DNA from: an uncultured Gammaproteobacteria bacterium
Lineage (GTDB): Bacteria > Patescibacteriota > Patescibacteriia > 2-01-FULL-39-33
Direction of reading: 5' to 3'
Length of the DNA stretch: 64,000 nucleotides
Assembly: GCA_964512625.1 (NCBI GenBank)
Contig: CAZEKG010000002.1
Span: 109,393 to 173,392, forward strand
Shown here: piece after piece, positions 1-64,000 of the stretch
How the letters are laid out: each line of letters begins with the position of its first letter
How positions within the stretch are numbered: the stretch's first letter is position 1
The notes under the pieces: generated by a model
Databases searched by the model: none
What the model saw: only the letters and a program-made list of their open reading frames with translations
What the model was told of the DNA's origin: nothing
Program-made: the position numbers and the translations under genes

Positions 1-2929
1 CGGGGTTAACGAAGCAGCGAAACTCGGCCTTGGCGGAGCCGATCTTAAGGTTATTATTGCTCGGATAGTCCAAATTTTCTTTGGCTTCCTTGGAATAATC
101 GCTGTTTTAATCGTTATGTATGGCGGTTTTATTTGGATGACGGCTGGAGGTGATGTAGCTAAGATCGAAAAGGCGAAAAAACTTTTAGTTAATGCAGTTA
201 TTGGACTTGTTATTATCTTTTCAGCTTTTGCTATTGTTTCTTTTGTTATTAATGCTTTATTAGGTAATGGAAGTGGCGGTAATGGAAGAGGCACTAATCC
301 GATCGTTCCTGGAAGTATTGATGATTGGGGTAGGTCAGCTATCGGCGCCGGCCCGATTGAAAGCGTCTATCCGGCTCCAGGTCAAAAAAATGTCCCCATT
401 AATACCTCAATCGTAGTCACTTTTAAGATGGAGATAAAACCGGAAACTATTTGTGGCGCTAGCGCTTGCAGCGGTAGTCCTATTTCCGCCAATATTGCCA
501 TGTGTCAGACTTCGGCGACTTCGAGCGATTGCGCAATTGACGGCGGTTTGACTGTCGAAGATCTGAAGAATTCAACTGTTACTAGTCAGGATAATAAGAC
601 TTTTGTTTTCAGTCCGAGTAAGTTTCTTGGACAAAGCGATAATCAAGTAAGACAAATAAAAGTTTTATTAAAGAAAGGTATCCTAGCTAAAAATAACAAT
701 GAATCTATTTTAAATAGGTATAAAGGAGACGGCTATAGCTGGATGTTCCAAACTAACGGTAAGATCGATCTTGATCCTCCGAAGATAATTAGCGCTGGTA
801 TATTACCTTATTATGATGATGAAATGGACGGCTATTCGGCTGGTGCCGGACCTTCAGCGACGAGATTCAATATAACTGTTGCCAGCAACCCAAGAACCAA
901 GGTTGATTCGGGATATACTCAACCGGTCAGCGAGAATGTTAATGCTCCTAGGGCTACTTTGTCTGGTGTTTACGGCGGGTTAGTTAATGGAACAACGACT
1001 ATTACGATCCAGTCTAATGGTAAACCGAAAACTGTTTGGCCAGCTGGTCTTAATCCGCAAAACTTCCAAGATGATACTTATCGCGACGGCAATAGAACAA
1101 TCAATCTCGGGCCTTTCGGCTTAACCTTAACTCTTTCCGGACAGCCGGATAACGGAACTAGCTGGGATTTTTATGTAACAGCAAAAAGAGAAGGCGATAG
1201 GATGGAAGTTTGGAAAAATGGCCGGGTTTTAAAAGCTTATCTTTTTGACAATGGCGCCAATTCAACAGTTGCTAAGGTTATTGATAATATTGTAGCGGAC
1301 TTCGGCAGCATCTTTAAGAAATGCGCTACCGGAACCTGTTTAGAAACTCTTTCAACTGGAGATCTTGGCAAGCAATATGACATTAAATTTTTCGTTAATA
1401 ATACTAATAACAGTGATGACGAAATCATTAAAATTGAGAAAATAGCCGGACATGGCCAGGTAGTTAATAGGAATATTAATGGCGTTAAGGATGTGGCTAG
1501 AAATCAGGTTATTCAAATCAATTTCAATAAGGCTATTAATCCAGAGGCGGTTACGAGTAGTATTTTTAAGGTTAAATATTCGAAAGCTGTTAAGGACGCC
1601 TTAGATACGGAAATTGCCAATACTCAAATAAAAATTTCCAATCAGTATAAGACTATTGAAATTCTACCTCCAGCTCTACCTCAATACGAGTGCGGCCAAA
1701 ATGCTTGTGGTGAAACGATGTATTGTTGGCCGGTCAATGCGCTGATTGATACTGATCAAGATGGTAATGTTGATGCTAGCAGTACTAGTGATTACGCTAA
1801 TAAAGGGACAAAATATGAGGTTAATATCTCGGCGGCTTCGCTAAGGACTTGTTCAAATGCTAACGAGGGTTGGTGTACTGGTTGGGGAGGTGCTTGCGCC
1901 GCTGGCGGAACCTGTTCAAAAACTCAGGACGGCAAGAATATTTTCTATCCGGCCTCTAGCGCCGCTTTCGACGGTATTATGGATTTGGCAGGCAATTCCT
2001 TTAATGGTAATTTCAGTACGACGACCTACAATAGCCAGATTATTGGTTCCTCAGAAGGTAAATCCGGAACTGGGGCCGGTTTCTCAGGCAAGGTTTCATA
2101 TAATTTAAATGTTAATCCGCCGACGGGAAATATTTTTAAGTCTAATGATGGCCAGGGGGATGATTTTAAATGGTCTTATTGGATGTCTGATGAAGTTGAC
2201 CGCCAGCCGCCGTTAATTTCGACAATTAGTCCGGTCGGCGACGCTCAGCTTAAAGTCGAAGAATTCAATAGTCAGGTAGTCGTTGGTTTTGACCGCCCAA
2301 TGCGTTCCGCAACTTTGAAACCAGGCTGGAATTATGGCGATACTGCTTTTAGTAAATCTCAAAAATACATTGTTTTAAGTACCTTAAGTAAAACTCAAAA
2401 TCCGGTCGGTTATTGGACGGCTAATTCAGGAAAAGACATCAACGGCGACGGAGTTTCCGATTATACCGAGGTTTTTGTCAGTCATAACCGTTTTGATGCC
2501 AATATTAAGTACGGACCGCTTTTCGGCTCCGGTATCCAATCATTAAGTCAGAATTGTTATCTTCCGGGCGCTGGACCTAATAATGCCGGAGAAGTCACTT
2601 GTTCTTATGATTCAGCTGGTTCAAGAGTTAATTGCGCTCCGGTCGCTAATGATAATCCGGCTTCTTACGCTTATATGTATTGCAATGAGATAATGATGGA
2701 TAATAGTGGAGATAGTTCGGTAGGAGTTTGCGATAAGTCGAACGAATGCAAAGTTTCTTATTATTTGGAAGCGGATAAAAATTCTACTAGTGCGACAAGT
2801 ACCAATAAGGCCGGTAGTTGGATAATTACTAAAGATTACAGTACTCCTGATGCCTCCGGGAAAACCGGCTGCTGTTTCGGCAAATGCGTTTCTTCTTCAA
2901 CTGGTAAAATCATAAAATTCAATCCTTAA
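1..2929 (+). CDS. Giant secreted/surface protein, 5'-partial. The ORF runs off the window start; the first codon in frame begins at nt 2. It opens with a VirB2/TrbC-pilin-like two-helix membrane hairpin, followed by ~850 aa of Gly/Asn/Cys/Thr-rich extracellular sequence.
   Basis: The ORF is open from position 2. Its N-terminal segment GLGGADLKVIIARIVQIFFGFLGIIAVLIVMYGGFIWMTAGGDVAKIEKAKKLLVNAVIGLVIIFSAFAIVSFV is ~75% identical to the same segment of the next protein: two hydrophobic helices flank a short charged loop. The remainder has Cys pairs (CGQNACGETMYCWP, CTGWGGACAAGGTC) and a DINGDGVSD Ca-binding-like motif. No cytoplasmic enzymatic motif is present. Confidence 0.6.
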   Translation, partial: GVNEAAKLGLGGADLKVIIARIVQIFFGFLGIIAVLIVMYGGFIWMTAGGDVAKIEKAKKLLVNAVIGLVIIFSAFAIVSFVINALLGNGSGGNGRGTNPIVPGSIDDWGRSAIGAGPIESVYPAPGQKNVPINTSIVVTFKMEIKPETICGASACSGSPISANIAMCQTSATSSDCAIDGGLTVEDLKNSTVTSQDNKTFVFSPSKFLGQSDNQVRQIKVLLKKGILAKNNNESILNRYKGDGYSWMFQTNGKIDLDPPKIISAGILPYYDDEMDGYSAGAGPSATRFNITVASNPRTKVDSGYTQPVSENVNAPRATLSGVYGGLVNGTTTITIQSNGKPKTVWPAGLNPQNFQDDTYRDGNRTINLGPFGLTLTLSGQPDNGTSWDFYVTAKREGDRMEVWKNGRVLKAYLFDNGANSTVAKVIDNIVADFGSIFKKCATGTCLETLSTGDLGKQYDIKFFVNNTNNSDDEIIKIEKIAGHGQVVNRNINGVKDVARNQVIQINFNKAINPEAVTSSIFKVKYSKAVKDALDTEIANTQIKISNQYKTIEILPPALPQYECGQNACGETMYCWPVNALIDTDQDGNVDASSTSDYANKGTKYEVNISAASLRTCSNANEGWCTGWGGACAAGGTCSKTQDGKNIFYPASSAAFDGIMDLAGNSFNGNFSTTTYNSQIIGSSEGKSGTGAGFSGKVSYNLNVNPPTGNIFKSNDGQGDDFKWSYWMSDEVDRQPPLISTISPVGDAQLKVEEFNSQVVVGFDRPMRSATLKPGWNYGDTAFSKSQKYIVLSTLSKTQNPVGYWTANSGKDINGDGVSDYTEVFVSHNRFDANIKYGPLFGSGIQSLSQNCYLPGAGPNNAGEVTCSYDSAGSRVNCAPVANDNPASYAYMYCNEIMMDNSGDSSVGVCDKSNECKVSYYLEADKNSTSATSTNKAGSWIITKDYSTPDASGKTGCCFGKCVSSSTGKIIKFNP

Positions 2930-2946
2930 GATCAATTTCCTAGCCA

Positions 2947-5900
2947 ATGAGGTTAAAAAAATCTTCTCAAAATAAATTACTGATCATCTTGACTGTTTTA
3001 GTTTTGTTTTTAAGTTTCGGTTCGGCAGTTTTTGCCCAAACCCAAGCTAATGTTGACCTGACTAATGCTCAAATGGGCTTAGGCGGGGCAGATCTGAAAT
3101 CAGTAATTAAGGGGATTGTTAACGTTTTCTTTTCCTTTTTAGGCGTTATTGCTGTTCTAATACTTCTTTATGGCGGTTTTGTCTGGATGACGGCTGCTGG
3201 CGATGAAAGTAAGGTGGAAAAAGCGAAGAAAACCATTATTGCCGCTGTTATCGGTTTAGTGATTATTTTTTCCGCTTTCGCTATTGTTTCTTTCGTCTTT
3301 AGGGCTCTTAATGTAGCGACTGGCATACCAGGAACAGAACCTTGCAGTAATATTGGCGAAGTGACCAGCTGTTCGACTAGCGACAATTGTTCAGGTACTC
3401 GATATTGCCAAGCTTCCGGTTATTGGGGAGCTTGCTTAAAAACCGATCCGACTTGTCCGGGTGATTCTTTTTACAGTAATCAATTCTCCTATATTTTAGG
3501 CTTCTCTCTCGCGGGTAGTGGCTGGAATAAGAACTTAGGTCGCAATTTTTCCGGTACGGTTGCTGTACCTCAAAGCGCTAATCTATTTATTTACGGCTAT
3601 GCCCATGATCGGGAGAATATTATCAGTGAGATGAGTTTATGGGGCAGTCTTTCTTCTAGCTCAGAGGCTAAATTAGCTCAATTCAACAATCTTAATTCTG
3701 TTAAACAGTTAATCGGTTCCAAGGAGTATAATGTAGTTAGTAAGGCGAGTACAACCTGGAATACTTCCGGTTATGCGGTTGGTGATATCATTACTTTAAA
3801 AATTAAAGTTTCAACCGGCGCCTTCGCCTCAAAGAATATTAAGGCAAAAGTGTATGCTAGCCATTGTTTTAATGGTATAAAAGATGCAGACGAAAAAAAT
3901 GTTGATTGCGGCGGTAGTTGTTCGGCTTGTGATGGCGATTCATGTTTCGTAGCGACTAACTCAACTTGTTCAGGAGATAATTGTTTAAGTGGTATTTGCG
4001 GCGATAATTGCAAATGCGCCAGCTTGCCGATTATTGATTATATTTCTCCGGCAAAGGATGTTAATGGCGATAGTAATCCTTATCGCAGCGAAACCCTTGA
4101 TGATGATCTACCAAACGGCGCCCCGGGCAATATTATAACTATTTGGGGTCGCAGTTTCGGTTCCGCAACGGGTACGGTTATTTTTAAGGACAAGCAATCT
4201 GGCCAGCAATTCACTTCTTCGATTGCTCCTTGTAAGAGTAATAATTGGAATAATAATCAGCTTACAGTTCTTATTCCTCAATCAATTACTAATACTTTAA
4301 ATGTCGTTGATGAGAGTGGAGTAACTAGTACGACTCTTAATTATGAAGTTTTTATCGAAACAGCTAACCATCTTTTAAGCGAAGCCGGCAAGGGCTTCCA
4401 GGTTAATAAGATTGAAAGACCGGGAATTTGCAATATGGATCCTGACTCCGGCGTTTATCCTACAACAACAACCATTAACGGCATTAAATTTCCGATTTCA
4501 GGAACTCAAAATGTGCTTTGGAAAATTAAAAATGGCAGCCTTTTTGAAACGATAACTAGTACCTTAGCTAAGTCATGGACGGCGGCCAGTGTTATTGATA
4601 CTGCCTTGGAAAATAAAAATGGCGTTTCTAGTGTTAGGATATATAATGGATCTCAATATAGTAATTATTTTAAATTTTTATTAAGTTCCGGTGGCTTAAA
4701 CGCGCCTTGCGGTTTAGATCCCCGGGCTTGCGATCAAGACGTAACAACTTGCAATACCGGTTTGGCTTGTGATAAGGCTTCATGTACTTGCCAAAAAAGC
4801 AATACCAGTTGTTCTGTTGGCGAGAAGCAAGTTTGTGATAATGGTGGTTGCGCCGGCGATCAGACTTGCCGTCCGGATGGCGTTTTCGGTAATTGCATTC
4901 AAAGAGATAGTAAATGCATTCCAAAAACAGATAAAGTTTCTATTGCTGGGCAGACTTTTTATTCCTGGGCTTTCTTAACGAACCCGGGTGGCAATGGCCA
5001 ATCATGCGGGTATGATTATTGGGATGTTTGCGATATAAAAGGTTGTGGTAGTGGCTTAGCTTGTGATACGACGGGAACGAGCAGTCCTTACAATATTAAT
5101 AAAACGCCCTGTACTTGTTGGACGAAGGTTTGCGAACCGGCGACAGTCAGCTCGACTTGTAAAGCAATCGGTAAATGCGAAGCGAGAAGTGTTTGTAATT
5201 CTCAGGGAACTGCTTGGGGTGAGTGCGTTAAAGTAGATTATACTTGCAATCCTTTCCCAGAGATTGAGCCGGCCAGGCAAGCTTTTTATAGCTGGTCTTT
5301 TATGGCGTTTAAAAATGATCCTTTTAATGCCCCGGAGGTTATAGAAGATTGTAATAGGACAATTACTTGCCGAGACGGTTCAAAATTGCCATCGCCGACG
5401 CCTTGGTATAATCCGGTAGTCGGAGCTACCGACGAGGGCTGGTCAACAACAACCCATCCTAATTTAGTCGGTAATGTCCTCAATCCGAAAGCTTGCGTTA
5501 ACGCTATTATTTCAGCTCGGTTTAGCTTACCCATGAAACTTTCTTCTTTTGCCGGCAATATAAAAATAATGCAAATGGATGAGGCAAGCAGCACTTGGAG
5601 CGAAATTCCGATAACTGTTTCCAATTACCAATTATTGTCTGGAGGAACTCAATTAAACTTAAATCATGCTAATTTTTCTCCAGCTACTCGCTACAAGGTC
5701 GTTTTAAGGCAGGGTATTGCCAGTGACGCCGGAGTTAAGATTAAAAAATACAATGATGTTATAGGAAGTGATAAGAGAGATTGTAATGTCGGCGGTATAA
5801 ATGATGCGGCTTATTGCTGGAATTTTGTAACTCGAGCTGCAACCGATCCCGACCTTCTTTGTAAAGAGGGTTGTCCGACCTGCAGTCCCGATCCGACTCA

Positions 5901-8900
5901 GATGTTTTATTATGGAGAAGAAAAAGCCAATAATGCGGACTTAGATAGCGCCGATAATGTTTGCTTAATGCTTAATCCGTTTAATTATGATTGGTTTTGG
6001 GATAAGAAAAGCTACAATAATTTAGAGCGGATCGATGTTACTAATAACGATCTATTGAAATATGTTGCCGAGTCAAGCACTTTCGCTTATGGAAATGATG
6101 GTAAAAATGATCCATATCAAACCAGTACGGCGCGTGGCGAAACGATTAGCGACCCGGCTAAATCAACGAAGATTTTAGCTACCTTAGTAAAAACTGGGAA
6201 AGCGGGAATTTGCTATGTGGAAAATGATTTTACCAACCCGATTGTTATGGAAGATCAGTCTTGTAATAAGGGAACGACTCAAAGCCCGAGTCCTTGGAAG
6301 GGTTCGACGGATGCTTGTATAAATGGCGTTATTTCCTTGAGGTTTAGTCGTAATATGGTTAATAGTACGCTAGTTTCCGGTTCTGAAAAGACAGGTACGC
6401 AGGTTATTGATAAACAAACGGTTAATTTTAAGTATTATGAATCTCACCCTAATATTGTAATTCAAAAGTGTAATTCAAATACTGTTACTTCAACCGATAT
6501 AAACGCTTGTACTGATGTGGGAGTTGATTGGAAAACTATTTTATTTAAGTATAGCCATCAAACCATTTCGATTGCCGATATGATGGCCTCTAGTAGTGAG
6601 AATGTAAATGAGTTGCCGGAAGGCTTATCAATTTTGCCTTCGAGCAATCTTGATAAGAACCAGTGGTATCGAGTTATTATTATCGGCGGCCAAAACGGCG
6701 TTAGAGGAGCAAAAATAATTAATAGCAACGAAACTAAAGACGGTGTTTTAAGAGGAACCAATAATTCGCCATTGACGGATATGAACGGCGACGGCGAAGA
6801 TGATTATTATTGGATTTTTAAGACAGCCTCGGATAAATGTCCTATAAATTCGGTAACTGTTTTGCCTTTTTCCAAATTCATGAAATTTGTCTCCGAAACT
6901 CAAACTTATAACGCTTGGCCTCAAGCGGCTAATTGTAATATCTTAAATCCTTTGACTTACAATTGGAACTGGAAAGCTTTGATTGATTTAAATGATGATA
7001 GGTCTGATAATACCGATCCGGGAACCGGCAATGATATCGTTAAAGTATGTTCAGTAAATAATACTACTTGTTCTTCTTATGATAATCCTACCAGCTTCCA
7101 AGTTAATGCGACCGGAGAATCAGAAGGCTTAGTCAATCTTAAGGCTAGAGCTTTAGATACGGCTAAAACAGGGGAAGATTGGACGAGGGATAAATGGGGT
7201 TATAGTGTTCTTCAGGTCGGTTACGGCGGCTTTTATATCAGGAAACATTCTCCGGATTCGACTAAATGCTTAAATCCGGAAATAACCGCTCTTTTCTCTC
7301 TTGATGCTAAGTCTGAGTCTATAAATTTAGGCAGTAATTTCAGCTTATATAAGTGTCAGGGCGGTAATTGCAATACTGAAAAAGAGTTGGCCGAGCTTTC
7401 ACCTTTAGGACTTGGTACGGCTAATGCTAATCCTTTCTTGTCTAATCTTTTAAGAACGGAGCCGAAAGTTTATTTAGAGGCTAGTAGCACTTACCGGGTT
7501 ATCGCTAAAAGCGGCGAGAGCGGCTTGAAAGCTTGGAATGGCAATAGTTTGACCGGCTTGAATTATCGAACTAGCGGAACAGGCAACGGAGAGCAATGCG
7601 ATAAAGATGCCTATCCTTGGAAAGAGTTTAGCGGTTTATGTACTGATAAATGCCTTATTAGTACTTCAACAGCTTTTGCTGATTTATGTTCCTATCAAAA
7701 AGGAAGATTCGCTGAATGTAAATATACAACCAGTACCGCCGCTTATTGCGATAATACCTGTCACGCTTTAGGAAATACTAATACCGGTTCTTGCGGCAAT
7801 GGCAAGCTTGAAGCTGAGGAAGAATGCGATGATGGTAACTTTAAAGACGGCGATGGCTGTTCTTCAAGATGTCTTTTAGGAGGTTCAAGTGATAAATGGG
7901 GTTCAGTTTGCGGTAATGGCAAGCGCGAATACGGCGAATTATGTGATGATGGCAATCGAAGGGGTGGCGATGGCTGTTCTTCGGCTTGCTTAACTGATTC
8001 TCGTAAGATGGGAACGGCGACTAGCTCCCCGGTTTGCGGTAATAGTAGGGTAGAATTCGGAGAGTTATGTGATGATGGTAATAAGATCAGCGGCGATGGC
8101 TGTTCTAATAAATGTTTATTAGAGGGCTCGTCTAATGGCGCTGTTTGCGGCAATAAGGTTATGGAAAACGGCCAAAACGACAGCTATGCTTGGGATTTTA
8201 AAGTTGAAAGCAATGCTCAAGAATGCTTAGGTCCTAATTTAGAAAATAATCCTTGCCCTAATGGTATTTGGCGAGTTAATTTCCCGGATAGTAATAACAT
8301 GGAAGGGACAAAATATAATCAATTCTCAATTAAAGTTTGGCAAAAATCAAGCGTTGATGCTGGTAGTTGTGAAGTGATTGCCCAGGGTTTTTGGAAAACG
8401 ATTTTTAGAAAAGTTAAAGTCGCAGTTTTAAGGCTTTTCGGCCAAACCGCCTCGGCTGCTGATTATTGGTGTCCTTTTATTGAGGAGCAGGCTTTTGGAG
8501 CTAGTGATTTAACTGAGATGAAAAAAGGCAATTATGTTCGTACTTTTGACAATCCGGGAGTCAGCAATGCCGGACAAATAATTGCTTATACAGATGAAGT
8601 CGGCAATTATATTATTAATTTTGCTAGGACTGATGCGGCTTCTTGGCCGGCTAATGATTATAAGATGACTCTCAGTTATACTAGAGACCTGATTAATCAG
8701 GAAATAAATACGGATATAAAATTCGCTATTTCAAGGAATGCTTGTCCGATAAACGATGTAATGGTTAATGTTTGGCCTAAAGGCGAAGAAAGAAAGGATG
8801 ATACTTTCTTCTGTGCCGGAAATGATTGCGGTTCTAAGACTGCCGATCCTTATGATGATGATATGTCAGCTAATTGGACATACAGCAAGAATGGTTACGA

Positions 8901-11900
8901 TCTTAAAGAAGGAGTGGGTTATTTAGGCGGTAACCAGCATCTTTATCGCGCCTGGGCCTTAACTAATAGATATGGTCGGCCAATGGTTGTTCAGGCTAAT
9001 TTTAATTGGGACATGGAACATATTCCTTTTAATACTAAGACGACTAGCTCTGATTTCTCTCTGACAACTTACAATGGTGATAAATGGATTACTTCTGGCG
9101 ATGTTGGCGGACGAGACCTTTTAAATGTTACTGCTTCCGACGTTAATACTTTGGCGAGTACGACAGTAATGATTAGAACTTTCCTTTGTAATAATCCTTG
9201 GCCGACGCCGGCGAAATTCCCTTATATTGATTCTCGAGTGAATTGCGCTAATCCCGCTAATTGTGTTAATACCAACTTTGAGCTTTTTTATTGTCGAGAT
9301 AGCGGCGATAAGGAAACGACGGATGATGATCTTCCGGCCTTAACTCCTGATAACCCGATTGTCGTTCCAGGGGCTTCTGGTTCTGAAATTGTTAAAGAGT
9401 TTATTTTCCCAAGAGCCGATAAGACGACTAGCTCGGATGCAGTTGGTTTAAGAGTTATGAATAATAGCGGTAATGCGCTTGCCGTTTCAAAGATCTATTT
9501 AAGTCCGGCTGAGTGGTATTTTAATCAGTTTGATAAGGCGCGTCAGGGTAAGCCTAAAGGCCTTGTTGTTGATGGCTATCAGGCAGTCGAAGAAGGTAGG
9601 ACGGCTTATGTTAGCGCCGCCGATCTTAATGAGAATTTAGGAAATGCTTTTAATAATATTTATCTTCTTTCTTATAATGATAAAGCTGATCAGGGGACGA
9701 GAAATATTTATTCTCAAATATTAAGCAACCTGACTTTCAATACCGGAGAAGCGGAAAACGGCGGATTACTTGATAGCGCAGGGTCTTGTACTAATAACCC
9801 TGCTTATAAATGCTTTACTGATAAGGATTGTAAGGGATTCGGTTTTTGCGATTCCCCGAAATCGAGGATTACGAGGGATACGAAGAGGTTAGCCGATATT
9901 AGCGATATAAACCTAGGATTGGAAAAATATAAAGCTGTTAAGAGATGCAGTAATGACCATAGTAAAACTTGTTTAAGTAGTTCGGTTTGCGCCGATAACG
10001 GAACTTGCGGTAATTATTATCCTACTTTGACTTCTGGAACTTATGTGGCTAATAATTCTTTAAGTTCTTGGCTTTCTTGGGAAAGTACTTTGGCGGCGGC
10101 TTTAGGTATGATTTTACCGGTTGATCCAAGGAATGAGTTATCTGGCTGTACCGGATCTTATTCTTCGACGACTTGCTGGAGCGAGATTAAGAAAGAAATG
10201 GCTTGCCCTTCCGATTCCTCATTTAATTATTTTTATCATGCGGATAAAAATCCGACTTCTACTATTATGGGTACGGCTAAGATTTTAGGAACTAAATGCG
10301 AATATTGCGTTAATAGTAATGGTGATGATATATGGTCTAATTCAGACTATACTAATTCAATCTTTGGGCCTACTAATTCGGTTATTAGATCTTTCTGTAT
10401 TGATAAGGTAAAAGAAACTTGCGGTAATGGAATTTCCGATATTGCTAATGGTGAAAATTGCCATAATTGCCCGTCTGACTTTAAGGCGGCTTGTAGCAAT
10501 GGGGCGGTTTGTCAAAACTTGGGCACGAATATTAGTCCAAACTGGCAATGTAAGGCTTATGATACAGATGGAGATAATTTTAGCGATGCTATTGATAATT
10601 GTAAGTACGTTAAAAATGGTTGGAATTGGCCGGGGTTATGTATTGCTAATGGCAATGCTTCGCAGTCTTATTTATGTGATCAATTTGATAGTGATCGCGA
10701 CGGAGTTGGCAATGCCTGTGATAACTGTTATCAGGCATTAGGTCCTAATGATAAGCCCGATCCATCTAATAAAGACTCTGATGGCGACGGAATCGGCGAT
10801 GCTTGCGATAACTGCCTTAATAAATGGAATCCGGGACAGGAAGATGATGACGGCGATAAAGTCGGCAATACTTGCGATAATAGTAAGGATGTTAAAAACG
10901 GCGCTTCAGGTAATAATATGACATGTCCTTTGTCTACTCCTCAATCTTATTGCAATCAAAAAGATACTGATGGCGACGGGGTTGGCGATGCCAGCGATAA
11001 TTGTCTTAATAAGAAAAACCCCGATCAAAAGGACTCTGATACTGACGGTTTAGGGGATGTTTGCGATAATTGTCCGACTAAGGCTAATCCTGACCAAAAA
11101 GATGGCGATTTAGACAGCTATGGCGACGCTTGCGATAACTGCCCGACGACTTTCAATCCTAATCAGGATTCGAGGGCTTGTTATAATCCTAATTGCGGCA
11201 ATGGGGCGCAGGATCGCGGAGAGGCTTGTGATTGCGGCACTGACCCGAACAACATTCCTTCCACATGTAATTATATAAATAATTTTAATGTTAATATCTT
11301 AGATATTGAATATAACAAATCCGTACGGGTTTGTATGAATAACTGCCAATTAGATCAAAAATTTGAAGGACCTAAATGTGGGGATGGTATAAAAAATGGT
11401 GCGGAGTCTTGTGATAATGGGTCTCAAAATGGCGTAGTTCCAGCTGCTGGTGGTTATGGTCAGCCAGCCGTAGAGTATTGTACTACTGAGTGTCAAATTG
11501 CTAGTGTAGCCTCTCCAAGGTGTGGCGATGGAACTATTCAGTCGGGGGAGGTTTGTGATACGCCTAATCAAGATGGTTGCGCTCCTGATTGTAAGTCGAA
11601 ATGCGGCAATGGAATTGTGGAAAAAGCCCAAGGAGAAATCTGTGACGATAGTAATGGGAATTCAGGCGATGGTTGCAGTTCTACTTGTAGGGTAGTAGAA
11701 ACTGGCTATAATTGCTTTTATCGTTTTGTTTCCGGAAGATTAGAGAGCGTTTGTCAATCAATTTGTCCGCCAGATAGAGGAGTAGGTAGGTGGACTAGCG
11801 AGGTTTTGAAATATGGCAACAATAATACTTCTAATAATTTTGGTACAATTGGCTCTGTTTATAATAGTTGGCTCCAAGTTCCAAAATGCAAATCTTTTAG

Positions 11901-13104
11901 TGGTATATTTAAAGCTGATGTAAATGTTTCCGGCTCGCCTGGTAGCTTGGCTGTGGTTTTTGTTTCGGATATTTCCGGATCTATGGACGGCAAAACTAAT
12001 GCCTTGTCTCAGGCGATTACTTCTTCATCTGATGAATTATCTAAGAAATTTGGAGCTAATATTGCTCTAGTCCATTTTCATACTAATACTATAGGTGATA
12101 AAGAGTTAATTGGTGATATGTTTTCTGAGAGCTGTTCAGGTAATTATGATTCTAATGGGGTCTGGAGTAATGGTAAGGATACTAAGTATTGTTGCGCTAG
12201 CTCTAATGGTAGGGGTAATTATTTTTGCAACTCTAGCGATTTATTAACGGGTTTTTCTAGTTTAACTAGCTTTATTAGCGATAGGACAAGTAAGATCTAT
12301 GGGAGATATGTCAATGGGGGTACTCCTACGGCTTCCGGATTAGATAGAGCTAGAGCAATTTTAAATACATCTACGGCAGATAAGAAAATAATTATTTTGA
12401 TGTCAGATGGCATGTATGATGGAATTAATCCTTTAAGTACCTCTACTAATATAAAGGCTGGTGGTACTAAAATATATGTAGCGGCATTTACTACTAGTTC
12501 TACTCTCGCTAATATGATGTCTACATGGTCAAGTAATAATAATAGTTCTTGCGGGAGTGGTTATTGCTATTATAGTGGTAATGTTACTGATTTATATGAA
12601 AATATAACATCTAATATTCAGTCGGAATTGGATTCTTACTCGGTAACTATTTTTAATAATAATACTTATTATTATGGAATAAGTCCCTATACTTATAATC
12701 AATCAAAGTATTCCTGGACGGACGGTTATAGCTCTAAAGTTTCAATTCCTAATACAAGCAATAACACTCCTTCAGGCGTAACTTTATCTGCTTTTACTGG
12801 TTTTTGTGCTCCTTCTAATGGCACAGGTGATTATGTTGGTAGAAGTATAACCGTAAAAACGACTAACCCGATTTCTGCTGGAACTAGCTGGAAGGTTAAT
12901 ATCAGTAATGTAACCATGGAGTATTGTCCTCTTGATCCAGTTGGCTATTCTTCTGATATTAATAATCCGACGCTTGGATTATCTCAATCGAACTCTCAAG
13001 TCGCCGGAGCTTATGAGGAAAATGACAATCTATATCAAAGATTCATTGCTACGATAGCTAATAGTTGGAAATTCCTTTTTTCATCAATCATTAATCTTTT
13101 TTAA
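2947..13104 (+). CDS. Giant (3385 aa) multidomain cell-surface adhesin-like protein. It has a Sec signal peptide and a VirB2/TrbC-pilin-like membrane hairpin. Its modules are EGF-like Cys-rich segments, Myxococcus-type cysteine-rich repeats, thrombospondin type-3 Ca-binding repeats, and a vWA domain with a MIDAS motif.
   Basis: The signal peptide is MRLKKSSQNKLLIILTVLVLFLSFGSAVFA|QT. The hairpin (nt ~3076-3306) is LGGADLKSVIKGIVNVFFSFLGVIAVLILLYGGFVWMTAAGDESKVEKAKKTIIAAVIGLVIIFSAFAIVSFV. Cys-rich repeats of the form CGNGxxExGExCDDGNxxxGDGCSxxC occur 3-4 times at nt ~7792-8160 and again at ~11194-11695. Seven TSP3 repeats (DxDxDGxGDxCDNCxxxxNPxQxD) lie at nt ~10561-11170. The vWA domain (LAVVFVSDISGSMDG ... 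SGLDRARAIL ... KKIIILMSDGMYDG) lies at nt ~11944-12500. A single uninterrupted 10.2-kb ORF. Confidence 0.7.
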   Translation: MRLKKSSQNKLLIILTVLVLFLSFGSAVFAQTQANVDLTNAQMGLGGADLKSVIKGIVNVFFSFLGVIAVLILLYGGFVWMTAAGDESKVEKAKKTIIAAVIGLVIIFSAFAIVSFVFRALNVATGIPGTEPCSNIGEVTSCSTSDNCSGTRYCQASGYWGACLKTDPTCPGDSFYSNQFSYILGFSLAGSGWNKNLGRNFSGTVAVPQSANLFIYGYAHDRENIISEMSLWGSLSSSSEAKLAQFNNLNSVKQLIGSKEYNVVSKASTTWNTSGYAVGDIITLKIKVSTGAFASKNIKAKVYASHCFNGIKDADEKNVDCGGSCSACDGDSCFVATNSTCSGDNCLSGICGDNCKCASLPIIDYISPAKDVNGDSNPYRSETLDDDLPNGAPGNIITIWGRSFGSATGTVIFKDKQSGQQFTSSIAPCKSNNWNNNQLTVLIPQSITNTLNVVDESGVTSTTLNYEVFIETANHLLSEAGKGFQVNKIERPGICNMDPDSGVYPTTTTINGIKFPISGTQNVLWKIKNGSLFETITSTLAKSWTAASVIDTALENKNGVSSVRIYNGSQYSNYFKFLLSSGGLNAPCGLDPRACDQDVTTCNTGLACDKASCTCQKSNTSCSVGEKQVCDNGGCAGDQTCRPDGVFGNCIQRDSKCIPKTDKVSIAGQTFYSWAFLTNPGGNGQSCGYDYWDVCDIKGCGSGLACDTTGTSSPYNINKTPCTCWTKVCEPATVSSTCKAIGKCEARSVCNSQGTAWGECVKVDYTCNPFPEIEPARQAFYSWSFMAFKNDPFNAPEVIEDCNRTITCRDGSKLPSPTPWYNPVVGATDEGWSTTTHPNLVGNVLNPKACVNAIISARFSLPMKLSSFAGNIKIMQMDEASSTWSEIPITVSNYQLLSGGTQLNLNHANFSPATRYKVVLRQGIASDAGVKIKKYNDVIGSDKRDCNVGGINDAAYCWNFVTRAATDPDLLCKEGCPTCSPDPTQMFYYGEEKANNADLDSADNVCLMLNPFNYDWFWDKKSYNNLERIDVTNNDLLKYVAESSTFAYGNDGKNDPYQTSTARGETISDPAKSTKILATLVKTGKAGICYVENDFTNPIVMEDQSCNKGTTQSPSPWKGSTDACINGVISLRFSRNMVNSTLVSGSEKTGTQVIDKQTVNFKYYESHPNIVIQKCNSNTVTSTDINACTDVGVDWKTILFKYSHQTISIADMMASSSENVNELPEGLSILPSSNLDKNQWYRVIIIGGQNGVRGAKIINSNETKDGVLRGTNNSPLTDMNGDGEDDYYWIFKTASDKCPINSVTVLPFSKFMKFVSETQTYNAWPQAANCNILNPLTYNWNWKALIDLNDDRSDNTDPGTGNDIVKVCSVNNTTCSSYDNPTSFQVNATGESEGLVNLKARALDTAKTGEDWTRDKWGYSVLQVGYGGFYIRKHSPDSTKCLNPEITALFSLDAKSESINLGSNFSLYKCQGGNCNTEKELAELSPLGLGTANANPFLSNLLRTEPKVYLEASSTYRVIAKSGESGLKAWNGNSLTGLNYRTSGTGNGEQCDKDAYPWKEFSGLCTDKCLISTSTAFADLCSYQKGRFAECKYTTSTAAYCDNTCHALGNTNTGSCGNGKLEAEEECDDGNFKDGDGCSSRCLLGGSSDKWGSVCGNGKREYGELCDDGNRRGGDGCSSACLTDSRKMGTATSSPVCGNSRVEFGELCDDGNKISGDGCSNKCLLEGSSNGAVCGNKVMENGQNDSYAWDFKVESNAQECLGPNLENNPCPNGIWRVNFPDSNNMEGTKYNQFSIKVWQKSSVDAGSCEVIAQGFWKTIFRKVKVAVLRLFGQTASAADYWCPFIEEQAFGASDLTEMKKGNYVRTFDNPGVSNAGQIIAYTDEVGNYIINFARTDAASWPANDYKMTLSYTRDLINQEINTDIKFAISRNACPINDVMVNVWPKGEERKDDTFFCAGNDCGSKTADPYDDDMSANWTYSKNGYDLKEGVGYLGGNQHLYRAWALTNRYGRPMVVQANFNWDMEHIPFNTKTTSSDFSLTTYNGDKWITSGDVGGRDLLNVTASDVNTLASTTVMIRTFLCNNPWPTPAKFPYIDSRVNCANPANCVNTNFELFYCRDSGDKETTDDDLPALTPDNPIVVPGASGSEIVKEFIFPRADKTTSSDAVGLRVMNNSGNALAVSKIYLSPAEWYFNQFDKARQGKPKGLVVDGYQAVEEGRTAYVSAADLNENLGNAFNNIYLLSYNDKADQGTRNIYSQILSNLTFNTGEAENGGLLDSAGSCTNNPAYKCFTDKDCKGFGFCDSPKSRITRDTKRLADISDINLGLEKYKAVKRCSNDHSKTCLSSSVCADNGTCGNYYPTLTSGTYVANNSLSSWLSWESTLAAALGMILPVDPRNELSGCTGSYSSTTCWSEIKKEMACPSDSSFNYFYHADKNPTSTIMGTAKILGTKCEYCVNSNGDDIWSNSDYTNSIFGPTNSVIRSFCIDKVKETCGNGISDIANGENCHNCPSDFKAACSNGAVCQNLGTNISPNWQCKAYDTDGDNFSDAIDNCKYVKNGWNWPGLCIANGNASQSYLCDQFDSDRDGVGNACDNCYQALGPNDKPDPSNKDSDGDGIGDACDNCLNKWNPGQEDDDGDKVGNTCDNSKDVKNGASGNNMTCPLSTPQSYCNQKDTDGDGVGDASDNCLNKKNPDQKDSDTDGLGDVCDNCPTKANPDQKDGDLDSYGDACDNCPTTFNPNQDSRACYNPNCGNGAQDRGEACDCGTDPNNIPSTCNYINNFNVNILDIEYNKSVRVCMNNCQLDQKFEGPKCGDGIKNGAESCDNGSQNGVVPAAGGYGQPAVEYCTTECQIASVASPRCGDGTIQSGEVCDTPNQDGCAPDCKSKCGNGIVEKAQGEICDDSNGNSGDGCSSTCRVVETGYNCFYRFVSGRLESVCQSICPPDRGVGRWTSEVLKYGNNNTSNNFGTIGSVYNSWLQVPKCKSFSGIFKADVNVSGSPGSLAVVFVSDISGSMDGKTNALSQAITSSSDELSKKFGANIALVHFHTNTIGDKELIGDMFSESCSGNYDSNGVWSNGKDTKYCCASSNGRGNYFCNSSDLLTGFSSLTSFISDRTSKIYGRYVNGGTPTASGLDRARAILNTSTADKKIIILMSDGMYDGINPLSTSTNIKAGGTKIYVAAFTTSSTLANMMSTWSSNNNSSCGSGYCYYSGNVTDLYENITSNIQSELDSYSVTIFNNNTYYYGISPYTYNQSKYSWTDGYSSKVSIPNTSNNTPSGVTLSAFTGFCAPSNGTGDYVGRSITVKTTNPISAGTSWKVNISNVTMEYCPLDPVGYSSDINNPTLGLSQSNSQVAGAYEENDNLYQRFIATIANSWKFLFSSIINLF
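3050..3320 (+). repeat. ~270-bp direct repeat. The coding sequence for the pilin-like hairpin domain is duplicated between the two giant genes; the partner copy is at nt 1-270.
   Basis: By eye, nt 1-270 and ~3050-3320 align at roughly 75% nucleotide identity. Examples: ggcggagccgatcttaag vs ggcggggcagatctgaaa; tatggcggttttatttggatgacggctgg vs tatggcggttttgtctggatgacggctgc; tttgctattgtttcttttgtt vs ttcgctattgtttctttcgtc. The encoded protein segments match. Confidence 0.6.
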
Positions 13105-13127
13105 AAAAACATCTAAGTAAAAATCCT

Positions 13128-13904
13128 ATGTTTGATCAAATTCCTCAAAACCCTCAGGGCACAGTTCCGCCAAATGGCCCTAGTCCTATGCAGCCGCCTT
13201 CAATGCCTAATCCTTTGGGCGGTTTTCCGACGCCTTCCGCGCCAGTCCCGAATCAAGTCCCGACTCAAAATCCGGTTGCTTCAGCCGAGCCGGAAGATAT
13301 TTTTTCTCAAACGGAAAAAGGAACGATGAGTGGAGCCGTTAATCCCGGCAACTATGCTAATCCTAATTTTGGTCAGCCAACTAGCTCCGGCGATTTATTC
13401 GGCAAGAAGCCTTTTCCCTTAAAAAACCTTGTAATCGGTTTAGTCGCTTTAGTAATTATCCTGGCGGCGGTCGGAATCGGCTACTTTGCTTTTACTTTTT
13501 TCAGCGCTAGCTTGAAACAGCCGGTAACGCCTATTGTTAATAAGGAAATTAATAATGAACCGGTAAATAATTCTACCGGCCTTGATCCTAACTTAGCTCC
13601 GACTTCAACGGCGGTTACGGCGACTACTACAGCGATAACAACCGAAGTTATTAATGATACCGCTAAAGATACTGATGGCGACGGTTTGACTGATTCCGAA
13701 GAGAGGGAATTAGGAACGGATGTTAATAATTTTGATTCAGATACGGATGGACTGACCGATCGAGCGGAAGTCAAGATTTATAAAACCAACCCTCTTAATC
13801 CTGATACGGACGGTGACGGCCATAAAGACGGAGCGGAAGTCATTAACGGTTATGATCCGTTAAAAGGCAATGGCGCAAAATTATTCGAGGTACCAAAAAA
13901 ATAA
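13128..13904 (+). CDS. Small single-pass membrane protein. It has a Pro/Gln-rich N-terminal region, one TM helix, a Thr-rich linker, and C-terminal TSP3-like DxDxDG calcium-binding repeats.
   Basis: The TM helix is LVIGLVALVIILAAVGIGYFAFTFF. The repeats are DTDGDGLTDSEERELGTDVNNFDSDTDGLTDRAEVKIYKTNPLNPDTDGDGHKDGAEV. It is a paralog of the next gene. Confidence 0.55.
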   Translation: MFDQIPQNPQGTVPPNGPSPMQPPSMPNPLGGFPTPSAPVPNQVPTQNPVASAEPEDIFSQTEKGTMSGAVNPGNYANPNFGQPTSSGDLFGKKPFPLKNLVIGLVALVIILAAVGIGYFAFTFFSASLKQPVTPIVNKEINNEPVNNSTGLDPNLAPTSTAVTATTTAITTEVINDTAKDTDGDGLTDSEERELGTDVNNFDSDTDGLTDRAEVKIYKTNPLNPDTDGDGHKDGAEVINGYDPLKGNGAKLFEVPKK

Positions 13905-13919
13905 ATAACCAATATAGTT

Positions 13920-14984
13920 ATGTTTGGCGAGAAAGAAAATAATCCTCAAGAGCCTCAGGCTCAGCAAGCTACTCCGCCGGCGCCCGTTGCCGTTACTCGC
14001 GACGATGTTTATGTTATGCCGGAAAAGTTTTTAACTAAGGAGCCGAAATCTTCCGGCAAGCCGCTAGTTATCGCTTTAGTAGTTTTAGTCTTATTAGTGA
14101 TCTCAACCGGCATCTACTTCCTTTTTGATTATTGGCAAAGGAGTCAATTAGCTCTAAAGGAGCAGGCGAATAACATCGAGAATCAACAATCAGTCGAAGA
14201 AGACAACCAGCCTTTAATCGAAGATCCTGGTTTACTTCAAGCGACAACAACCGAAGAAACGGCGACTTCAACTTCAGCGACAACAACTGAAGCGATTGTT
14301 ACTCCGACTTCGACTACACCCGTTGTTCAATTACCCCCGACTCTTAGCCCGGACTCGGATAATGATGGCTTAACCGATATCGAAGAGGGGATAATTGGTA
14401 CTTCGCCGACTAATCCAGATACTGACGGCGATGGCTATAAGGATGGTAGTGAAATTTTATCAAGCTATAGCCCTAAAAAGGCGGGCGGCGGCGAAGCGAA
14501 TAAGTTAGTCAATGCTGATTTCATTAAGAAGTCAATCAGTAATTTTATGGCTAATAACTTTTCTTTCTTAACTATTAAGGATTGGCCGATTAACTTCATA
14601 GAAGTGAATAATCAGGCGGTTATCGCTGTTCCGACCGGAGAAGTAATCAGGATTTCGGTCAAGGATAATCCTAACCGTTTATCAGCTGTTAATTGGTATT
14701 CCCAACTTAATCCGGGAGTTATTCTTAGTCAGCTTAAGCCGATTCAATCAGGCAATTTAAGCGGCGTTTTTTCCGATATGGGGCTTCAAGCTTATTTAAC
14801 CGATGAAACGAAAAGCGTTATTTATGTGCTTGATTATTCCCTAGAAGCCGGTTCGCCATTTAAATATCCGGCCATATTCTCAATGATGGCGAGTACTTTA
14901 ACCCCCGTAGCTGGAAATCTTAAGGGTTCGGCCGTAACTACTAGTAATGTCAATAATCCAAGTTCTTCAACCATAAATCAATAA
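13920..14984 (+). CDS. Paralogous single-pass membrane protein. It has an N-terminal Pro/Gln-rich region, a TM helix, a Thr-rich linker, TSP3-like Ca-binding repeats, and a C-terminal domain of unknown function.
   Basis: The TM helix is LVIALVVLVLLVISTGIYFLF. The repeats are DSDNDGLTDIEEGIIGTSPTNPDTDGDGYKDGSEI. It has the same architecture as the 13128-13904 gene. Confidence 0.55.
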   Translation: MFGEKENNPQEPQAQQATPPAPVAVTRDDVYVMPEKFLTKEPKSSGKPLVIALVVLVLLVISTGIYFLFDYWQRSQLALKEQANNIENQQSVEEDNQPLIEDPGLLQATTTEETATSTSATTTEAIVTPTSTTPVVQLPPTLSPDSDNDGLTDIEEGIIGTSPTNPDTDGDGYKDGSEILSSYSPKKAGGGEANKLVNADFIKKSISNFMANNFSFLTIKDWPINFIEVNNQAVIAVPTGEVIRISVKDNPNRLSAVNWYSQLNPGVILSQLKPIQSGNLSGVFSDMGLQAYLTDETKSVIYVLDYSLEAGSPFKYPAIFSMMASTLTPVAGNLKGSAVTTSNVNNPSSSTINQ

Positions 14985-14987
14985 GCG

Positions 14988-15434
14988 ATGCTGACTTTTG
15001 AAGTAAATGAAAAAGCGGAATTAAAATATAATCGGGATTTAATCAATCAAATCACAAGGATATTTTATAAGCAAGCCGGCTTGAAAGGCGGTTGGGATTT
15101 TTCCTTAGCCCTCGTTGACGGTAAAGCTATCCGCCGCTTAAACAGGATTTATCGAGGTAAGGATAAGGTAACGGATGTTTTAAGTTTTGAAGAAGAAAAA
15201 GATGCTTTTCCTGGAGTGAAGAATTTTTTAGGAGAAATAATAATTTGCCCTTCAAGATTAAGAAGACAAGCCCGAGAATATAAAGTCAGTGTTGATCAGG
15301 AATTCTCTCGTTTGCTAGTCCATGGGCTTAGCCATCTTCTCGGATATGATCATGAGAATGTTACACTGAAAAAAAGACAGGAAATGGAAAGATTCGAGGA
15401 GAATATTCTTAGTAAGATTAAATTTAATAAATAG
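14988..15434 (+). CDS. ybeY: rRNA maturation endoribonuclease YbeY
   Basis: The HGLSHLLGYDHE zinc-binding motif near the C-terminus is the UPF0054/YbeY signature; the size is 148 aa. Confidence 0.8.
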   Translation: MLTFEVNEKAELKYNRDLINQITRIFYKQAGLKGGWDFSLALVDGKAIRRLNRIYRGKDKVTDVLSFEEEKDAFPGVKNFLGEIIICPSRLRRQAREYKVSVDQEFSRLLVHGLSHLLGYDHENVTLKKRQEMERFEENILSKIKFNK

Positions 15435-15473
15435 AGTTGAACAATATTTGTATTCATTTTTTAAATTAATGAT

Positions 15474-15502
15474 TTGAAGAATCGGCGTTTTTTTACTATA
15501 AT
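15474..15502 (+). promoter_or_regulatory. Putative sigma70-type promoter upstream of ftsA: TTGAAG, 17-nt spacer, TATAAT.
   Basis: The -35 element TTGAAG is at 15474-15479 and the -10 element TATAAT is at 15497-15502. Confidence 0.4.
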
Positions 15503-15566
15503 GAAAGAGGTTACTATAGTTTCCCTTGATTATGTAAAATAGGAGAATTTCTTGAAACGCTGATTC

Positions 15567-16835
15567 TTGGTTTTACCAATAAACAGTTATCCCATGCTTA
15601 AAGACAGTTTGATTACCGGTTTAGATATCGGATCTACAACCATTAGGATGGTTACCGGTCAAAAACAACGAAACGATGAAAAGCTTAAAATAATCGGAGC
15701 CGTCGAGGTTCCGGCCCAGGGTATAAGCAAAGGCGTTGTTGTTGGCGTAGAAGATGCCGTCTCTTCGATATCTTCGGCTATTGAAAAACTGGAAAGGATG
15801 GTCGGTCAGCCTATTGATCATGCTTGGGTGGGAATTTCAGGTAGCCATATTATCGCTCAGGAAAGCCATGGCGTAGTTATGGTTTCTAAGACTGATGGCG
15901 AAATAAGGCATGAAGATGTTGAGCGAGTGATTGAAGCGGCTCGAGTCGTAGCGACTCCGCCTAACTTTGAGATCCTCCATGTCATTCCGAAAAGCTTTAC
16001 GGTTGATTCTCAAACCGGGATTAAAGATCCGATTGGTATGACCGGCTTAAAGCTTGAAGTCGAGGCTCAAATCATCCAAGGCTTAAGTTCCCAAATCAAG
16101 AATCTTACTAAATGTATTTATCGGACAGGAATCAATATAGATGATTTAGTAATGTCCGTTTTAGCTTCCACTGAGGCGGTTTTAACTAATCGCCAAAAGG
16201 ATTTAGGTGTTGTCGTCATTAATCTCGGCGGCGCCACGACCAGCGTGGTAGTTTATGAAAATAATAATGTTTTGCATACTTGCGTTATTCCTATGGGTTC
16301 GGAATATATAACCAGTGATATCGCTATCGGCTTAAGAGTTTCGATTGAAACGGCGGAAAAGATAAAGATAAGAGAGGGTAGTTGCCTACCGAAGGAATTT
16401 AAAAAACAAGACGAAGTTAAATTTTCTGATTTAAACGCTCCCGAGGAAGGCTCTTTTTCAAGGAAGGATGTGGCTGAAATCGTAGAAGCGAGAGTCGAGG
16501 AGATATTCGAGCGTGTTGATAGGGAGTTAAAAAAGATCGGCCGCTCCAGTATGTTGCCGGCCGGAGCTGTTTTAACTGGTAGCGGCGCTAAGATGGATGG
16601 TATAGTAGAAACAGCTAAGAGATGCTTAAGATTGCCAGCCTCCTTAGGTTATCCTCAGGAACTTATCTCTAACCTCGATAAGGTAAGCGATCTTTCATTT
16701 ACGACGGCGGTCGGTTTAGTTCTTTGGGGCAATCAGTTAAAAGGCAAGAAGGGGTCGGGGAGAACGCTCGGAGTTGGCGGCGTTGATAAAGCGGTCGGCC
16801 AATTAAAAGATTGGTTCAAGGCCTTTATTCCATAA
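15567..16835 (+). CDS. ftsA: Cell division protein FtsA. The start is uncertain; an alternative ATG lies at 15591.
   Basis: Actin-like ATPase motifs are present: GLDIGSTTIRMV, and DLGVVVINLGGATTSVVVYE in the phosphate 2 region. The C-terminal region is also present. The gene is immediately upstream of ftsZ. Confidence 0.85.
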   Translation: MVLPINSYPMLKDSLITGLDIGSTTIRMVTGQKQRNDEKLKIIGAVEVPAQGISKGVVVGVEDAVSSISSAIEKLERMVGQPIDHAWVGISGSHIIAQESHGVVMVSKTDGEIRHEDVERVIEAARVVATPPNFEILHVIPKSFTVDSQTGIKDPIGMTGLKLEVEAQIIQGLSSQIKNLTKCIYRTGINIDDLVMSVLASTEAVLTNRQKDLGVVVINLGGATTSVVVYENNNVLHTCVIPMGSEYITSDIAIGLRVSIETAEKIKIREGSCLPKEFKKQDEVKFSDLNAPEEGSFSRKDVAEIVEARVEEIFERVDRELKKIGRSSMLPAGAVLTGSGAKMDGIVETAKRCLRLPASLGYPQELISNLDKVSDLSFTTAVGLVLWGNQLKGKKGSGRTLGVGGVDKAVGQLKDWFKAFIP

Positions 16836-16873
16836 AAAATTGAAGAATTTAGATATACCTAATTAAAACTACT

Positions 16874-18181
16874 ATGCCAGAAATAAAACCAGAAATTGAA
16901 ACTTTTGCTAAAATTAAAGTTGTCGGCGTCGGCGGTTCAGGCGGTTCCGCGGTTAATAGGATGATTAGTGCGAGAATTAAAGGCATTGAATTCATTACTA
17001 TTAATACGGATGTTCAAGCTCTTCATCAAAGCCAAGCCAAACATAAACTACATATTGGACAAACGACGACTAGAGGTTTGGGTGCTGGTATGGATCCCTT
17101 AGTTGGGATGCAGTCGGCTCAAGAAAATATCAATGAAATCCGCGATCTTTTAAAGGGTTCGGATATGGTTTTTGTGACTTGTGGTTTAGGCGGCGGAACC
17201 GGAACTGGCGCTTCGCCGGTTGTGGCAGCAGTAGCTAGGGAATTAGGAGCTTTAGTGGTTGGCGTAGTGACTAAACCTTTTAAATTTGAAGGTTCTCAAA
17301 GATCGAAGATAGCAGAGAGAGGATTGCAAGAATTAAGAGAGAATGTTGATACTATTATAACTATCCCTAATGATCGTATTCTCCAGATCGTTGATAAAAA
17401 GACACCTTTATTGGATGCCTTTAAGACGGTTGATGATATTCTTCGCCAAGGCGTCCAGGGTATTTCCGAAATCATTACGGTTCCGTCTTTGATAAATGTT
17501 GATTTTGCCGATGTTAAGGCGGTTATGAGAGGTACTGGTTCAGCTCTTATGGGTATCGGCGAAGCGAGCGGTGAGAATCGAGCTATGACAGCGGCAAAGA
17601 TGGCCATTTCTTCTCCTTTATTGGATATTTCCATTGAAGGCGCTAAAGGAGTTCTTTTCATAATCGTTGGCGGCCCATCAATGACTATGAATGAAGTTTA
17701 TGAAGCAGCCAATATTATTACAGAATCCTCCGATCCCGATGCCAAGATTATTTTTGGCGCCGCTATTGATGAAAATTTAAAAGATAAGCTAAGGATAACG
17801 GTTGTTGCGACCGGTTTCGGCGATGGCATCAATAATATTCAATCTCTAAGCGAAGTTCCAAGGTATACTGTTAATAAGGCTTTCATTAAGAAGAGTATTG
17901 AAGATATGGATGTTGTTTCTGAGATAAAAAGAGAGGTTAGAGAAGAAAGAGTGCCGGTTGAAGAAAAGATTGTTAGCAGGTTTAATCAGGAAAGCCGGAA
18001 TGCCATAAGTGATAATCCGCCAGCATTCCAAGCGAAGGTTAATCAGCCCGTAAGTCAGCCGGTTAGGCCTCAAGCCCAGGTTAGTCAACGGCCTCAGCCG
18101 GAGAGAATTGACCCGGTTGTCGAAGATGATGAAGAAGATATTGAGATCCCGACTTTCTTAAGAAGAAAAATGAAATCTTAA
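16874..18181 (+). CDS. ftsZ: Cell division GTPase FtsZ
   Basis: The tubulin signature GGGTGTG is present, as is the [15 protein letters not shown]-terminal motif. The C-terminal tail is Pro/Gln-rich with a conserved terminal peptide (IEIPTFLRR). Confidence 0.9.
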
Positions 18182-18201
18182 AATAGTAGTCAGGTTATAT
18201 A

Positions 18202-18230
18202 AAAAGCTCCGTTAATTCGGAGCTTTTTAA
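18202..18230 (+). terminator. Rho-independent terminator after ftsZ
   Basis: The hairpin is AAAAGCTCCG-TTAATT-CGGAGCTTTTT, followed by a T-run. Confidence 0.6.
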
Positions 18231-18387
18231 ATCGATAGGATTATTTTTCATTTTTCTGTTGCTTTTTAAGCGACTCAAAGTTGACTTTTCTTAATTCCCT
18301 CAGGGGTAAAAAATATTTTCCCCTTATCTTATCCACAATAGCCCAGAGCTATCCAAAAACCGCTTAAAAATGGTTAAAAATATCTTT

Positions 18388-18415
18388 TTGACAGCCTCAT
18401 TTCTAGTGTTATAAT
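18388..18415 (+). promoter_or_regulatory. Putative sigma70 promoter for nrdD, followed by a ~140-nt leader.
   Basis: The -35 element TTGACA is at 18388-18393. After a 16-nt spacer, an extended -10 element TGTTATAAT ends at 18415. Confidence 0.5.
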
Positions 18416-18553
18416 GTTAGTAACAACGAGGGCTTTTGGAGGTGATAAACCAGTCAAAATCCATTAGAGGGTAATTGTTTGTTTTTAAATCTTTTTTGTC
18501 GCTAAAATAGCCCTATCAAGTCAAACAAATAGAATTCATATAATATTAAAGCC

Positions 18554-20605
18554 ATGGAGCCAACTCAAATCAAGCAAATTAGGAAAAGAGACGGAAGTAT
18601 TACTGACTTCGATCAAGATAAAATCACCCAAGCCCTTTTTAAATCATTAAAGGCGGCTGGTTTGGAAGACTTGGAGTTGGCTAAGCGGGTTTCTGATAAA
18701 GTTATTCAGGGACTTAATAATAAATTCCATCCTCGCTCTATTCCGGCGATTGAAGAAATCCAGGATCTTGTTGAAGAAACTTTGATTAAAGAAGACTTGG
18801 CTAAAGCGGCTAAATCATATATCATCTATCGCGAACAGCATGCCCGTTTAAGAGAAATTAAGGACATGATAAACTCCGATGATATTATCGAAGGCTATCT
18901 TAAGCAATTGGATTGGAGAGTGAAAGAGAACGCTAATATGGCTTATTCTCTCCAGGGATTAAATAACCACGTCGCTTCAGCTGTCAGCTCTCACTATTGG
19001 CTTAATAAGGTTTATCCGCCGGAAATAAGAGATGCTCATACTAACGGTAGCGTTCATATCCATGACCTGCAGCTCTTAGCTGTTTATTGCTGCGGTTGGG
19101 ATCTTCAAGCTCTTCTTAGGCTTGGTTTTGGAGGTGTGGATGGTAAAGTGACTAGCGGCCCAGCTAAACATTTCAGGGTGGCTTTGGGTCAAATTGTTAA
19201 TTTTTTTTATACGCTTCAAGGCGAGGCGGCTGGAGCCCAGGCTTTCGCTAACTTCGATACGCTCCTAGCTCCTTTTGTGAGGTATGACGGCTTAGATGAG
19301 AAGGCGGTTAAACAGGCGATGCAGGAGTTTATCTTTAATATGAATGTTCCGACTAGGGTCGGCTTCCAAACGCCTTTTACCAATTTAACTTTTGATTTAA
19401 CTTGTCCCGGAACTTTGGCTGACGATCATGTCTTGATTGGCGGTATTCCTCAGGCAGAGACCTATAAGGATTTTCAACATGAAATGGATGTTATTAATCG
19501 AGCTTTTGCCGAAGTTATGATGGCTGGCGATTCTAAGGGCCGAGTTTTTACTTTTCCTATTCCGACTTACAATATTTCCAAGGATTTTGATTGGGAGAAT
19601 AGGATTTTAGACCCGGTCTGGGAGATGACTTCTAAATACGGTATTCCTTATTTTGCCAATTTTATCAATAGCGACATGAAAGCCGAAGACGCGAGAAGTA
19701 TGTGTTGTCGTTTAAGGTTAGATAATCGAGAATTAAGAAAGCGAGGCGGCGGTATTTTTGCGGCCAATCCATTAACTGGCTCGATTGGCGTGGTAACTAT
19801 AAATCTTCCGAGAATTGGTTATTTATCAAAGACCGAGGAAGCTTTCTTCAGCCGTCTTGGTCAGATCATGGATCTTTCTAGGTTAAGTTTGAAGCTGAAA
19901 CGAGAAGTTTTGGAAAGCTTTACTGAGCTCGGCTTATATCCTTATAGTAAATTTTATCTTAAAGACATTAAAGAAAGATTTGGAGAATATTGGAAAAATC
20001 ATTTTAATACTATTGGTATTAATGGCATGAACGAATGCGTGCTTAATTTTATGGGCCGTCCTTTAAGCACTGAAGAAGGTAGGGAGTTTGCTGTTAAGAT
20101 TATGGATTTCATGCTTAATCGCTTAGCTCAATATCAGGAAGAGGACAATCAGCTTTATAACCTTGAGGCGACTCCGGCGGAAGGAGCGACTTATCGCTTT
20201 GCTAAGAAAGATAAGGAGATAAATCCAGATATTATTGTTGCTAATGAAGAGTCTTATCAGGAAAAAGGAGCGGCGCCTTATTATACTAATTCAACTCATT
20301 TGCCAGTCGGCTATTCGACTGATATCTTTGAGGTTTTAGAAAATCAGGATATTTTACAGACTAAATATACCGGCGGAACCGTTATTCATGGCTTTATCGG
20401 TGAACAATTGCCAGATATCGAGAGTACTAAGAATTTAGTTAGAAAGATAGCCGAGAATTTCCGTTTACCTTATTATACTCTGACTCCAACTTTCTCCGTT
20501 TGCCCGAAGCATGGCTATTTATCAGGCGAGCATCATTTTTGCCCGCTCTGTGACGAAGAAATCGGCTTTATTAGGGAACAGGAAGATAAATTGCCTTTGA
20601 TTTAA
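18554..20605 (+). CDS. nrdD: Anaerobic ribonucleoside-triphosphate reductase (class III) NrdD: main body with an N-terminal ATP-cone, ending inside the C-terminal zinc ribbon.
   Basis: The N-terminus has an ATP-cone (KRDGSITDFDQDKITQAL). The catalytic core carries CCRLRLD and the ANPLTGSIGVVTINLPRIGY region. The C-terminus has CPKHGYLSGEHHFCPLC and then a stop. The glycyl-radical motif is not in this ORF. Confidence 0.8.
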   Translation: MEPTQIKQIRKRDGSITDFDQDKITQALFKSLKAAGLEDLELAKRVSDKVIQGLNNKFHPRSIPAIEEIQDLVEETLIKEDLAKAAKSYIIYREQHARLREIKDMINSDDIIEGYLKQLDWRVKENANMAYSLQGLNNHVASAVSSHYWLNKVYPPEIRDAHTNGSVHIHDLQLLAVYCCGWDLQALLRLGFGGVDGKVTSGPAKHFRVALGQIVNFFYTLQGEAAGAQAFANFDTLLAPFVRYDGLDEKAVKQAMQEFIFNMNVPTRVGFQTPFTNLTFDLTCPGTLADDHVLIGGIPQAETYKDFQHEMDVINRAFAEVMMAGDSKGRVFTFPIPTYNISKDFDWENRILDPVWEMTSKYGIPYFANFINSDMKAEDARSMCCRLRLDNRELRKRGGGIFAANPLTGSIGVVTINLPRIGYLSKTEEAFFSRLGQIMDLSRLSLKLKREVLESFTELGLYPYSKFYLKDIKERFGEYWKNHFNTIGINGMNECVLNFMGRPLSTEEGREFAVKIMDFMLNRLAQYQEEDNQLYNLEATPAEGATYRFAKKDKEINPDIIVANEESYQEKGAAPYYTNSTHLPVGYSTDIFEVLENQDILQTKYTGGTVIHGFIGEQLPDIESTKNLVRKIAENFRLPYYTLTPTFSVCPKHGYLSGEHHFCPLCDEEIGFIREQEDKLPLI

Positions 20606-20606
20606 T

Positions 20607-20792
20607 GTGCTTATTAATAACTCTAAATATATGATGGAAGGTGAAGTAAAATTAGAAAGACAGCCTTGCGAGGTTTATTCTCGCGTAGTCGGCTATCTTC
20701 GCCCAGTAGGGCAATGGAATCCTGGAAAACAGGCCGAGTATAAGGATAGGACGGCTTTTAGAGTAACCGTTGATACCGGCTGTGGCTGTTAA
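20607..20792 (+). CDS. nrdD: NrdD C-terminal glycyl-radical segment, encoded in a different frame directly after the nrdD stop. It is either a frameshifted or split gene, or a separately translated fragment.
   Basis: The segment carries PCEVYSRVVGYLRPVGQWNPGKQAEYKDR, the conserved NrdD glycyl-radical motif (RVxGY plus WNxGK). The ORF starts with GTG at 20607, 1 nt after the TAA of the main ORF, in the +1 frame. Confidence 0.6.
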   Translation: MLINNSKYMMEGEVKLERQPCEVYSRVVGYLRPVGQWNPGKQAEYKDRTAFRVTVDTGCGC

Positions 20793-20804
20793 TTTAGAAA
20801 TCTT

Positions 20805-21500
20805 ATGCTTATCGGAGGTTTGCAACCGGTAACTTTATTGGATTATCCCGAAAAAGTGGCAGCGATCATATTCACCGCAAGATGCAATATGCGCTGTCCT
20901 TTTTGTTATAATTCCAACTTAGTCTTACCGGAAAAAATAGAAAAAGTTGATTATTACAAGGAAGAAGATATTCTGAAGTTTTTTGATAAGCGAAAAAAAC
21001 TGCTTGACGGCGTAGTTATTACCGGAGGCGAACCAACCTTGCAAGCTGATTTAGGAGATTTTTGTTTAAAACTAAAGGAAATGGGTTATAAGATTAAGTT
21101 GGATACCAATGGTCTTTTGCCCGAGGTAGTAGAAAAGCTGATTTCAAAAGGGTTAATTGATTATATTGCTATGGATATTAAAGGTCCTCTTAGTCGCTAT
21201 AGCGAGATAACTAGGGTTGAGATAAATTCTGAATCGATTAAGAAAAGTGTTAAGTTGATTATGTCGAGTGGCTTAGGTTATGAGTTTAGGACGACTTTGG
21301 TTAAGGGGTTGCATGAATTGGAGGCAATGAAAGAGATTGGTGAGCTTATTAAGGGGGCTGATAAGTATTATCTCCAATCTTTTACGCCGGGACAAGGAAC
21401 GCTCGAGCCAGGCTTTAATGGGAGTTTTTTTACGGTAGTTGAAATGACTGAATTTAAGGAAATTACTGATAAATATGTAAAAGTATGCAAGATTAGGTAA
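20805..21500 (+). CDS. nrdG: Anaerobic ribonucleotide reductase activating protein (radical SAM)
   Basis: It has the NrdG-type N-terminus with a CxxxCxxC cluster (ARCNMRCPFCYN) and the GGEPT motif. It is adjacent to nrdD. Confidence 0.8.
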   Translation: MLIGGLQPVTLLDYPEKVAAIIFTARCNMRCPFCYNSNLVLPEKIEKVDYYKEEDILKFFDKRKKLLDGVVITGGEPTLQADLGDFCLKLKEMGYKIKLDTNGLLPEVVEKLISKGLIDYIAMDIKGPLSRYSEITRVEINSESIKKSVKLIMSSGLGYEFRTTLVKGLHELEAMKEIGELIKGADKYYLQSFTPGQGTLEPGFNGSFFTVVEMTEFKEITDKYVKVCKIR

Positions 21501-21540
21501 TTTTGATAAAATAAGGTAATAAAAGAGTAATTCTTTAAAT

Positions 21541-21885
21541 ATGGAAAACCAAGATTTCGAACAAAAAATAGAAGAAGGCATCCAATACGCCAAAGCCTCG
21601 GAACATCTAGTTCAAAAAGGTAACATCGAATTAAAATCATTGTTGGAAGAAAATCTTAAATTGACTAAAGAAAATCAAATTGATCTTAAAAAGATTCGGA
21701 AGTACATGTTTTGGCGGATGATTATTAGTATTATTTGGATTTTACTTATTATTATTCCTTTGGCGGCGGCGGTTTGGTTCTTACCTTCTTTCATTAAGGA
21801 TTCTTTATCAGGATACAGCTCATTGCTTAATGATGCTAAAAGCTCTAATGAACTAATAAATCAATTGAATAACCTTGTTAAATAG
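21541..21885 (+). CDS. Hypothetical tail-anchored membrane protein
   Basis: It has a coiled-coil N-terminal region and one TM helix (MFWRMIISIIWILLIIIPLAAAVWFL). No recognisable motif is present. Confidence 0.35.
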   Translation: MENQDFEQKIEEGIQYAKASEHLVQKGNIELKSLLEENLKLTKENQIDLKKIRKYMFWRMIISIIWILLIIIPLAAAVWFLPSFIKDSLSGYSSLLNDAKSSNELINQLNNLVK

Positions 21886-21894
21886 AATATTTAT

Positions 21895-22990
21895 ATGCAA
21901 GATCTTCTAAATAGGATAAAAAATCTTAAGGAGAAAATCTCCGACGCTTGGAGGTTACTTTGACCTTGATAAATCGATAAAAGAATTAAACAGTCTTGAA
22001 GCGGAAATATCTAGTCCGGATTTTTGGGCTGTTCCGGAAAAAGCTAAGATAGTCAGTCAAAAATACGAGGGATTAAAAAAAGAAATAACATCTTGGCAGG
22101 AAATTGAAAAAGAGGTTAATGAGCTTGAGGAATTGCTTAAGATTGTCGAGACTGAGGATGAAAAAACTTTTCAGGAAATAGAAAAAAAGCTTGACGAATC
22201 GGAAGCGAGCTTTAAAAAAATGGAGTTCGCTATATTATTCTCAGGTAAATATGATCAAGGAGGAGCGATTCTTGCGATTCATGCCGGAACCGGCGGGGTT
22301 GATGCTCAGGATTGGTCGCAAATTTTAATGAGGATGTATTTAAGATTTTGCGAAAGACATGATTTTTCAGCTAGTATCGTCGATAAGACTGATGGCGCGG
22401 AAGCAGGTATCAAAAGCGTTACTTTAGAAATTTCCGGTCGTTATGCTTATGGCTGGCTAAAATCGGAAAGCGGAGTCCATCGCTTAGTCCGCATTTCTCC
22501 TTTTGATGCCGAAAAGATGAGGCATACTTCTTTTGCCTTGGTTGAGGTTTTACCGGAAGTCGAAGAGGTTAAAGAGATTGAATTGAAAGACAGTGATTTA
22601 AAAATAGAAGTTTTTCGAGCTGGAGGCCATGGCGGGCAATCGGTTAATACAACTGATTCGGCTGTACGCTTAACTCACTTATCCACAGGTATAACCGTTA
22701 AATGCCAGAACGAAAGGTCCCAAGTCCAAAATAAGGCCATGGCTCTTAAAATCCTTAAGAGCCGTTTAGTCTCTTTTTATGAAGAAGTTGAGGAGGGTCG
22801 CATCAAAGAGCTTAAGGGCGACTATCAAAAGGCTCAGTGGGGCAATCAAGCTCGCTCTTATGTCATGCAACCGTATCAATTAGTTAAAGATCATCGGACA
22901 GATCATGAAACGGCCGATATTGAAAGGGTTTTAGACGGCGAAATTGATGATTTTGCCGAAGAGTATTTAAAGAAGGTGGTAAAAAAATAA
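21895..22990 (+). CDS. prfB: Peptide chain release factor 2 with a programmed +1 ribosomal frameshift (CTT TGA C at 21958-21964).
   Basis: ORF0 (MQDLLNRIKNLKEKISDAWRLL) ends at an in-frame TGA inside the motif tggAGGttaCTTTGAc; the SD-like GGAGG plus CUU UGA C is the classic RF2 autoregulatory site. The +1 frame continues DLDKSIKELNSLEAEI and joins the long ORF, which contains the GGQ motif (RAGGHGGQSVNTTDS). Confidence 0.85.
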
Positions 22991-23009
22991 TAGCAAGATA
23001 GGAGGGGAA

Positions 23010-24533
23010 TTGCTTTTAATCCAGTTGATTTTAATATTCAGGCGATTGGCTTTTTCAAAGAGTAAAAGCTTTCTAACGGCTTTGTTATTTTTTATTTCGG
23101 GAGTGGGGTTGGCCCGCTTTTTTGTTTTTAATCCGTTCATTATTTTTCTGATTTTCTTGTTTCTTAGTTCTCTTGTAGTTATATTTTTCAGTAAAAAAGA
23201 GTTAAGAATTTTTTTAATCATTTGTGCTTGCTTCTTTTTCGGTTTTTGGCGTTATCAGGTTTCGCTGCCTGATTTTAATGACCAGGAAAAAGTTTATGCT
23301 TATAATTTTTATTCCGCCATGATCGAAGGTCGAGTGGTTAATGTTGATAGGAGGATAAATCTCCAAAAACTGACTATTGAAACGGAGAAAATAAAACTTG
23401 GTAAAGAAAGTAAGAATGTTTCCGGGCTAGTTTTAGTCAATACTTCATTATTTCCCGAGGTCGAGTATGGTCGCTTGGTTAGATTTTCCTGTAAGCTGAA
23501 ACGACCGGAAAAGTTAGAGGATTTCGATTATGCGGCTTACTTATCTCGTTATGATATTTATATTACTTGTTATAGCGAAAGTCCGAGGTATTTTGATAAT
23601 AGTTTTTTAAGCTGGAGAGAAAGAAGTTATTTATTGATTTTAAAGTTTAGGAATCGCTTAGCTTCGGGTATTAGGCAATTTTTACCGGAACCACAGGCCT
23701 CGATTATGGAAGGGATGATCGTCGGCTTATCCCAAAATATTCCGGCTGAGACGAAAGATCTTTTTGCTCGGCTTGGCCTAACTCATATCATTGCCATTTC
23801 CGGCTCTCATATTACCCTTATTGCTTCGCTTTTAATGTCCTTAATGCTGTTTATCGGTTTTTCTCGGGGCGGCGCTTTTTGGTTTTCAATTGCCGGCATC
23901 TTTTTCTATACCATTCTAGTCGGCGCGCCGGCTTCAGCTCTTCGGGCGGCGGTTATGGGCGCAATCTTATTATTCGGGCAAAGAATTGGTCGGGTCAATA
24001 AATCCGGCCCAGCTATAGCTTTCGCTGGGGCTATCATGTTGCTATTTAATCCCAAGCTATTGATTTTCGATGTCGGTTTCCAATTATCTTTTCTAGCTGT
24101 TCTGGGGCTTATTTATCTTTATCCACTTATTTTAAAAAGCTTTGAAAAATGGCCTAACTGGCTTAATTTAAAAGATATGCTGGCGATGACTTTAGCGGCT
24201 CAAATAGCGACTTTGCCGCTTATTGTTTTTGTTTTCGGCCGGTTCAGTTTTTTATCGCTGCCCGCCAATATCTTAATTCTTCCAAGCTCGGCTTTTTTAA
24301 TGGTTTACGGTTTTATTTCAGCGCTTGTTGGCGCCTTGGTTCCATTTTTTAATTCTTTTATCGGTTATCCGAGTTATTTGGTTTTAAGTTATTGGTTGCT
24401 TGTTTCTAATCAACTGATTAAGTTGGACTATCTTAATTTTGATTTTAAGCCCGGAAGAATTGCGGTTTTAATTATCGGCTACGCTCTAATCCTATTTTGG
24501 CTGTATAATAAAAGAAAGAAAAGATATGAATAA
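23010..24533 (+). CDS. comEC: ComEC/Rec2-family DNA internalization channel: the membrane channel portion (DUF4131 plus the competence domain).
   Basis: It has ~10 TM helices and the conserved LTHIIAISGSHITLIASLLMSL motif of ComEC. The C-terminal MBL domain is missing from this ORF. Confidence 0.7.
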   Translation: MLLIQLILIFRRLAFSKSKSFLTALLFFISGVGLARFFVFNPFIIFLIFLFLSSLVVIFFSKKELRIFLIICACFFFGFWRYQVSLPDFNDQEKVYAYNFYSAMIEGRVVNVDRRINLQKLTIETEKIKLGKESKNVSGLVLVNTSLFPEVEYGRLVRFSCKLKRPEKLEDFDYAAYLSRYDIYITCYSESPRYFDNSFLSWRERSYLLILKFRNRLASGIRQFLPEPQASIMEGMIVGLSQNIPAETKDLFARLGLTHIIAISGSHITLIASLLMSLMLFIGFSRGGAFWFSIAGIFFYTILVGAPASALRAAVMGAILLFGQRIGRVNKSGPAIAFAGAIMLLFNPKLLIFDVGFQLSFLAVLGLIYLYPLILKSFEKWPNWLNLKDMLAMTLAAQIATLPLIVFVFGRFSFLSLPANILILPSSAFLMVYGFISALVGALVPFFNSFIGYPSYLVLSYWLLVSNQLIKLDYLNFDFKPGRIAVLIIGYALILFWLYNKRKKRYE

Positions 24534-25413
24534 AAGGCTGTTGATAATTTTATTAGGCTTAGTTTTTTTCGGTTTTTTCGCGGTATTGTTATCGCAGAAT
24601 TTTTTTTCATTTGATCATAAAAAAATAGGGCCGGCCGTTAAAGCTGATGATTGCAAGCTAAAAATAATCGTTCTTGATGTTGGTCAGGGCGACGCTATTC
24701 TTATCTTGACGCCCAGCGGAGAGAATATTCTTATCGATGCCGGCCCGGATAATAAAATCATTCAAAAACTAGGCCAGTACCTTAAATTTAATAAGGATAT
24801 CCGCTTATTGGTTTTAACCCATCCTCATAGCGATCATGTTTCCGGTATGTCAGAAGTTTTAAAAAGATATGAAGTCGATTCGGTTTTAATGACCGGAGTA
24901 ATTCATACGACTGCTGATTACTTATCTTTTTTAGACGAAGTAAAAAGCCGCAAGATCGAGGCTATAGCCGCTTCCAGTACCGCCGCCTTGCCTTTAATTA
25001 GGGATATTGACTTAAAGATACTTTATCCCGTAAGTAATTTAACGGGAGAGGGGATTGATAATTTAAATAACTCTTCTATTGTTTTGAAATTAGCTTATAT
25101 AAGCAGTACGGCTCTTTTTACCGGTGACTTCGAAAATGAAGAGAGTTTGCTTGGTCTGTATTCATCCTCAACTTTAAAATCGCAGCTTTTAAAAGTCGGC
25201 CATCATGGCTCAACCAACGCCAATAGCTGGGAATTTTTAAGAGCTGTTTCTCCGGAATTAGCAGCGATTCCTGTTGGTCTAGATAATAGTTATGGCCACC
25301 CCCATTTCCGAGTTCTTAATGAGCTTAAAAAAGCCGGAGCGGAAATTTTTCGGACTGATCAATTGGGGGACTTGATATTTTGCTCTAATGGGCAAGATTT
25401 TCGTAAGCTTTAG
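24526..25413 (+). CDS. Metallo-beta-lactamase-fold protein. It corresponds to the ComEC C-terminal MBL domain encoded as a separate ORF, overlapping the previous gene by 8 nt.
   Basis: It has an N-terminal TM/signal segment and the motifs LDVGQGDAILI, HPHSDHVSG and GHHGS, which are typical of the ComEC MBL nuclease-like domain. Confidence 0.7.
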   Translation: MNKRLLIILLGLVFFGFFAVLLSQNFFSFDHKKIGPAVKADDCKLKIIVLDVGQGDAILILTPSGENILIDAGPDNKIIQKLGQYLKFNKDIRLLVLTHPHSDHVSGMSEVLKRYEVDSVLMTGVIHTTADYLSFLDEVKSRKIEAIAASSTAALPLIRDIDLKILYPVSNLTGEGIDNLNNSSIVLKLAYISSTALFTGDFENEESLLGLYSSSTLKSQLLKVGHHGSTNANSWEFLRAVSPELAAIPVGLDNSYGHPHFRVLNELKKAGAEIFRTDQLGDLIFCSNGQDFRKL

Positions 25414-25472
25414 AGGTCTTGTCAGAAAGGGTCTGATTTGTTAGAATACCTTTGATTAATTAAATAAAAAAT

Positions 25473-25859
25473 ATGGAAGAATTGCCAAAAATCAAAGTTC
25501 TTTTAGTCGAAGATGATCAAATGATTATCGATATGTATAAAATGAGATTAGAGGAAGAGGGTTTCTTAGTTTTTACGACCGATAAAGGAAGTGAGGCGGT
25601 AAAAATCGCCCGCAAGGAAATGCCTGATATCGTCTTACTTGATATAATTTTACCCGAAATGGACGGTTTCAGTGTTTTAAGGGAATTAAAGCAAGAGCCG
25701 GAAACTTCGCTTATTCCGGTTGTTATGTTGACTAATCTTGGCCAAGAAGAGGATAAGGAAAAGGGCATGGCTCTTGGCGCAGCTGAATATTTCATTAAAG
25801 CTTGGAGCACGCCGGCCGATATTATTGATAAAGTAAGAAGCGTTTTAACAAATAAGTAA
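25473..25859 (+). CDS. Stand-alone CheY-like response regulator receiver domain
   Basis: The receiver motifs are KVLLVEDDQ, DIVLLDIILPEMDGF (the phospho-acceptor Asp) and a conserved Lys near the C-terminus. It is 128 aa with no output domain and no adjacent kinase. Confidence 0.7.
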   Translation: MEELPKIKVLLVEDDQMIIDMYKMRLEEEGFLVFTTDKGSEAVKIARKEMPDIVLLDIILPEMDGFSVLRELKQEPETSLIPVVMLTNLGQEEDKEKGMALGAAEYFIKAWSTPADIIDKVRSVLTNK

Positions 25860-25870
25860 TAAAAATAATT

Positions 25871-26371
25871 ATGCCTAGTACTATTGAAAAAACATTAGTT
25901 CTCTTGAAGCCGGATGCGGTTAAGAGGCAATTAACTGGAGAGATAATTTCCCGTTTTGAAAAAGTTGGAATGAAAATCGTCGCCATGAAGCTTGTTTGGG
26001 CTAGTAGTAATCAAGCCGGGGAGCATTACGGCGAAGATATTATTGAGCGAAGAGGTGAGAAGGTAAGAAATATGTTAATGGATTTCTTGGCTATCGGACC
26101 GGTTTTAGCTATGGTTATCGAAGGCGTGGAAGCGATTGAAAATGTCCGCATGATGGTCGGCGGAACGGAGCCGAAATCGGCTTTGCCTGGAACTATCCGA
26201 GGCGATTATTCCCATGTTAGCTATAAGCATGCTGATGAGACCGGTAAAGCGGTTGAAAACCTGATTCATGCTTCGTCCAATAAGGAAGACGCCGAAAGAG
26301 AAATACATATTTGGTTTTCTGAGAGCGAGATTTATGATTATAAGACAGTTCACGAAGCTCATACTTTGTAA
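25871..26371 (+). CDS. ndk: Nucleoside diphosphate kinase
   Basis: The motifs are TLVLLKPDAVKRQLTGEIISRFEKVGMKIVAMK and NLIHASS (the active-site His). It is slightly longer than typical Ndk because of an internal insertion. Confidence 0.85.
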   Translation: MPSTIEKTLVLLKPDAVKRQLTGEIISRFEKVGMKIVAMKLVWASSNQAGEHYGEDIIERRGEKVRNMLMDFLAIGPVLAMVIEGVEAIENVRMMVGGTEPKSALPGTIRGDYSHVSYKHADETGKAVENLIHASSNKEDAEREIHIWFSESEIYDYKTVHEAHTL

Positions 26372-26383
26372 TTTTTTATGACT

Positions 26384-26420
26384 AAAAACCCGCTTACTGA
26401 ATTAGTAAGCGGGTTTTTTA
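26384..26420 (+). terminator. Rho-independent terminator after ndk
   Basis: The hairpin is CCCGCTTACT-GAATT-AGTAAGCGGG (10-bp stem), followed by TTTTTT. Confidence 0.65.
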
Positions 26421-26746
26421 ATCGGTTTGATAAGTTAGGCTGCTTTACTGGCGGTTTTGATGCAAGTAGTACAAACTCTTATTTTTGCTCCGTCAATCTT
26501 CTTATTTTGCAAGTTGATTTTCTGAGTTCTCTTAGTCTTGTTTTTAGCGTGACTGACATTAAAGGAGGTTTTTGTTCCTCGGCCACAGATTTGGCATGAT
26601 TGAGACATAGTATAAAGTTTAAAATTTTAATAGCAAAATGAAAAATACTAATTTCATTTCTTTTTCCATACTGGGGGTAGTTTACAACATTTGCCAATAA
26701 AAGTCAATAATGTTATTGTATATAATATAAATCAATTAATTTTACT

Positions 26747-27379
26747 ATGCCTATAACTTGGCTTTTCCAGGAACCGCTTAATTTTCTTGTTTGGATTTTA
26801 GCGGTTATCGTCGCCTTAACTATCCATGAATTCGCACATGCTTATTCGGCCTATGCTTTTGGTGATGATACAGCTCGACGTTTCGGAAGAATAACTCTTA
26901 ATCCCTTAGCTCATCTTGATCCGATCGGCTTTATTATGCTGGTTTTTATTGGCTTCGGTTGGGCTAAGCCGGTTCAAATTGATCCCTTAAGATTGAAAAA
27001 TCCCAGAGTTTCCTCTGCTTTAGTCGCTTTAGCTGGTCCCTTGGCTAATTTACTCGGAATTATTGTTTTCGGCATAGCCTTAAAGATATTAGCTCCTATT
27101 CTCGGTCCAGCCAATCTTTTAGTCAATTTCCTCTTTATGTTAGTTGTAATTGACACTATTTTAATGATTTTTAATCTTATCCCCATACCTCCTTTAGATG
27201 GGTCCCATATCCTCTTTAGTCTTTTACCCGATCGATTTGATCGTTTCAAGGAACAATTGATGATTAATGGACCCTTTGTCCTTTTAGCCCTGATTCTGAT
27301 CGATAATTTTACTGGAATTTCCATTTTTGGTCGACTTTTTTCAGGTTTCCTTAATTTAATTACTCGTTTTTTGGGGTAA
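26747..27379 (+). CDS. Site-2 protease family / peptidase M50-like integral membrane Zn metalloprotease
   Basis: An HEFAHAYSAYAFGD HExxH motif sits inside the first TM region, and there are multiple TM helices. It has the COG1994-like architecture. Confidence 0.65.
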   Translation: MPITWLFQEPLNFLVWILAVIVALTIHEFAHAYSAYAFGDDTARRFGRITLNPLAHLDPIGFIMLVFIGFGWAKPVQIDPLRLKNPRVSSALVALAGPLANLLGIIVFGIALKILAPILGPANLLVNFLFMLVVIDTILMIFNLIPIPPLDGSHILFSLLPDRFDRFKEQLMINGPFVLLALILIDNFTGISIFGRLFSGFLNLITRFLG

Positions 27380-27402
27380 TTTGGGCTTTTTTTGTGATAT
27401 TC

Positions 27403-27431
27403 TTGACTTATTTTCGAGAATTGTTTAAAAT
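27403..27431 (+). promoter_or_regulatory. Putative sigma70 promoter of the str operon (rpsL-rpsG-fusA).
   Basis: The -35 element TTGACT is at 27403-27408. After a 17-nt spacer, the -10 element TAAAAT is at 27426-27431. Confidence 0.45.
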
Positions 27432-27541
27432 ATTACTTGTCTAATACATAATTCAATAAAAATTCCCAAAGAATTATCAAGCTAAAACCAAGCCATAATT
27501 TAATGGGATTCCCGAATTCGGGAATTTTTTAACTGCAAAAT

Positions 27542-27967
27542 ATGCCAACAATTAACCAGCTTCTGAAGAAAAACAGAAAATCAAAGAACGTAAAGTCAAA
27601 AACTCCGGATCTTCAAACTACTCTAGACAGCTTGCATCGCAAGAAAAGAACCATGTCTAAAGGCAATTCTTTTAAAAGAGGCGTTTGTTCCCAGGTTAGG
27701 ACTTCTACTCCTAAAAAACCTAACTCAGCTTTAAGAAAAATCGCCAGGGTCAGGCTTTCTAATGGTCAGGAAGTAACGGCTTATATCCCGGGCGTTGGTC
27801 ATAATTTACAGGAACACTCGATTGTTCTAGTTAGAGGCGGAAGAGTTAAAGATCTTCCAGGTGTCCGCTATCACATTGTCAGAGGCGTTTATGATTCAGC
27901 CGGCGTAACCGGAAGAAAGAAAGGCAGAAGTCTTTATGGCGTTAAGAAAGAAAAAGCCGCTAAATAA
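27542..27967 (+). CDS. rpsL: 30S ribosomal protein S12
   Basis: It has the PTINQL N-terminus and the conserved S12 C-terminal region ([32 protein letters not shown]). It carries a Lys/Ser-rich N-terminal extension. Confidence 0.9.
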
Positions 27968-28050
27968 TTCAAGCAAGTTGTTATATTAAGAATTGCAGGT
28001 ATAACAATTTGATTTTTCAGAATATAACAAAACTATAAGAATATTATTTT

Positions 28051-28518
28051 ATGAGAGGTAAACCAGCACCAAAAAGAAAAATTCAGCCCGATGCTAAATT
28101 TTCCCAAGAATTCGTAACCAAATTCATTAACTACATCATGGAAAGCGGTAAGAAAACGATTGCGGAAAGAATCGTTTACGAAGCATTGGATTTGATTTCT
28201 AAGAAAACCAAAGGAGATGCTTTGGAAATATTTGATTCTGCTATTAAGAACATTTCTCCAACCGTAGAAATTAAGGGTCGAAGAGTCGGCGGCGCCAACT
28301 ATCAGGTTCCTATGGCTGTAAGATCTGAAAGAAGCTTTACTTTAGGCTGCCGCTGGTTGATTGACTCAGCTAAGGCTAAAAAAGGAAAGAAGATGGCAGA
28401 AAGATTGGCTGATGAGATCATTAACGCTTACAATAACGAAGGTCCGGCTATCAAGAAGAAGCAGGATACTTATAAAATGGCTGAAGCTAATCGCGCTTTT
28501 GCTCATTTCAGTCGCTAA
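28051..28518 (+). CDS. rpsG: 30S ribosomal protein S7
   Basis: The S7 signature segments are present (ERIVYEALDLI, VGGANYQVPMAV, RLADEIINAYNNEG). Confidence 0.9.
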   Translation: MRGKPAPKRKIQPDAKFSQEFVTKFINYIMESGKKTIAERIVYEALDLISKKTKGDALEIFDSAIKNISPTVEIKGRRVGGANYQVPMAVRSERSFTLGCRWLIDSAKAKKGKKMAERLADEIINAYNNEGPAIKKKQDTYKMAEANRAFAHFSR

Positions 28519-28639
28519 GCTGAAGATATTTAAATTTTCAATTTTCAATTTTTAAACAATGATGAAATTTTTTAATTTTAAAATTGATGGATTGGAAATT
28601 GTCTGGAAATTAAAAAATAAAAATTAGAAATTAACTTTT

Positions 28640-30775
28640 ATGCCCCGCAAACAACCATTAGAAAAAATTAGGAATATAGGCATTATCGCCCATATCGATG
28701 CTGGTAAAACGACTGTTTCCGAACGCGTTCTTTTTTATACCGGTAAGAAGCATAAGATCGGCGAAGTCCATGAAGGTGAAGCTACTATGGATTGGATGGA
28801 ACAGGAAAGAGAAAGAGGTATTACCATCACTTCTGCGGCTACGACTTGTACTTGGAAAAATGCTGATTGGTTGGGTGGCGGCGAAATCCAAATAAATTTA
28901 ATTGATACTCCGGGTCACGTTGATTTTACAGCTGAAGTAGAACGTTCTCTTCGAGTCCTCGACGGCGGCGTTATTGTTTTTGACGGCGTAGCCGGCGTTG
29001 AACCTCAATCGGAAACAGTTTGGAGACAATCTGAAAAATATCATGTGCCTAAGATCGGCTTCGTCAATAAGATGGATAGAATGGGAGCGGATTTTTATAA
29101 GGACTTAGATTCTATTCATGAAAGATTGACTTCTCATGCTCATCCAATCCAACTTCCAGTCGGAGCGGCTGAGACTTTCAGAGGTATTATTGATCTTCTT
29201 GAGATGAAGGCGGAAATTTATCTTGATGATCTTGGAACAAAGTGGGAGATTACTGATGTTCCGGAAGATGAAATAGAAAGAGCGAAAAAATACCGAGCTG
29301 AGTTAGTTGAGGCGATTGTTGAAAATGATGAAGCTTTAATGGATAGATACTTGGCAGGTGAAGAGATCTCTATTATTGATTTAAAAAAGACTTTAAGAAA
29401 GGCAGTTATCGCTAATAAGATTGTGCCTATTATTTGTGGCAGTGCTCTAAAGAATAAAGGCGTCCAATTCTTGCTTGATGCTGTATCTGAGTATTTGCCT
29501 TCACCTTTAGATGTTCTACCTCCAGTAGCTCATGATGTTGATGATGAGACTAAAGAGATCATGGTTAAAGTTACTGATGATGCTCCTATGGCCGGTTTAG
29601 CTTTTAAGATTGCTACGGACCCCTTTGTCGGTAAATTGGTTTTCTTTAGAGTTTATAGAGGTGTTTTAAAGTCAGGTTCTTATATCTTAAATAACTCCAA
29701 TGGAAATAAGGAAAGAATCGGAAGAATTCTCAGGATGCATTCCAATTCTCGAGAGGAAATAGATGAGGTTTACGCCGGAGAAATTGCTGCGTTAGTCGGT
29801 TTTAGGGATGTAACTACCGGAGATACGCTTTCTGATCCTAATACTCCTATATTGTTAGAGAAGATCGTTTTCCCTGAGCCAGTTATTGATATCGCTGTTG
29901 AGCCAAAGACTAAAGCTGATCAAGAAAAAATGGGCTTAGCTTTATCGAAGTTGGCTGAAGAAGATCCTACTTTTAGAGTTAAGACTGATGAAGAAAGTGG
30001 CCAAACTATTATTTCCGGTATGGGTGAGCTTCACCTGGATATTATCGTCGATAGAATGAGACGGGAATTTAAAGTCGAAGCTAATATCGGCGCTCCTCAG
30101 GTTGCCTATCGAGAAACTATTCGTAAGACAGCAGAAGCTGAAGGTAAGTATGTTAGACAATCAGGCGGTCGAGGTCAATATGGCCATTGCTGGATTAGAA
30201 TCGAACCGCTGGAGCCTGGCAAAGGCTTTGAATTCGCCGAAGAAATCAAGGGCGGCGCTATTCCTCGAGAATATATCAAGCCGATTGAAAAAGGTATTAA
30301 AGAGGCTTTGACTAGGGGTGTAGTAGCCGGATATTCTTTGATTGATGTTAAGGCAACTGTTTATGATGGATCATACCATGACGTCGATTCATCTGAAGCA
30401 GCTTTTAAAATCGCCGGTTCCTTGGCTTTGCAGGAAGCTGTTAAGAAAGCAGCTCCAGTTATTCTTGAGCCGATTATGAAAGTCGAAGTTACGACCCCTG
30501 AGCAGTTCATGGGTGACGTTATTGGTGATCTTAACTCTCGAAGAGCTTTGATTAATAAAATGGAAGATAGAGGTTCTGGCGCGGCTTTAACTAAGGTTAT
30601 TACTGCTAATGTTCCTCTTTCTGAGATGTTCGGCTATGCGACTCAATTACGATCTATGACTCAGGGTCGAGCTAATTACAGCATGGAATTCTTGCATTAC
30701 CTTGATGTGCCGAAGAATGTGGAAGCCCAAATCGTAGAAGGTAGAAAGGGTACGGAAAAGAGAATCCAGTCTTAA
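28640..30775 (+). CDS. fusA: Elongation factor G
   Basis: The G-domain motifs are [24 protein letters not shown] and NKMDR, followed by the domains II-V signatures. Confidence 0.9.
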
Positions 30776-30796
30776 TTTCTATATTTTAGAACATAA

Positions 30797-30835
30797 AAGA
30801 ACAGCAACTGAAATCGGTTGCTGTTCTTTATTTAA
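30797..30835 (+). terminator. Rho-independent terminator after fusA
   Basis: The hairpin is AAGAACAGCAAC-TGAAATCG-GTTGCTGTTCTT, followed by a T-rich run. Confidence 0.6.
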
Positions 30836-30838
30836 ATT

Positions 30839-30866
30839 AAAAAGGCGGCAACTTGTAGTTGCCGCC
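30839..30866 (-). terminator. Rho-independent terminator (minus strand) for the convergent porin-like gene.
   Basis: The hairpin GGCGGCAACT-TGT-AGTTGCCGCC is followed, on the minus strand, by TTTTT (the complement of the A-run at 30839-30843). Confidence 0.55.
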
Positions 30867-30887
30867 CGTACTCAGTCCCGTTCTTCT

Positions 30888-31916
30888 TTAGAATTTGAAC
30901 TGAGCTTTTGCTAAAAGCCGGTTGTCCTCCGGCCCATCAACTACGGTCTCGTAGTCGAGGGTAAGGGAGCACCGGTCTTTTTTATCCATAAGACGGACGC
31001 CGTTGGTCCAGTAGACGCGCTTGGCGTCGCTAGTTTGGATTTCAACGGTTTCCGTCTTGAACTGACCGCTCTCTCGGTCGAACTTCGTGTTAGTCTCCTC
31101 ATAGGTCTTGGAGATGTCCCCAAGGTAGTCTACCTGGGAGTGAAGCTCGAGCCAAGGAGTGGCCCGGTAGGCGACCTGGACATAGCCGCCGAACTGGTCG
31201 CTAACTTCGATGCTCTCGTATCTTGTATAGCAGAGAGCGCCCATTAAGTTCCAGTGATTGTCTGGCTGCCACGCAGTGCTCACGCCGAAGCGTTGGAAAT
31301 CTTGGCAGAGCTGCGTGTAGCCGGCGATGTTTCCTGATCCTGGTTTGCCCTTTTCCCCAAATTGCTGCCTCAGCATGGCAGACAATTCAATCCTGTCGAA
31401 GGAGTGATCGTCGTCGAAGGCCAGACCGGAACGACCCGTTACATCGAAAACCAGGCTGACGCTTTCCGATAGCTGTCCCTCGACTTGCGCGCCGTAGGCA
31501 TAGCAGGGGAAGGTCATACTACTCGGATAAGCGACAGTTCTTAAGCTGTAAGCGTCAGGAGTGCTGTTGCCTGCAGCCAGGAATATTCTCCCCGCTTTCA
31601 GGCTCCAGTTATCATTTACCTTATACTTCACCCAGACTTCTCGAAGCCAATTAGAGTCGATTTGTCCGTCGTTGAACGGCAGATTGACTTGGGTGGAGGC
31701 CTCCCATCGCTCACTGCTCCAATCAGCTTTCAATCGGAGATTGTTCCATTGGAACTCGTCCGATGAAGTGGTGGTTTCCGCGTAGCTGGCTTGAGTCCAG
31801 CCACTTATTTTCAAAGTCGGTTCCTGACCGACCTTAACATCTTGCAGTTCGGCCGGCGCCGAGTGGGTGAAGCCGAAAAAGGTGGCGAGGACGATGGTGA
31901 CAAAAAACTTCTTCAT
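30888..31916 (-). CDS. Secreted beta-barrel outer-membrane-protein-like (porin-like) protein. Its GC content is markedly higher than the surrounding genome.
   Basis: It has a signal peptide (MKKFFVTIVLATFFGFTHSAPA) and alternating amphipathic beta-strand patterns (WSLKAGRIFLAAG, YVQVAYRATPWLELHS, SLTLDYETVV). The C-terminus is aromatic (KAQFKF), which is typical of OMP barrels. GC is roughly 50-55% against a high-30s background. Confidence 0.45.
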   Translation of the reverse strand: MKKFFVTIVLATFFGFTHSAPAELQDVKVGQEPTLKISGWTQASYAETTTSSDEFQWNNLRLKADWSSERWEASTQVNLPFNDGQIDSNWLREVWVKYKVNDNWSLKAGRIFLAAGNSTPDAYSLRTVAYPSSMTFPCYAYGAQVEGQLSESVSLVFDVTGRSGLAFDDDHSFDRIELSAMLRQQFGEKGKPGSGNIAGYTQLCQDFQRFGVSTAWQPDNHWNLMGALCYTRYESIEVSDQFGGYVQVAYRATPWLELHSQVDYLGDISKTYEETNTKFDRESGQFKTETVEIQTSDAKRVYWTNGVRLMDKKDRCSLTLDYETVVDGPEDNRLLAKAQFKF

Positions 31917-33160
31917 GAGAAACTCCTTTTCTGCTTTTGGCAGTCAAGGAAAGGCTTCTTCACAAGAAGTTTTAGTTCCTCGACTGCCGGCGGACCTCTT
32001 GGACTCGCATTTTTGAACCAACGCAGTTCAGATGGAATCCAAAATCTCTCTTCAAAAACCACTCTTACGAACCTCCAGTCCGGTTGAACCGAATGTTCGA
32101 ATTCGATGACGGGGTGGTCGCTGCCGACCGATCCTTTCTTTGTATTTCCGTCGTCATCTTTTTTGTCAACTGAAACTAAAGTCGTAACCACAGCGGCATT
32201 CGACTTCAGTATTACCAGTAGTCTAGCGATACTTGGTGTCAGGCTAATTAGCGAAATAGTGAAACAAATCAGCGCGGGTCTAGTAACCCGTCCGCCAGAT
32301 TGCCTAACTCTTTCCATGGCCTGATCGAACCTGACTAGAGGTTCTTCGGCTTGGAGCCAAAGAGCGGCTTCCTCTTCAGAGGTAAGCCAGAAGTTGCCAC
32401 TTCTCTTCTTTATATACTGACTTCTCAGCTTATAGTACCTTTTATTTTTGGCACCTTTTTCACTGATGGTTAGTATGCCTATGGGCCCGAAGAGGCTGGC
32501 GAGTATCAATCTAGACCAGCCTAGAAGGAACTCCTCTCGAACTTTTTCACCCTTAAACCTCTTGTTTAGAAGTAGGATGAAGATGCTTGGCGCTGTCATG
32601 AGCATGTACCATTTCAGCAACCAAAGAAAAAAGTTGAGCAGATCTTTCGATGATAGAGATATCTGCTCCCCATTTTCCTTTAGTACTTGGTCTTGGGCCT
32701 CTATGATACTGCTATTGAATCGCATTCCTGCTTCCTGTCGACGAGCGGCTTCATCGGTAGAATAAAGTTGCTTATAGTACTTTGGCGCCTCTTCGGCAAC
32801 TTTCCAGTTCCTAACGAAACATTCTCTAGCGAGATCGATAACTACTCGATCACTTGACTTTCCTGTTAGTATGACTGGAAGATTTTGCTTTAGAATAACC
32901 AAGCGATATTGAATGCGTTGCGCCTCTAGCGGTGTTAGAGTATTTGCCTCAGATTTTTTCTGGGCTTCCAGTAGTAGGGAGTTCATTTGTTCCTGCGCAG
33001 CTAGGCATTCTTGGCTACTGCAAAAAGATTTCTCTTTTTGCCATTTTTGACTTACCCAACTCCAGTCTGCGAAGACTAGAATAGTAACCACTATCGCCAC
33101 CCAACTCAGAATTACCTGAGCGAGAGGCTTTGGCTGGTCATAACTTTGGTAGTATGACAT
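31913..33160 (-). CDS. Hypothetical multi-pass membrane protein. It is GC-rich and overlaps the porin-like gene by 4 nt, so the two are co-transcribed.
   Basis: An N-terminal TM helix (VILSWVAIVVTILVF) and internal TM helices are present, with no recognisable catalytic motif. It is upstream in a 2-gene minus-strand operon and has elevated GC. Confidence 0.4.
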   Translation of the reverse strand: MSYYQSYDQPKPLAQVILSWVAIVVTILVFADWSWVSQKWQKEKSFCSSQECLAAQEQMNSLLLEAQKKSEANTLTPLEAQRIQYRLVILKQNLPVILTGKSSDRVVIDLARECFVRNWKVAEEAPKYYKQLYSTDEAARRQEAGMRFNSSIIEAQDQVLKENGEQISLSSKDLLNFFLWLLKWYMLMTAPSIFILLLNKRFKGEKVREEFLLGWSRLILASLFGPIGILTISEKGAKNKRYYKLRSQYIKKRSGNFWLTSEEEAALWLQAEEPLVRFDQAMERVRQSGGRVTRPALICFTISLISLTPSIARLLVILKSNAAVVTTLVSVDKKDDDGNTKKGSVGSDHPVIEFEHSVQPDWRFVRVVFEERFWIPSELRWFKNASPRGPPAVEELKLLVKKPFLDCQKQKRSFS

Positions 33161-33341
33161 AACTCGCCTCTCTTTCTGAGTTGTTAAAGTTCAGTTTAGT
33201 ATCCTAGGAAATTCCCAAGATAACCTCATATTTTAGCAGATTGTTGGTTACTTGTCAAGTTACCTATTCTTTTTGTGATATATATTTGCCATAATCCATT
33301 TTTTATTATAAAATAACCTAAAATCGCTAACATTTAATTTT

Positions 33342-33716
33342 ATGTTTACCGGAATAGGTAAGATAACCAATTTAATTAAAAAAACAGGAGATAAGGCGAT
33401 AATTGTTGATGCTAATGGAGAACCGACTTACGTAATAATGACCGTTTTTGACTACGAAAGATTGGTTTTGGGGCATTCAGAGGTAAGGGGCTTGACAGAA
33501 GAAGAACTTTTAGATAAAATAAACCGTGACATTGCAATTTGGAAAGGCAGTCAGGAATTGGAAAATTTACCCATTGATCAATACGATTTCTCTAAAAACT
33601 TCGATTTTGGAAGTCAGTATGGTAAATTTAGCCAAGATAAGCCAAATTATGGCTACGAACCGGAAGTGGTAGATGACGAAGAAAGTGAAAGATTCTACTT
33701 TGAAACCGTCGAATAA
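33342..33716 (+). CDS. Hypothetical small acidic protein. The N-terminal ~45 aa resemble a Phd/YefM-type antitoxin fold.
   Basis: The segment KAIIVDANGEPTYVIMTVFDYERLV resembles the YefM/Phd core (xPVIITxNGxPxAVLMSxEDYExL). The C-terminal half is acidic (YEPEVVDDEESERFYFE). No partner toxin lies nearby. Confidence 0.3.
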   Translation: MFTGIGKITNLIKKTGDKAIIVDANGEPTYVIMTVFDYERLVLGHSEVRGLTEEELLDKINRDIAIWKGSQELENLPIDQYDFSKNFDFGSQYGKFSQDKPNYGYEPEVVDDEESERFYFETVE

Positions 33717-33734
33717 CTGTTGATAACTTGACTC

Positions 33735-33762
33735 TTGCCAAAATCGTAATTTGTGATACAAT
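33735..33762 (+). promoter_or_regulatory. Putative promoter upstream of tuf
   Basis: The -35 element is TTGCCA. After a 16-nt spacer, an extended -10 element TGATACAAT follows. The leader to the tuf ATG is ~175 nt. Confidence 0.35.
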
Positions 33763-33941
33763 AATCAAGCGTATTTTATAATAAAACATTAATAAAACTA
33801 ATAAACTAGCGGACCTGGCTAAAACTCCTGCAACCGCCGAAACCTTAGTAAAGGCGACTCTCTAACTTAAAAGTCCTGAGAATCGCATCTTCACTAGTGT
33901 TGCGGCTAAGCAAGGGGGTCCCTATAACAAGGATAAATAAA

Positions 33942-35129
33942 ATGGCAGAACAATTTGACAGAAGCAAGCCGCATCTAAATGTCGGCACCATCGGTCACGT
34001 AGATCACGGAAAAACCACTTTAACCGCTGCTATCCTTCAGGTTCTTGGCGCTAGAGGCGGTAAGGCCCAAAACAAGTCAGTCGATCAGATCGACGCTGCT
34101 CCGGAAGAAAAAGAGAGAGGTATCACTATTGCTACCGCTCACGTCGAATATGAGACTGAAAAGAGACATTATGCTCACGTTGACTGTCCTGGTCACGCTG
34201 ACTACATTAAAAACATGATTACTGGTGCTGCTCAAATGGATGGCGCCATTATCGTTGTTGCTGCTACTGATGGTCCTATGCCTCAAACCAGAGAACACAT
34301 TCTCTTGGCTAGACAAGTAGGTGTACCATACATCGTTGTCTTTATTAACAAAGTTGATCAAGTTGATGATCCTTCACTTATCGATCTAGTTGAAGAAGAA
34401 GTCAAAGATCTTTTGAAGAAATATGAATTCCCTGGAGACACAACCCCTATTATCAGAGGTTCTGCCTTAAAAGCTTTGGAAAATCCAACTGGTCCTGAGG
34501 GTGATTGTATTATACAGCTTATGGATGCTTTGGACACATATATTCCTGAACCTCAACGCGCTACCGATTTGCCTTTCATGATGCCGATTGAAGATGTTTT
34601 CTCCATTGAAGGCCGAGGTACAGTAGTTACTGGAAGAATTGAAAGAGGTATTATTAAATTGAGCGAAGAAGTTGAAATCGTCGGACTTAAGCCGACTATG
34701 AAATCAGTTGTTACTGGTATCGAAATGTTTAACAAGAATCTTAACGAAGGTATTTGCGGTGATAACGCTGGTATCCTTTTAAGAGGTATCAAGAAAGAAG
34801 ATGTTGAAAGAGGCCAAGTTCTTGCTAAACCGGGAACAATCACTCCTCACAGCGAGTTTGAAGCCGAGGTTTACATCTTATCTAAGGAAGAAGGCGGAAG
34901 ACACAAACCTTTCTTTAAGGGTTATAAGCCACAATTCTACATTAGAACTACCGATGTAACTGGTGAAATTGAATTGCCAGAAGGCGTCCAGATGGTTACT
35001 CCTGGAGATACAGTAACCTTGACTATTAAACTTGGTAAGAGCGTAGCTATGGAAGATAAGATGAAATTCTCTATTAGAGAAGGCGGACATACGGTTGGAG
35101 CTGGTGTAGTTACTAAGATTATTAAATAA
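33942..35129 (+). CDS. tuf: Elongation factor Tu
   Basis: It begins [27 protein letters not shown] and carries DCPGHADY and NKVD. It is very highly conserved. The ORF-track start at 33897 is an in-frame upstream extension. Confidence 0.9.
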
Positions 35130-35140
35130 GTTTGTTGCCC

Positions 35141-35173
35141 TTTTGGAGACTGGCACGAGGCCAGTCTCCAAAA
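35141..35173 (+). promoter_or_regulatory. Perfect 14-bp stem-loop between tuf and rpsJ with no following T-run. It may be a processing or attenuation element.
   Basis: TTTTGGAGACTGGC-ACGAG-GCCAGTCTCCAAAA forms 14 consecutive Watson-Crick pairs. Confidence 0.4.
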
Positions 35174-35201
35174 GTCGGGCAAGTACATTAACTATAAAAC
35201 A

Positions 35202-35543
35202 ATGGCAAGCAAAATCACATCTGAAACTCAGGAAAAGGCTCATCAGAGAATCAGAATCAAAATCAAGGCTTATGATCACAAGATTATAGATAATTCTGCT
35301 AAGAAGATCATTGAGACTTGTAAGAGATTCGGTGCTCAGGTTATTGGTCCAGTGCCACTTCCGACTGAAAAGAGGAAGTACACCATCAATAGATCCACTT
35401 TCGTCCACAAGGATGCTCGCGACCAGTTCGAAATGAGAATCCATAAAAGACTATTGGATATTATTGACCCGGACGCTAAGACTGTTGATGCGTTAATGAA
35501 TTTGAATTTGCCGGCAGGCGTGAATGTAGAAATTAAAATGTAA
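35202..35543 (+). CDS. rpsJ: 30S ribosomal protein S10
   Basis: The conserved segments are [61 protein letters not shown]. Confidence 0.9.
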
Positions 35544-35679
35544 GAATTTCAATCTCGAAAGATATTGGAGAAAGATCCCAGGAAATCAGATAGGATATTA
35601 TCGGGGAAAACCTCCAAAGTCGATTGCAGATTGCAAGGAGTAAAAACTCACTATAGTAAAAACAACTTAATTGCTGTCC

Positions 35680-35750
35680 GACCCTATTTATTATTAGGGT
35701 CTTGGCTTGCACTAAGTCTGATTTTTCTGTGAGAGTCAGATTTTTTTTAT
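35680..35750 (+). promoter_or_regulatory. Two hairpins in the unusually long (225-nt) rpsJ-rplC spacer; the second is followed by T8. Possible attenuator or terminator.
   Basis: GACCCTA-TTTATTAT-TAGGGTC lies at 35680-35701. A weaker stem, TCTGA...TCAGA, is followed by TTTTTTTT at 35741-35748. Confidence 0.3.
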
Positions 35751-35768
35751 TACGGTTTATATAAAAAG

Positions 35769-36533
35769 ATGAAATTCATATTAGGTAAAAAAATTGAGAT
35801 GTCCCAAGTGTTCCGAGATGATGGCAACGTTATTCCGGTTACTATTGTTAAAGCTAGTAGAAACATTGTGACTCAAATAAAGAATAAAGAACAGGACGGC
35901 TACTTTGCTATTCAGGTTGGTTTTGATGCGGTTAAAAAAGTCAATAAATCAAAAGCCGGCCATTTAAAAGATTTAAGCTCAATAAGAACTATTAGAGAAT
36001 TCAGAGTTGATGAGAAAGAAGCCGCTAACTTTGAAAGAGGCGGAGAGATTGCCGTTGATGCTTTTGCTGTCGGCGATAAGGTTAGGGTTACTGGTTTTTC
36101 TAAAGGCAAAGGTTTTCAGGGTGTAGTTAAGAGGCATGGTTTCCATGGTTCTCCCAAGACTCATGGTCATAAAGATCAAGAAAGAATGCCTGGTTCTATT
36201 GGAGCCACTGATCCTGGAAGAGTTTTTAAGGGTATTAGAATGGGCGGCCATACAGGAGATGCTAAGATTACGGTTACCAATTTAGAAGTTATTGATATTG
36301 ATTTGGAAAAAGATTTGATTTATATTAAGGGCGCTTTGCCGGGAGCTAGAAACAGCTTGGTTTATATTTATGGTCCAGGCGAGATGGTTGCTAAGAAAGC
36401 TCAACCTGTTAAGGTTGAGGAAAAAGAAGTCGTCGAAGAAGTTGTTGCGTCCGAGTCATCTGAAGAGATTAAGGCCGAAGAAGCTTTAGAAGATGTAAAA
36501 AAAGAAGTAGAAACTAAGAATGTAGAACAATAA
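35769..36533 (+). CDS. rplC: 50S ribosomal protein L3 with a ~45-aa acidic C-terminal extension
   Basis: The L3 core is present (FQVGFDAVKK, GKGFQGVVKRHGF, GGHTGDAKITV). The C-terminus runs EEKEVVEEVVASESSEEIKAEEALEDVKKEVE. Confidence 0.9.
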   Translation: MKFILGKKIEMSQVFRDDGNVIPVTIVKASRNIVTQIKNKEQDGYFAIQVGFDAVKKVNKSKAGHLKDLSSIRTIREFRVDEKEAANFERGGEIAVDAFAVGDKVRVTGFSKGKGFQGVVKRHGFHGSPKTHGHKDQERMPGSIGATDPGRVFKGIRMGGHTGDAKITVTNLEVIDIDLEKDLIYIKGALPGARNSLVYIYGPGEMVAKKAQPVKVEEKEVVEEVVASESSEEIKAEEALEDVKKEVETKNVEQ

Positions 36534-36541
36534 ACATAGTT

Positions 36542-37219
36542 ATGAAATTACCAGTCTACAATATAACAGGAGTTAAAACTAAAGAAGTCGAAGTCAGTTC
36601 TCGTATTTTTGGTGTTAAAGTAAAGCCGGAAGTCGTTCATCAAGTTGTCGTAGCTCAAATGGCTAACGCTAGAAAAGTCTTGGCTGATACCCTTAATAAG
36701 AGTGAGGTTAGAGGCGGAGGCAAGAAGCCTTGGAAACAAAAAGGCACAGGAAAGGCTAGACACGGTTCAAGTAGATCTCCAATTTGGGTTGGCGGTGGCG
36801 TCACTTTCGGTCCGACCAATGATAGGAATTTTTCTAAGAAAGTTAATAAGAAGCAAAAGCAATTAGCTTTGGCGATGTGCTTGTCTGATAAATTAGCTAA
36901 TGAAAGCTTAGCCGTTTTTGAAAAATTATCAGTTGAGGGCGGTAAGACTAAGAATCTTAACGCTTTGATTAAAACAGTTAAGGAAAAAGTTTCCGGCATG
37001 GAGGCAGGTAAGAAATTCTTGCTTATCATTGATAATAACGATAAAGAGCTTATCAGGTCAGGCTTGAATTTAAGGAATATCAATACTATTTCTTATGATA
37101 GTTTAAACTGCATAGAAGTGTTAAAATATGATAAGGTTTTAGCTAGCGAAGAAGCTATTTCAAAAATAGCTAAGCATTATCGAAGGAATACTTCTTCTAA
37201 ATTAGTTACTGAGAAATAA
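36542..37219 (+). CDS. rplD: 50S ribosomal protein L4
   Basis: The L4 motifs are EVRGGGKKPWKQKGTGKARHGSSRSPIWVGGGVTFGP. Confidence 0.85.
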   Translation: MKLPVYNITGVKTKEVEVSSRIFGVKVKPEVVHQVVVAQMANARKVLADTLNKSEVRGGGKKPWKQKGTGKARHGSSRSPIWVGGGVTFGPTNDRNFSKKVNKKQKQLALAMCLSDKLANESLAVFEKLSVEGGKTKNLNALIKTVKEKVSGMEAGKKFLLIIDNNDKELIRSGLNLRNINTISYDSLNCIEVLKYDKVLASEEAISKIAKHYRRNTSSKLVTEK

Positions 37220-37223
37220 AGAT

Positions 37224-37655
37224 ATGGGAATTTTCAATAAAACAAAAAATAGCGATTCTGAAGATATCGAAGCTGTAAAAGCTGAAAAGGAAGTTGTTGC
37301 TGATGTTGCAGTTAAGAAAACGGCTAAAAAAGAAGTTAAGCCGGTAGATGATATGGCGCCTAGCAAGAAAAGAGCTATTTACGGCATCCTGATTAAGCCT
37401 TTGATTACCGAAAAAACTACCTTATTGGCTTCAAGCAATCAATTCGTTTTCGCTGTAAATATGAAAGCTAATAAATTGCAAGTCGCGCAAGCAGTAGAAA
37501 GCCGTTATGGAATCAAGCCTTTGGGAGTTAATATCTTAAAGAATAAAGGCAATGTTGTAAGGTTCGGCAAGAATTGGGGAAGAACCAAGGATTGGAAAAA
37601 AGCAATTGTTACTTTGCCTAAAGGCAAGTCGATCGCGATTCAAGAAGGAATATAA
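37224..37655 (+). CDS. rplW: 50S ribosomal protein L23 with a ~45-aa N-terminal Lys/Glu-rich extension
   Basis: The L23 core is ILIKPLITEKTT ... FAVNMKANKLQVAQAVESRYGIKPLGVNIL, preceded by a charged extension. Confidence 0.85.
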   Translation: MGIFNKTKNSDSEDIEAVKAEKEVVADVAVKKTAKKEVKPVDDMAPSKKRAIYGILIKPLITEKTTLLASSNQFVFAVNMKANKLQVAQAVESRYGIKPLGVNILKNKGNVVRFGKNWGRTKDWKKAIVTLPKGKSIAIQEGI

Positions 37656-37733
37656 TAAAGAAAATACGGATGATATATAGCCTGTGAAAAAAAATAAAAA
37701 TCATGGCTATAAACTATAAGCAATAAAAAAGAT

Positions 37734-38582
37734 ATGGCAATAAGAATATACAAACCAACTACTTCAGGAAGACGACAAACTTCTGTTTTGACGAGCGATG
37801 ATTTGACGAAGAAGAAGCCGGAAAAAGGCCTGATTGTTTCTGGTAAGAATTTTGCCGGCAGGAACAATACCGGTAAGATCACTGTTAGACATCATGGTGG
37901 CGGATCAAAAAAGAAAGTTAGAATTATTGATTGCAAGAGAGATAAATTAGATATTCCTGCAACTGTTATTGCCATAGAATATGATCCAAATAGAAATTCC
38001 AGGATTGCTTTGCTTAGTTATGCTGATGGCGAAAAGAGATATATTATTGCCGCTAAGGATCTTAAAGTTGGTGATAAAGTAATGAGTTCAAATAAATTGA
38101 TTGAATTCACTAGCGGTAATCATATGCCTCTTCAGCTTATTCCTCCAGGCATGTTCGTTTATAATGTAGAATTATATCCGGGCCGCGGCGGACAATTGGC
38201 TCGAAGCGCCGGCAATGCTATTTATCTTATGGGTATTGATAGTGGTCACGCTCAATTGAAAATGCCTTCAGGCGAAGTCCGCTTGGTATCTGATCAATGC
38301 ATGGCTACTATTGGTACGGTCAGTAATCCCGATTTTAAGAATATCAGATGGGGTAAGGCTGGCAGAACGAGACATCGAGGAATTAGACCTACCGTTAGAG
38401 GTAAGGCCATGAATCCAGTTGATCATCCTCATGGTGGTGGTGAAGGTAGGAATCCGATTGGTCTTAAACATCCTAAGACTCCTTGGGGTAAACATGCTCT
38501 TGGCGTTAAGACTAGAGACATGTCTAAGAAATCGACTAAGATGATTTTAAAGAGAAGAGTCTCTAAGAAGAAAAAGAAGTAA
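37734..38582 (+). CDS. rplB: 50S ribosomal protein L2
   Basis: The motifs are [28 protein letters not shown] and [10 protein letters not shown]. Confidence 0.9.
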
Positions 38583-38607
38583 TTAATCAATCGTATAAAA
38601 TAAAGAT

Positions 38608-38898
38608 ATGTCAAGAAGTTTAAAGAAAGGTCCTTATGTCGATCCTCGGCTATTGGAAAAGATTTCCAAGGCGGTCAAGGGCGACGGTAAGGTCATAAAA
38701 ACTTGGTCTCGAGCTTGCACAATTACTCCAGAGATGGTTGGAATGACTTTTGGCGTCCATAACGGTAAAGAGCATCTTCCGGTTTTTGTAGTCGAGAATA
38801 TGGTAGGACATAAGTTGGGTGAGTTTTCTCATACGAAGAAGTTTATTAGGCATGGTGGTAAAATGCAGAAAACCATTGAAAAGGGAGCCAAGAAATAA
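38608..38898 (+). CDS. rpsS: 30S ribosomal protein S19
   Basis: The S19 signature is [12 protein letters not shown] ... [32 protein letters not shown]. Confidence 0.9.
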
Positions 38899-38907
38899 TT
38901 TATTACT

Positions 38908-39456
38908 ATGGAAATAAGAGCAAAAGCAAAATTTATCAGAATATCTGCCAAGAAGACTAGATTAGTCGTTGGCTTGATTCGTGGTCTTGGCGTTGAAGAA
39001 GCTCTAATTCAATTGCAGTTTCTTAATAAAGGGGCGGCTTTACCTCTTTCCAAGCTCATTAAATCGGCTATTAGTAATGCTGAAGAGAATCATAAGCTTG
39101 AAAAAAGCAATCTTTATATCAAAGAAGCTAGAGTTGATGAGGGTCCAGTTCTAAAACGCTGGTTACCTAAGGCTTTCGGCCGCGCTACTCCGATTAGAAA
39201 AAGATCTTCTCATTTCATTATAACCTTAGCTGAAAGAGTACCAACTGACGCTAAAATCATCAGTAAAGCCAAAGAAGAGAGAGAAAAGGCTAATAAAAGC
39301 GAAATAATCAAGATAGAAGACTTTGATCAGTTAAAAGAAGTGGAAAAGGATGATATTAAGACTGAGAAGGTTGTGGCTAAAGAAAAAACCGGAACTACAG
39401 GATCTAAGAATTCCAAAGGATTCGTCAAAAATATTTTTAATAGGAAATCAGGTTAA
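38908..39456 (+). CDS. rplV: 50S ribosomal protein L22 with a ~65-aa charged C-terminal extension
   Basis: The L22 core is AKAKFIRISAKKTRLVVGLIRG ... KEARVDEGPVLKRWLPKAFGRATPIRKRSSHFIITL, followed by a Lys/Glu-rich tail. Confidence 0.85.
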   Translation: MEIRAKAKFIRISAKKTRLVVGLIRGLGVEEALIQLQFLNKGAALPLSKLIKSAISNAEENHKLEKSNLYIKEARVDEGPVLKRWLPKAFGRATPIRKRSSHFIITLAERVPTDAKIISKAKEEREKANKSEIIKIEDFDQLKEVEKDDIKTEKVVAKEKTGTTGSKNSKGFVKNIFNRKSG

Positions 39457-39465
39457 TAAAATTAT

Positions 39466-40155
39466 ATGGGACAAAAAGTTCATCCAAAAGTTTTCAGATT
39501 AAATATTAATAAGACTTGGGATTCCAAGTGGTATTCTGATGCCAAAGATTATGCCAACTTATTAAGGCAAGATATCCTTATTAGAAAATATGTTTTGCAT
39601 AAATTCAGGTTATCAGGAGTTTCTAAAGTAGATATCGAAAGATCGGCTAACGGCGTTATTGTGAATATTTATTCTGCTAAGCCGGGCTTGATTATCGGCC
39701 GAGGCGGTTCCGGAGTTGAAGACTTAAAGAAGGAAATTCAAAACAAGTTCGTTAAAGACGGTTTTAGTCGTAAGAAAGGGATTCGCAACATCAATATCAA
39801 TATATTGGAGTTGGAAAAGGCGGGTACTGATTCTGCGGTTATCATGCAAAGCGTTATTGCCGATTTGGAAAAAAGAATTCCTTTCAGAAGAGTTATTAAA
39901 CAGAATATCGCCAGAGTTGAAAAAGCTGGAGCTAAAGGTATTAAGATTATTGTTTCCGGAAGGCTTGATGGCGCTGAAATTGCTAGAAGAGAAACTTTAT
40001 TTTCTGGCAAGATTCCGCTTCATACTCTAAGAGCTGATATCGATTATTGTCGAGGAGCCGCTCAAACCATTTATGGCAAAATCGGAGTCAAGGTTTGGGT
40101 TTATAAAGGAGAAATTTTTGAGGATAAAAACATTAAAGAAGTAACTAAGAATTAA
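39466..40155 (+). CDS. rpsC: 30S ribosomal protein S3
   Basis: The S3 segments are MGQKVHPKVFRL, KH-domain GLIIGRGGSGVEDLKKE and GAEIARRE. Confidence 0.9.
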   Translation: MGQKVHPKVFRLNINKTWDSKWYSDAKDYANLLRQDILIRKYVLHKFRLSGVSKVDIERSANGVIVNIYSAKPGLIIGRGGSGVEDLKKEIQNKFVKDGFSRKKGIRNININILELEKAGTDSAVIMQSVIADLEKRIPFRRVIKQNIARVEKAGAKGIKIIVSGRLDGAEIARRETLFSGKIPLHTLRADIDYCRGAAQTIYGKIGVKVWVYKGEIFEDKNIKEVTKN

Positions 40156-40158
40156 AAT

Positions 40159-40566
40159 ATGTTAGCGCCGAAGAAACTAAAAAGAAGAAAACCGCATCGA
40201 CCAGACGTTAAGGGTATTGCTACAACCAATAAGACCGTGGCTTTTGGTGAATTCGCTCTTCAGGCTACGACTGGTGGCTGGGTTAAAGCCCAACAAATAG
40301 AAGCTACTAGAAGGGTTTTGACTAGATACGTAAAAAAAGGCGGCAAGATTTGGATTAGGATCTTCCCTCATCGGCCGATAACCGCTAAAGGATCACAGAC
40401 AACTATGGGTGGCGGCAAAGGAGCTCCTGATTATTACGTTGCTATTGTCCACCCAGGAACTGTCATGTTTGAAATGGATGGTATTACAGAAGCGGCTGCT
40501 AAAGAAGCGATGGAATTAGCCGCATACAAGTTGCCAGTCAAAACTAAATTTATTGTTAAGGATTAA
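40159..40566 (+). CDS. rplP: 50S ribosomal protein L16
   Basis: The L16 segments are MLAPKKLKRRKPHRPDVKG, IRIFPHRPITAKGSQTTMGGGKGAPDYYVAIVHPGTVMFEM. Confidence 0.9.
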   Translation: MLAPKKLKRRKPHRPDVKGIATTNKTVAFGEFALQATTGGWVKAQQIEATRRVLTRYVKKGGKIWIRIFPHRPITAKGSQTTMGGGKGAPDYYVAIVHPGTVMFEMDGITEAAAKEAMELAAYKLPVKTKFIVKD

Positions 40567-40570
40567 TTGT

Positions 40571-40768
40571 ATGGATATTAAAGAATTAAAAAACAAATCA
40601 GAAGCGGAATTGAATCAGCAATTGGCTGATGAGCGCAAGAAGCTTGATGATCTTAAATTTAAGGCGGCCCAAGGTCAACTTAAGAATGTTAGAGAAATCA
40701 GGCCAGTTAAAAGAGGTGTAGCTCGCATTCTGATGCTGATGAAAGAAAAAAAGCAAATTGCTAAATAG
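40571..40768 (+). CDS. rpmC: 50S ribosomal protein L29
   Basis: The L29 coiled-coil is MDIKELKNKSEAELNQQLADERKKLDDLKFKAAQGQLKNVREIRPVKRGVARIL. The start is set at the ATG immediately after the rplP stop; the ORF-track start at 40553 overlaps rplP. Confidence 0.8.
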   Translation: MDIKELKNKSEAELNQQLADERKKLDDLKFKAAQGQLKNVREIRPVKRGVARILMLMKEKKQIAK

Positions 40769-40784
40769 ATATTAATTTTAAAAT

Positions 40785-41033
40785 ATGTCTCAGGATAAAG
40801 TTACAAAAAGAAAATTGAAAGGGGAAGTGGTTTCCGACTCTATGGATAAAACCATTGTGGTTAAAGTTGATCGCTTTAAAATGCACCCAAGATACCAAAA
40901 AAGATATCTCGTCAGCAAGAAATATAAGGTTCATGATGAAAAGAATGAGCATAAGGTAGGAGAAGTAATCGAATTCGTCGAATGCCGGCCGATTAGCAAG
41001 GATAAGAAATGGAGAGTCCTTAACGCTAAATAA
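40785..41033 (+). CDS. rpsQ: 30S ribosomal protein S17
   Basis: The OB-fold S17 segments are [68 protein letters not shown]. Confidence 0.85.
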
Positions 41034-41059
41034 ATCGTAATAGGAAATTATTAAATTAT

Positions 41060-41431
41060 ATGGTTCAATCAAGATCGATACTAAAATCAGCCGATAATAC
41101 TGGCGCTAAGAAGCTTAGAGTAATTCAGCCTTTGGGAGGTTTTCAAAGAAGATACGCCCATTTGGGAGATATTGTAGTTGCTTCTGTTCAGGAAGCGGTA
41201 CCTCACAGCTCGGTTAAGAAAGGCGACGTAGTCAAGGCAGTATTAGTCCGGACGAAAAAAAATACTAGAAGACCCGATGGTACCTATATCCGTTTTGATG
41301 ATAATGCTGTAGTAATTATCGATATTAAGAATAAGGAAATGAAAGGAACTAGAGTTTTTGGCCCAGTAGCAAGGGAATTGAGGAATTTGGGCTATCAGAA
41401 GATTATCAGCTTAGCTCCGGAAGTTTTATAA
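41060..41431 (+). CDS. rplN: 50S ribosomal protein L14
   Basis: It begins [23 protein letters not shown] and continues [32 protein letters not shown], which is highly conserved. Confidence 0.9.
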
Positions 41432-41452
41432 AAAATATTTTAAGGTATTAAT

Positions 41453-41773
41453 ATGAAAATAAAAGTTGGCGACAAAGTTAAAATGCTGTCCGGCAAAGAT
41501 AAAGGAAAAATCGGTAAGGTTTTACAGATTTTTGTATCCGAGAAAAGAGTAGTTGTCGAGGGTTTGAATCTTCTTATTAAGAATCAGAAGCCTCGTAAAC
41601 AGGGAGAAAAAGGCCAAAGAATCCAGTTTCCGGCTGCAGTTGCTATTTCCAATGTCTCGTTGGTTTGCCCTAAATGCGGACAAACTGCTCGAGTTGGCTA
41701 TGAAATAACTAAAACAGAAGAGGGTAAAGGCCTTAAAAAGAGAATTTGTAAAAAATGTAAAGAAGTTATCTAA
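41453..41773 (+). CDS. rplX: 50S ribosomal protein L24
   Basis: The KOW motif is MKIKVGDKVKMLSGKDKGKIGKVLQIFVSEKRVVVEGLNLLIKNQKP. The C-terminus has a CxxC...CxxC zinc ribbon (CPKCGQTARV...CKKCKE). Confidence 0.85.
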   Translation: MKIKVGDKVKMLSGKDKGKIGKVLQIFVSEKRVVVEGLNLLIKNQKPRKQGEKGQRIQFPAAVAISNVSLVCPKCGQTARVGYEITKTEEGKGLKKRICKKCKEVI

Positions 41774-41778
41774 ATATT

Positions 41779-42321
41779 ATGAAATCCAGATTATTTAAAA
41801 AATACGACCAAGAAGTCTTGCCTGCCTTGCAGGAAAAGTTCGGACTGAAAAATAAAATGTCGGTTCCGAAAATTCTTCAAGTCAGCCTTAATGTTGGCAT
41901 TAACGCTAGAAATACTGATAGCCATGTTCTTGAGGCTGCTGAAAACACTTTAATGAGGATTTCAGGCCAAAAACCAGTTAGAACTAAGGCTAAAAAAGCC
42001 ATTTCCGCTTTCAAAGTTAGGGAAAATATGGTAGTTGGTGTCAAAGTAACTTTAAGAGGTGAAAGGATGTATGAATTTTTAGATAGACTTATCAATATCT
42101 CTATCCCGAGAATCAGAGACTTTAGGGGCTTGCCTTTGAAGTCAGTTGATAAGCAAGGCAATCTTAATCTTGGATTTAAAGAGCACAATGTTTTTCCTGA
42201 AATTAAAATAGAAGAAATTGAAAAAACTCATGGCCTTCAGATATCGATTACGACTAATGCTAATGATCGGGAAAAAGGTATGGAGTTATTTAAATTAATG
42301 GGTTTTCCTTTTCAGAAATAG
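41779..42321 (+). CDS. rplE: 50S ribosomal protein L5
   Basis: The L5 segments are MSVPKILQVSLNVGIN, GQKPVRTKAKKAISAFKVRENMVVGVKVTLRGERMYEFLDRLINISIPRIRDFRGL. Confidence 0.9.
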   Translation: MKSRLFKKYDQEVLPALQEKFGLKNKMSVPKILQVSLNVGINARNTDSHVLEAAENTLMRISGQKPVRTKAKKAISAFKVRENMVVGVKVTLRGERMYEFLDRLINISIPRIRDFRGLPLKSVDKQGNLNLGFKEHNVFPEIKIEEIEKTHGLQISITTNANDREKGMELFKLMGFPFQK

Positions 42322-42335
42322 TCAATAATTAATAT

Positions 42336-42521
42336 ATGGCAACACAAGCACAAATCGTTAAATCAAAGAGAGCTCCTAAGTTTTCGACTAGGAAAGTCAG
42401 CCGTTGCTGGCGTTGCGGTCGAAGGCATGGCTATATGAAAGATTTCAAATTATGCAGAATTTGTTTTCGAGAATTAGCAAACAATGGTCAGATTCCAGGT
42501 GTTACTAAGTCTTCTTGGTAA
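42336..42521 (+). CDS. rpsZ: 30S ribosomal protein S14 type Z (zinc-binding, 61 aa)
   Basis: The [20 protein letters not shown] CxxC...CxxC motif is present. The size and the position between rplE and rpsH fit S14. Confidence 0.85.
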
Positions 42522-42552
42522 TATAAAATAAATAAGTTAATAATTTTTTAAT

Positions 42553-42954
42553 ATGACAGATCCTATCGCAGACATGCTTACTAGAATCAGGAATGCTTCC
42601 AAGGTCAAAAAGGCTGAAGTCTTTATTCCCTTTTCCAAAATTAAATTAGAGATAGTGAAAATCCTAAAACGTGAAGGATTTATCGATAGTTTTGAGGAAA
42701 TCAAAAGCGGGGAAGAAGATAGAATTTTCGGTGGCCTGGTTCTAAAATTAAAATATAATGAAGGCAAATCGGTAGTTTCCAGTATTTCAAGAATTTCCAA
42801 GCCGGGCAGAAGGGTTTATGCTTCCAAAGAAGATTTGCCTAAGGTTTTAAACGGCTATGGTTTGGCTATTGTTTCGACTTCCCAAGGAATTATGACCAGT
42901 AAAGAAGCAAAAAGAAAGGGTTTAGGAGGAGAGGTTGTTTGTGAAATTTATTAA
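42553..42954 (+). CDS. rpsH: 30S ribosomal protein S8
   Basis: It begins MTDPIADMLTRIRNA and ends GLAIVSTSQGIMTSKEAKRKGLGGEVVCEIY. Confidence 0.9.
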   Translation: MTDPIADMLTRIRNASKVKKAEVFIPFSKIKLEIVKILKREGFIDSFEEIKSGEEDRIFGGLVLKLKYNEGKSVVSSISRISKPGRRVYASKEDLPKVLNGYGLAIVSTSQGIMTSKEAKRKGLGGEVVCEIY

Positions 42955-43022
42955 TTAGCATTTCGCTAGTAGCTTTTATCAGAAAAAGATGGACTAAAGG
43001 CTATAAGCTATAAGTAAAAAAT

Positions 43023-43568
43023 ATGAGCAGAATAGGAAAACAAAAAATAGTTATTCCCGCCGGAGTCGAGATTAAAGTTGATGAAAATAGGATTTTATCA
43101 GCTAAGGGTCCTAAGGGTCTTTTAAGTCAACAAATCCATCCTCAGGTTACTGTTGATATTTCTGAGGGCGTTATCAGTCTTAGTATAGAAAATGAAAAGG
43201 ACAGAAGTCAATTAGCTCTTTGGGGATTATTCGGCAGTTTAATAAAGAATATGATTATCGGAGTAACAGAAGGTTTTACTAAGAAATTGGAAATCAATGG
43301 TGTTGGTATGAAAGGGGCTGTTTCTGGCAAGAACCTAGTTTTAAATGTAGGCTTTTCTCACCCAGTTAATTTTGCTGTACCTGAAGGTATCAACATTACA
43401 GTCGAAGGTAACGTAATTACCGTTAGTGGTATTGATAAACAATTAGTTGGCGAAACCGCTGCTCAAATCAGAAAAATCAAGAAAGTCGAGCCTTATAAAG
43501 GCAAAGGCATCAAGTATGTCGGAGAAGTTGTAAGAAGAAAAGCGGGTAAAGCTGCTTCTAAGAAATAG
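43023..43568 (+). CDS. rplF: 50S ribosomal protein L6
   Basis: The L6 segments are MSRIGKQKIVIPAGVEIKVDENRILSAKGPKG and the tandem-domain L6 pattern (VGFSHPVNFAVPEGINITVEGNVITVSGIDKQLVGETAAQIR). Confidence 0.9.
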   Translation: MSRIGKQKIVIPAGVEIKVDENRILSAKGPKGLLSQQIHPQVTVDISEGVISLSIENEKDRSQLALWGLFGSLIKNMIIGVTEGFTKKLEINGVGMKGAVSGKNLVLNVGFSHPVNFAVPEGINITVEGNVITVSGIDKQLVGETAAQIRKIKKVEPYKGKGIKYVGEVVRRKAGKAASKK

Positions 43569-43591
43569 AATTAAGATAATTAGTTAGACAT

Positions 43592-43945
43592 ATGAAAAAG
43601 CAAATAATAAAAAATGAAAATAAGTTGAGACGGAAAAAACGCGTTAGAGCGAAGGTTTCCGGTACAGCTTTAAAGCCCAGGATTTCTATTTTTAGAAGTT
43701 TGAAGCACATTTCGGCTCAAATGATTGATGACGTGGCCGGTAAGACTATTTTAGCTGTAAGTGATAAAGAAGTTACTATCAAAGGCAATAAGACCGAGAA
43801 AGCCTTGGCAGTCGGTAAATTATTGGCAGAAAAGGCTAAAGCAGCTAAGGTTGTCGAAGCTGTTTTTGACAAAGGTCCGTTTAAATATCATGGTCGGGTT
43901 AAGGCTTTGGCTGATGGCGCCCGCGAAGGCGGATTAAAAATTTAA
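43592..43945 (+). CDS. rplR: 50S ribosomal protein L18
   Basis: The L18 segments are [34 protein letters not shown] ... [26 protein letters not shown]. Confidence 0.85.
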
Positions 43946-43965
43946 TTATTAGTCCAGTTAATATT

Positions 43966-44547
43966 ATGACCGCAGAAAATAAAAGAAGAAGTTTCAAACC
44001 AAAAAGAGAGCAGCCTGAATTCGAGCAGCAAATTGTTGATATTGCCCGCGTAACTAGAGTTATGGCCGGTGGTAAAAGAATGAGATTCAGAGCTTGTGTT
44101 GTTATTGGCGATAAGAAGGGCCGAGTCGGTATGGGACTAGCTAAAGGTTTGGATGTCTCTTTGGCTGTAGCTAAGGCTGTAAAAAAAGCGGAAAAAGACA
44201 TGATTAAGGTTAGTATGGTAAAAGGGACAATACCTCACGCTATTGAGCATAAATATGGAGCTGCTCGCATTCTTCTTAAGCCGGCTCCTGTTGGTACTGG
44301 TATTATTTCTGGCGGCGCTGTTAGAATTGTTCTTGAATTGGCTGGTATTGAAAATGCAGTTTCTAAAATCATGGGAACTAATAATAAGTTAAACAATGTT
44401 AAAGCGACTATTCAAGCCCTTCAGCTTTTAAAGAAGACAAGAAGCGCTAAGAATAGTTCTGAAAAAGAGGTTGTTTCCGAAGAGTCTTCTAAGAAGGTTA
44501 AATCTCAGGAAGAATTAGTAAAAAAATCAGATATTAAGAAGGATTAG
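43966..44547 (+). CDS. rpsE: 30S ribosomal protein S5 with a ~40-aa C-terminal extension
   Basis: The S5 dsRBD is VDIARVTRVMAGGKRMRFRACVVIGDKKGRVGMGLAKG, with a C-terminal domain GTGIISGGAVRIVLELAGIENAVSKIMG. The C-terminal tail is Ser/Lys/Glu-rich. Confidence 0.9.
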   Translation: MTAENKRRSFKPKREQPEFEQQIVDIARVTRVMAGGKRMRFRACVVIGDKKGRVGMGLAKGLDVSLAVAKAVKKAEKDMIKVSMVKGTIPHAIEHKYGAARILLKPAPVGTGIISGGAVRIVLELAGIENAVSKIMGTNNKLNNVKATIQALQLLKKTRSAKNSSEKEVVSEESSKKVKSQEELVKKSDIKKD

Positions 44548-44580
44548 TAATAGTATCCGTTAATTAAATATTGATCATAT

Positions 44581-45018
44581 ATGAGTCTAACATTATCCAA
44601 TCTTAAACCGGCTAAAGGAGCTACTAAAAAGCGGAAAGATATCGGCCGTGGCGGTAAAAAAGGTTCTTACTCAGGACGCGGTATGAAAGGCCAAAAGGCT
44701 AGAAGTGGCGGTAAGTCAGGTCTTAAGGCTAAAGGCTTCAAAGAGGTTTTAAGAAGAATTCCTAAGAAGAGGGGTTTTACCAGCTTAAAGAAAAAGTTGG
44801 CTGTTGTTAATCTGTCCGATTTAGAATTAAAATTCAATAGTGGCGACACTGCTGATAAAAATGCCATGATTAAGTTGGGCTTATTGGAAAATAAGGGCCA
44901 GTTCAAGGTTTTAGCTAAAGGCAAGATTACTAAGAAACTGACAGTTATTGCCGATGCTTTTTCAGAAACCGCTAAAAAAGCCATTGAAGAGGCTGGCGGT
45001 AAAGCGGAAGTCAAATAA
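44581..45018 (+). CDS. rplO: 50S ribosomal protein L15. It follows S5 after a 33-nt gap, so no L30 gene is present.
   Basis: It begins MSLTLSNLKPAKGATKKRKDIGRGGKKGSYSGRGMKGQKARSGG. Confidence 0.85.
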   Translation: MSLTLSNLKPAKGATKKRKDIGRGGKKGSYSGRGMKGQKARSGGKSGLKAKGFKEVLRRIPKKRGFTSLKKKLAVVNLSDLELKFNSGDTADKNAMIKLGLLENKGQFKVLAKGKITKKLTVIADAFSETAKKAIEEAGGKAEVK

Positions 45019-45092
45019 AGAAACAATAACCAAGAAACAATAATCAATAAGTTTTGGTTTTTGCAAATTGGTTTTTGGAAATTATTTAAAAT

Positions 45093-46367
45093 ATGCTCAA
45101 TAAACTTACTCAAATTTGGAAGATAAAAGATTTGCGCAATAGCATTCTTTTCGTCTTCGCGATGTTGGTTATTTTTAGATTAGTAGCCCATATCCCTATT
45201 CCGGGAATCGACGCTACGGCTTTAAGAAGGCTTTTCGAGAACAATCAGCTTCTTGGCTTAATGAATATCTTCTCCGGCGGCAGCATGCAGAATTTTTCCG
45301 TTATCATGCTTAATGTAGCTCCTTATATCACAGCTTCCATTATTTTCCAGCTATTGACTATGGTAGTTCCTAAGTTGGAAGCTCTTTCTAAAGAGGGCGA
45401 ATATGGTCGAGGCCAAATCAATAAGTGGACTCGTTGGTTGACAGTTCCTTTAGCCGCTTTGCAGGCTTATGGTATGATTGCTATTTTAAGGCAGTCTTCC
45501 GGCGGAGTAATTTTAAGTTTTACTCTTTGGCAGATGTTTTTAAGCATCGTTACGATTACTGCCGGTACGATATTTATGATGTGGATCGGAGAGCTTATTA
45601 CGGAAAAAAGAATCGGTAACGGCATTTCTTTAATTATCTTTGCCGGTATCGTCTCCGGTTTACCAGGTTCAGTCGCCAAGACTTTATCGACCTATTCTCA
45701 GGCGGATATTATCAATATGGTTATTTTCGCGGTTATCGCTCTAATAACTATCGTTTCTGTTGTTGTTATAACTGAAGGTCAAAGAAATGTTCCAGTTACT
45801 TACGCAAGAAGAGTAAGGGGTAATAAAACTCTTGGCGGTAGTTCAACTCATTTGCCGATTAGAGTTAATCAGGCGGGTGTTATTCCGATCATCTTCGCTG
45901 TTTCCATTATCCTATTTCCGCCGATGATTGCTCAGTTTTTTTTAAGGGTAAAGACGGAATGGATCGTTTCCGGCGCTCAGTGGATTATTCAATTATTCCA
46001 AAACCAGTTATTTTACGGAATCTCTTATTTTGTTATGGTTGTGGCTTTTACTTATTTCTATACGGCAGTCATTTTCCATCCCGACCAAATTTCCGAAAAT
46101 CTTCAAAAGCAAGGCGGTTTTGTTCCGGGTATTAGACCAGGAAAGAATACGGCTCATTATCTTCAGAAAATCGTTACCAGGATAGTTTTTACTGGCGCTC
46201 TATTCCTTGGTATTATCGCTGTCTTACCTTTAATTACCGCTCAAATAACCAGTACTCAAAGCTTGGTAATCGGCGGTACTAGTTTATTGATTGTCGTTTC
46301 AGTAGTTATTGAAACCGTTAACCAAATAAACGCCCAGCTATCCATGAGGGATTACGAAGAAATCTAG
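45093..46367 (+). CDS. secY: Preprotein translocase subunit SecY
   Basis: It has ten TM helices and the motifs GIDATALRRLF and LMNIFSGGSMQNFSVIMLNVAPYITASIIFQLL. It sits after rplO. Confidence 0.9.
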   Translation: MLNKLTQIWKIKDLRNSILFVFAMLVIFRLVAHIPIPGIDATALRRLFENNQLLGLMNIFSGGSMQNFSVIMLNVAPYITASIIFQLLTMVVPKLEALSKEGEYGRGQINKWTRWLTVPLAALQAYGMIAILRQSSGGVILSFTLWQMFLSIVTITAGTIFMMWIGELITEKRIGNGISLIIFAGIVSGLPGSVAKTLSTYSQADIINMVIFAVIALITIVSVVVITEGQRNVPVTYARRVRGNKTLGGSSTHLPIRVNQAGVIPIIFAVSIILFPPMIAQFFLRVKTEWIVSGAQWIIQLFQNQLFYGISYFVMVVAFTYFYTAVIFHPDQISENLQKQGGFVPGIRPGKNTAHYLQKIVTRIVFTGALFLGIIAVLPLITAQITSTQSLVIGGTSLLIVVSVVIETVNQINAQLSMRDYEEI

Positions 46368-46395
46368 GTTAATTTCCAATTTCTAAAAAAAGATA

Positions 46396-46428
46396 AAAAT
46401 ACCTTAATCCGTCGAGGTATTTTTATTG
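46396..46428 (+). terminator. Possible terminator after secY (hairpin plus T-run)
   Basis: The hairpin AAATACCT-TAATCCGTCG-AGGTATTT has a large loop and is followed by TTATTGTT. Confidence 0.35.
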
Positions 46429-46482
46429 TTATATTATATTTAATGTTGTAAGATGAGAGCATTAAAATTATTTTTTACAAAT

Positions 46483-46538
46483 AAAAAGCCCCGCACGATT
46501 TATTGGGTTATTGGGCTTTACCAATAAATCGTGCGGGG
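46483..46538 (-). terminator. Strong rho-independent terminator (minus strand) for the 129-aa gene
   Basis: An 18-bp perfect inverted repeat, CCCCGCACGATTTATTGG / CCAATAAATCGTGCGGGG, is followed on the minus strand by TTTTT. Confidence 0.6.
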
Positions 46539-46549
46539 TGAGAGCATCT

Positions 46550-46939
46550 CTAGGAGATTATTATCCTCGGCCTCTCTGGGCCAAGGTCGGCGACGTGGTT
46601 GATAAATTTGCCAATTTTCTCTTCCTCAATGCCTGACTGTCGGAGCAGCTCCTCGATAGTTGTTTTGTCCGCCGGTGCCGACGGCAAGGAGTAGTGCTCA
46701 GGTGTTAATCCTTTGTACCCCTTAAGACTCCCGCCATGCCTTGGCCAGAACACCGTTTTGACTTCTCCGCTTGCCAGTAGAGAACTGACGAACGCGTTTA
46801 TCGCCTCCTGATGTTCGGGGTACATACAGCAAGGACAAATTTCACTCAGCTCTCCTCTAAAAAGAGATGCAAGCATCGCGACATTACCTTGTTGAAGGAT
46901 GACGAATGTGTGTTCACCATGTCGAGTTATCTCTTTCAC
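46550..46939 (-). CDS. Hypothetical small (129 aa) Cys-containing protein with a CPCC motif. It is GC-rich relative to the genome and transcribed divergently from the radical SAM gene.
   Basis: The sequence is MKEITRHGEHTFVILQQGNVAMLASLFRGELSEICPCCMYPEHQEA... . It has no signal peptide or TM helix, and GC is about 50%. It shares a 205-nt AT-rich divergent promoter region with the 47145 gene. Confidence 0.4.
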   Translation of the reverse strand: MKEITRHGEHTFVILQQGNVAMLASLFRGELSEICPCCMYPEHQEAINAFVSSLLASGEVKTVFWPRHGGSLKGYKGLTPEHYSLPSAPADKTTIEELLRQSGIEEEKIGKFINHVADLGPERPRIIIS

Positions 46940-47144
46940 TGGAGTTCTCCTCTTTTTTATTAGTTGGCATGTTAGTATGTCAACATTTCAGTATATTATA
47001 ATAAGAAAATTTTGTCAAGTGCTTATGCACGGACTAATATTATATATTTATTTAAAATTAGCTAAAATTTATTCAATAAACTTGTAGTAGTTATGTATTT
47101 TTGATAAAATAGTCATGTATTGAAATATTAATCTTAAAAAAAAT

Positions 47145-48227
47145 ATGAAGCCCAACAATCTTGAAAGTGTCAGAATATTAAGTGTAGAGCAAGAAGAACG
47201 AGAAGCAAATTATTTGATTGATTATCTTTATGGCTTGTATCCTGAGCAGGATGGTGTTTTTACTAATGAACAATATCAAAATGCTCATCAGGCTATCATG
47301 GATTCTTTTTTATATACTGATGCGAAAGTATATTTGACTCGCCAATGTAATGGCGAGTGCCCATTCTGTCTGACTGATATGCGTCCAACAACAAGGGAGG
47401 TTGAGGATCAGGAATTCCTTGAGAAGTTTAAATCTAATATTGATGAATATTATAATAAACTAGGCCGAAAGATTTTGTTTACTGGAGGTGAACCTACTAT
47501 CAACCCCAAGAGATTATTGGGTTGCTTGGAGGTGCTAAAGGATTATGATATGGATTTGGTTGTCTTATACACAAACGGCACAAAATTATCAGAAGAGATA
47601 GAATATAAAGGAGTTAGTAAGCCATTACTGGATCATTTAAGGGATTGCGGTCTGAGGAATATTAATCTTTCCGTTCATGATTATGACGCAGAAAGAAGAA
47701 CGGAGCTTTCTCATGAAATTGGCAAAATGGATACGGAAGCGCTCATTAAAGATATTATTGAATCTGGAATTAATTTAAGGTTGAATTGTACATTAATGAA
47801 GGACTTTATTGGTGATAAGGAAGCAATAGTAAAGTATATTGAATGGGCAAATAAGAATGGCGTAAGAGATATATATTTTAGAGATTTGTTTGAATTTGTT
47901 AAGAGAGATAAAAGCACATTAAGGCAAACACCCAGCAGCATGCAAAAATTAAAATTTACTGACGACCAAAGGATTGATTTTTGGAAGTTGATTGAAAGTA
48001 TGGACGAAGAAGATGGTTTTAAGCTTGAGCAACAAATGTTTAGACATAAAGATTGGGGTAGTACTTTTGTATTTACTTATACACCGACTAAATCTCAAGT
48101 TTCTTTTGGCCATTTAAATATAGGAGGAGAGAATGCCGAAGAGGATACTTATTACGCAATTCATCCAGATGGGATAAGAACTAGAAATATGAACGTGGCA
48201 GAAAATACTGTTGAGGAGAGTGAATAG
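47145..48227 (+). CDS. Radical SAM enzyme with a single 4Fe-4S cluster, of the viperin/MoaA-like subclass. It has a ~65-aa N-terminal extension and no C-terminal auxiliary Cys cluster.
   Basis: The sequence LTRQCNGECPFC (CxxxCxxC) resembles viperin FTRQCNYKCGFC and MoaA TDRCNLRCTYC. The motifs ILFTGGEPT, LYTNGTKL and INLSVHDYDAERR follow the TIM-barrel core pattern of that subfamily. After residue ~206 there are no further Cys residues, which rules out a MoaA-type second cluster or a SPASM domain. Confidence 0.6.
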   Translation: MKPNNLESVRILSVEQEEREANYLIDYLYGLYPEQDGVFTNEQYQNAHQAIMDSFLYTDAKVYLTRQCNGECPFCLTDMRPTTREVEDQEFLEKFKSNIDEYYNKLGRKILFTGGEPTINPKRLLGCLEVLKDYDMDLVVLYTNGTKLSEEIEYKGVSKPLLDHLRDCGLRNINLSVHDYDAERRTELSHEIGKMDTEALIKDIIESGINLRLNCTLMKDFIGDKEAIVKYIEWANKNGVRDIYFRDLFEFVKRDKSTLRQTPSSMQKLKFTDDQRIDFWKLIESMDEEDGFKLEQQMFRHKDWGSTFVFTYTPTKSQVSFGHLNIGGENAEEDTYYAIHPDGIRTRNMNVAENTVEESE

Positions 48228-48336
48228 TAAAATTAAGCATATTAATCCAATGAATTACCAATCTACTGGCAGGTAGATTACCAAGTCTCAGTTGGAATGA
48301 TGATAGTAATAAATTAATAATTGATAAAAATAAAAT

Positions 48337-49014
48337 ATGTTTAAAAACGAAAAGCCGTTCGAAATTATCCTTCTTGGTCCGCCAGTTTCCGGTAAGGGAA
48401 CGCAAGCCGATTTAGTGGCGGCAACTTTTGACGTGCCTCATATTTCTACTGGTCAAATCCTTCACGCTATAAAAACTGACGCTGAAAATCCTTTAGCAGC
48501 GGAAGTCGCTTCTTATATCGATTTTGGGAAGCTAGTGCCTTCTGAATTGGTTAATAAGTTAGTCGTAGATAGGATAAAAAAAGAGGATTGTAAAGCTGGT
48601 TATGTGCTTGACGGCTATCCTAGGACTCTTGCCCAGGCCGAGTTTATCAATCAAAACGCTGATGTGGATTATGTTTTTATCATTGACGTTAAGGATGAAG
48701 TCATTATCGAGCGTATGGCGGGTCGCCGGGTTTGCAAGAATGGCCATGCTTGGCATTTAAAATATTCTCCGAGTAAGGTAGAGGGTATTTGTGATACTTG
48801 CGGCGAAGCTTTATTTCAGCGGGATGATGATAAGGAAGAGACAGTTAAGAATCGTTTGGATATTTATCATACAGAAACTGATCCGATTATTAATTTTTTT
48901 GAAGCTAAGGGCTGCTTGATTAGGATTGACGGTGAACAGCATATCGAGGGTGTTTATCAGCAAATCGTAAGAAGGATGGTTAGTGATTTAAGAAAGCAGA
49001 TAGGTTGGAAATAA
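48337..49014 (+). CDS. adk: Adenylate kinase with a variant (Cys-His / Cys-Cys) LID motif
   Basis: It has the P-loop ILLGPPVSGKGTQA. The LID is RRVCKNGHAWH ... CDTCG. The C-terminus is standard. Confidence 0.9.
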   Translation: MFKNEKPFEIILLGPPVSGKGTQADLVAATFDVPHISTGQILHAIKTDAENPLAAEVASYIDFGKLVPSELVNKLVVDRIKKEDCKAGYVLDGYPRTLAQAEFINQNADVDYVFIIDVKDEVIIERMAGRRVCKNGHAWHLKYSPSKVEGICDTCGEALFQRDDDKEETVKNRLDIYHTETDPIINFFEAKGCLIRIDGEQHIEGVYQQIVRRMVSDLRKQIGWK

Positions 49015-49019
49015 GCAAC

Positions 49020-49787
49020 ATGATAAAAACAAAAACTCCTGAAGAAATAAAGATCATGAAAGAGGGCGGAAAAGTCTTAGCCGCTATTTTAGGGATGGTC
49101 GACGAAAAAGTAAAGCCGGGAGTTAGTACTTTTGAGCTCAATGAGTATGCTGAACAGTTGATTAAAAAATATAAAGGCGAAGCGAGCTTTAAGGGTTATA
49201 AAGCGGCTTGGTCGGAACATGTTTATCCGGCGGCTTTATGTGTTTCAGTCAATAATGAAGTTGTCCATGGTATTCCTGATGACAATCGATATTTGAAATC
49301 AGGCGACATAGTCGGCCTTGATTGCGGTTTGAAATATAAAGGCCTTTTTACTGATATGGCGATAACGATTCCGGTTGGCAAGGTTAGTCGCGAGGCTCAG
49401 AAGCTGATAAACGTAACTCGCGAATCGCTTATGACCGGCTTAAAACAGGTTAAGCCCGGCAATAAGATTAGTGATATTTCAAAAGCGGTAGCTAAAGCGG
49501 TTGAAAAACAGGGTTTCTCTGTTGTTCGTCAATTAGTCGGTCATGGTGTCGGTTATTCGGCTCATGAAGATCCTCAAATTCCTAATTATTTTGATCCTTA
49601 TTTCCCTGATCCGATTCTTAAAGTCGGAATGACTTTGGCGATTGAGCCAATGGTCAACCTTGGCGGTTGGGAGGTTGATACGCTCGATGATGGCTGGACG
49701 ATTGTTACTGCCGACGGCTCGCTCTCGGCGCATTTTGAGCATACTGTTGCAGTTACAGAGAAAGGTTGTGAGATTTTAACTAAATAA
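49020..49787 (+). CDS. map: Methionine aminopeptidase type I
   Basis: It begins MIKTKTPEEIKIMKEGGKVLAAIL and carries the metal ligands in the VHGIPDD, GLDCG and HGVGYSAHE regions. Confidence 0.85.
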   Translation: MIKTKTPEEIKIMKEGGKVLAAILGMVDEKVKPGVSTFELNEYAEQLIKKYKGEASFKGYKAAWSEHVYPAALCVSVNNEVVHGIPDDNRYLKSGDIVGLDCGLKYKGLFTDMAITIPVGKVSREAQKLINVTRESLMTGLKQVKPGNKISDISKAVAKAVEKQGFSVVRQLVGHGVGYSAHEDPQIPNYFDPYFPDPILKVGMTLAIEPMVNLGGWEVDTLDDGWTIVTADGSLSAHFEHTVAVTEKGCEILTK

Positions 49788-49791
49788 GCTT

Positions 49792-50064
49792 ATGACTACT
49801 GTGGAAGAATTACAATCTCAAATTAATGAGATAAAAAATAGAAATAAGAAAGTTGAATCTGATAAAGCATGGGAAACGAGTGTTTTTAGGAAAGTTATCA
49901 TTTCAGTTTTTACATATATTGTAATTGTATTATTTTTTTTCTTTGCAGGATTAGCAAATCCTTTTGTTAATGCTATTGTGCCAGCATTAGCTTTTTTAAT
50001 CTCAACACTTTCAATTCCCTTATTTAAAAAATGGTGGATAGAAAATGTGTATAAAGCAAAATAA
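49792..50064 (+). CDS. Hypothetical small two-TM membrane protein. It is very AT-rich and occupies the position where infA normally follows map.
   Basis: It has the TM helices VIISVFTYIVIVLFFFFAGL and IVPALAFLISTLSIPLF. A-ending codons dominate, and GC is roughly 28%. Confidence 0.35.
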   Translation: MTTVEELQSQINEIKNRNKKVESDKAWETSVFRKVIISVFTYIVIVLFFFFAGLANPFVNAIVPALAFLISTLSIPLFKKWWIENVYKAK

Positions 50065-50067
50065 TTT

Positions 50068-50451
50068 ATGAAATTTTTAGGAATAGATTACGGCGAGTCG
50101 AAAATCGGGTTGGCCATTGGCGATACGGAAGCGAAAATCGCTTCGCCTTTTTCGATTTTAAAGAATAAAGGCTGGAATGCTTCGATTAAGTCCATTAAGG
50201 AAATTTGCCTTAAGGAAAAAATCGGTAAGATTATTATCGGAGTCCCGAAAAACCTAAGAGGACCAAGCCAGGAACAAGCCGAAAAAACTAAGAAATTTAT
50301 AGCCTATTTTAGAGAAAATATTGAAATGCCGGTTGAGGAAGAGGACGAGCAATTTACTACTGCTCAGGCGCGCAAGCTTTCGACTAAAGGCGATGATGAT
50401 GATTTGGCTGCCATGTTGATTCTTCAGGGTTACTTAGATAAGCAAGTTTAA
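50068..50451 (+). CDS. ruvX: YqgF/RuvX-family Holliday junction resolvase-like nuclease (putative pre-16S rRNA nuclease)
   Basis: The N-terminal RNase H-fold motif is MKFLGIDYGESKIGLAIGD, and the internal motif IIIGVPKNLRG is present. Confidence 0.8.
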   Translation: MKFLGIDYGESKIGLAIGDTEAKIASPFSILKNKGWNASIKSIKEICLKEKIGKIIIGVPKNLRGPSQEQAEKTKKFIAYFRENIEMPVEEEDEQFTTAQARKLSTKGDDDDLAAMLILQGYLDKQV

Positions 50452-50452
50452 A

Positions 50453-51019
50453 ATGACTTATTTAACTCAAGGTTTTATCTTAAAAAAACTTCATTTTGGT
50501 GAATACGACCGGCAGTATGTAATCTATACTCGAGACAAAGGGAAAATTACTGCGGTCGCCAAGGGAGTCAAGAAAATAAATTCTAAACTTAATCCTCATT
50601 TAAGCCGTTTTATGATGGTTGATTTTATGTTGGCTGAGGGGGTTATTTTTAATCGGATTGCTTCCGCTTCGATAGCTAAGAGATTTTCTTCATTTGAAAA
50701 AGATTGGGAGAAAAATATTTTAGCCCAGTATTTTCTTGAGGTGGTTGATCTTTTAGTTAAGGGACAATTAACGGATGAGGGTATCTTTAAAATCATGGAT
50801 GAATTTTTTACGGCGCTAGAAAGTTGTAATGAAAAGAAAGAAAAATTGGTTTGCCTTAATATTTTTCTGTATGAGCTATTGAAGTCTTTAGGTTATCAGC
50901 CGAAATTAGACGCTAAAAATCAAAAAGTCCTCTTTTCTTTTTTAAATAGCCAAATAACTGAAACAGCTGAGAGTAAGGTTTACAGCTTCGCCTCAGCTTT
51001 TTCTATATTTGACAATTAG
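50453..51019 (+). CDS. recO: DNA repair protein RecO (short form, OB-fold N-terminus; no zinc finger)
   Basis: It begins MTYLTQGFILKKLHFGEYDRQYVIYTRDKGKITAVAKGVKK, which matches the RecO N-terminal OB domain. It is 188 aa. Confidence 0.6.
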   Translation: MTYLTQGFILKKLHFGEYDRQYVIYTRDKGKITAVAKGVKKINSKLNPHLSRFMMVDFMLAEGVIFNRIASASIAKRFSSFEKDWEKNILAQYFLEVVDLLVKGQLTDEGIFKIMDEFFTALESCNEKKEKLVCLNIFLYELLKSLGYQPKLDAKNQKVLFSFLNSQITETAESKVYSFASAFSIFDN

Positions 51020-51092
51020 CTCATTTTAGGTTATGATGAGCTGTTGTGTTCTTTCAAGGTTAACCGGCTAAAGGCCGAGACAAGGGGGATCT

Positions 51093-51614
51093 ATGACGGT
51101 TTCAGATAGAGCAGCGTTAAGCGTAATTCCCATGAACAGGTCGGCCGTCAAGCGGTTTTTACCTCATCGCAACGCCATGTTGCTTATTGATGAGGCTGAG
51201 ATCTATCCCGGTCAGGAGATTGTCGGGTCAAGGATTGAGGCCCATAAGTTTCTTTCCCCAAGCTCCTTGCATTTCGACGGTCATTTTCCGGGGTTTTCGA
51301 TCTTTCCGGGCATGTTGACGGCCGAAGGCCTGGCGCAAGCCAGCGCCTTGTTATACGCCTATCTAAAAGACGGCGAGTTTGAGGATATGATCGTCGTTTT
51401 GAGTGAGGTAAGGAAGATGAAATTACTTTGCCCTGTTCGTCCTGGTGATACGCTTCATTTTCGGGCCGAGATTATTATGGCTGACGGCCCGAAATGCGCT
51501 TGCAAGGTCCGGGCCTACATTCTTACCTTAAGGAAGGGTGGTAAGTTTCGAGAGATAACCGTCGCCAAGGGCGAGATCGAAGGCATGGCCATTGCCAAAG
51601 AAAAATTGGCCTAA
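51093..51614 (+). CDS. fabZ: FabZ/FabA-like hot-dog-fold 3-hydroxyacyl-ACP dehydratase. It is GC-rich relative to the genome.
   Basis: The motifs are LPHRNAMLLIDEA, HFDGHFPGFSIFPGMLTAEGLAQA (the catalytic His and Glu are in FabZ positions) and PVRPGD. GC is about 50%. Confidence 0.7.
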   Translation: MTVSDRAALSVIPMNRSAVKRFLPHRNAMLLIDEAEIYPGQEIVGSRIEAHKFLSPSSLHFDGHFPGFSIFPGMLTAEGLAQASALLYAYLKDGEFEDMIVVLSEVRKMKLLCPVRPGDTLHFRAEIIMADGPKCACKVRAYILTLRKGGKFREITVAKGEIEGMAIAKEKLA

Positions 51615-51640
51615 CCCCGTTAAAAGCGGGGTTTTTATTT
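51613..51640 (+). terminator. Rho-independent terminator after the FabZ-like gene
   Basis: The hairpin AACCCCG-TTAAAAG-CGGGGTT is followed by TTTATTTTGTTT. Confidence 0.5.
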
Positions 51641-51794
51641 TGTTTAAAAACTTTATCGCTTTTAAAATCGTATTATTATATATAATTAAGCTAAAATAGG
51701 CTCTAGACGGGTTAGGATCAGCTATCTTTTTTAACTTGTCATTTCCACTGTTTTTAGTTATAATTAAGCCAATCGAAATCATATAAAGTAACTT

Positions 51795-53249
51795 ATGAAA
51801 AGAATATCTATTGCAGAAACGGCTAATAAGGCAGGGGAGGAGGTAACTGTTTGCGGCTGGGTTCACACAAGACGCGATCATGGCAAGCTGATTTTTATCG
51901 ATTTAAGGGATCGAAGTGGTTTGATTCAGGTTGTTTTTATTCCCTCGAATAAAGAGGCTCATGAATTAGCCCAGAAATTCCGTTCCGAATATGTCGTTAA
52001 GATTACTGGTCAAATTAATGAAAGGCCGGCTAATATGATTAATGATAAATTGGCGACCGGTAAAGTCGAGATGTTAGCGACTCGAGTTGAGATTTTAAAC
52101 GAGGCAAAAACGCCGCCTTTTGAGATTGATCAAGATAGCAAGGAAATCAATGAAGAATTGCGTTTGAAATATCGATATCTCGATCTTAGGACTTTGCGAA
52201 TGACCGATAATCTAGTTATGCGGTCGAAGGTTAATAAGTTTTTTAGGGATTATCTTGAAAAACAGGACTTTTTAGAAATTGAAACGCCGATCTTAACTAA
52301 GGGAACGCCGGAAGGCGCGCGAGAGTTCTTAGTTCCGTCCCGCATGTGGCCGGGCAAGTTTTATGTCTTACCGCAATCACCTCAGCAATTCAAGCAATTA
52401 TTGATGGTTTCCGGAGCGGAAAAATATTTTCAAATTGCTCGTTGCTTTAGAGATGAAGATACTCGCGGCGATCGCCAAGCTGAGTTTACTCAACTAGATA
52501 TTGAAATGAGTTTTATCGAACAGGAAGATATTTTTAATCTTATCGAGCCGATGATGATTGAGTTGGTTGAAAAGCTTTATCCGAATAAAAAGATTACTAC
52601 TAAGCCTTTTCCTCGATTGACTTACGCCGAGTGTATGGAAAAGTATAATTCCGATAAGCCGGATTTAAGGGTTAATAAGGAAGATCCTGATGAGTTGGCT
52701 TTTATGTGGCTAATTGATCCTCCGATGTTTAAATATTCTGAAGGCGAGAAAAAGCTGGTGGCTAGCCATCATCCTTTTACCATGCCTAATCCCGAAGATA
52801 TGGAAAAATATCCTGAAGAGCCGAAGAAATGGCGGGCTTTAGGGTATGACTTGGTTTTAAACGGTTTTGAAGTGGCCGGAGGCTCGATTCGTATTCATCT
52901 TCGCGATATCCAACAAAGAGTTTTCGAGCTTTTAGGCGTTGGTGAAAATGAAATTAAAACCCGTTTCGGACATATGTTAGAGGCTTTTGAATACGGCGCT
53001 CCGCCTCATGGGGGAATTGCTCCAGGCATAGATCGCTTGATGGCGGTTTTACAGAACGAACCGAATATCCGAGAGGTTATTGTCTTCCCGAAGACGGGGG
53101 ATAGCCGTGACTTAATGATGGATGCGCCTAATTATACTAGTCTAAAGGCTTTAAATGACGCTAATATCCAAATCGCGGATAAGGTTATCACTAAGGCTAA
53201 AAAAGAAGGTGTCGATTTATTCGGCGAGCAAACCGAGACAGCGGATTAA
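51795..53249 (+). CDS. aspS: Aspartyl-tRNA synthetase. It is 484 aa and lacks the bacterial GAD insertion domain.
   Basis: It has an N-terminal OB anticodon-binding domain (VCGWVHTRRDHGKLIFIDLRDRSGLIQVV), class II motif 2 (FQIARCFRDEDTRGDRQAEFTQLDIEMSF) and motif 3 (GGSIRIH ... HGGIAPGIDRL). Confidence 0.8.
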   Translation: MKRISIAETANKAGEEVTVCGWVHTRRDHGKLIFIDLRDRSGLIQVVFIPSNKEAHELAQKFRSEYVVKITGQINERPANMINDKLATGKVEMLATRVEILNEAKTPPFEIDQDSKEINEELRLKYRYLDLRTLRMTDNLVMRSKVNKFFRDYLEKQDFLEIETPILTKGTPEGAREFLVPSRMWPGKFYVLPQSPQQFKQLLMVSGAEKYFQIARCFRDEDTRGDRQAEFTQLDIEMSFIEQEDIFNLIEPMMIELVEKLYPNKKITTKPFPRLTYAECMEKYNSDKPDLRVNKEDPDELAFMWLIDPPMFKYSEGEKKLVASHHPFTMPNPEDMEKYPEEPKKWRALGYDLVLNGFEVAGGSIRIHLRDIQQRVFELLGVGENEIKTRFGHMLEAFEYGAPPHGGIAPGIDRLMAVLQNEPNIREVIVFPKTGDSRDLMMDAPNYTSLKALNDANIQIADKVITKAKKEGVDLFGEQTETAD

Positions 53250-53290
53250 TTATGTTTTTTTATCTTTAAATTTTACTGGAAGGTGACAAA

Positions 53291-53959
53291 ATGAAACTTA
53301 CTTTAGAGCTTGTCAAAAGTAATAATCAAATCAAGGATTTTATCGAACAGACGGAGAAATACCTCGATGCTTTAGGTTATACGGATCATGGCTTCCGTCA
53401 TATCAATATTGTCGCGGATCGTTGCCGCAGTTTGGCGAAAAAAATAGGCTTAAATGCTAAAGATCAGGAATTAGCGGCAGTGGCCGGCTATTGCCATGAT
53501 ATGGGCAATTTCTTAGGCCGAACCCAGCATCACTATTGGGCAGCTATGCTTTTTTCTCAGATCTATATTAATGAAGTCGATAATCCTGAGGATTTATCGG
53601 TTATTATACAAGCTATGGTCAGTCATGATAAATATGAATTGAAGCTAGTTAATAAAATAGCCGCAATTCTAGTCTTGGCTGATAAATCCGATGTCCATAG
53701 GACGAGAGTAAAAAATCCGGATTCAAAAAACATGATCGAGGATGTCCATGAGCGGGTTAATTTTGCGGCAACTGATAATTCCCTGGAGGTCAATAATCGT
53801 AAAAAAGAAATCGTATTAAAGGTTAAGATAGATACCAAGATTACCGAACCGATTGATTATTTTGATATTTTCCTTGATCGTATGATGTTTTGCCGTCAGG
53901 CCGCAGCCTATCTTGATTACAAGTTCGTTTTTTATATAAATGACTTCAGGCTTTCTTAA
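53291..53959 (+). CDS. HD-domain phosphohydrolase
   Basis: The H...HD metal-binding motifs are HGFRHINIVA and AGYCHDMGN. Confidence 0.6.
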   Translation: MKLTLELVKSNNQIKDFIEQTEKYLDALGYTDHGFRHINIVADRCRSLAKKIGLNAKDQELAAVAGYCHDMGNFLGRTQHHYWAAMLFSQIYINEVDNPEDLSVIIQAMVSHDKYELKLVNKIAAILVLADKSDVHRTRVKNPDSKNMIEDVHERVNFAATDNSLEVNNRKKEIVLKVKIDTKITEPIDYFDIFLDRMMFCRQAAAYLDYKFVFYINDFRLS

Positions 53960-53990
53960 GTCGAGTCTTAAATAATTAAAAAACAAAAAT

Positions 53991-54938
53991 ATGGACGGTC
54001 AAATTGTAGGTCAACCCGCTGTTAGTGGCGATGGTCAATACAAAGGCAAGGGAGCGTTGGATGCTTTCTTAAATCTCTTCGCTCTAATCTCTTTAGGTTG
54101 GATGTCCTTTTCTTTCGGTGCTGTTTTATTCGAAATAATCGGCAAGTTTTTTAGTCCTCCAAACGTCAATGCTTATAATTCTTTCTCACAAGCCGGTTTA
54201 AAATTCGCTATCGCTTCCGTTATAATCATTACGCCGATTTTCCTTGTCGTTATCGGTTCGCTTCATAAGAATTATAAAACTAATAACTTGAATTTCAAGA
54301 GCGGTATCCATCGCTGGTTAACTTATTTAATGCTTTTAATCTCGGCTTTGACAGTTATTGGACGCCTAGTTTATCAACTTTTCCGTTTCTTAGACGGCGA
54401 TTTTACGCTAGCTGTAATCTTAAGGAGTTTAGTTATTCTAATAATCGCCGGCGGCATTTTCGGTTATTATTTTTATGATTTAAGAAGGAAGGATTATGCT
54501 AATCGCAGTTTAATCTCTATTATCTTTTTCTATGCGGTTATTGTCCTGACTTTAGGTTCAGTTGTTGGCGGCTTTATGGTTATTGATTCGCCTCAAAAAG
54601 CGAGAGATATAAATTTTGATCGGCAGAGGGTTAATAATTTGAGCCAGATAAATGACTTTTTACAAATGGAAGCCGAAAATAATAAAACTTTGCCGGAAAA
54701 TATTTCAGCCGCTAAGTATTCTCGTTTAGTTGATCCTGAAACTAATAAACCTTTTGAATATCGAAGAATTTCGACGACGACTTATGAGATTTGCGCGGTT
54801 TTCGCTCTTTCAACTAAAGGCTTAAACCAGGATTTTTATGGCAGCGATGATTGGTATTATCATGATGCCGGTCGACAATGCTTTACTAAATCGGCTAATC
54901 TCTCTAATCTAAAGTCCTTACCTGTTTTACCGCAATAA
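53991..54938 (+). CDS. Hypothetical multi-pass membrane protein
   Basis: It has ~6 predicted TM helices in the N-terminal 200 aa, a soluble C-terminal domain, and no catalytic motif. Confidence 0.4.
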   Translation: MDGQIVGQPAVSGDGQYKGKGALDAFLNLFALISLGWMSFSFGAVLFEIIGKFFSPPNVNAYNSFSQAGLKFAIASVIIITPIFLVVIGSLHKNYKTNNLNFKSGIHRWLTYLMLLISALTVIGRLVYQLFRFLDGDFTLAVILRSLVILIIAGGIFGYYFYDLRRKDYANRSLISIIFFYAVIVLTLGSVVGGFMVIDSPQKARDINFDRQRVNNLSQINDFLQMEAENNKTLPENISAAKYSRLVDPETNKPFEYRRISTTTYEICAVFALSTKGLNQDFYGSDDWYYHDAGRQCFTKSANLSNLKSLPVLPQ

Positions 54939-54956
54939 GTAATTAATTATAAAAAT

Positions 54957-55586
54957 ATGGCAGTTCCCGCTAAAGTTAAAAAATATTTGGAAAAGAGCGG
55001 CATTAATTATGAAGAATTGGCTCACAAAACCGTTTATACCGCTTATGACGCTGCTCAAACTCTTAAAAAAGAGTTGAAGCATATCGCGAAAAACCTTCTT
55101 ATTCAAGCTGATAAGACTTTCGTCTTAGTCGTAGTCCCGGCTGATAAAAAGCTAAATTTAGACAAAATTAGGCAGGCTTTGGGCGCCAAGAAAGTTTCTA
55201 TTCCGAACGAAAAAATCATGCTTAAAGTTTTAAAGATAAAGCCGGGTGCCGTTTCTTCTTTTGGTAAGCTTCATAAAATGGAAACCTTAGTTGATAAGGC
55301 TTTAGTAAAAAGCAAGGAAGCTATTTTTGCGACAGGCAGCTTTACGGATAGCGTTTTGATGAAAGTTAAGGATTTTGTGGCTATGGAAGAAGCGAAGCTG
55401 GCCGATATTGCCATCTCCGGAGGCTATAAGATTCCTAAAAAAGTTAAGAAGCAAATGAAAAAAGTCAAAGCTCAGGTTAAGAAGAAGGCAGTCAAAAAAG
55501 TAAAAAAAGCCGTTAATAAAAAACCAGCCAAGAATATCGTTAAGAAGGCGGTTAAAAAAGCGATTAAAAAAGGCAAGAAGAAATAG
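54957..55586 (+). CDS. YbaK/ProX-like aminoacyl-tRNA deacylase domain fused to a ~50-aa poly-lysine (histone H1-like) C-terminal tail
   Basis: The N-terminal ~155 aa resemble YbaK/EbsC (YEELAHKTVYTAYDAAQ ... KPGAVSSFG). The C-terminus is KKVKKQMKKVKAQVKKKAVKKVKKAVNKKPAKNIVKKAVKKAIKKGKKK. Confidence 0.55.
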   Translation: MAVPAKVKKYLEKSGINYEELAHKTVYTAYDAAQTLKKELKHIAKNLLIQADKTFVLVVVPADKKLNLDKIRQALGAKKVSIPNEKIMLKVLKIKPGAVSSFGKLHKMETLVDKALVKSKEAIFATGSFTDSVLMKVKDFVAMEEAKLADIAISGGYKIPKKVKKQMKKVKAQVKKKAVKKVKKAVNKKPAKNIVKKAVKKAIKKGKKK

Positions 55587-55635
55587 AAATAGTTAGTCAG
55601 ATAGATTAGACTAACAGTTAGATTAAAATCAAAGC

Positions 55636-56331
55636 ATGTATCAGATCACTTTAGATAAATTTTCCGGCCCGCTGGATTTATTATTGCAACTTATCGAGTC
55701 GCAGGAACTTGATATTTCTCAAGTTGCTTTAGCGACGGTAACTGATCAGTATTTATCTTATTTAGAAAAGGCCGAAGATATTGGAGCGACTGATTTGGCT
55801 GATTTCCTAGTTGTAGCGACTAAGCTTTTAATTATTAAGTCGAAAGCGCTCTTACCTCAGATGGATGATGAGGAAGAAGATAGTGCGGAACAACTTGAGG
55901 CTCAATTGAAGATGTATAAAGAATACCTTGACGCCTCCCGGAAAATCGAAGCTCTATTAAATGAAAAAAAGTTTTGCTTTACGCGTGAAAGGCTGCCGAT
56001 TAACTTTCAACCGGCTTTTAGTCCACCGGAAAAGCTAGTAAATCAGGATTTGGCCGATGTTTTTCAGGAAATTCTTAATCGCATAGATTATGTGGTTAAT
56101 TTGCCTCAGAAGATTATGGAGAAGGTGGCCAGTCTTAAGGAGTCAATGATTAATTTAAGAAGCTTAGTTGATAAATGTGAGAAGTTTACTTTTAGAAACG
56201 TTTTAACTGAAGCGAAGAATAAATCGGAAGTCGTCGTTTGTTTCATGGCCCTCCTTGAACTAATTAAAAGCGGCGAAGTTGCCGTTACACAGCAGGGAGT
56301 TTGGGACGATATCTATGTGGAAAAAGCTTAA
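55636..56331 (+). CDS. scpA: Segregation and condensation protein A
   Basis: It carries the ScpA-family motif FSGPLDLLLQLIESQELDISQVALATVTDQYLSYL. It is adjacent to scpB. Confidence 0.75.
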   Translation: MYQITLDKFSGPLDLLLQLIESQELDISQVALATVTDQYLSYLEKAEDIGATDLADFLVVATKLLIIKSKALLPQMDDEEEDSAEQLEAQLKMYKEYLDASRKIEALLNEKKFCFTRERLPINFQPAFSPPEKLVNQDLADVFQEILNRIDYVVNLPQKIMEKVASLKESMINLRSLVDKCEKFTFRNVLTEAKNKSEVVVCFMALLELIKSGEVAVTQQGVWDDIYVEKA

Positions 56332-56354
56332 GAATCATAATAAGATTTTAAAAT

Positions 56355-56924
56355 ATGTCGGAAATTGAAATAAAAAATAAAATAGAATCCCTATTATTTA
56401 TTTCTCATAAGCCTTTGGCTATTAAAGAGATGGCGAAGTTAACCGGCTGTAAAGCCGAGGAGGCGGAAAAAGCAGTCGAAGTTCTTGAGCGGGAATATGA
56501 AGAGAAAAAGGGGGGTATTAAGATTATGAAACTGGAAGATAAATATCAAATGACGACCTCAAGCGATTCCAGCGAAATCATTAAACTGTTTATTAAAACG
56601 GAAGTTACCGGTGAATTAACTAGGCCAGCTCTTGAAGCTTTAACGATTATCGCTTATCGCGGCCCGATTTCTAAAGCGGAGCTGGAGTTGATCAGGGGTG
56701 TTAATTGTAGCATGATTCTTAGGAATTTATTGATGAGGGGTTTAATTGATTCTAAGGAAGATAAGACTAAGATGGCGACTGTCTATAATATAACTTTTGA
56801 ATTCCTTAAGTTTTTGGGTTTATCCGGCGTCGAGGACTTGCCTGATTTTGAAAAGTTGAATCGTAATAACAATCTGGAAAAACTATTGGCCGGCTTAGGA
56901 GCTGAAAAAGAGGAAAATAAATAA
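56355..56924 (+). CDS. scpB: Segregation and condensation protein B
   Basis: The ScpB winged-helix motifs are LEALTIIAYRGPISKAELELIRGVNCSMILRNLLMRGLI. Confidence 0.75.
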   Translation: MSEIEIKNKIESLLFISHKPLAIKEMAKLTGCKAEEAEKAVEVLEREYEEKKGGIKIMKLEDKYQMTTSSDSSEIIKLFIKTEVTGELTRPALEALTIIAYRGPISKAELELIRGVNCSMILRNLLMRGLIDSKEDKTKMATVYNITFEFLKFLGLSGVEDLPDFEKLNRNNNLEKLLAGLGAEKEENK

Positions 56925-56932
56925 AATTATCA

Positions 56933-57868
56933 ATGTTAGAATCAATTCTTAGCTTATTATTAACAGGACTTTTAATCCAATCCCAGCCAGCTAATTCGGC
57001 CAGCTTAGCTAACGCTAATAGGATTTTGGAAAATAAATTGCCTGAAGCCCAGCCTAAAGTGATTGATCGGCCTATTCGAGCCATTGACTCAGAAAGTTTA
57101 GGAATGGAAGTCAGTGCCGAAAATTTTTTAGTTATAGACGAAAAGTCGGGCGAAGTCCTTTATGCTAGGAGTCAGGATGAAAAAAAATCGATTGCCAGCA
57201 TTACCAAGTTAATGACGGCTTTAGTATTCTTAGAAAATAATCCCGGCTGGAATAAAGAAATTACTGTCAGTTCAACCGATTATCGGCCAGGCGGAGTTTC
57301 TTATCTTATCTCGGGTGAAAAGTTTACCGTTAAGGATATTTTTAATGCCATGTTAGTTGCTTCTTCTAATGAGGCAGCAGCAGCTTTAGCCCGTTCAACA
57401 GGTTTAAGCGAGGATCAATTCGTCGCTAAAATGAATCAAAAGGCTAAGCAATTAAACATGTTCAATTCTTCTTTTTATGATGTGACAGGTCTTCATAAAG
57501 GTAATGCCGCCTCGGCAAGGGATGTGGCCACTCTAGCTAAAATCGCTTTTACTAAGGCCGAAATCACTTCAGCCGTTAATAATGATACTTATGATTTAAG
57601 GATTATTAACGCGGAAAAAAATAGGACTATTAAGAGTACAGATAAGATTCTTGGCAAGCCTTTCGGGACGGATAGCGATACTTATCGAGTCGAGGCCGGC
57701 AAGACCGGCTATATCGAGGCGGCCGGTTATTGTTTCGCCAGTCGATTAGCCAATAAAGCCAATAATAAAATTATTATTGTCGTTTTAGGTAGTTCGACGA
57801 TCGATAGCCGTTTTCGAGATACTAAAGCTTTGGCTTATTGGGTTTATAATAATTATAAATGGCAGTAA
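56933..57868 (+). CDS. dacA: D-alanyl-D-alanine carboxypeptidase (peptidase S11, PBP5-like), secreted
   Basis: It has a signal peptide, SITKLMT (SxxK), SSNEAAAAL (SxN) and KTGY (KTG). Confidence 0.75.
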   Translation: MLESILSLLLTGLLIQSQPANSASLANANRILENKLPEAQPKVIDRPIRAIDSESLGMEVSAENFLVIDEKSGEVLYARSQDEKKSIASITKLMTALVFLENNPGWNKEITVSSTDYRPGGVSYLISGEKFTVKDIFNAMLVASSNEAAAALARSTGLSEDQFVAKMNQKAKQLNMFNSSFYDVTGLHKGNAASARDVATLAKIAFTKAEITSAVNNDTYDLRIINAEKNRTIKSTDKILGKPFGTDSDTYRVEAGKTGYIEAAGYCFASRLANKANNKIIIVVLGSSTIDSRFRDTKALAYWVYNNYKWQ

Positions 57869-57891
57869 ATAGTCAAAAGTATAATAAAAAT

Positions 57892-58644
57892 ATGAAATCA
57901 ATCATTATCGCTAATTGGAAGATGAATCTTGATTTGAAGAAAAGCTTGGTTTTGGCGGATAAAATAAAAAAGCAAGTCGCGAATTTAAAAAGTGAAGCAG
58001 TTATCTGTCCTTCATTTACCGCTTTATCGGAAGTCGGAAAAAAGATTAAGAGATCAAAGATCGCTCTAGGAGCGCAAGATGTTTTTTATGAGGAATCAGG
58101 CGCCTATACGGGCGAGGAATCGATCAAGACTTTAAAAGATCTTGGCTGTTCTTATGTTTTAATCGGTCACTCCGAAAGAAGGATCCATCTTGGAGAAAAT
58201 GATGAGATGATCAATAAGAAAATAAAGATTGCTTTGAAAAATAAGTTGACCCCGGTCTTTTGCCTTGGCGAATCTCTAGTTGTTAGGGAAAGGCAAGGAG
58301 TTGAGAAGTTTATCATTGAACAGCTTCAAAACGGCTTAGAAGGGGTTTCAATAAATAAATCAAGTCAAATCATTATAGCTTATGAGCCGATCTGGGCAAT
58401 CGGAACTGGAAAAAATATCAAACCCGAAGACGCAGAAAAAGTTTTTATGATTATTCGAGATCAATTAAAGAAGATTTGGCCGCTCAGTATCGTAAAAAAC
58501 AATGTCAGACTTATTTACGGCGGCAGCGTGAATGATAAAAACTGTGTGGAGTTTGCTGTTAGGTCTTCGGCCCAGGGACTCTTGGTTGGCGGGGCGAGTT
58601 TGAAAGCTGATGAGTTTGTTTCTATTATTAAAAACTTTTATTAA
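57892..58644 (+). CDS. tpiA: Triosephosphate isomerase
   Basis: The motifs are IIANWKMN, LIGHSERR and IAYEPIWAIGTG. The start is placed at MKSIIIANWKMN, just after the dacA stop. Confidence 0.85.
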   Translation: MKSIIIANWKMNLDLKKSLVLADKIKKQVANLKSEAVICPSFTALSEVGKKIKRSKIALGAQDVFYEESGAYTGEESIKTLKDLGCSYVLIGHSERRIHLGENDEMINKKIKIALKNKLTPVFCLGESLVVRERQGVEKFIIEQLQNGLEGVSINKSSQIIIAYEPIWAIGTGKNIKPEDAEKVFMIIRDQLKKIWPLSIVKNNVRLIYGGSVNDKNCVEFAVRSSAQGLLVGGASLKADEFVSIIKNFY

Positions 58645-58650
58645 TCTCAT

Positions 58651-59517
58651 ATGATTGTTAAGTTAAAAAGCATAATCGCTAAAGCGCAAAAAGGCCGTTA
58701 CGCTATTGGAGCTTTTAATACGGCTAATTTAGAAACTACCTTAGGCATTATTCGCGCAGCTAGAGCCAATAACTCTCCAGCTATTGTCCAGATTTCTGAG
58801 GCGACGATAAAATATGCCGGTTTGGAGCCTATTTTAAATATAATAAGGGCCGTGGATAAGTCTGAGGGCAGTAAAACGCCGATCGCCATTCATCTTGATC
58901 ATGGCAAAGATTGGGAGATTGTTAAAGCTTGCGTTTTAGCCGGTTTTTCTTCGGTCCATATGGATGCCTCAGCTTACTCTTTTAAGGATAATGTAAAGAT
59001 AACTAAAAAGGCGGTTGAATTCGCTCATAAACACGGCGTTTGGGCTCAGGGAGAGCTAGGCAGTCTCTTTGGTAAGGAAGGAATGACTAATGTGGAGATA
59101 CCGAAAGACGCCAATTCATACATGACCGATCCGGAAAGGGTCAAAGAGTTCATTTCTTCGACCGGTGTTGACGAACTGGCAGTTTCTATCGGGACAATGC
59201 ATGGCAATTTTTCCGGACAAGAGAATATTGACTTTAAGCGCTTAAAGAGTATATCATTAAAAACTAGCACCCCCTTGGTTCTTCATGGGGCTTCCGGAGT
59301 TGATTTAAGCCAAATAAAGCAAGCCATTAGAACAGGTATTACGATAATTAATATCGATACTGACTTGCGGATCGCTTTTACTAAGGCTTTAAGGCTTACA
59401 TTATCTAAAGAGGAATCATTTTACGATCCAAGAAAAGTTTTAGCGCCGTCAATCGAAGCGGTTAAGAATGAGGCCGCAATTAAAATGAAAGCTTTCGGCA
59501 GTATTAATAAAGCTTAG
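58651..59517 (+). CDS. fba: Class II fructose-bisphosphate aldolase (FBA/tagatose-bisphosphate aldolase family)
   Basis: The motifs are YAIGAFNTANLETTLGIIRAA, IAIHLDHG (zinc ligands) and HGASG. Confidence 0.8.
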   Translation: MIVKLKSIIAKAQKGRYAIGAFNTANLETTLGIIRAARANNSPAIVQISEATIKYAGLEPILNIIRAVDKSEGSKTPIAIHLDHGKDWEIVKACVLAGFSSVHMDASAYSFKDNVKITKKAVEFAHKHGVWAQGELGSLFGKEGMTNVEIPKDANSYMTDPERVKEFISSTGVDELAVSIGTMHGNFSGQENIDFKRLKSISLKTSTPLVLHGASGVDLSQIKQAIRTGITIINIDTDLRIAFTKALRLTLSKEESFYDPRKVLAPSIEAVKNEAAIKMKAFGSINKA

Positions 59518-59530
59518 AAAAAATAGCTGT

Positions 59531-60403
59531 ATGACTTATATTATTATCGCTTCTATTATTATTTGCGTTTGTCTAGGTTACCTAGCTTATTTTTTAGTTA
59601 AGAAGTTTCCGGAAATAAAAAATATTGATATCTCGACTTTGCCTCAAAAGCAGCAAAGCGAAGCGAAGACAAAAATCCTCGAGGCCAATTTTTCTCGCAA
59701 CAGTAAGAAAGTAAAAGAGAGATTGAATGAATTCATTGGTCCTAAGAAATCGATAGTTACGGATTTTTTTAGCCGTTTTAAGACCAAGATAATAGCACTT
59801 GAAGAGCGATATGTTAATATTGGCGCTAAAGCTGAAGAAAAGAAAAAAACTATCGCGCAGCTTTTTGAAGAAGCGAAGAGCCTGATTGCTAAAGAGGAGT
59901 ATCCGGCGGCGGAAAAATTAATGATTGAGATTATCGCCAAGGATAAGAAGAATATCAAGGCTTATGAAAACTTAGGCCGGATTTATTTTGAGACAAAAAG
60001 CTATGATCAAGCCGAGGAAATTTTCCTTTATTTATTAAGGCTTCACATGTCGAGCCATAAAGAGGATAAGAAAGTAGCGACAGTCGGGTTTAAAAAGGGC
60101 GATGAAGAGTTTGAGCTTGATTTTCTTTCTAAGCTTGGAATTGATACCTTGGTAGCTAGATATTACGATGACTTGGGACGAGTTTACGAGGTTACCGATA
60201 AAGCCGATAAATCAATTGATTGTTATCTTAAAGCGACGGTAATCGAACCTAATAATCCGAAATATCTTAGTAAGCTTACAGAATTGGCTATTAAAGTGGG
60301 AGATAGGGGGTTAGCGAAAAAAACCTTTAATCGACTTAAGGAAATTAACCCGGAAAACGGTAAATTAAAGCAGTTATTCGCGGCTATTGAAAAAATTAAA
60401 TAA
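59531..60403 (+). CDS. Hypothetical membrane-anchored TPR-repeat protein
   Basis: It has an N-terminal TM helix (IIIASIIICVCLGYLAYFLV), a coiled-coil, and TPR-like repeats (YENLGRIYFETKSYDQAEEIF; YYDDLGRVYEVTDKADKSIDCYLKA). Confidence 0.4.
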   Translation: MTYIIIASIIICVCLGYLAYFLVKKFPEIKNIDISTLPQKQQSEAKTKILEANFSRNSKKVKERLNEFIGPKKSIVTDFFSRFKTKIIALEERYVNIGAKAEEKKKTIAQLFEEAKSLIAKEEYPAAEKLMIEIIAKDKKNIKAYENLGRIYFETKSYDQAEEIFLYLLRLHMSSHKEDKKVATVGFKKGDEEFELDFLSKLGIDTLVARYYDDLGRVYEVTDKADKSIDCYLKATVIEPNNPKYLSKLTELAIKVGDRGLAKKTFNRLKEINPENGKLKQLFAAIEKIK

Positions 60404-60466
60404 ATCTGATAAAATGCTAAAGCTGGCTTTAAGTTGAGTTGATAACTGGCTGGTTTACAAGTATAT

Positions 60467-60539
60467 GCCGTTGTAGCTCAGTCGGTAGAGCGCATCCATG
60501 GTAAGGATGAGGTCTCCAGTTCGATCCTGGACAACGGCT
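60467..60539 (+). tRNA. tRNA-Thr (anticodon GGT), no encoded CCA
   Basis: The cloverleaf has a 7-bp acceptor stem GCCGTTG/CAACGGC, D-arm GCTCAGTCGGTAGAGC, anticodon stem CATCC/GGATG, loop ATGGTAA and T-arm TCCAGTTCGATCCTGGA. It closely resembles E. coli tRNA-Thr(GGU). Confidence 0.85.
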
Positions 60540-60624
60540 TAAAGACTAGTCAAAAGTCTATAAAGTTGTAAGTTTATAAAGTTATTATTTAACGTTCAAC
60601 TTTACGGGTTTTGAGACTATTTCT

Positions 60625-60706
60625 GGGTCGATACCAAAGCGGTCAACTGGGGGAGACTGTAAATCTCTTGGCTTCGCCTTCGAAGGTTCGAATCCTTCTC
60701 GGCCCA
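60625..60706 (+). tRNA. tRNA-Tyr (anticodon GTA), class II with a long variable arm, no encoded CCA
   Basis: The acceptor stem is GGGTCGA/TCGGCCC. The anticodon loop is CTGTAAA, contained in GACTGTAAATC. The T-arm is GAAGGTTCGAATCCTTC, with a long variable arm. Confidence 0.8.
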
Positions 60707-60716
60707 CATAAATTAT

Positions 60717-60750
60717 TTTAAAAGCAGGATGTCACTCCTGCTTTTAAAAT
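60717..60750 (+). terminator. Rho-independent terminator after the tRNA pair
   Basis: The hairpin AAAGCAGGA-TGTCAC-TCCTGCTTT is followed by TAAAATT. Confidence 0.5.
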
Positions 60751-60838
60751 TGTCCGATTTTGGCTCAACTTGACAAAAATAAGGCTTCGTGATATACTAT
60801 TATAATAATTAAATAAGCTAATTAAATAATAAAAAATT

Positions 60839-61723
60839 ATGCCTACCATCTATGTTTTGGCCGGAATCGTGGTGATTCTTATCATCCTAGCCAATATCAA
60901 GATTGTAAAACAAAACACGGTTTTAGTTATCGAGTTCTTGGGCAAGTATCGAAGAATTATGACTGCCGGCCTTAATTTGAAAGTCCCTTTTCTTGAGAGA
61001 GTGGCTAATGTAGTTTCTCTTCGCCAGCAAAACTTTGCTATCGGAGGAAAATATCCTTCAGCTGACAAGGTTATCGTCGATGTTATGACTAATCTCATTT
61101 ACGCCGTTAATCCGACTGAGGAAGGAATCCAGAAATTCGCTTATGTTCTCTTTGATCCGAAGCAATCAATCGGCGCCACTATTGAAAACTCGCTTAGAAC
61201 TTATATTGCTAAAGAGACTCATGAAGGCATCTTGGAGAAAAAAGAAGCTTTAGCTTCCCATATCCAGGGCGACTTAGAGAAGCAGTTCAACGAGTGGGGT
61301 ATGGTCATTAAGAGCTTCCAAATTACCAATGTTAATTTCCCTCTAACTATTACTGACGCTATGTCAGAGGTCGTTGCTTCTCAGCAATTGAGAAAGGCGG
61401 CCGAAAATAAAGGTGAGGCTGTGAAAATTCAAGCTATTAAGGAAGCTGAGGGTGAAAAAGAAAGAAAAAGACTTCAAGGTGAAGGTATTGCCTTGGAAAG
61501 AGAGGCTATTGCCGAGGGTTTAAAGAAGTCTATTGAAGTGGTTCAAAAAGCCACCAATCAGAATTCAACCGAGATCATGGCGATTCTAAATTTAACCCAG
61601 TATTTAGATACTCTTAAGTCTGTTGGTATGAGTAATAATTCCAAAGTTATCTTTTTAGATTCTAATATTACCAAGACAACTGATTTATTGAAGCAGTTAA
61701 TTGCTTCTCAGGAAAGCAAATAA
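60839..61723 (+). CDS. SPFH/band-7 (stomatin/prohibitin-like) membrane protein
   Basis: It has an N-terminal TM helix and an SPFH domain (VKQNTVLVIEFLGKYRRIMTAGLNLKVPFLERV). The C-terminal coiled-coil is rich in Ala/Glu/Lys. Confidence 0.75.
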   Translation: MPTIYVLAGIVVILIILANIKIVKQNTVLVIEFLGKYRRIMTAGLNLKVPFLERVANVVSLRQQNFAIGGKYPSADKVIVDVMTNLIYAVNPTEEGIQKFAYVLFDPKQSIGATIENSLRTYIAKETHEGILEKKEALASHIQGDLEKQFNEWGMVIKSFQITNVNFPLTITDAMSEVVASQQLRKAAENKGEAVKIQAIKEAEGEKERKRLQGEGIALEREAIAEGLKKSIEVVQKATNQNSTEIMAILNLTQYLDTLKSVGMSNNSKVIFLDSNITKTTDLLKQLIASQESK

Positions 61724-61732
61724 TTTCATATT

Positions 61733-61762
61733 TAAAACACCCCTTAAAGGGGTGTTTTAAGT
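61733..61762 (+). terminator. Rho-independent terminator after the SPFH gene
   Basis: The hairpin ACACCCC-TTAAA-GGGGTGT is followed by TTTT. Confidence 0.5.
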
Positions 61763-61815
61763 TTCTTTGACAAGTGGTCCTATCCATGAGAAAATGTAGT
61801 CTAAAGAAATAAAAT

Positions 61816-63468
61816 ATGACTCAAAAAGAAGCCCTAGAAATCCTAAAAATGGGCCATAGCGCCTTTATTACCGGCGCGGCCGGAAGCGGTAAGACCTATT
61901 TATTAAATGAATATATAAAATACCTGCGTCAAGCCGGTGCTGGTATTGGTATTACTGCCTCGACTGGTATCGCGGCAACTCATATGGGCGGAGTAACAAT
62001 CCATTCCTGGTCTGGATTAGGGATTAGGGATAGTTTAAATAAGTATGAGCTTCAGGACTTATTGCAGAGATCGTATCTCAAGAAAAGATTCGAAGAAACG
62101 GAGGTGCTTATTATTGACGAGATCTCTATGCTCCATCATTTTCGCCTTGATTTATTAGAACAGTTAGCTCGCGCTTTTAGGAATAATAATGATTTTTTCG
62201 GTGGGCTTCAGATAATTCTTTGCGGCGACTTTTTTCAGCTTCCTCCAGTCAGTCGTTCCGGCGAAAGGCCAGCTCGCTTCGCTTATCATGCAAACGTTTG
62301 GGAGAATATGGATATTAAGGTTTGTTATCTTGAGGAACAGCATCGCCAAAGCGACAGTAAATATTTAGAGGTCTTAAATGCTATTCGAGATAATAAGGTG
62401 ACGGAAGAAATTCTTGGCCATCTTCAATCCCGCTTTGAGAAAAAAACCTCGGCTATCGAGCCGACTAAGCTTTATTCTCATAACGCCAATGTAGATGCGG
62501 AAAACGAGCGTGAATTGGCTAAGCTCCCGGGCGAGATGTTTATTTACAACATGTCCCATCACGGTCGGAAACCGCTCGTTGAATCGCTAGAAAAAAGCTG
62601 TTTGGCCCCGGCTGCTTTATGCTTGAAAAAGAATGCTCGAGTCATGTTTGTTAAAAATAATTTTGAAGAGGGATATGTTAACGGGACGATGGGAATTGTT
62701 GAATATTGCAGCGAGTATAAGATAAGGGTCAGGATTGCCTCCGGTCAGGTTATTGAAGTAGAGCCGGCAACTTGGATGATTGAAGAGGATGGTCTTTCGA
62801 AAGCTTCGATTACTCAATACCCTTTACGCTTGGCTTGGGCGATTACGGTTCATAAAAGCCAAGGGATGAGTTTGGACGCGGCCGAGATCGATTTATCTCG
62901 CTCCTTTGAAAAGGGGATGGGGTATGTCGCTCTTTCTCGGGTCCGCAGCTTGAACGGTTTGTCGCTTCTTGGGCTTAATGAAACGGCTTTGCAAGTAGAT
63001 GATGAGGTAATGGCTTTTGATGAGCGCTTTAGAGAGCAGTCTGAAAACCATGTTTCCTGGCTGAGAAATCAAGGCGCCGATAAGAAGGAAGAATTAAAGA
63101 ATGATTTTATCTCTCGGATTGGCGGTATAGTCAGGACACCAAAGGTAAAGAAAAAGAAAAAAGATACAGTTTTAGAAACTAAAAAACTATTACAAGAAGG
63201 CTTATCAATTAAAGAAATAGCTACTTGTCGGAAGATGACGATTGGAACCATAATCAGTCACTTAGAGAAGGATAAAAAGTTAAGAAGGGAATTAAGCGTT
63301 TCCGCTATTTATCGGGATATTTCTCAGGATCGGCTGGAAGAGATTAAGAAAGCTATTCTATCGACAAAAAAAGAAAACGGCGAGTATCGCCTTTCGCCGG
63401 TTCGTTCGATTTTGGGCAATTATTTTTCATTTGATGAAATCAGGTTAGTTAGGTTGTTGGTTGATTAA
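61816..63468 (+). CDS. pif1: Pif1-family 5'-3' DNA helicase with a C-terminal HTH-like extension
   Basis: It has Walker A FITGAAGSGKTYLL. The Pif1 signature is ITASTGIAATHMGGVTIHSWSGLG. Walker B is LIIDEISM, and motifs IILCGDFFQLPPV and TVHKSQGMSLD are also present. Confidence 0.75.
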   Translation: MTQKEALEILKMGHSAFITGAAGSGKTYLLNEYIKYLRQAGAGIGITASTGIAATHMGGVTIHSWSGLGIRDSLNKYELQDLLQRSYLKKRFEETEVLIIDEISMLHHFRLDLLEQLARAFRNNNDFFGGLQIILCGDFFQLPPVSRSGERPARFAYHANVWENMDIKVCYLEEQHRQSDSKYLEVLNAIRDNKVTEEILGHLQSRFEKKTSAIEPTKLYSHNANVDAENERELAKLPGEMFIYNMSHHGRKPLVESLEKSCLAPAALCLKKNARVMFVKNNFEEGYVNGTMGIVEYCSEYKIRVRIASGQVIEVEPATWMIEEDGLSKASITQYPLRLAWAITVHKSQGMSLDAAEIDLSRSFEKGMGYVALSRVRSLNGLSLLGLNETALQVDDEVMAFDERFREQSENHVSWLRNQGADKKEELKNDFISRIGGIVRTPKVKKKKKDTVLETKKLLQEGLSIKEIATCRKMTIGTIISHLEKDKKLRRELSVSAIYRDISQDRLEEIKKAILSTKKENGEYRLSPVRSILGNYFSFDEIRLVRLLVD

Positions 63469-63487
63469 AATAAGATTTACTTTATAG

Positions 63488-63519
63488 AAAGCGCCAGATG
63501 ACTACTCGGCGCTTTTTTG
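63488..63519 (+). terminator. Rho-independent terminator after pif1
   Basis: The hairpin AGCGCC-(12-nt loop)-GGCGCT is followed by TTTTTT. Confidence 0.55.
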
Positions 63520-63586
63520 ATTAGTAAGGCAGTCTCATTGCTAAAAAGCCCTAAATAGTATAGAATGAATCTTAAATATCATAAAA

Positions 63587-64000
63587 ATGAAAGACAATAC
63601 TAAAAAAACCATCTCATTTTATCTTCAAGCCAGTAAAAAACATAAAGGCTTGATTATCTTAACTTTACTTTCGGTGGTAGTGGCCAGTGTTATTGAGTTT
63701 ATAATCCCGCTTTTTTATCGTGATTTTCTTAATACTTTAGTCAGTAATCAATCTAAAGATGTTATCATTAATCATCTCTATTTCGTAATTTCTTGGGTGG
63801 CCTTTTTTCTAGTTTTTTCTTGGGCGCTTTGGCGAGTTGCCAGCTTCAGTTCTGTGGCTTTTCAGACTAAGATTGTATCTGGTCTTTATAATCTTTGTTT
63901 TTCCTATCTTCATCACCACTCCTTTTCTTATTTTAGTAATAGTTTTATAGGTTCTTTAGTCAAGAGGGTTAATTGGTTTTGTAAAGCTTATATTGATATT
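63587..64000 (+). CDS. ABC transporter, type I exporter transmembrane domain (3'-partial; runs off the window end)
   Basis: It begins MKDNTKKTISFYLQASKKHKGLIILTLLSVVVASVIEFIIPLFYRDFLNTL, which is typical of the N-terminus of MsbA-like ABC exporter TMDs. The ORF is open to the window end. Confidence 0.6.
   Translation, partial: MKDNTKKTISFYLQASKKHKGLIILTLLSVVVASVIEFIIPLFYRDFLNTLVSNQSKDVIINHLYFVISWVAFFLVFSWALWRVASFSSVAFQTKIVSGLYNLCFSYLHHHSFSYFSNSFIGSLVKRVNWFCKAYIDI

Follow-up and report, generated by a model that had tools for sequence, protein, structure and literature searches.

The window, by which we mean the whole 64,000-nt stretch of DNA that was analysed, holds secY and adk at a distance of 1,969 bp, and between them lie two divergent genes, one encoding a 360-aa radical SAM protein and the other, on the minus strand, a 129-aa protein with a CPCC motif (ORF129). 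The features of the locus are, in order:

45093..46367, plus strand: secY, 424-aa ORF, left flank of the insertion
46392..46427, plus strand: AT-rich hairpin 3′ of secY, weak terminator candidate (inverted repeat, RNA fold)
46489..46538, minus strand: intrinsic terminator of ORF129, 18-bp perfect stem with a 14-nt loop
46550..46939, minus strand: ORF129, ORF for the 129-aa small CPCC-motif protein, compositionally foreign
46940..47144, no strand: AT-rich divergent spacer of 205 nt (direct reading of the sequence)
46990..47018, minus strand: sigma-70-type promoter of ORF129, TTGACA-17-TATACT, 11 of 12 matches
47101..47129, plus strand: weak promoter-like site of the radical SAM gene, TTGATA-17-AATATT with TG extension, 9 of 12 matches
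47145..48227, plus strand: radical SAM gene, ORF of 360 aa, single-cluster
47346..47369, plus strand: codons for C68-x3-C72-x2-C75, the [4Fe-4S] ligands, invariant in 17 of 17 aligned homologues
48228..48336, plus strand: spacer between the radical SAM gene and adk, keeping the adk-proximal −10-like box TGGAAT (48293–48298) and leader
48337..49014, plus strand: adk, 225-aa ORF for the housekeeping adenylate kinase, right flank

Comparison with related loci indicates that the secY–adk segment is a lineage-specific insertion in a Patescibacteria genome. The window SecY shares 53–80% identity with its counterparts at 70 Patescibacteria loci. Of 80 related loci, 63 carry adk downstream of secY; the remaining 17 either lack it at the locus or stop short of it at a contig end. 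Sixteen relatives have a SecY at least 70% identical to that of the window, and in 14 of these the secY–adk gap is 17–300 bp as against 1,969 bp, in keeping with the first-pass annotation, which had proposed an insert of ~2 kb between two normally adjacent genes. Of the other two, one carries an unrelated insert of 1,016 bp (L029) and the contig of the other stops before adk (L019). That annotation had also set out what would speak against an island, namely that the pair is core to this locus throughout the lineage; all 80 related loci lack both the radical SAM gene and ORF129.

In relatives, the secY–adk spacer contains a GC hairpin with a −10-like box after it. Aligning these spacers with the window brings out invariant T..AAT columns, and the window box has been retained to the right of the insert. 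In the reading we favour, a genome close to Candidatus Buchananbacteria gained ~1.9 kb in this spacer, after the terminator of secY and before the promoter of adk, and adjacency to adk is the result of where the insertion landed and not a dedicated kinase partnership. The site had been thought exceptional for an insertion, a view that is not supported: in relatives a terminator and a promoter belong to the junction itself, and in 13 other Patescibacteria it holds unrelated genes (Na/Ca exchangers, a signal-peptide peptidase, an AAA_18 kinase, or GNAT with AstE and TrpR). It is for these reasons a permissive landing site, used recurrently in Patescibacteria, rather than an inviolable operon junction. 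As for mobile-element signatures, no integrase or transposase was found at the insertion, and the sole flanking direct repeat (46384–46401/48315–48332, 15 of 18 matches), being of low complexity and AT-rich, was not taken for a target-site duplication. An exact look-up of the SecY sequence gave no match; an Adk at least 90% identical to that of the window was encountered on a 1.8-kb contig (P0025).

The insert is bounded on its left by the predicted hairpin 3′ of secY, a 12-bp perfect inverted repeat whose RNA fold forms a 14-bp stem (−13.4 kcal/mol, z = −3.4) with a U-rich tract on its 3′ side. A consensus terminator scan did not call this hairpin (46392–46427), and we keep it as a weak candidate. 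The hairpin ending ORF129 (arms 46489–46506 and 46521–46538) is real, as first described; it folds on the minus strand at −32.8 kcal/mol (z = −6.9) and has CUUUUUAUUUG after it. Beyond the radical SAM gene, the spacer that leads to adk showed no convincing terminator, its sole hairpin reaching z = −1.4 in the RNA fold. The divergent spacer (46940–47144) does have the AT-rich character ascribed to it, with a GC content of ~0.25 and the near-consensus promoter for ORF129; a search of it for a palindrome found none.

In composition, too, ORF129 is foreign, as had been noted from its GC content of about 50%: GC is 0.497 and GC3 0.53, against 0.35–0.42 and 0.30–0.40 in neighbouring genes, and its GTG start follows a GAGGAG. 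The radical SAM gene is native-like in composition (GC3 0.30); it has an A-rich upstream region and no Shine–Dalgarno sequence, a lack shared by 52 of the 59 long ORFs in the window. The promoter, Shine–Dalgarno sequence, terminator and protein homologues of ORF129 together establish it as a real gene. A hidden structured RNA was also considered for 46540–46940, but Rfam at gathering thresholds returned only two tRNAs across the whole window, and a permissive scan returned sub-threshold hairpin matches only.

An exhaustive phmmer and profile search found just two homologues of ORF129 (P0022 and P0023), making a three-member family. The CPCC motif occupies residues 35–38; both homologues have CPCCM in common with ORF129, and P0023 also the longer CPCCMYPEH. 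Residues C35, C37, C38 and H43 form a plausible, putative Cys3-His metal site, H43 being replaced by Cys in P0022. The AF2 model (pLDDT 70) has a four-strand sheet with helices. Against Pfam, NCBIfam and PADLOC the protein gave no match, and the match in PHROGs was non-significant (E 0.041); neither the 50,697 phage records searched by tblastn nor IMG/VR gave anything for it. Two large repeat proteins (TPR, astacin) that suggested a wider CPCC kinship were low-complexity false positives.

The radical SAM protein scores above threshold for one family only, PF04055 (53.4 bits, cut-off 29.5). Its cluster motif, LTRQCNGECPFC, covers residues 64–75, with the ligands C68, C72 and C75 invariant across 17 aligned family sequences, and the core motifs GGEP (114–117), TNG (143–145) and S-V-H-D (176–179) are all present, the first-pass annotation having recognized GGEP, TNG and SxD. 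The protein can be divided into three parts:

residues 1–58: two-helix N-terminal extension
residues ~59–250: partial TIM-barrel core
residues ~251–360: cysteine-free β-sheet C-terminal domain

An N-terminal extension had been described at ~65 aa; it is present, and measures ~50–55 aa against short homologues. It is common to P0002 and duplicated in P0003. The last cysteine is C215, and the C-terminal 145 residues are without conserved Cys across the family; from this cysteine-free domain it follows that the enzyme has no auxiliary [4Fe-4S] cluster, in agreement with the original statement that it has no second Cys cluster and is neither a MoaA nor a SPASM enzyme.

Among defined families, HMM, profile and structure comparisons all place this single-cluster enzyme nearest to MoaA and viperin. 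MoaA is its best HMM, profile and Foldseek match, and the two share CX3CX2C, GGEP and TNG motifs and an xRLN strand (PDB 1TV7/2FB2). K61 aligns with MoaA R17, K109 with MoaA K69 and R212 with MoaA K163, all three conserved counterparts in the family. R17 is one of three MoaA arginines mutated in PDB 2FB2, all of which presumably bind GTP. One reading is that the protein is simply the housekeeping GTP 3′,8-cyclase of molybdenum cofactor synthesis; robust clustering with a housekeeping family had been named as an outcome that would refute the first proposal. The scores are 57.8 bits against a cut-off of 284 (TIGR02666), one fifth of that value, and 49.7 against 325 (TIGR02668); the best MoaA E-value among the 17 family members is 2.8e-19, far from the level implied by the 284-bit cut-off. 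The C-terminal Cys triad of MoaA is missing, with no cysteine past C215 and none conserved in the family. Of the basic residues with which MoaA binds the phosphates of GTP (R17, K69, R71, K163), R71 aligns with a leucine (L111); R192, R266 and R268 lie outside the aligned region. Nor is there a molybdenum cofactor context: no moaB/C/D/E, moeA or mog was called at annotated family loci, where the family's partners are instead TrmB and SDR genes, and the gene is missing from 80 of 80 related loci. The missing auxiliary cluster effectively refutes a MoaA identity, to which we attach next to no probability.

The same alignments bear on viperin, the family to which the enzyme had at first been likened. 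The TRQCNxxCxFC stretch around the cluster is almost identical to that of viperin, and the proteins are of similar size, with a single cluster in a partial (β/α)6 barrel closed by a C-terminal region (PDB 5VSL, 6Q2P, 9DFN). In the aligned viperin chains, K109 matches the Lys that precedes GGEP and R212 the Lys of a β-strand (KLN). We take these viperin lysines to be K120 and K220 in mouse numbering, and K61, K109 and R212 to be counterparts of the basic residues that hold the nucleoside triphosphate in MoaA and viperin. The peptide-modifying PqqE has H and T where K109 and R212 align. The viperin HMMs nevertheless score far under their curated cut-offs (NF038283, 41.7 bits against 180; TIGR04278, 14.9 against 450), and the pVip models of PADLOC, which has no curated cut-off, give 45.3 and 38.2 bits. 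These matches span only residues 63–152 or 62–218, the generic SAM-binding half, stopping short of the enzyme's C-terminal half; no similarity ran the full length of the protein, through the C-terminal extension with which viperin binds its substrate. MoaA models outscore viperin models in 17 of 17 family members. The first viperin β-strand carries, ahead of TRxCN, an N-x-H(F) motif that is absent here, the alignment to 9DFN and 9DFU placing K61 and Y63, almost invariant in the family, in its stead. Tes/GDGT-MAS (PDB 7TOM) was also compared: Tes is ~500 aa long, has further clusters and takes membrane lipids as substrates, and the enzyme falls far under the 450-bit cut-off and has no lipid-synthesis neighbours.

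Searching 5.8 billion proteins returned 18 homologues of the enzyme, and a metagenome scan added seven further full-length matches, two of which (L099, L102) are loci already counted. The family numbers ~25, spread over CPR bacteria and DPANN-like archaea. None lies on a viral contig in the homologue searches or the metagenome and IMG/VR scans, and a phage origin was considered through tblastn of 50,697 phage records and IMG/VR, which gave only generic N-terminal radical SAM matches at 23–31% identity. A recurrent neighbour is a divergent TrmB gene, separated from the family gene by a conserved spacer motif, in L005/L099, L012/L102/L013, L101 and L105; TrmB is also visible upstream in the DNA of L100 and L104, and in L014 a B12-type radical SAM gene stands between TrmB and the family member. 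Against the background TrmB is rare, with one match in 934 kb of Patescibacteria DNA. The conserved spacer of the archaeal TrmB loci is CTATTACTCTACACTTAGTGGGGGATTATATTTATA; the spacers, compared by eye, showed neither this motif in the window nor an operator common to these loci and the window.

In L097 and L100 the family gene has an SDR gene overlapping its 3′ end, the SDRs being orthologues at 56% identity, and the gene order in L004 is GT2-GT2-rSAM-NTP_transferase-PfkB. Bacterial contexts are inconsistent (a Liv-type ABC transporter, pyruvate kinase, mraZ, glycosyltransferases), and the window locus has neither SDR nor sugar genes. At several family loci toxin–antitoxin modules and an integrase lie nearby (PIN/MazE, HEPN/NTase, PemK), neighbours that are also expected of a defence gene. 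A literature search found no paper describing the radical SAM family or a TrmB–radical SAM module.

A rival reading makes the enzyme a divergent pVip that would turn an NTP into a chain-terminating 3′-deoxy-3′,4′-didehydro-NTP for antiviral defence, with adk supplying nucleotides. Besides the single cluster and the lysines aligned with K109 and R212, such a role would suit a family that is rare, patchy across two domains of life and found in variable regions with toxin–antitoxin genes and an integrase, and 12% of bacterial pVips adjoin a nucleotide kinase (bioRxiv 10.1101/2023.09.13.557418). The adk of the window is however an ordinary housekeeping gene, found in the same place in relatives without the enzyme, not a dedicated kinase, and the only defence-type neighbours are scattered toxin–antitoxin modules. 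No PADLOC partners and no viral-contig members accompany the low, SAM-half-only viperin scores, the higher MoaA scores and the Lys-x-Tyr substitution. The recurrent partners are TrmB, SDR and ABC-transporter components, none of which, to our knowledge, is a usual pVip neighbour. We judge a viperin identity improbable, and an antiviral-defence role of the insertion, as first suggested, is unsupported.

The two genes of the insert had also been put forward as an undescribed two-gene module, and the CPCC protein might indeed act as substrate of the enzyme or as its metal, Fe-S or electron-donor partner. The genes are divergent, adjacent and joined by the common 205-nt spacer, and the four candidate ligands of ORF129 would make a plausible metal site. 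A CPCC homologue is absent, though, from each of the 21 family loci covered (by tblastn at 14 loci, or by ORF listing) and from the called genes around a further member, P0006, and neither of the two other CPCC loci holds a radical SAM gene of the window enzyme's family. The numbers differ as well, with three CPCC proteins to ~25 enzymes. The enzyme shows none of the marks of a SPASM/twitch peptide maturase: it has no C-terminal auxiliary-cluster cysteines, no conserved precursor partner, and in Pfam no PqqD/RRE or other peptide-recognition domain. GC3 (0.53 versus 0.30) and Shine–Dalgarno use are sharply unlike, which argues for separate acquisition, ORF129 appearing as a GC-rich, Shine–Dalgarno-bearing, small metalloprotein-like gene from a different source. 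A functional pair therefore seems unlikely to us, and the two genes are probably independent of each other.

Independence is weakened by an indirect link, in that both CPCC homologues lie near TrmB genes: in L096 the CPCC gene is divergent from a TrmB–APH–620-aa radical-SAM-like operon, and L095 has two TrmB genes within 6 kb. The two families are each tied to divergent TrmB, itself otherwise rare, which can be counted in favour of a pair. More speculatively, the radical SAM family, the CPCC family and the ~250-aa TrmB-like regulators could form one undescribed system confined to the ultra-small cells of CPR and DPANN, a proposal we judge improbable. A metabolite-sensing TrmB would there switch on a MoaA-like, auxiliary-cluster-free radical enzyme, whose product, a modified nucleotide or sugar, could possibly act against viruses or as an effector between cells; its dedicated reductant or cluster donor would be the CPCC metalloprotein, since such cells have few generic electron carriers, and the window would be a bacterial variant that lost its regulator.

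The explanation we favour, by a little over an even chance, is that two probably independent genes were inserted, one of them encoding an uncharacterised MoaA/viperin-type radical enzyme for a small anion. The enzyme itself is most likely a regulated small-molecule radical enzyme acting on a nucleotide or sugar phosphate, an assignment drawn from three aligned basic residues and heterogeneous neighbourhoods. On a MoaA/viperin-type partial TIM barrel with one CX3CX2C [4Fe-4S]/SAM site, the reduced cluster would cleave SAM to a 5′-deoxyadenosyl radical, which would take hydrogen from a small anionic substrate such as a nucleotide, nucleotide-sugar or sugar phosphate. Where relatives carry a translationally coupled SDR, ketoreduction may come after the radical step, itself a dehydration or an oxidation. 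AprD4/AprD3 and DesII, radical SAM enzymes (with a reductase) that act on sugars, offer an analogy to these SDR pairs, although structural similarity to them is weaker than to MoaA or viperin and the window is without SDR or sugar genes.

In archaeal members the gene would be controlled by the divergent, metabolite-sensing TrmB-type regulator, and such control points to conditional metabolism rather than immunity. As it stands, the family is one among many uncharacterised radical SAM subfamilies. Its reaction, if worked out, would add a new activity, on a MoaA-like scaffold without a second cluster, to a branch that already counts a cofactor cyclase and a nucleotide dehydratase with an antiviral role among its enzymes. 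The family is almost confined to CPR bacteria and DPANN archaea, two groups about whose metabolism little is understood. The TrmB partner provides a practical route to the substrate, as the ligand of the regulator is probably either what the enzyme acts on or what it makes.

Between secY and adk the window holds a gene for a 360-aa radical SAM enzyme and ORF129, a minus-strand gene for a 129-aa CPCC-motif protein. The first-pass annotation had described an island here, and its gene order, coordinates and ORF129 composition agree with what we find.

Features of the secY-adk segment (genes from the ORF listing)
45093-46367, forward strand: secY
46392-46427: AT-rich hairpin after secY (fold -13.4 kcal/mol, z = -3.4)
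46489-46538, reverse strand: 18-bp perfect hairpin (fold -32.8 kcal/mol, z = -6.9), then a U-tract
46550-46939, reverse strand: ORF129; Shine-Dalgarno GAGGAG 7 nt ahead of its GTG start
47018-46990, reverse strand: sigma-70 promoter of ORF129 (11/12 consensus matches)
47145-48227, forward strand: radical SAM gene, 360 aa
48293-48298: -10-like box TGGAAT, with the adk leader
48337-49014, forward strand: adk, with map next downstream

By its SecY protein, the organism falls within the Patescibacteria, near Candidatus Buchananbacteria (top genome matches 70-80% identical). Sixteen relatives share a SecY identity of 70% or more; in 14 of them secY and adk lie 17-300 bp apart, against 1,969 bp in the window, one (L029) carries an unrelated insert of 1,016 bp, and the contig of another (L019) stops short of adk. 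The spacers of relatives contain a hairpin rich in GC downstream of secY and then, ahead of adk, a conserved -10-like box (TAGAAT or TAAAAT); in the window, box and leader are kept to the right of the insert. The proposed secY terminator exists as a hairpin, though an AT-rich one, weaker than that of ORF129. Neither protein was found by tblastn in 80 related loci, so the pair is not universal at this position, and the segment is an island relative to species-rank relatives. In this lineage secY and adk are not tightly joined within one operon. In 13 other Patescibacteria loci the gap measures 700-2,400 bp, and Pfam scans of a sample identified there two Na/Ca exchangers, a signal-peptide peptidase of presenilin type, an AAA_18 kinase and, on the opposite strand, a GNAT, AstE/AspA and Trp-repressor-like set (examples at L036, L043, L075, L037/L046/L057 and L076). 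Since unrelated genes occupy it elsewhere, the junction is a recurrent, permissive landing pad, and the insertion is therefore less surprising. RNA folding gave no convincing terminator between the radical SAM gene and adk, and transcriptional read-through into adk is possible. Overall, the original observation is confirmed and its interpretation only partly supported. The enzyme gene is an insertion into an intergenic site that tolerates such cargo, and the small foreign protein encoded next to it is unrelated.

ORF129 stands out in composition, with a GC of 0.50 and GC3 of 0.53 against 0.35-0.42 and 0.30-0.40 in its neighbours. Its perfect hairpin was correctly read as a terminator, and given the fold energy and U-tract it is a good intrinsic one. 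Pfam, NCBIfam, PADLOC and PHROGs gave no family assignment, and exhaustive phmmer (1.84 billion representatives) and profile searches (5.8 billion proteins) recovered P0022 (161 aa) and P0023 (111 aa) as the sole true relatives. All three proteins carry CPCCM (CPCCMYPEH in ORF129 and P0023, CPCCMDTHC in P0022) and a downstream G-E...W...L-x-x-Y-x-G-L pattern. Together with the CPCC cysteines, residue 43 (His, His or Cys across the three) could plausibly complete a four-ligand metal site. In the AlphaFold model of ORF129, which is of moderate quality (pLDDT 70), helices accompany a four-strand sheet.

The radical SAM protein has the cluster motif C68-x3-C72-x2-C75, inside LTRQCNGECPFC, together with GGEP, TNG and S-V-H-D motifs. 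With no cysteine beyond C215, it is a single-cluster enzyme and not of the MoaA or SPASM type, as had been suggested from the sequence. The only model it passes is the generic PF04055 (53.4 bits, threshold 29.5). All NCBIfam models score it far under cut-off, including MoaA (TIGR02666, 57.8 bits, cut-off 284), viperin_w_prok (NF038283, 41.7, cut-off 180), viperin (TIGR04278, 14.9, cut-off 450) and Tes (rSAM_GDGT_ether, 35.2, cut-off 450). In the HMM scan MoaA was the top model for 17/17 aligned homologues, none of them near any cut-off. A confident AlphaFold model (pLDDT 89.4, pTM 0.86) comprises a two-helix N-terminal extension, a partial barrel and a C-terminal beta-sheet domain; the extension, put at about 65 residues in the first-pass annotation, measures ~50-55 against short homologues. 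Foldseek matched the model to MoaA (E = 2.3e-12, TM 0.55-0.60) and to the viperin-like 9DFN (E = 1.4e-9). The viperin likeness noted by eye thus holds for a predicted fold in the MoaA/viperin neighbourhood, which does not choose between the two, and not for membership of the viperin family.

In residue-level alignments K61 corresponds to MoaA R17, K109 to MoaA K69 and to the Lys preceding GGEP in viperin chains, and R212 to MoaA K163 and to the Lys of the viperin KLN strand. We take the three MoaA residues to bind GTP, and the two viperin lysines are presumably K120 and K220 in mouse numbering. The peptide-modifying PqqE has His and Thr in place of K109 and R212. Judged from these alignments, the protein appears to retain the anion-binding residues of nucleotide-binding members. 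However, it has K-x-Y where viperin has N-x-H/F on the first strand, Leu for MoaA R71, and none of the MoaA auxiliary-cluster cysteines. These differences make it neither MoaA nor viperin; MoaA proper is excluded because the auxiliary cluster is missing. The protein is a new, very rare variant in the MoaA/viperin branch of the radical SAM superfamily. A defence enzyme of the prokaryotic viperin (pVip) type is very unlikely, the kinase neighbour being the sole attractive cue: this kinase is the housekeeping adk in its normal place, the published pVip-kinase linkage is mostly to CMPK2-like kinases (bioRxiv 10.1101/2023.09.13.557418), and the protein falls outside pVip by HMM score, full-length similarity and first-strand motif, the PADLOC pVip matches (45 and 38 bits) being confined to its N-terminal SAM-binding half.

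Searching 5.8 billion proteins gave 18 members of the radical SAM family, and a metagenome scan seven further full-length matches, two of which (L099, L102) were loci counted before; phage and viral sequence searches found no member on any viral contig. The alignment resolves three groups: a long bacterial form that carries the N-terminal extension (window protein, P0002, P0003), a bacterial short form, and a short form on contigs of ~31-34% GC. As archaeal-type features adjoin the third group (archaeal CCA-adding enzyme, RIO1, TATA-box promoters), its contigs probably derive from DPANN-like archaea. In nearly all of these loci it is transcribed divergently from the gene for a ~250-aa TrmB-family regulator: the pair is present at L005/L099, L012/L102/L013, L101 and L105, the TrmB N-terminus is seen in upstream DNA at L100 and L104, and at L014 the two are separated by a B12-type radical SAM gene. 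TrmB is otherwise rare, 934 kb of Patescibacteria loci, a sample biased to ribosomal regions, giving 1 match. A conserved motif of ~35 nt, CTATTACTCTACAC[T/C]TAGTGGGGGATTATATTTATA, is common to the spacers (L005 5856-6000; L101 1758-1865; L100 ~430-509; L104 ~260-335; L012 5919-6000) and likely combines a TrmB operator with a BRE/TATA promoter of archaeal type.

L012 has a second divergent TrmB and radical SAM pair (10105-11942; also L013, L102) at a distance of 4 kb, its 329-aa enzyme belonging to a different family and its spacer being related (…CTACTACCCCCTAAGGGAGAG…), which suggests that these archaea use such cassettes repeatedly.

Bacterial neighbourhoods vary, and include GT2-GT2-rSAM-NTP_transferase-PfkB (one locus), a Liv-type solute-binding protein directly upstream (two cases), pyruvate kinase and mraZ. 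In two family loci an orthologous short-chain dehydrogenase (SDR, 56% identical) overlaps the 3′ end of the family gene. Toxin-antitoxin modules and an integrase close to several family loci fit an accessory, mobile gene. The long-form extension follows the pattern E-x-x-NYL-x-x-YL-x-x-x-[YF]PE-x-[DE]G-x-F-x-x-EQY, and in P0003 (L001 6001-7248) this two-helix unit is duplicated in tandem.

The enzyme combines a complete cluster site and SAM-binding motifs with a MoaA/viperin-type barrel lacking a second cluster, its conserved basic residues align to nucleotide-phosphate-binding positions of MoaA and viperin, and its relatives bring a metabolite-type regulator (TrmB) and a coupled reductase (SDR). 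Reductive cleavage of SAM would generate a 5′-deoxyadenosyl radical, which may abstract hydrogen from a substrate that is small and anionic (nucleotide, nucleotide-sugar or sugar phosphate); in relatives with the SDR, ketoreduction could follow. AprD4/AprD3 is a radical dehydratase/reductase pair, and the proposed sequence would resemble it.

The idea that the enzyme and CPCC protein form a two-gene module found no counterpart in other genomes. By tblastn or ORF listing, a CPCC homologue occurs in 0/21 radical SAM family loci, none is among the genes called around one further member (P0006), and neither other CPCC locus contains a family member. The two genes are also built differently: 52 of the window's 59 long ORFs, the radical SAM gene included, have low GC3 and no Shine-Dalgarno sequence, and ORF129 is one of four GC-rich ORFs that bear one. 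On these compositional grounds they most likely arrived separately. The P0022 gene (L096) is divergent from an operon (2106-5815, reverse strand) encoding TrmB, an APH-type kinase and a 620-aa radical-SAM-like protein with a B12-binding-like N-terminal region, a non-canonical C-x10-C-x2-C and a weak Pfam Radical_SAM match, and at the P0023 locus (L095) two TrmB genes lie within 6 kb. Both families thus associate with TrmB, a link that argues weakly for a functional pair; we read it as a hint and do not count it in favour of a module. That TrmB, the radical SAM enzyme and the CPCC protein form one system restricted to CPR and DPANN organisms seems to us improbable.

Across the window, native genes essentially lack Shine-Dalgarno sequences, an A/T-rich '...aaaatATG' upstream type preceding 52/59 long ORFs, and the motif is found in 4/4 GC-rich ORFs. 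Taken with GC3, its presence is therefore a practical indicator that a gene of this genome was acquired recently.

A second island (30888-33160, reverse strand) lies in the conserved str operon, between Pfam-confirmed fusA (28640-30775) and tuf (33897-35129). Its two minus-strand, GC-rich genes have Shine-Dalgarno sequences; one (342 aa, GC 0.53, GC3 0.65) has a weak Porin_O_P match (22.6 bits), odd for a Patescibacterium, and the other (415 aa, GC 0.45) has no Pfam match. A 173-aa protein with a FabA-like dehydratase domain (51093-51614, forward strand; PF07977, 5.8e-14), encoded just past recO-like and ruvX-like genes, is likewise foreign in composition (GC 0.50, GC3 0.58) and has a Shine-Dalgarno sequence. 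At the start of the window, a 937-aa ORF (116-2929, forward strand) and a giant 3,385-aa ORF (2947-13104, forward strand) are probable surface or adhesion proteins, given their N-terminal T4SS-pilin-like segments and Big_5, thrombospondin type 3, DUF4215 and VWA repeats.

Follow-up and report, generated by a model that had tools for sequence, protein, structure and literature searches.

CPR/Patescibacteria are thought to build their membranes from scavenged lipids. Members of the CPR have been described as recyclers of lipids that lack complete fatty-acid synthesis, and the acquisition of acpP and of a lysophospholipase by Patescibacteria through horizontal transfer is on record (PMC5220378, PMC7242380, PMC12455944); some Parcubacteria (Nealsonbacteria) are reported to possess near-complete sets of FAS-II homologues (PMC7242380). 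What, then, is the place in such a genome of a gene that encodes a FabZ-like dehydratase, stands by itself between two core genes, and is set apart from its surroundings by base composition? A gene of this kind is found in the 64,000-nucleotide stretch of DNA analysed here (the window; all positions are counted from its first letter). Literature searches combining FabZ with CPR or with Patescibacteria returned nothing specific.

The window represents an ultra-small, Candidatus Buchananbacteria-like Patescibacterium: its AspS is 88% identical to that of a Candidatus Buchananbacteria MAG, and synteny is conserved downstream of aspS (HD, DUF5671, tRNA_edit, ScpA, ScpB and Peptidase_S11). Pfam scans of 39 ORFs of the window, a set that excludes the ORF of 3385 aa, the block of ribosomal-protein genes, secY, adk, map and aspS, detected no FAS-II or ACP domains, and these scans together with the ORF map revealed no acpP, fabD/H/F/G/I, accABCD or lpxA/C/D within the 64 kb. 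The initial annotation, made from the sequence alone, had noted both that genomes of this type usually do without fatty-acid synthesis and that the window has no other FAS-II gene; the literature supports the first point, and the ORFs scanned support the second.

The transcription unit between recO and aspS

The elements of the locus, all on the forward strand, are the following.

50453..51019, + strand: recO (Pfam RecO_N and RecO_C), native gene on the left side, GC 0.335
51009..51037, + strand: promoter-like site TTGACA-17 nt-TATGAT, 11 of 12 matches (pattern match only)
51082..51089, + strand: Shine-Dalgarno-like AAGGGGGA, 4 nt 5' of the ATG at 51093 (read from the sequence)
51093..51614, + strand: coding region of the FabZ-like hot-dog protein, 173 aa (ORF read, Pfam, NCBIfam, PDB search, AF2/Foldseek, alignment)
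51613..51643, + strand: intrinsic terminator, stem-loop AACCCCGTTAAAAGCGGGGTT followed by a T-run; 9 pairs, 5 of them G-C, loop of 3, tail TTTATTTTGT
51673..51694, + strand: AT-rich repeat of the aspS promoter's -10 region (repeat family D1; identity to 51751-51772: 82%)
51736..51764, + strand: native aspS promoter TTGTCA-17 nt-TATAAT (pattern match; the block cTTGC/TTG...TATAAT aligns 5' of aspS in 15 related loci)
51795..53249, + strand: aspS, the native right neighbour (product 88% identical to the Candidatus Buchananbacteria MAG AspS)

The 5' leader, coding region and terminator of the FabZ-like gene all lie within 51020-51650. The promoter-like site covers the end of recO, from its final codons to its stop, in a position to drive the FabZ-like gene; shuffling predicts 2.8 promoter patterns in the region and three are present, so that the argument for this site is its position and its score, not enrichment. 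The terminator is strong; its stem is formed by 51613-51633, and TTTATTTT comes right after it. That the gene sits alone after recO and has a terminator of its own had been read correctly at the outset; aspS is next in line. An Rfam scan of the window recovered two tRNAs only, with no match in the leader of the FabZ-like gene.

Two other readings of the frame structure were considered and set aside. Met14 (codon 51132, in frame) was rejected as the start because no Shine-Dalgarno-like site is seen in front of it, and an antisense ORF of 117 aa (51528-51881), which overlaps the end of the FabZ-like coding region and the promoter and start of aspS, is taken as spurious.

The native aspS promoter forms the right-hand boundary of an inserted segment of approximate extent 51020-51730. 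The AT-rich segment in its right-hand part may be what is left of an aspS promoter, either the donor's or a duplicate, or it may match by chance; since it is short, AT-rich and present in two copies, we regard it as weak evidence.

A FabZ-like protein distinct from canonical FabZ

The product of the gene is a FabZ-fold hot-dog protein with the His/Glu dyad. It contains LPHRNAMLLID at residues 23-33, HFDGHFPGFSIFPGML at 60-75 and PVRPGD at 114-119, and thus shares with FabZ the LPHR...LL.D and PV.PGD motifs, the catalytic His of GHFPG and the Glu of E..AQ (in the fuller form PG.L..E..AQ). These two residues, His64 (codon 51282-51284) and Glu78 (codon 51324-51326), align with the catalytic dyad of the solved FabZ structures from H. 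pylori and P. aeruginosa, and are invariant across 230 homologues. The FabA-like family of Pfam (PF07977) matches residues 23-129 with 52.3 bits, above the gathering threshold of 23, and MaoC/PhaJ (PF01575) scores 18.1 bits, below its threshold of 27. A precomputed Pfam annotation also lists ApeI-like PF22818; a fresh Pfam scan gave only the FabA-like match and the weak MaoC one.

The best sequence matches in PDB are all FabZ, with the His and Glu aligned. The AF2 model of the 173-aa chain has a pLDDT of 90.8 and a pTM of 0.87, and a Foldseek comparison with PDB placed FabZ structures in all of the top 50 positions (target-normalised TM 0.83-0.90; E down to 1.4e-12). FabZ of type II fatty-acid synthesis (PDB 3d6x, 1u1z, 2gll and 6n3p) is also of similar size. 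Pfam, the PDB search, AF2 and Foldseek therefore agree with the initial annotation that this is a FabZ-like hot-dog dehydratase with the motifs claimed for it.

The same comparisons set the protein apart from canonical housekeeping FabZ. Both FabZ equivalogs are missed, NF000582 with 74.8 bits against a cut-off of 113 and TIGR01750 with 70.9 against 155.15, whereas a bona fide FabZ (P0159) reached 145.8 bits on NF000582 in the same library; because these curated thresholds are missed, "FabZ-like" and not "FabZ" is the right wording. Identity to the solved FabZs is 24-32%, the hairpin that precedes the final strand exceeds that of FabZ in length, and four near-invariant residues, each kept by 93-95% of the other homologues, are replaced (Pro28 by Ala, Pro69 by Ser, Val74 by Met and Phe111 by Leu). 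The FabA models TIGR01749 and NF003509 stand at 13.3 bits, far from the cut-off of 238.15, and the NCBIfam model of AmcE, with its cut-off of 140 bits, gives a weak match of 35. The gene also differs from FabZ genes in its setting, with no fab, lpx or acp neighbours, a foreign GC content and no counterpart in the sister genomes. The protein is, in short, a divergent member of a well-known family. That family is textbook material, partial FAS-II homologues in Parcubacteria have already been reported, and the present results demonstrate no new chemistry.

Composition and the insertion site upstream of aspS

The coding region has a GC content of 0.502 and a GC3 of 0.58, in a window whose overall GC is 0.393. 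Among the 60 window ORFs of at least 100 aa the mean GC3 is 0.371 with a standard deviation of 0.063, which puts the FabZ-like gene at a z of about 3.3, and its GC is matched by only 1.3% of 522-nt windows. The gene is clearly foreign, as its GC of about 50% had led the initial annotation to propose, and with GC3 3.3 standard deviations above the genome it is not a long-resident core gene; GC without amelioration suggests a recent arrival.

Three of the 60 ORFs are GC3 outliers, the FabZ-like gene among them. Two more GC-rich single-unit islets occur in the window and follow the same pattern as the FabZ-like cassette; a comparison of the sequences that flank the three found no convincing common repeats.

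Horizontal acquisition, also part of the original proposal, is borne out by gene order. In six close relatives (L002, L003, L007, L015, L021 and L022) recO adjoins aspS with a gap of 85-129 bp, so that the distance of about 700 bp in the window represents an insertion. Acquisition is further supported by the fact that this junction is empty in these six and that none of 80 aspS loci of GTDB genomes has the FabZ-like family, generic FabZ being seen elsewhere in one of them only (L062). In five other relatives (L010, L012, L013, L014 and L016) the recO-aspS gap holds different cargo, which is mostly GC-richer than the host locus and includes carbamoyltransferase-like genes, and an alternative gyrB-aspS gap also carries cargo. 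As far as gene order can tell, the spot 5' of the conserved aspS promoter is a variable insertion hotspot.

We looked for traces of the mechanism of insertion and found no integrase or transposase marking the insert, only short AT-rich repeats of doubtful meaning as candidates for target-site repeats at its flanks, and, in a sliding comparison of aspS with its relatives, no recombination tract indicating co-transfer. Both junctions of the insert are base-for-base identical in a Logan contig of 1,965 bp (L001, SRR30164240), which was assembled separately, though possibly from the same reads; the protein forms a singleton cluster, known from one NCBI and one Logan contig.

The arrangement resembles phage morons and small genomic islets, in that a one-gene unit of deviant GC, with its own promoter-like site and a GC-rich terminator, lies between conserved genes, and the contents of the site vary from one relative to another. 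It differs from them in that the gene lies outside any prophage, has no match in PHROGs or PADLOC, and is accompanied by neither integrase nor repeats. PADLOC and PHROGs likewise gave no defence or phage family for the CPR relatives of the protein described below, for the 242-aa partner of some of them, or for the other two islets, and IMG/VR contained no close relative of the window protein.

Relatives, source and probable function

No relative of more than 44% identity exists among about 15 billion proteins. A word-indexed homologue search with the single protein retrieved only the protein itself and one match of 33% identity; the exhaustive search, which covered 1.84 billion cluster representatives, agreed, so that the isolation of the window protein is real and not an artefact of sensitivity. 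The best BLASTP match (P0011, 34% identity, 88.6 bits) belongs to a non-CPR gene cluster, L090, in which a PP-binding protein and a ketosynthase stand on either side of it and an SDR is close by. This neighbourhood and the precomputed PF22818 assignment recall the ApeI/ApeP-like dehydratases (PF22818, PF22817), from which the window gene differs in having no ketosynthase, ACP, reductase or other cluster gene near it.

A second set of relatives comes from CPR contigs. We define here a group of solitary CPR FabZ-like proteins, which consists of P0015, P0154, P0007, P0019, P0021, P0014 and P0153. P0015 is encoded directly 5' of aspS in L083/L084, with an AspS 84% identical to that of the window and the same downstream synteny; its GC of 0.485 matches that of its genome (L083 has a GC of 0.47-0.51). 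P0007, P0019, P0021 and P0153 are also solitary and have no FAS neighbours. Like the window protein with its 74.8 bits, the four members that were scanned (P0015, P0007, P0019 and P0021) fall below the FabZ threshold of NF000582, at 64-84 bits. The group and the window protein are also alike in length, with a C-terminal extension, in Met29, in the loss of Pro69 from most members, and above all at position 74: Val is found there in 212 of the 230 homologues, and Phe or Met only in the seven group proteins and the window protein.

The differences are also clear. Identity of the window protein to the group is only about 33%, and the window protein keeps the canonical K52 and F61, which the other members have lost (K52Y, F61V/M), and lacks the group's longer insert before the last hairpin. 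Three members have as partner a CxxxCxxC protein of 242 aa, of which the window shows no counterpart. In neighbour-joining bootstraps the window protein formed an exclusive clade with five members in 27% of replicates, and its sister group included P0021 in 49% and P0014 in 47%. A group profile built without the window protein gave it 104.9 bits and rank 11 of 269, against at least 257 bits for true members. The members themselves are only 33-40% identical to one another, as compared with 91% for the neighbouring gyrB and 70% for the 242-aa partner. A five-protein profile, run against IMG/VR and JGI metagenomes, brought up generic FabZ genes and the known L084, and no closer relatives.

Because CPR contigs carry solitary FabZ-like genes, and these are the only sharers of Phe/Met74, the likeliest source of the window gene, as judged from such residues and contexts, would be another CPR lineage, not necessarily a host with FAS-II. 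We therefore favour, with a probability of roughly 0.6, a laterally inserted one-gene cassette for a FabZ-fold protein, likely from the solitary CPR group and probably acting on scavenged acyl chains.

Direct capture from a non-CPR bacterium with FAS-II or a polyketide/aryl-polyene pathway, for instance a host, with the likeness at residue 74 to the CPR genes being convergent, is unlikely. It would account for P0011 and its neighbours, the ApeI-like annotation, the retained K52 and F61 and the low bootstrap support for a CPR clade. Recent capture from ordinary bacteria would, on the other hand, be expected to leave a homologue above 44% identity among the 1.84 billion cluster representatives; Phe/Met74 is confined to proteins of CPR context, one of which (P0015) holds the same position 5' of aspS, and the GC of 0.50 fits higher-GC sister lineages such as L083. 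We consider it quite unlikely that the gene is simply the housekeeping FabZ of a complete or near-complete FAS-II elsewhere in the genome, displaced from its fab cluster: fold and dyad are those of FabZ, Nealsonbacteria are reported to have near-complete homologue sets, and the window makes up about a quarter of its 277-kb contig, but the sub-threshold scores, the four replaced residues, the deviant GC3, the missing fab and ACP genes in the 64 kb and the lack of the gene at this locus in all relatives inspected run counter to this.

It is very unlikely, too, that the hot-dog fold serves some other activity here, that of an acyl-thioesterase, a FabA/FabN-like isomerase, or a cyclizing or decarboxylating enzyme such as AmcE. 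The weak AmcE and MaoC matches, the longer hairpin, and the substitutions V74M, P69S and F111L beside the active site might be quoted in its favour, yet the dyad, GHFPG and PG.L..E..AQ are dehydratase motifs, the FabA models barely respond, and the 50 best structural matches are FabZ dehydratases without exception. Hardly credible, finally, are the readings that the locus arose as an error of assembly or binning, that a foreign fragment was joined to it chimerically, or that the gene is a non-functional remnant in decay. The sequence does come from a MAG, the GC jump is abrupt and the cluster is a singleton, but the junctions recur in the Logan contig, which reaches from recO through the gene into aspS, the fragment corresponds to exactly one transcription unit, the intact ORF keeps every catalytic and core residue and has a confidently modelled fold, and the two other GC-rich islets of the window are built alike.

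Under the favoured lateral origin from the solitary CPR group, the segment of about 51020-51730 would be a self-contained accessory cassette of promoter, ribosome-binding site, one gene and terminator, inserted into a Buchananbacteria-like chromosome at the variable spot just 5' of the aspS promoter. The gene would most likely belong to a small, fast-diverging set of solitary FabZ-like genes circulating among related CPR lineages, and the donor would probably be a higher-GC relative. The most likely chemistry is the reversible dehydration of (3R)-hydroxyacyl thioesters, linked to ACP or to CoA/pantetheine, to trans-2-enoyl thioesters. Since these organisms generally lack a complete FAS-II, a role outside de novo elongation is probable: the enzyme probably dehydrates or hydrates 3-hydroxyacyl/enoyl thioesters of scavenged or partly processed acyl chains. 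A laterally mobile, solitary enzyme of FabZ type would be a tangible candidate for the remodelling of acyl chains independently of a synthase.

Several observations count against this interpretation. They are the 27% clade support, the leave-one-out rank of 11, the identity of the best match (P0011) and the retention of K52 and F61; the lack of any donor-like sequence above 44% identity, though GC suggests a recent arrival; and the insert's lack of a mobility gene or convincing target-site repeat, together with the smooth identity profile of aspS, which shows no recombination tract. The 64 kb of the window being part of a 277-kb contig, ACP and further fab genes may also be encoded in other parts of the genome.

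A bolder version, which we regard as unlikely, is that lineage-restricted, fast-diverging FabZ-like cassettes are swapped among Buchananbacteria-like CPR genomes at the aspS hotspot, act outside FAS, and serve the exploitation of host lipids under diversifying pressure. They might then process host-derived 3-hydroxyacyl/enoyl chains, for example breakdown products of lipid A or phospholipids, and, if this were true, would be factors of host-lipid exploitation or host interaction.

Whatever its substrate, the locus illustrates single-gene gain in tiny genomes, by way of one-gene GC-rich units that enter between core genes at intergenic hotspots used repeatedly: the 64 kb contain three islets of this kind, and the relatives carry different cargo at the same site upstream of aspS.

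The gene and its place between recO and aspS

The window gene is a self-contained unit with a promoter-like site, a ribosome-binding site, a coding sequence and a terminator, inserted in front of the promoter of aspS:

51009-51037, promoter-like site TTGACA-17-TATGAT, overlapping the recO stop codon
ending 4 nt 5' of the ATG of the window gene, ribosome-binding site AAGGGGGA, read from the sequence
51093-51614, plus strand, FabZ-like CDS, 173 aa
51613-51643, G-C-rich 9-bp hairpin followed by a T-run, terminator of the window gene
51736-51764, strong promoter-like site TTGTCA-17-TATAAT, 5' of aspS

Shuffled sequences contain promoter-like matches about as often as this region does (3 observed, 2.8 expected), so that these sites serve as positional arguments only. 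The terminator had been proposed in the initial annotation, as had the FabZ signature, all three motifs of which are found in the translated ORF (LPHRNAMLLID at residues 23-33, HFDGHFPGFSIFPGML at residues 60-75, and PVRPGD at residues 114-119).

The composition of the gene is foreign, in agreement with the GC content of about 50% noted initially: its GC is 0.502 and its GC3 0.58, compared to a window mean GC of 0.393 and to GC3 of 0.32-0.42 in the neighbouring recO, ruvX, map, adk, aspS and HD genes. Among 60 window ORFs of at least 100 aa (mean GC3 0.371, sd 0.063), it is one of only three outliers lying more than 2 sd above the mean.

The rest of the window contains a typical CPR gene set, including the str/S10/spc ribosomal block, secY, DUF5671, NrdD with its activase, comEC, and a surface-type ORF of 3,385 aa. 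A Pfam scan of 39 ORFs in these 64 kb found no fatty-acid synthesis genes, and the description of the gene as solitary, with no other FAS-II gene, holds at this scale. AspS is 75-88% identical to its counterparts in MAGs named Candidatus Buchananbacteria or Patescibacteria group, which share the gene order map-ruvX-recO-aspS-HD-DUF5671. Five GTDB representative MAGs (L009, L011, L015, L016 and L017) are also syntenic with the window, with AspS 58-79% identical; their records are titled "uncultured Gammaproteobacteria bacterium", probably by mislabelling.

In six related loci (L002, L003, L007, L015, L021 and L022) the gap from recO to aspS is only 85-129 bp. A profile of the FabZ-like group found no members among all ORFs of 80 aspS loci, the sole match being an ordinary unrelated FabZ in L062, away from the aspS site. 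The aspS promoter block is conserved in 15 related loci and in the window sits on the right-hand side of the foreign DNA, so that the insert spans approximately 51020-51730, or about 700 bp. Foreign GC3 and the absence of the gene from this site in relatives bear out the proposed horizontal acquisition. The insert comes without an integrase, a transposase or a convincing target duplication; a 22-nt repeat at 51673-51694, 82% identical to the aspS -10 region, may be a scar or a chance match.

Relationship of the protein to FabZ

Pfam detects a FabA-like hot-dog domain in the window protein (52.3 bits, cut-off 23), while the MaoC match is sub-threshold. The best NCBIfam matches are two FabZ equivalogs, both clearly below cut-off (NF000582, 74.8 versus 113; TIGR01750, 70.9 versus 155.15), and FabA receives 13 bits only. 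A sequence search of PDB matches FabZ proteins exclusively (about 54 bits), and the catalytic His and Glu align with theirs. The AlphaFold2 model, built from an alignment of 87 homologues, has mean pLDDT of 90.8 and pTM of 0.87, and all 50 of its 50 best Foldseek matches in PDB are FabZ (target-normalised TM 0.83-0.90, identity 24-32%). His64 and Glu78 are invariant across 230 aligned homologues; four near-invariant residues of the family are changed in the window protein (P28A, P69S, V74M and F111L). When 1.84 billion cluster representatives were scanned exhaustively with HMMER, nothing beyond the protein itself had E <1e-30, the second-best score being 79 bits and the maximal identity no higher than 44%.

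Taken together, the family scores, structure matches, catalytic dyad, replaced residues and isolation in the HMMER scan indicate that the protein is, as judged from sequence and predicted structure, an isolated and divergent dehydratase-type enzyme of the FabZ fold. The name "FabZ-like dehydratase" given initially thus stands as to fold and dyad, with the refinement that it does not extend to FabZ proper; the equivalog label is unjustified in view of the sub-cut-off scores and the isolation. The protein adds a new, divergent member to an enzyme family that is very well known, with no sign of a new kind of system, and its context is of moderate interest for CPR lipid biology and for single-gene uptake by CPR genomes. 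Many of the best remote matches (P0003, P0004, P0005, P0009, and other proteins of 300-340 aa) are tandem double FabZ domains in a single polypeptide; one example, a Verrucomicrobiota protein annotated as FabZ, scores 279 bits over its two domains.

Solitary FabZ-like proteins of CPR and the origin of the gene

Seven solitary FabZ-like proteins (P0015, P0154, P0007, P0019, P0021, P0014 and P0153) form what we call the CPR group. P0015 (188 aa), 33% identical to the window protein, is encoded directly 5' of aspS in L083/L084, a Buchananbacteria-like contig in which AspS is 84% identical to that of the window and is followed by the same genes (HD, DUF5671, tRNA_edit, ScpA, ScpB and Peptidase_S11); the GC of its gene, 0.485, is in line with that of the host (0.47-0.51). 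P0007 (L086/87), P0019 (L088/89) and P0021 (L085) are relatives of P0015 whose genes adjoin gyrB. In three CPR contexts a radical-SAM-like CxxxCxxC protein of 242-254 aa is encoded immediately 5' of the FabZ-like gene (L083:7153-7881, L086:1670-2434, L088:3-575); it has no matches in Pfam, PADLOC or PHROGs, and no homologue in the window. None of these four FabZ-like genes has FAS neighbours, and on the FabZ equivalog model the four proteins score 64-84 bits, comparable to the window protein. P0014/P0153 (L092) are likewise solitary, next to a PEP-utilising enzyme and a UDP-GlcNAc 2-epimerase, as read from translations only. A profile of five members, searched against 5.8 billion clusters, gained one further member, P0154; below the members, which scored at least 234 bits, came ordinary FabZs at 106 bits. 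P0015, P0007, P0019 and P0021 are only 37-40% identical to each other, versus 65-70% for the 242-aa protein and 83-91% for gyrB (compared to that of L083), which indicates a cassette that either diverges very fast or has been replaced repeatedly.

The Val of the PGVL motif is kept in 212 of 230 single-domain homologues, and its replacement by Phe or Met is confined to the seven CPR-group proteins and the window protein. In neighbour-joining bootstraps the sister group of the latter includes P0021 in 49% and P0014 in 47% of replicates. Against a secure link, no more than 27% of replicates unite it with five members in a clade of their own, it retains K52 and F61, lost in the other members, it ranks 11th of 269 (105 bits) with a leave-one-out profile, and its top BLASTP match, P0011, is from outside CPR. 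From these sequence comparisons we put the probability that it belongs to the CPR group at somewhat better than even. Membership is the simplest account of a recent-looking composition combined with the lack of donor-like sequence in very large databases: the donor would be a poorly sampled, higher-GC relative with a fast-diverging copy, and both awkward facts would follow. The source is probably within CPR. This is a second refinement of the initial annotation, whose observation is confirmed and whose interpretation is supported.

Direct capture from a non-CPR donor appears rather unlikely; the top BLASTP match, P0011, does come from a ketosynthase/ACP cluster on a non-CPR contig. A displaced housekeeping FabZ is disfavoured by the sub-threshold equivalog scores, the loss of core residues, the foreign GC3, and a locus that lacks the gene in all relatives examined. 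There is little to suggest an assembly artefact or a pseudogene, as the ORF is intact and predicted to fold well, and the junctions are duplicated in a Logan contig (L001, run SRR30164240, 1,965 bp) that is identical to the window across recO, the window gene and aspS; this identity argues against a chimeric join, although the contig and the MAG may share the same reads. The protein could have another hot-dog activity, although nothing supports this. It has no family matches in PADLOC (defence) or PHROGs (phage), and no close relative among IMG/VR and JGI metagenome contigs.

The dyad is intact, the context solitary, and the gene absent from sister genomes. The enzyme would reversibly dehydrate (3R)-hydroxyacyl thioesters to trans-2-enoyl thioesters, with ACP or CoA/pantetheine as the acyl carrier. 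According to published genome surveys, neither fatty-acid nor lipid synthesis is complete in CPR bacteria, which apparently recycle lipids from other cells (PMC5220378, PMC7242380), and Patescibacteria are reported to have horizontally gained acpP and a lysophospholipase (PMC12455944), so that remodelling of scavenged acyl chains, not de novo elongation, would be the most economical reading of its role. A FabZ homologue has precedent in the superphylum, since some Parcubacteria (Nealsonbacteria) reportedly have near-complete sets of FAS-II homologues (PMC7242380), and a FAS-II set may be present in this genome outside the 64 kb. V74M and P69S, near the catalytic Glu, and F111L might, speculatively, alter the substrate tunnel.

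Other insertions in the window and its relatives

Elsewhere, the recO-aspS gap holds other cargo, mostly GC-richer than the host locus (for example, 0.52-0.57 versus 0.38-0.44):

L010, 3361-6001, with a carbamoyltransferase-like gene (Pfam)
L012, 2257-3858, with a carbamoyltransferase-like gene (Pfam)
L013, 4052-6001
L014, 4343-6001, with a carbamoyltransferase-like gene (by similarity)
L016, 1343-3293

Further hotspot cargo lies at L006:3838-6001 and L008:5241-6001, and some cargo ORFs have no Pfam matches. In relatives where gyrB instead of recO faces aspS the gap varies too, from 290 bp to 2.2 kb. The variable gaps mark the region in front of the conserved aspS promoter as an insertion hotspot in Buchananbacteria-like genomes.

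Two more GC-rich islets occur in the window:

30650-33160, ORFs 30888-31916 and 31913-33160, both minus strand, GC 0.53 and 0.45, GC3 of the first 0.65, flanked by fusA and tuf and opposite to them in strand, with its own GC-rich terminator hairpin
46550-46939, minus strand, single gene, 129 aa, GC 0.497, GC3 0.53, flanked by secY and a radical-SAM gene, with a long perfect hairpin as its terminator

The 342-aa product of the former begins with a signal-peptide-like sequence and gives a weak Porin_O_P match (22.6 bits), which is odd in a CPR cell, as it has no outer membrane; its 415-aa product and the product of the 46550-46939 islet have no matches in Pfam, PADLOC or PHROGs. The presence of three GC-rich islets in 64 kb suggests that genes are repeatedly gained in this way. 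A gene for a 360-aa radical-SAM protein (47145-48227), with native low GC of 0.349, interrupts the spc-secY-adk-map block, which is usually contiguous, between secY and adk. At the left end of the window, a 937-aa protein (116-2929), which has a Big_5 domain and resembles T4SS pilins at its N-terminus, is followed by the 3,385-aa ORF (2947-13104) and two TSP3-repeat proteins; together they probably make up a giant module for the cell surface or adhesion, as is typical of episymbiotic CPR.
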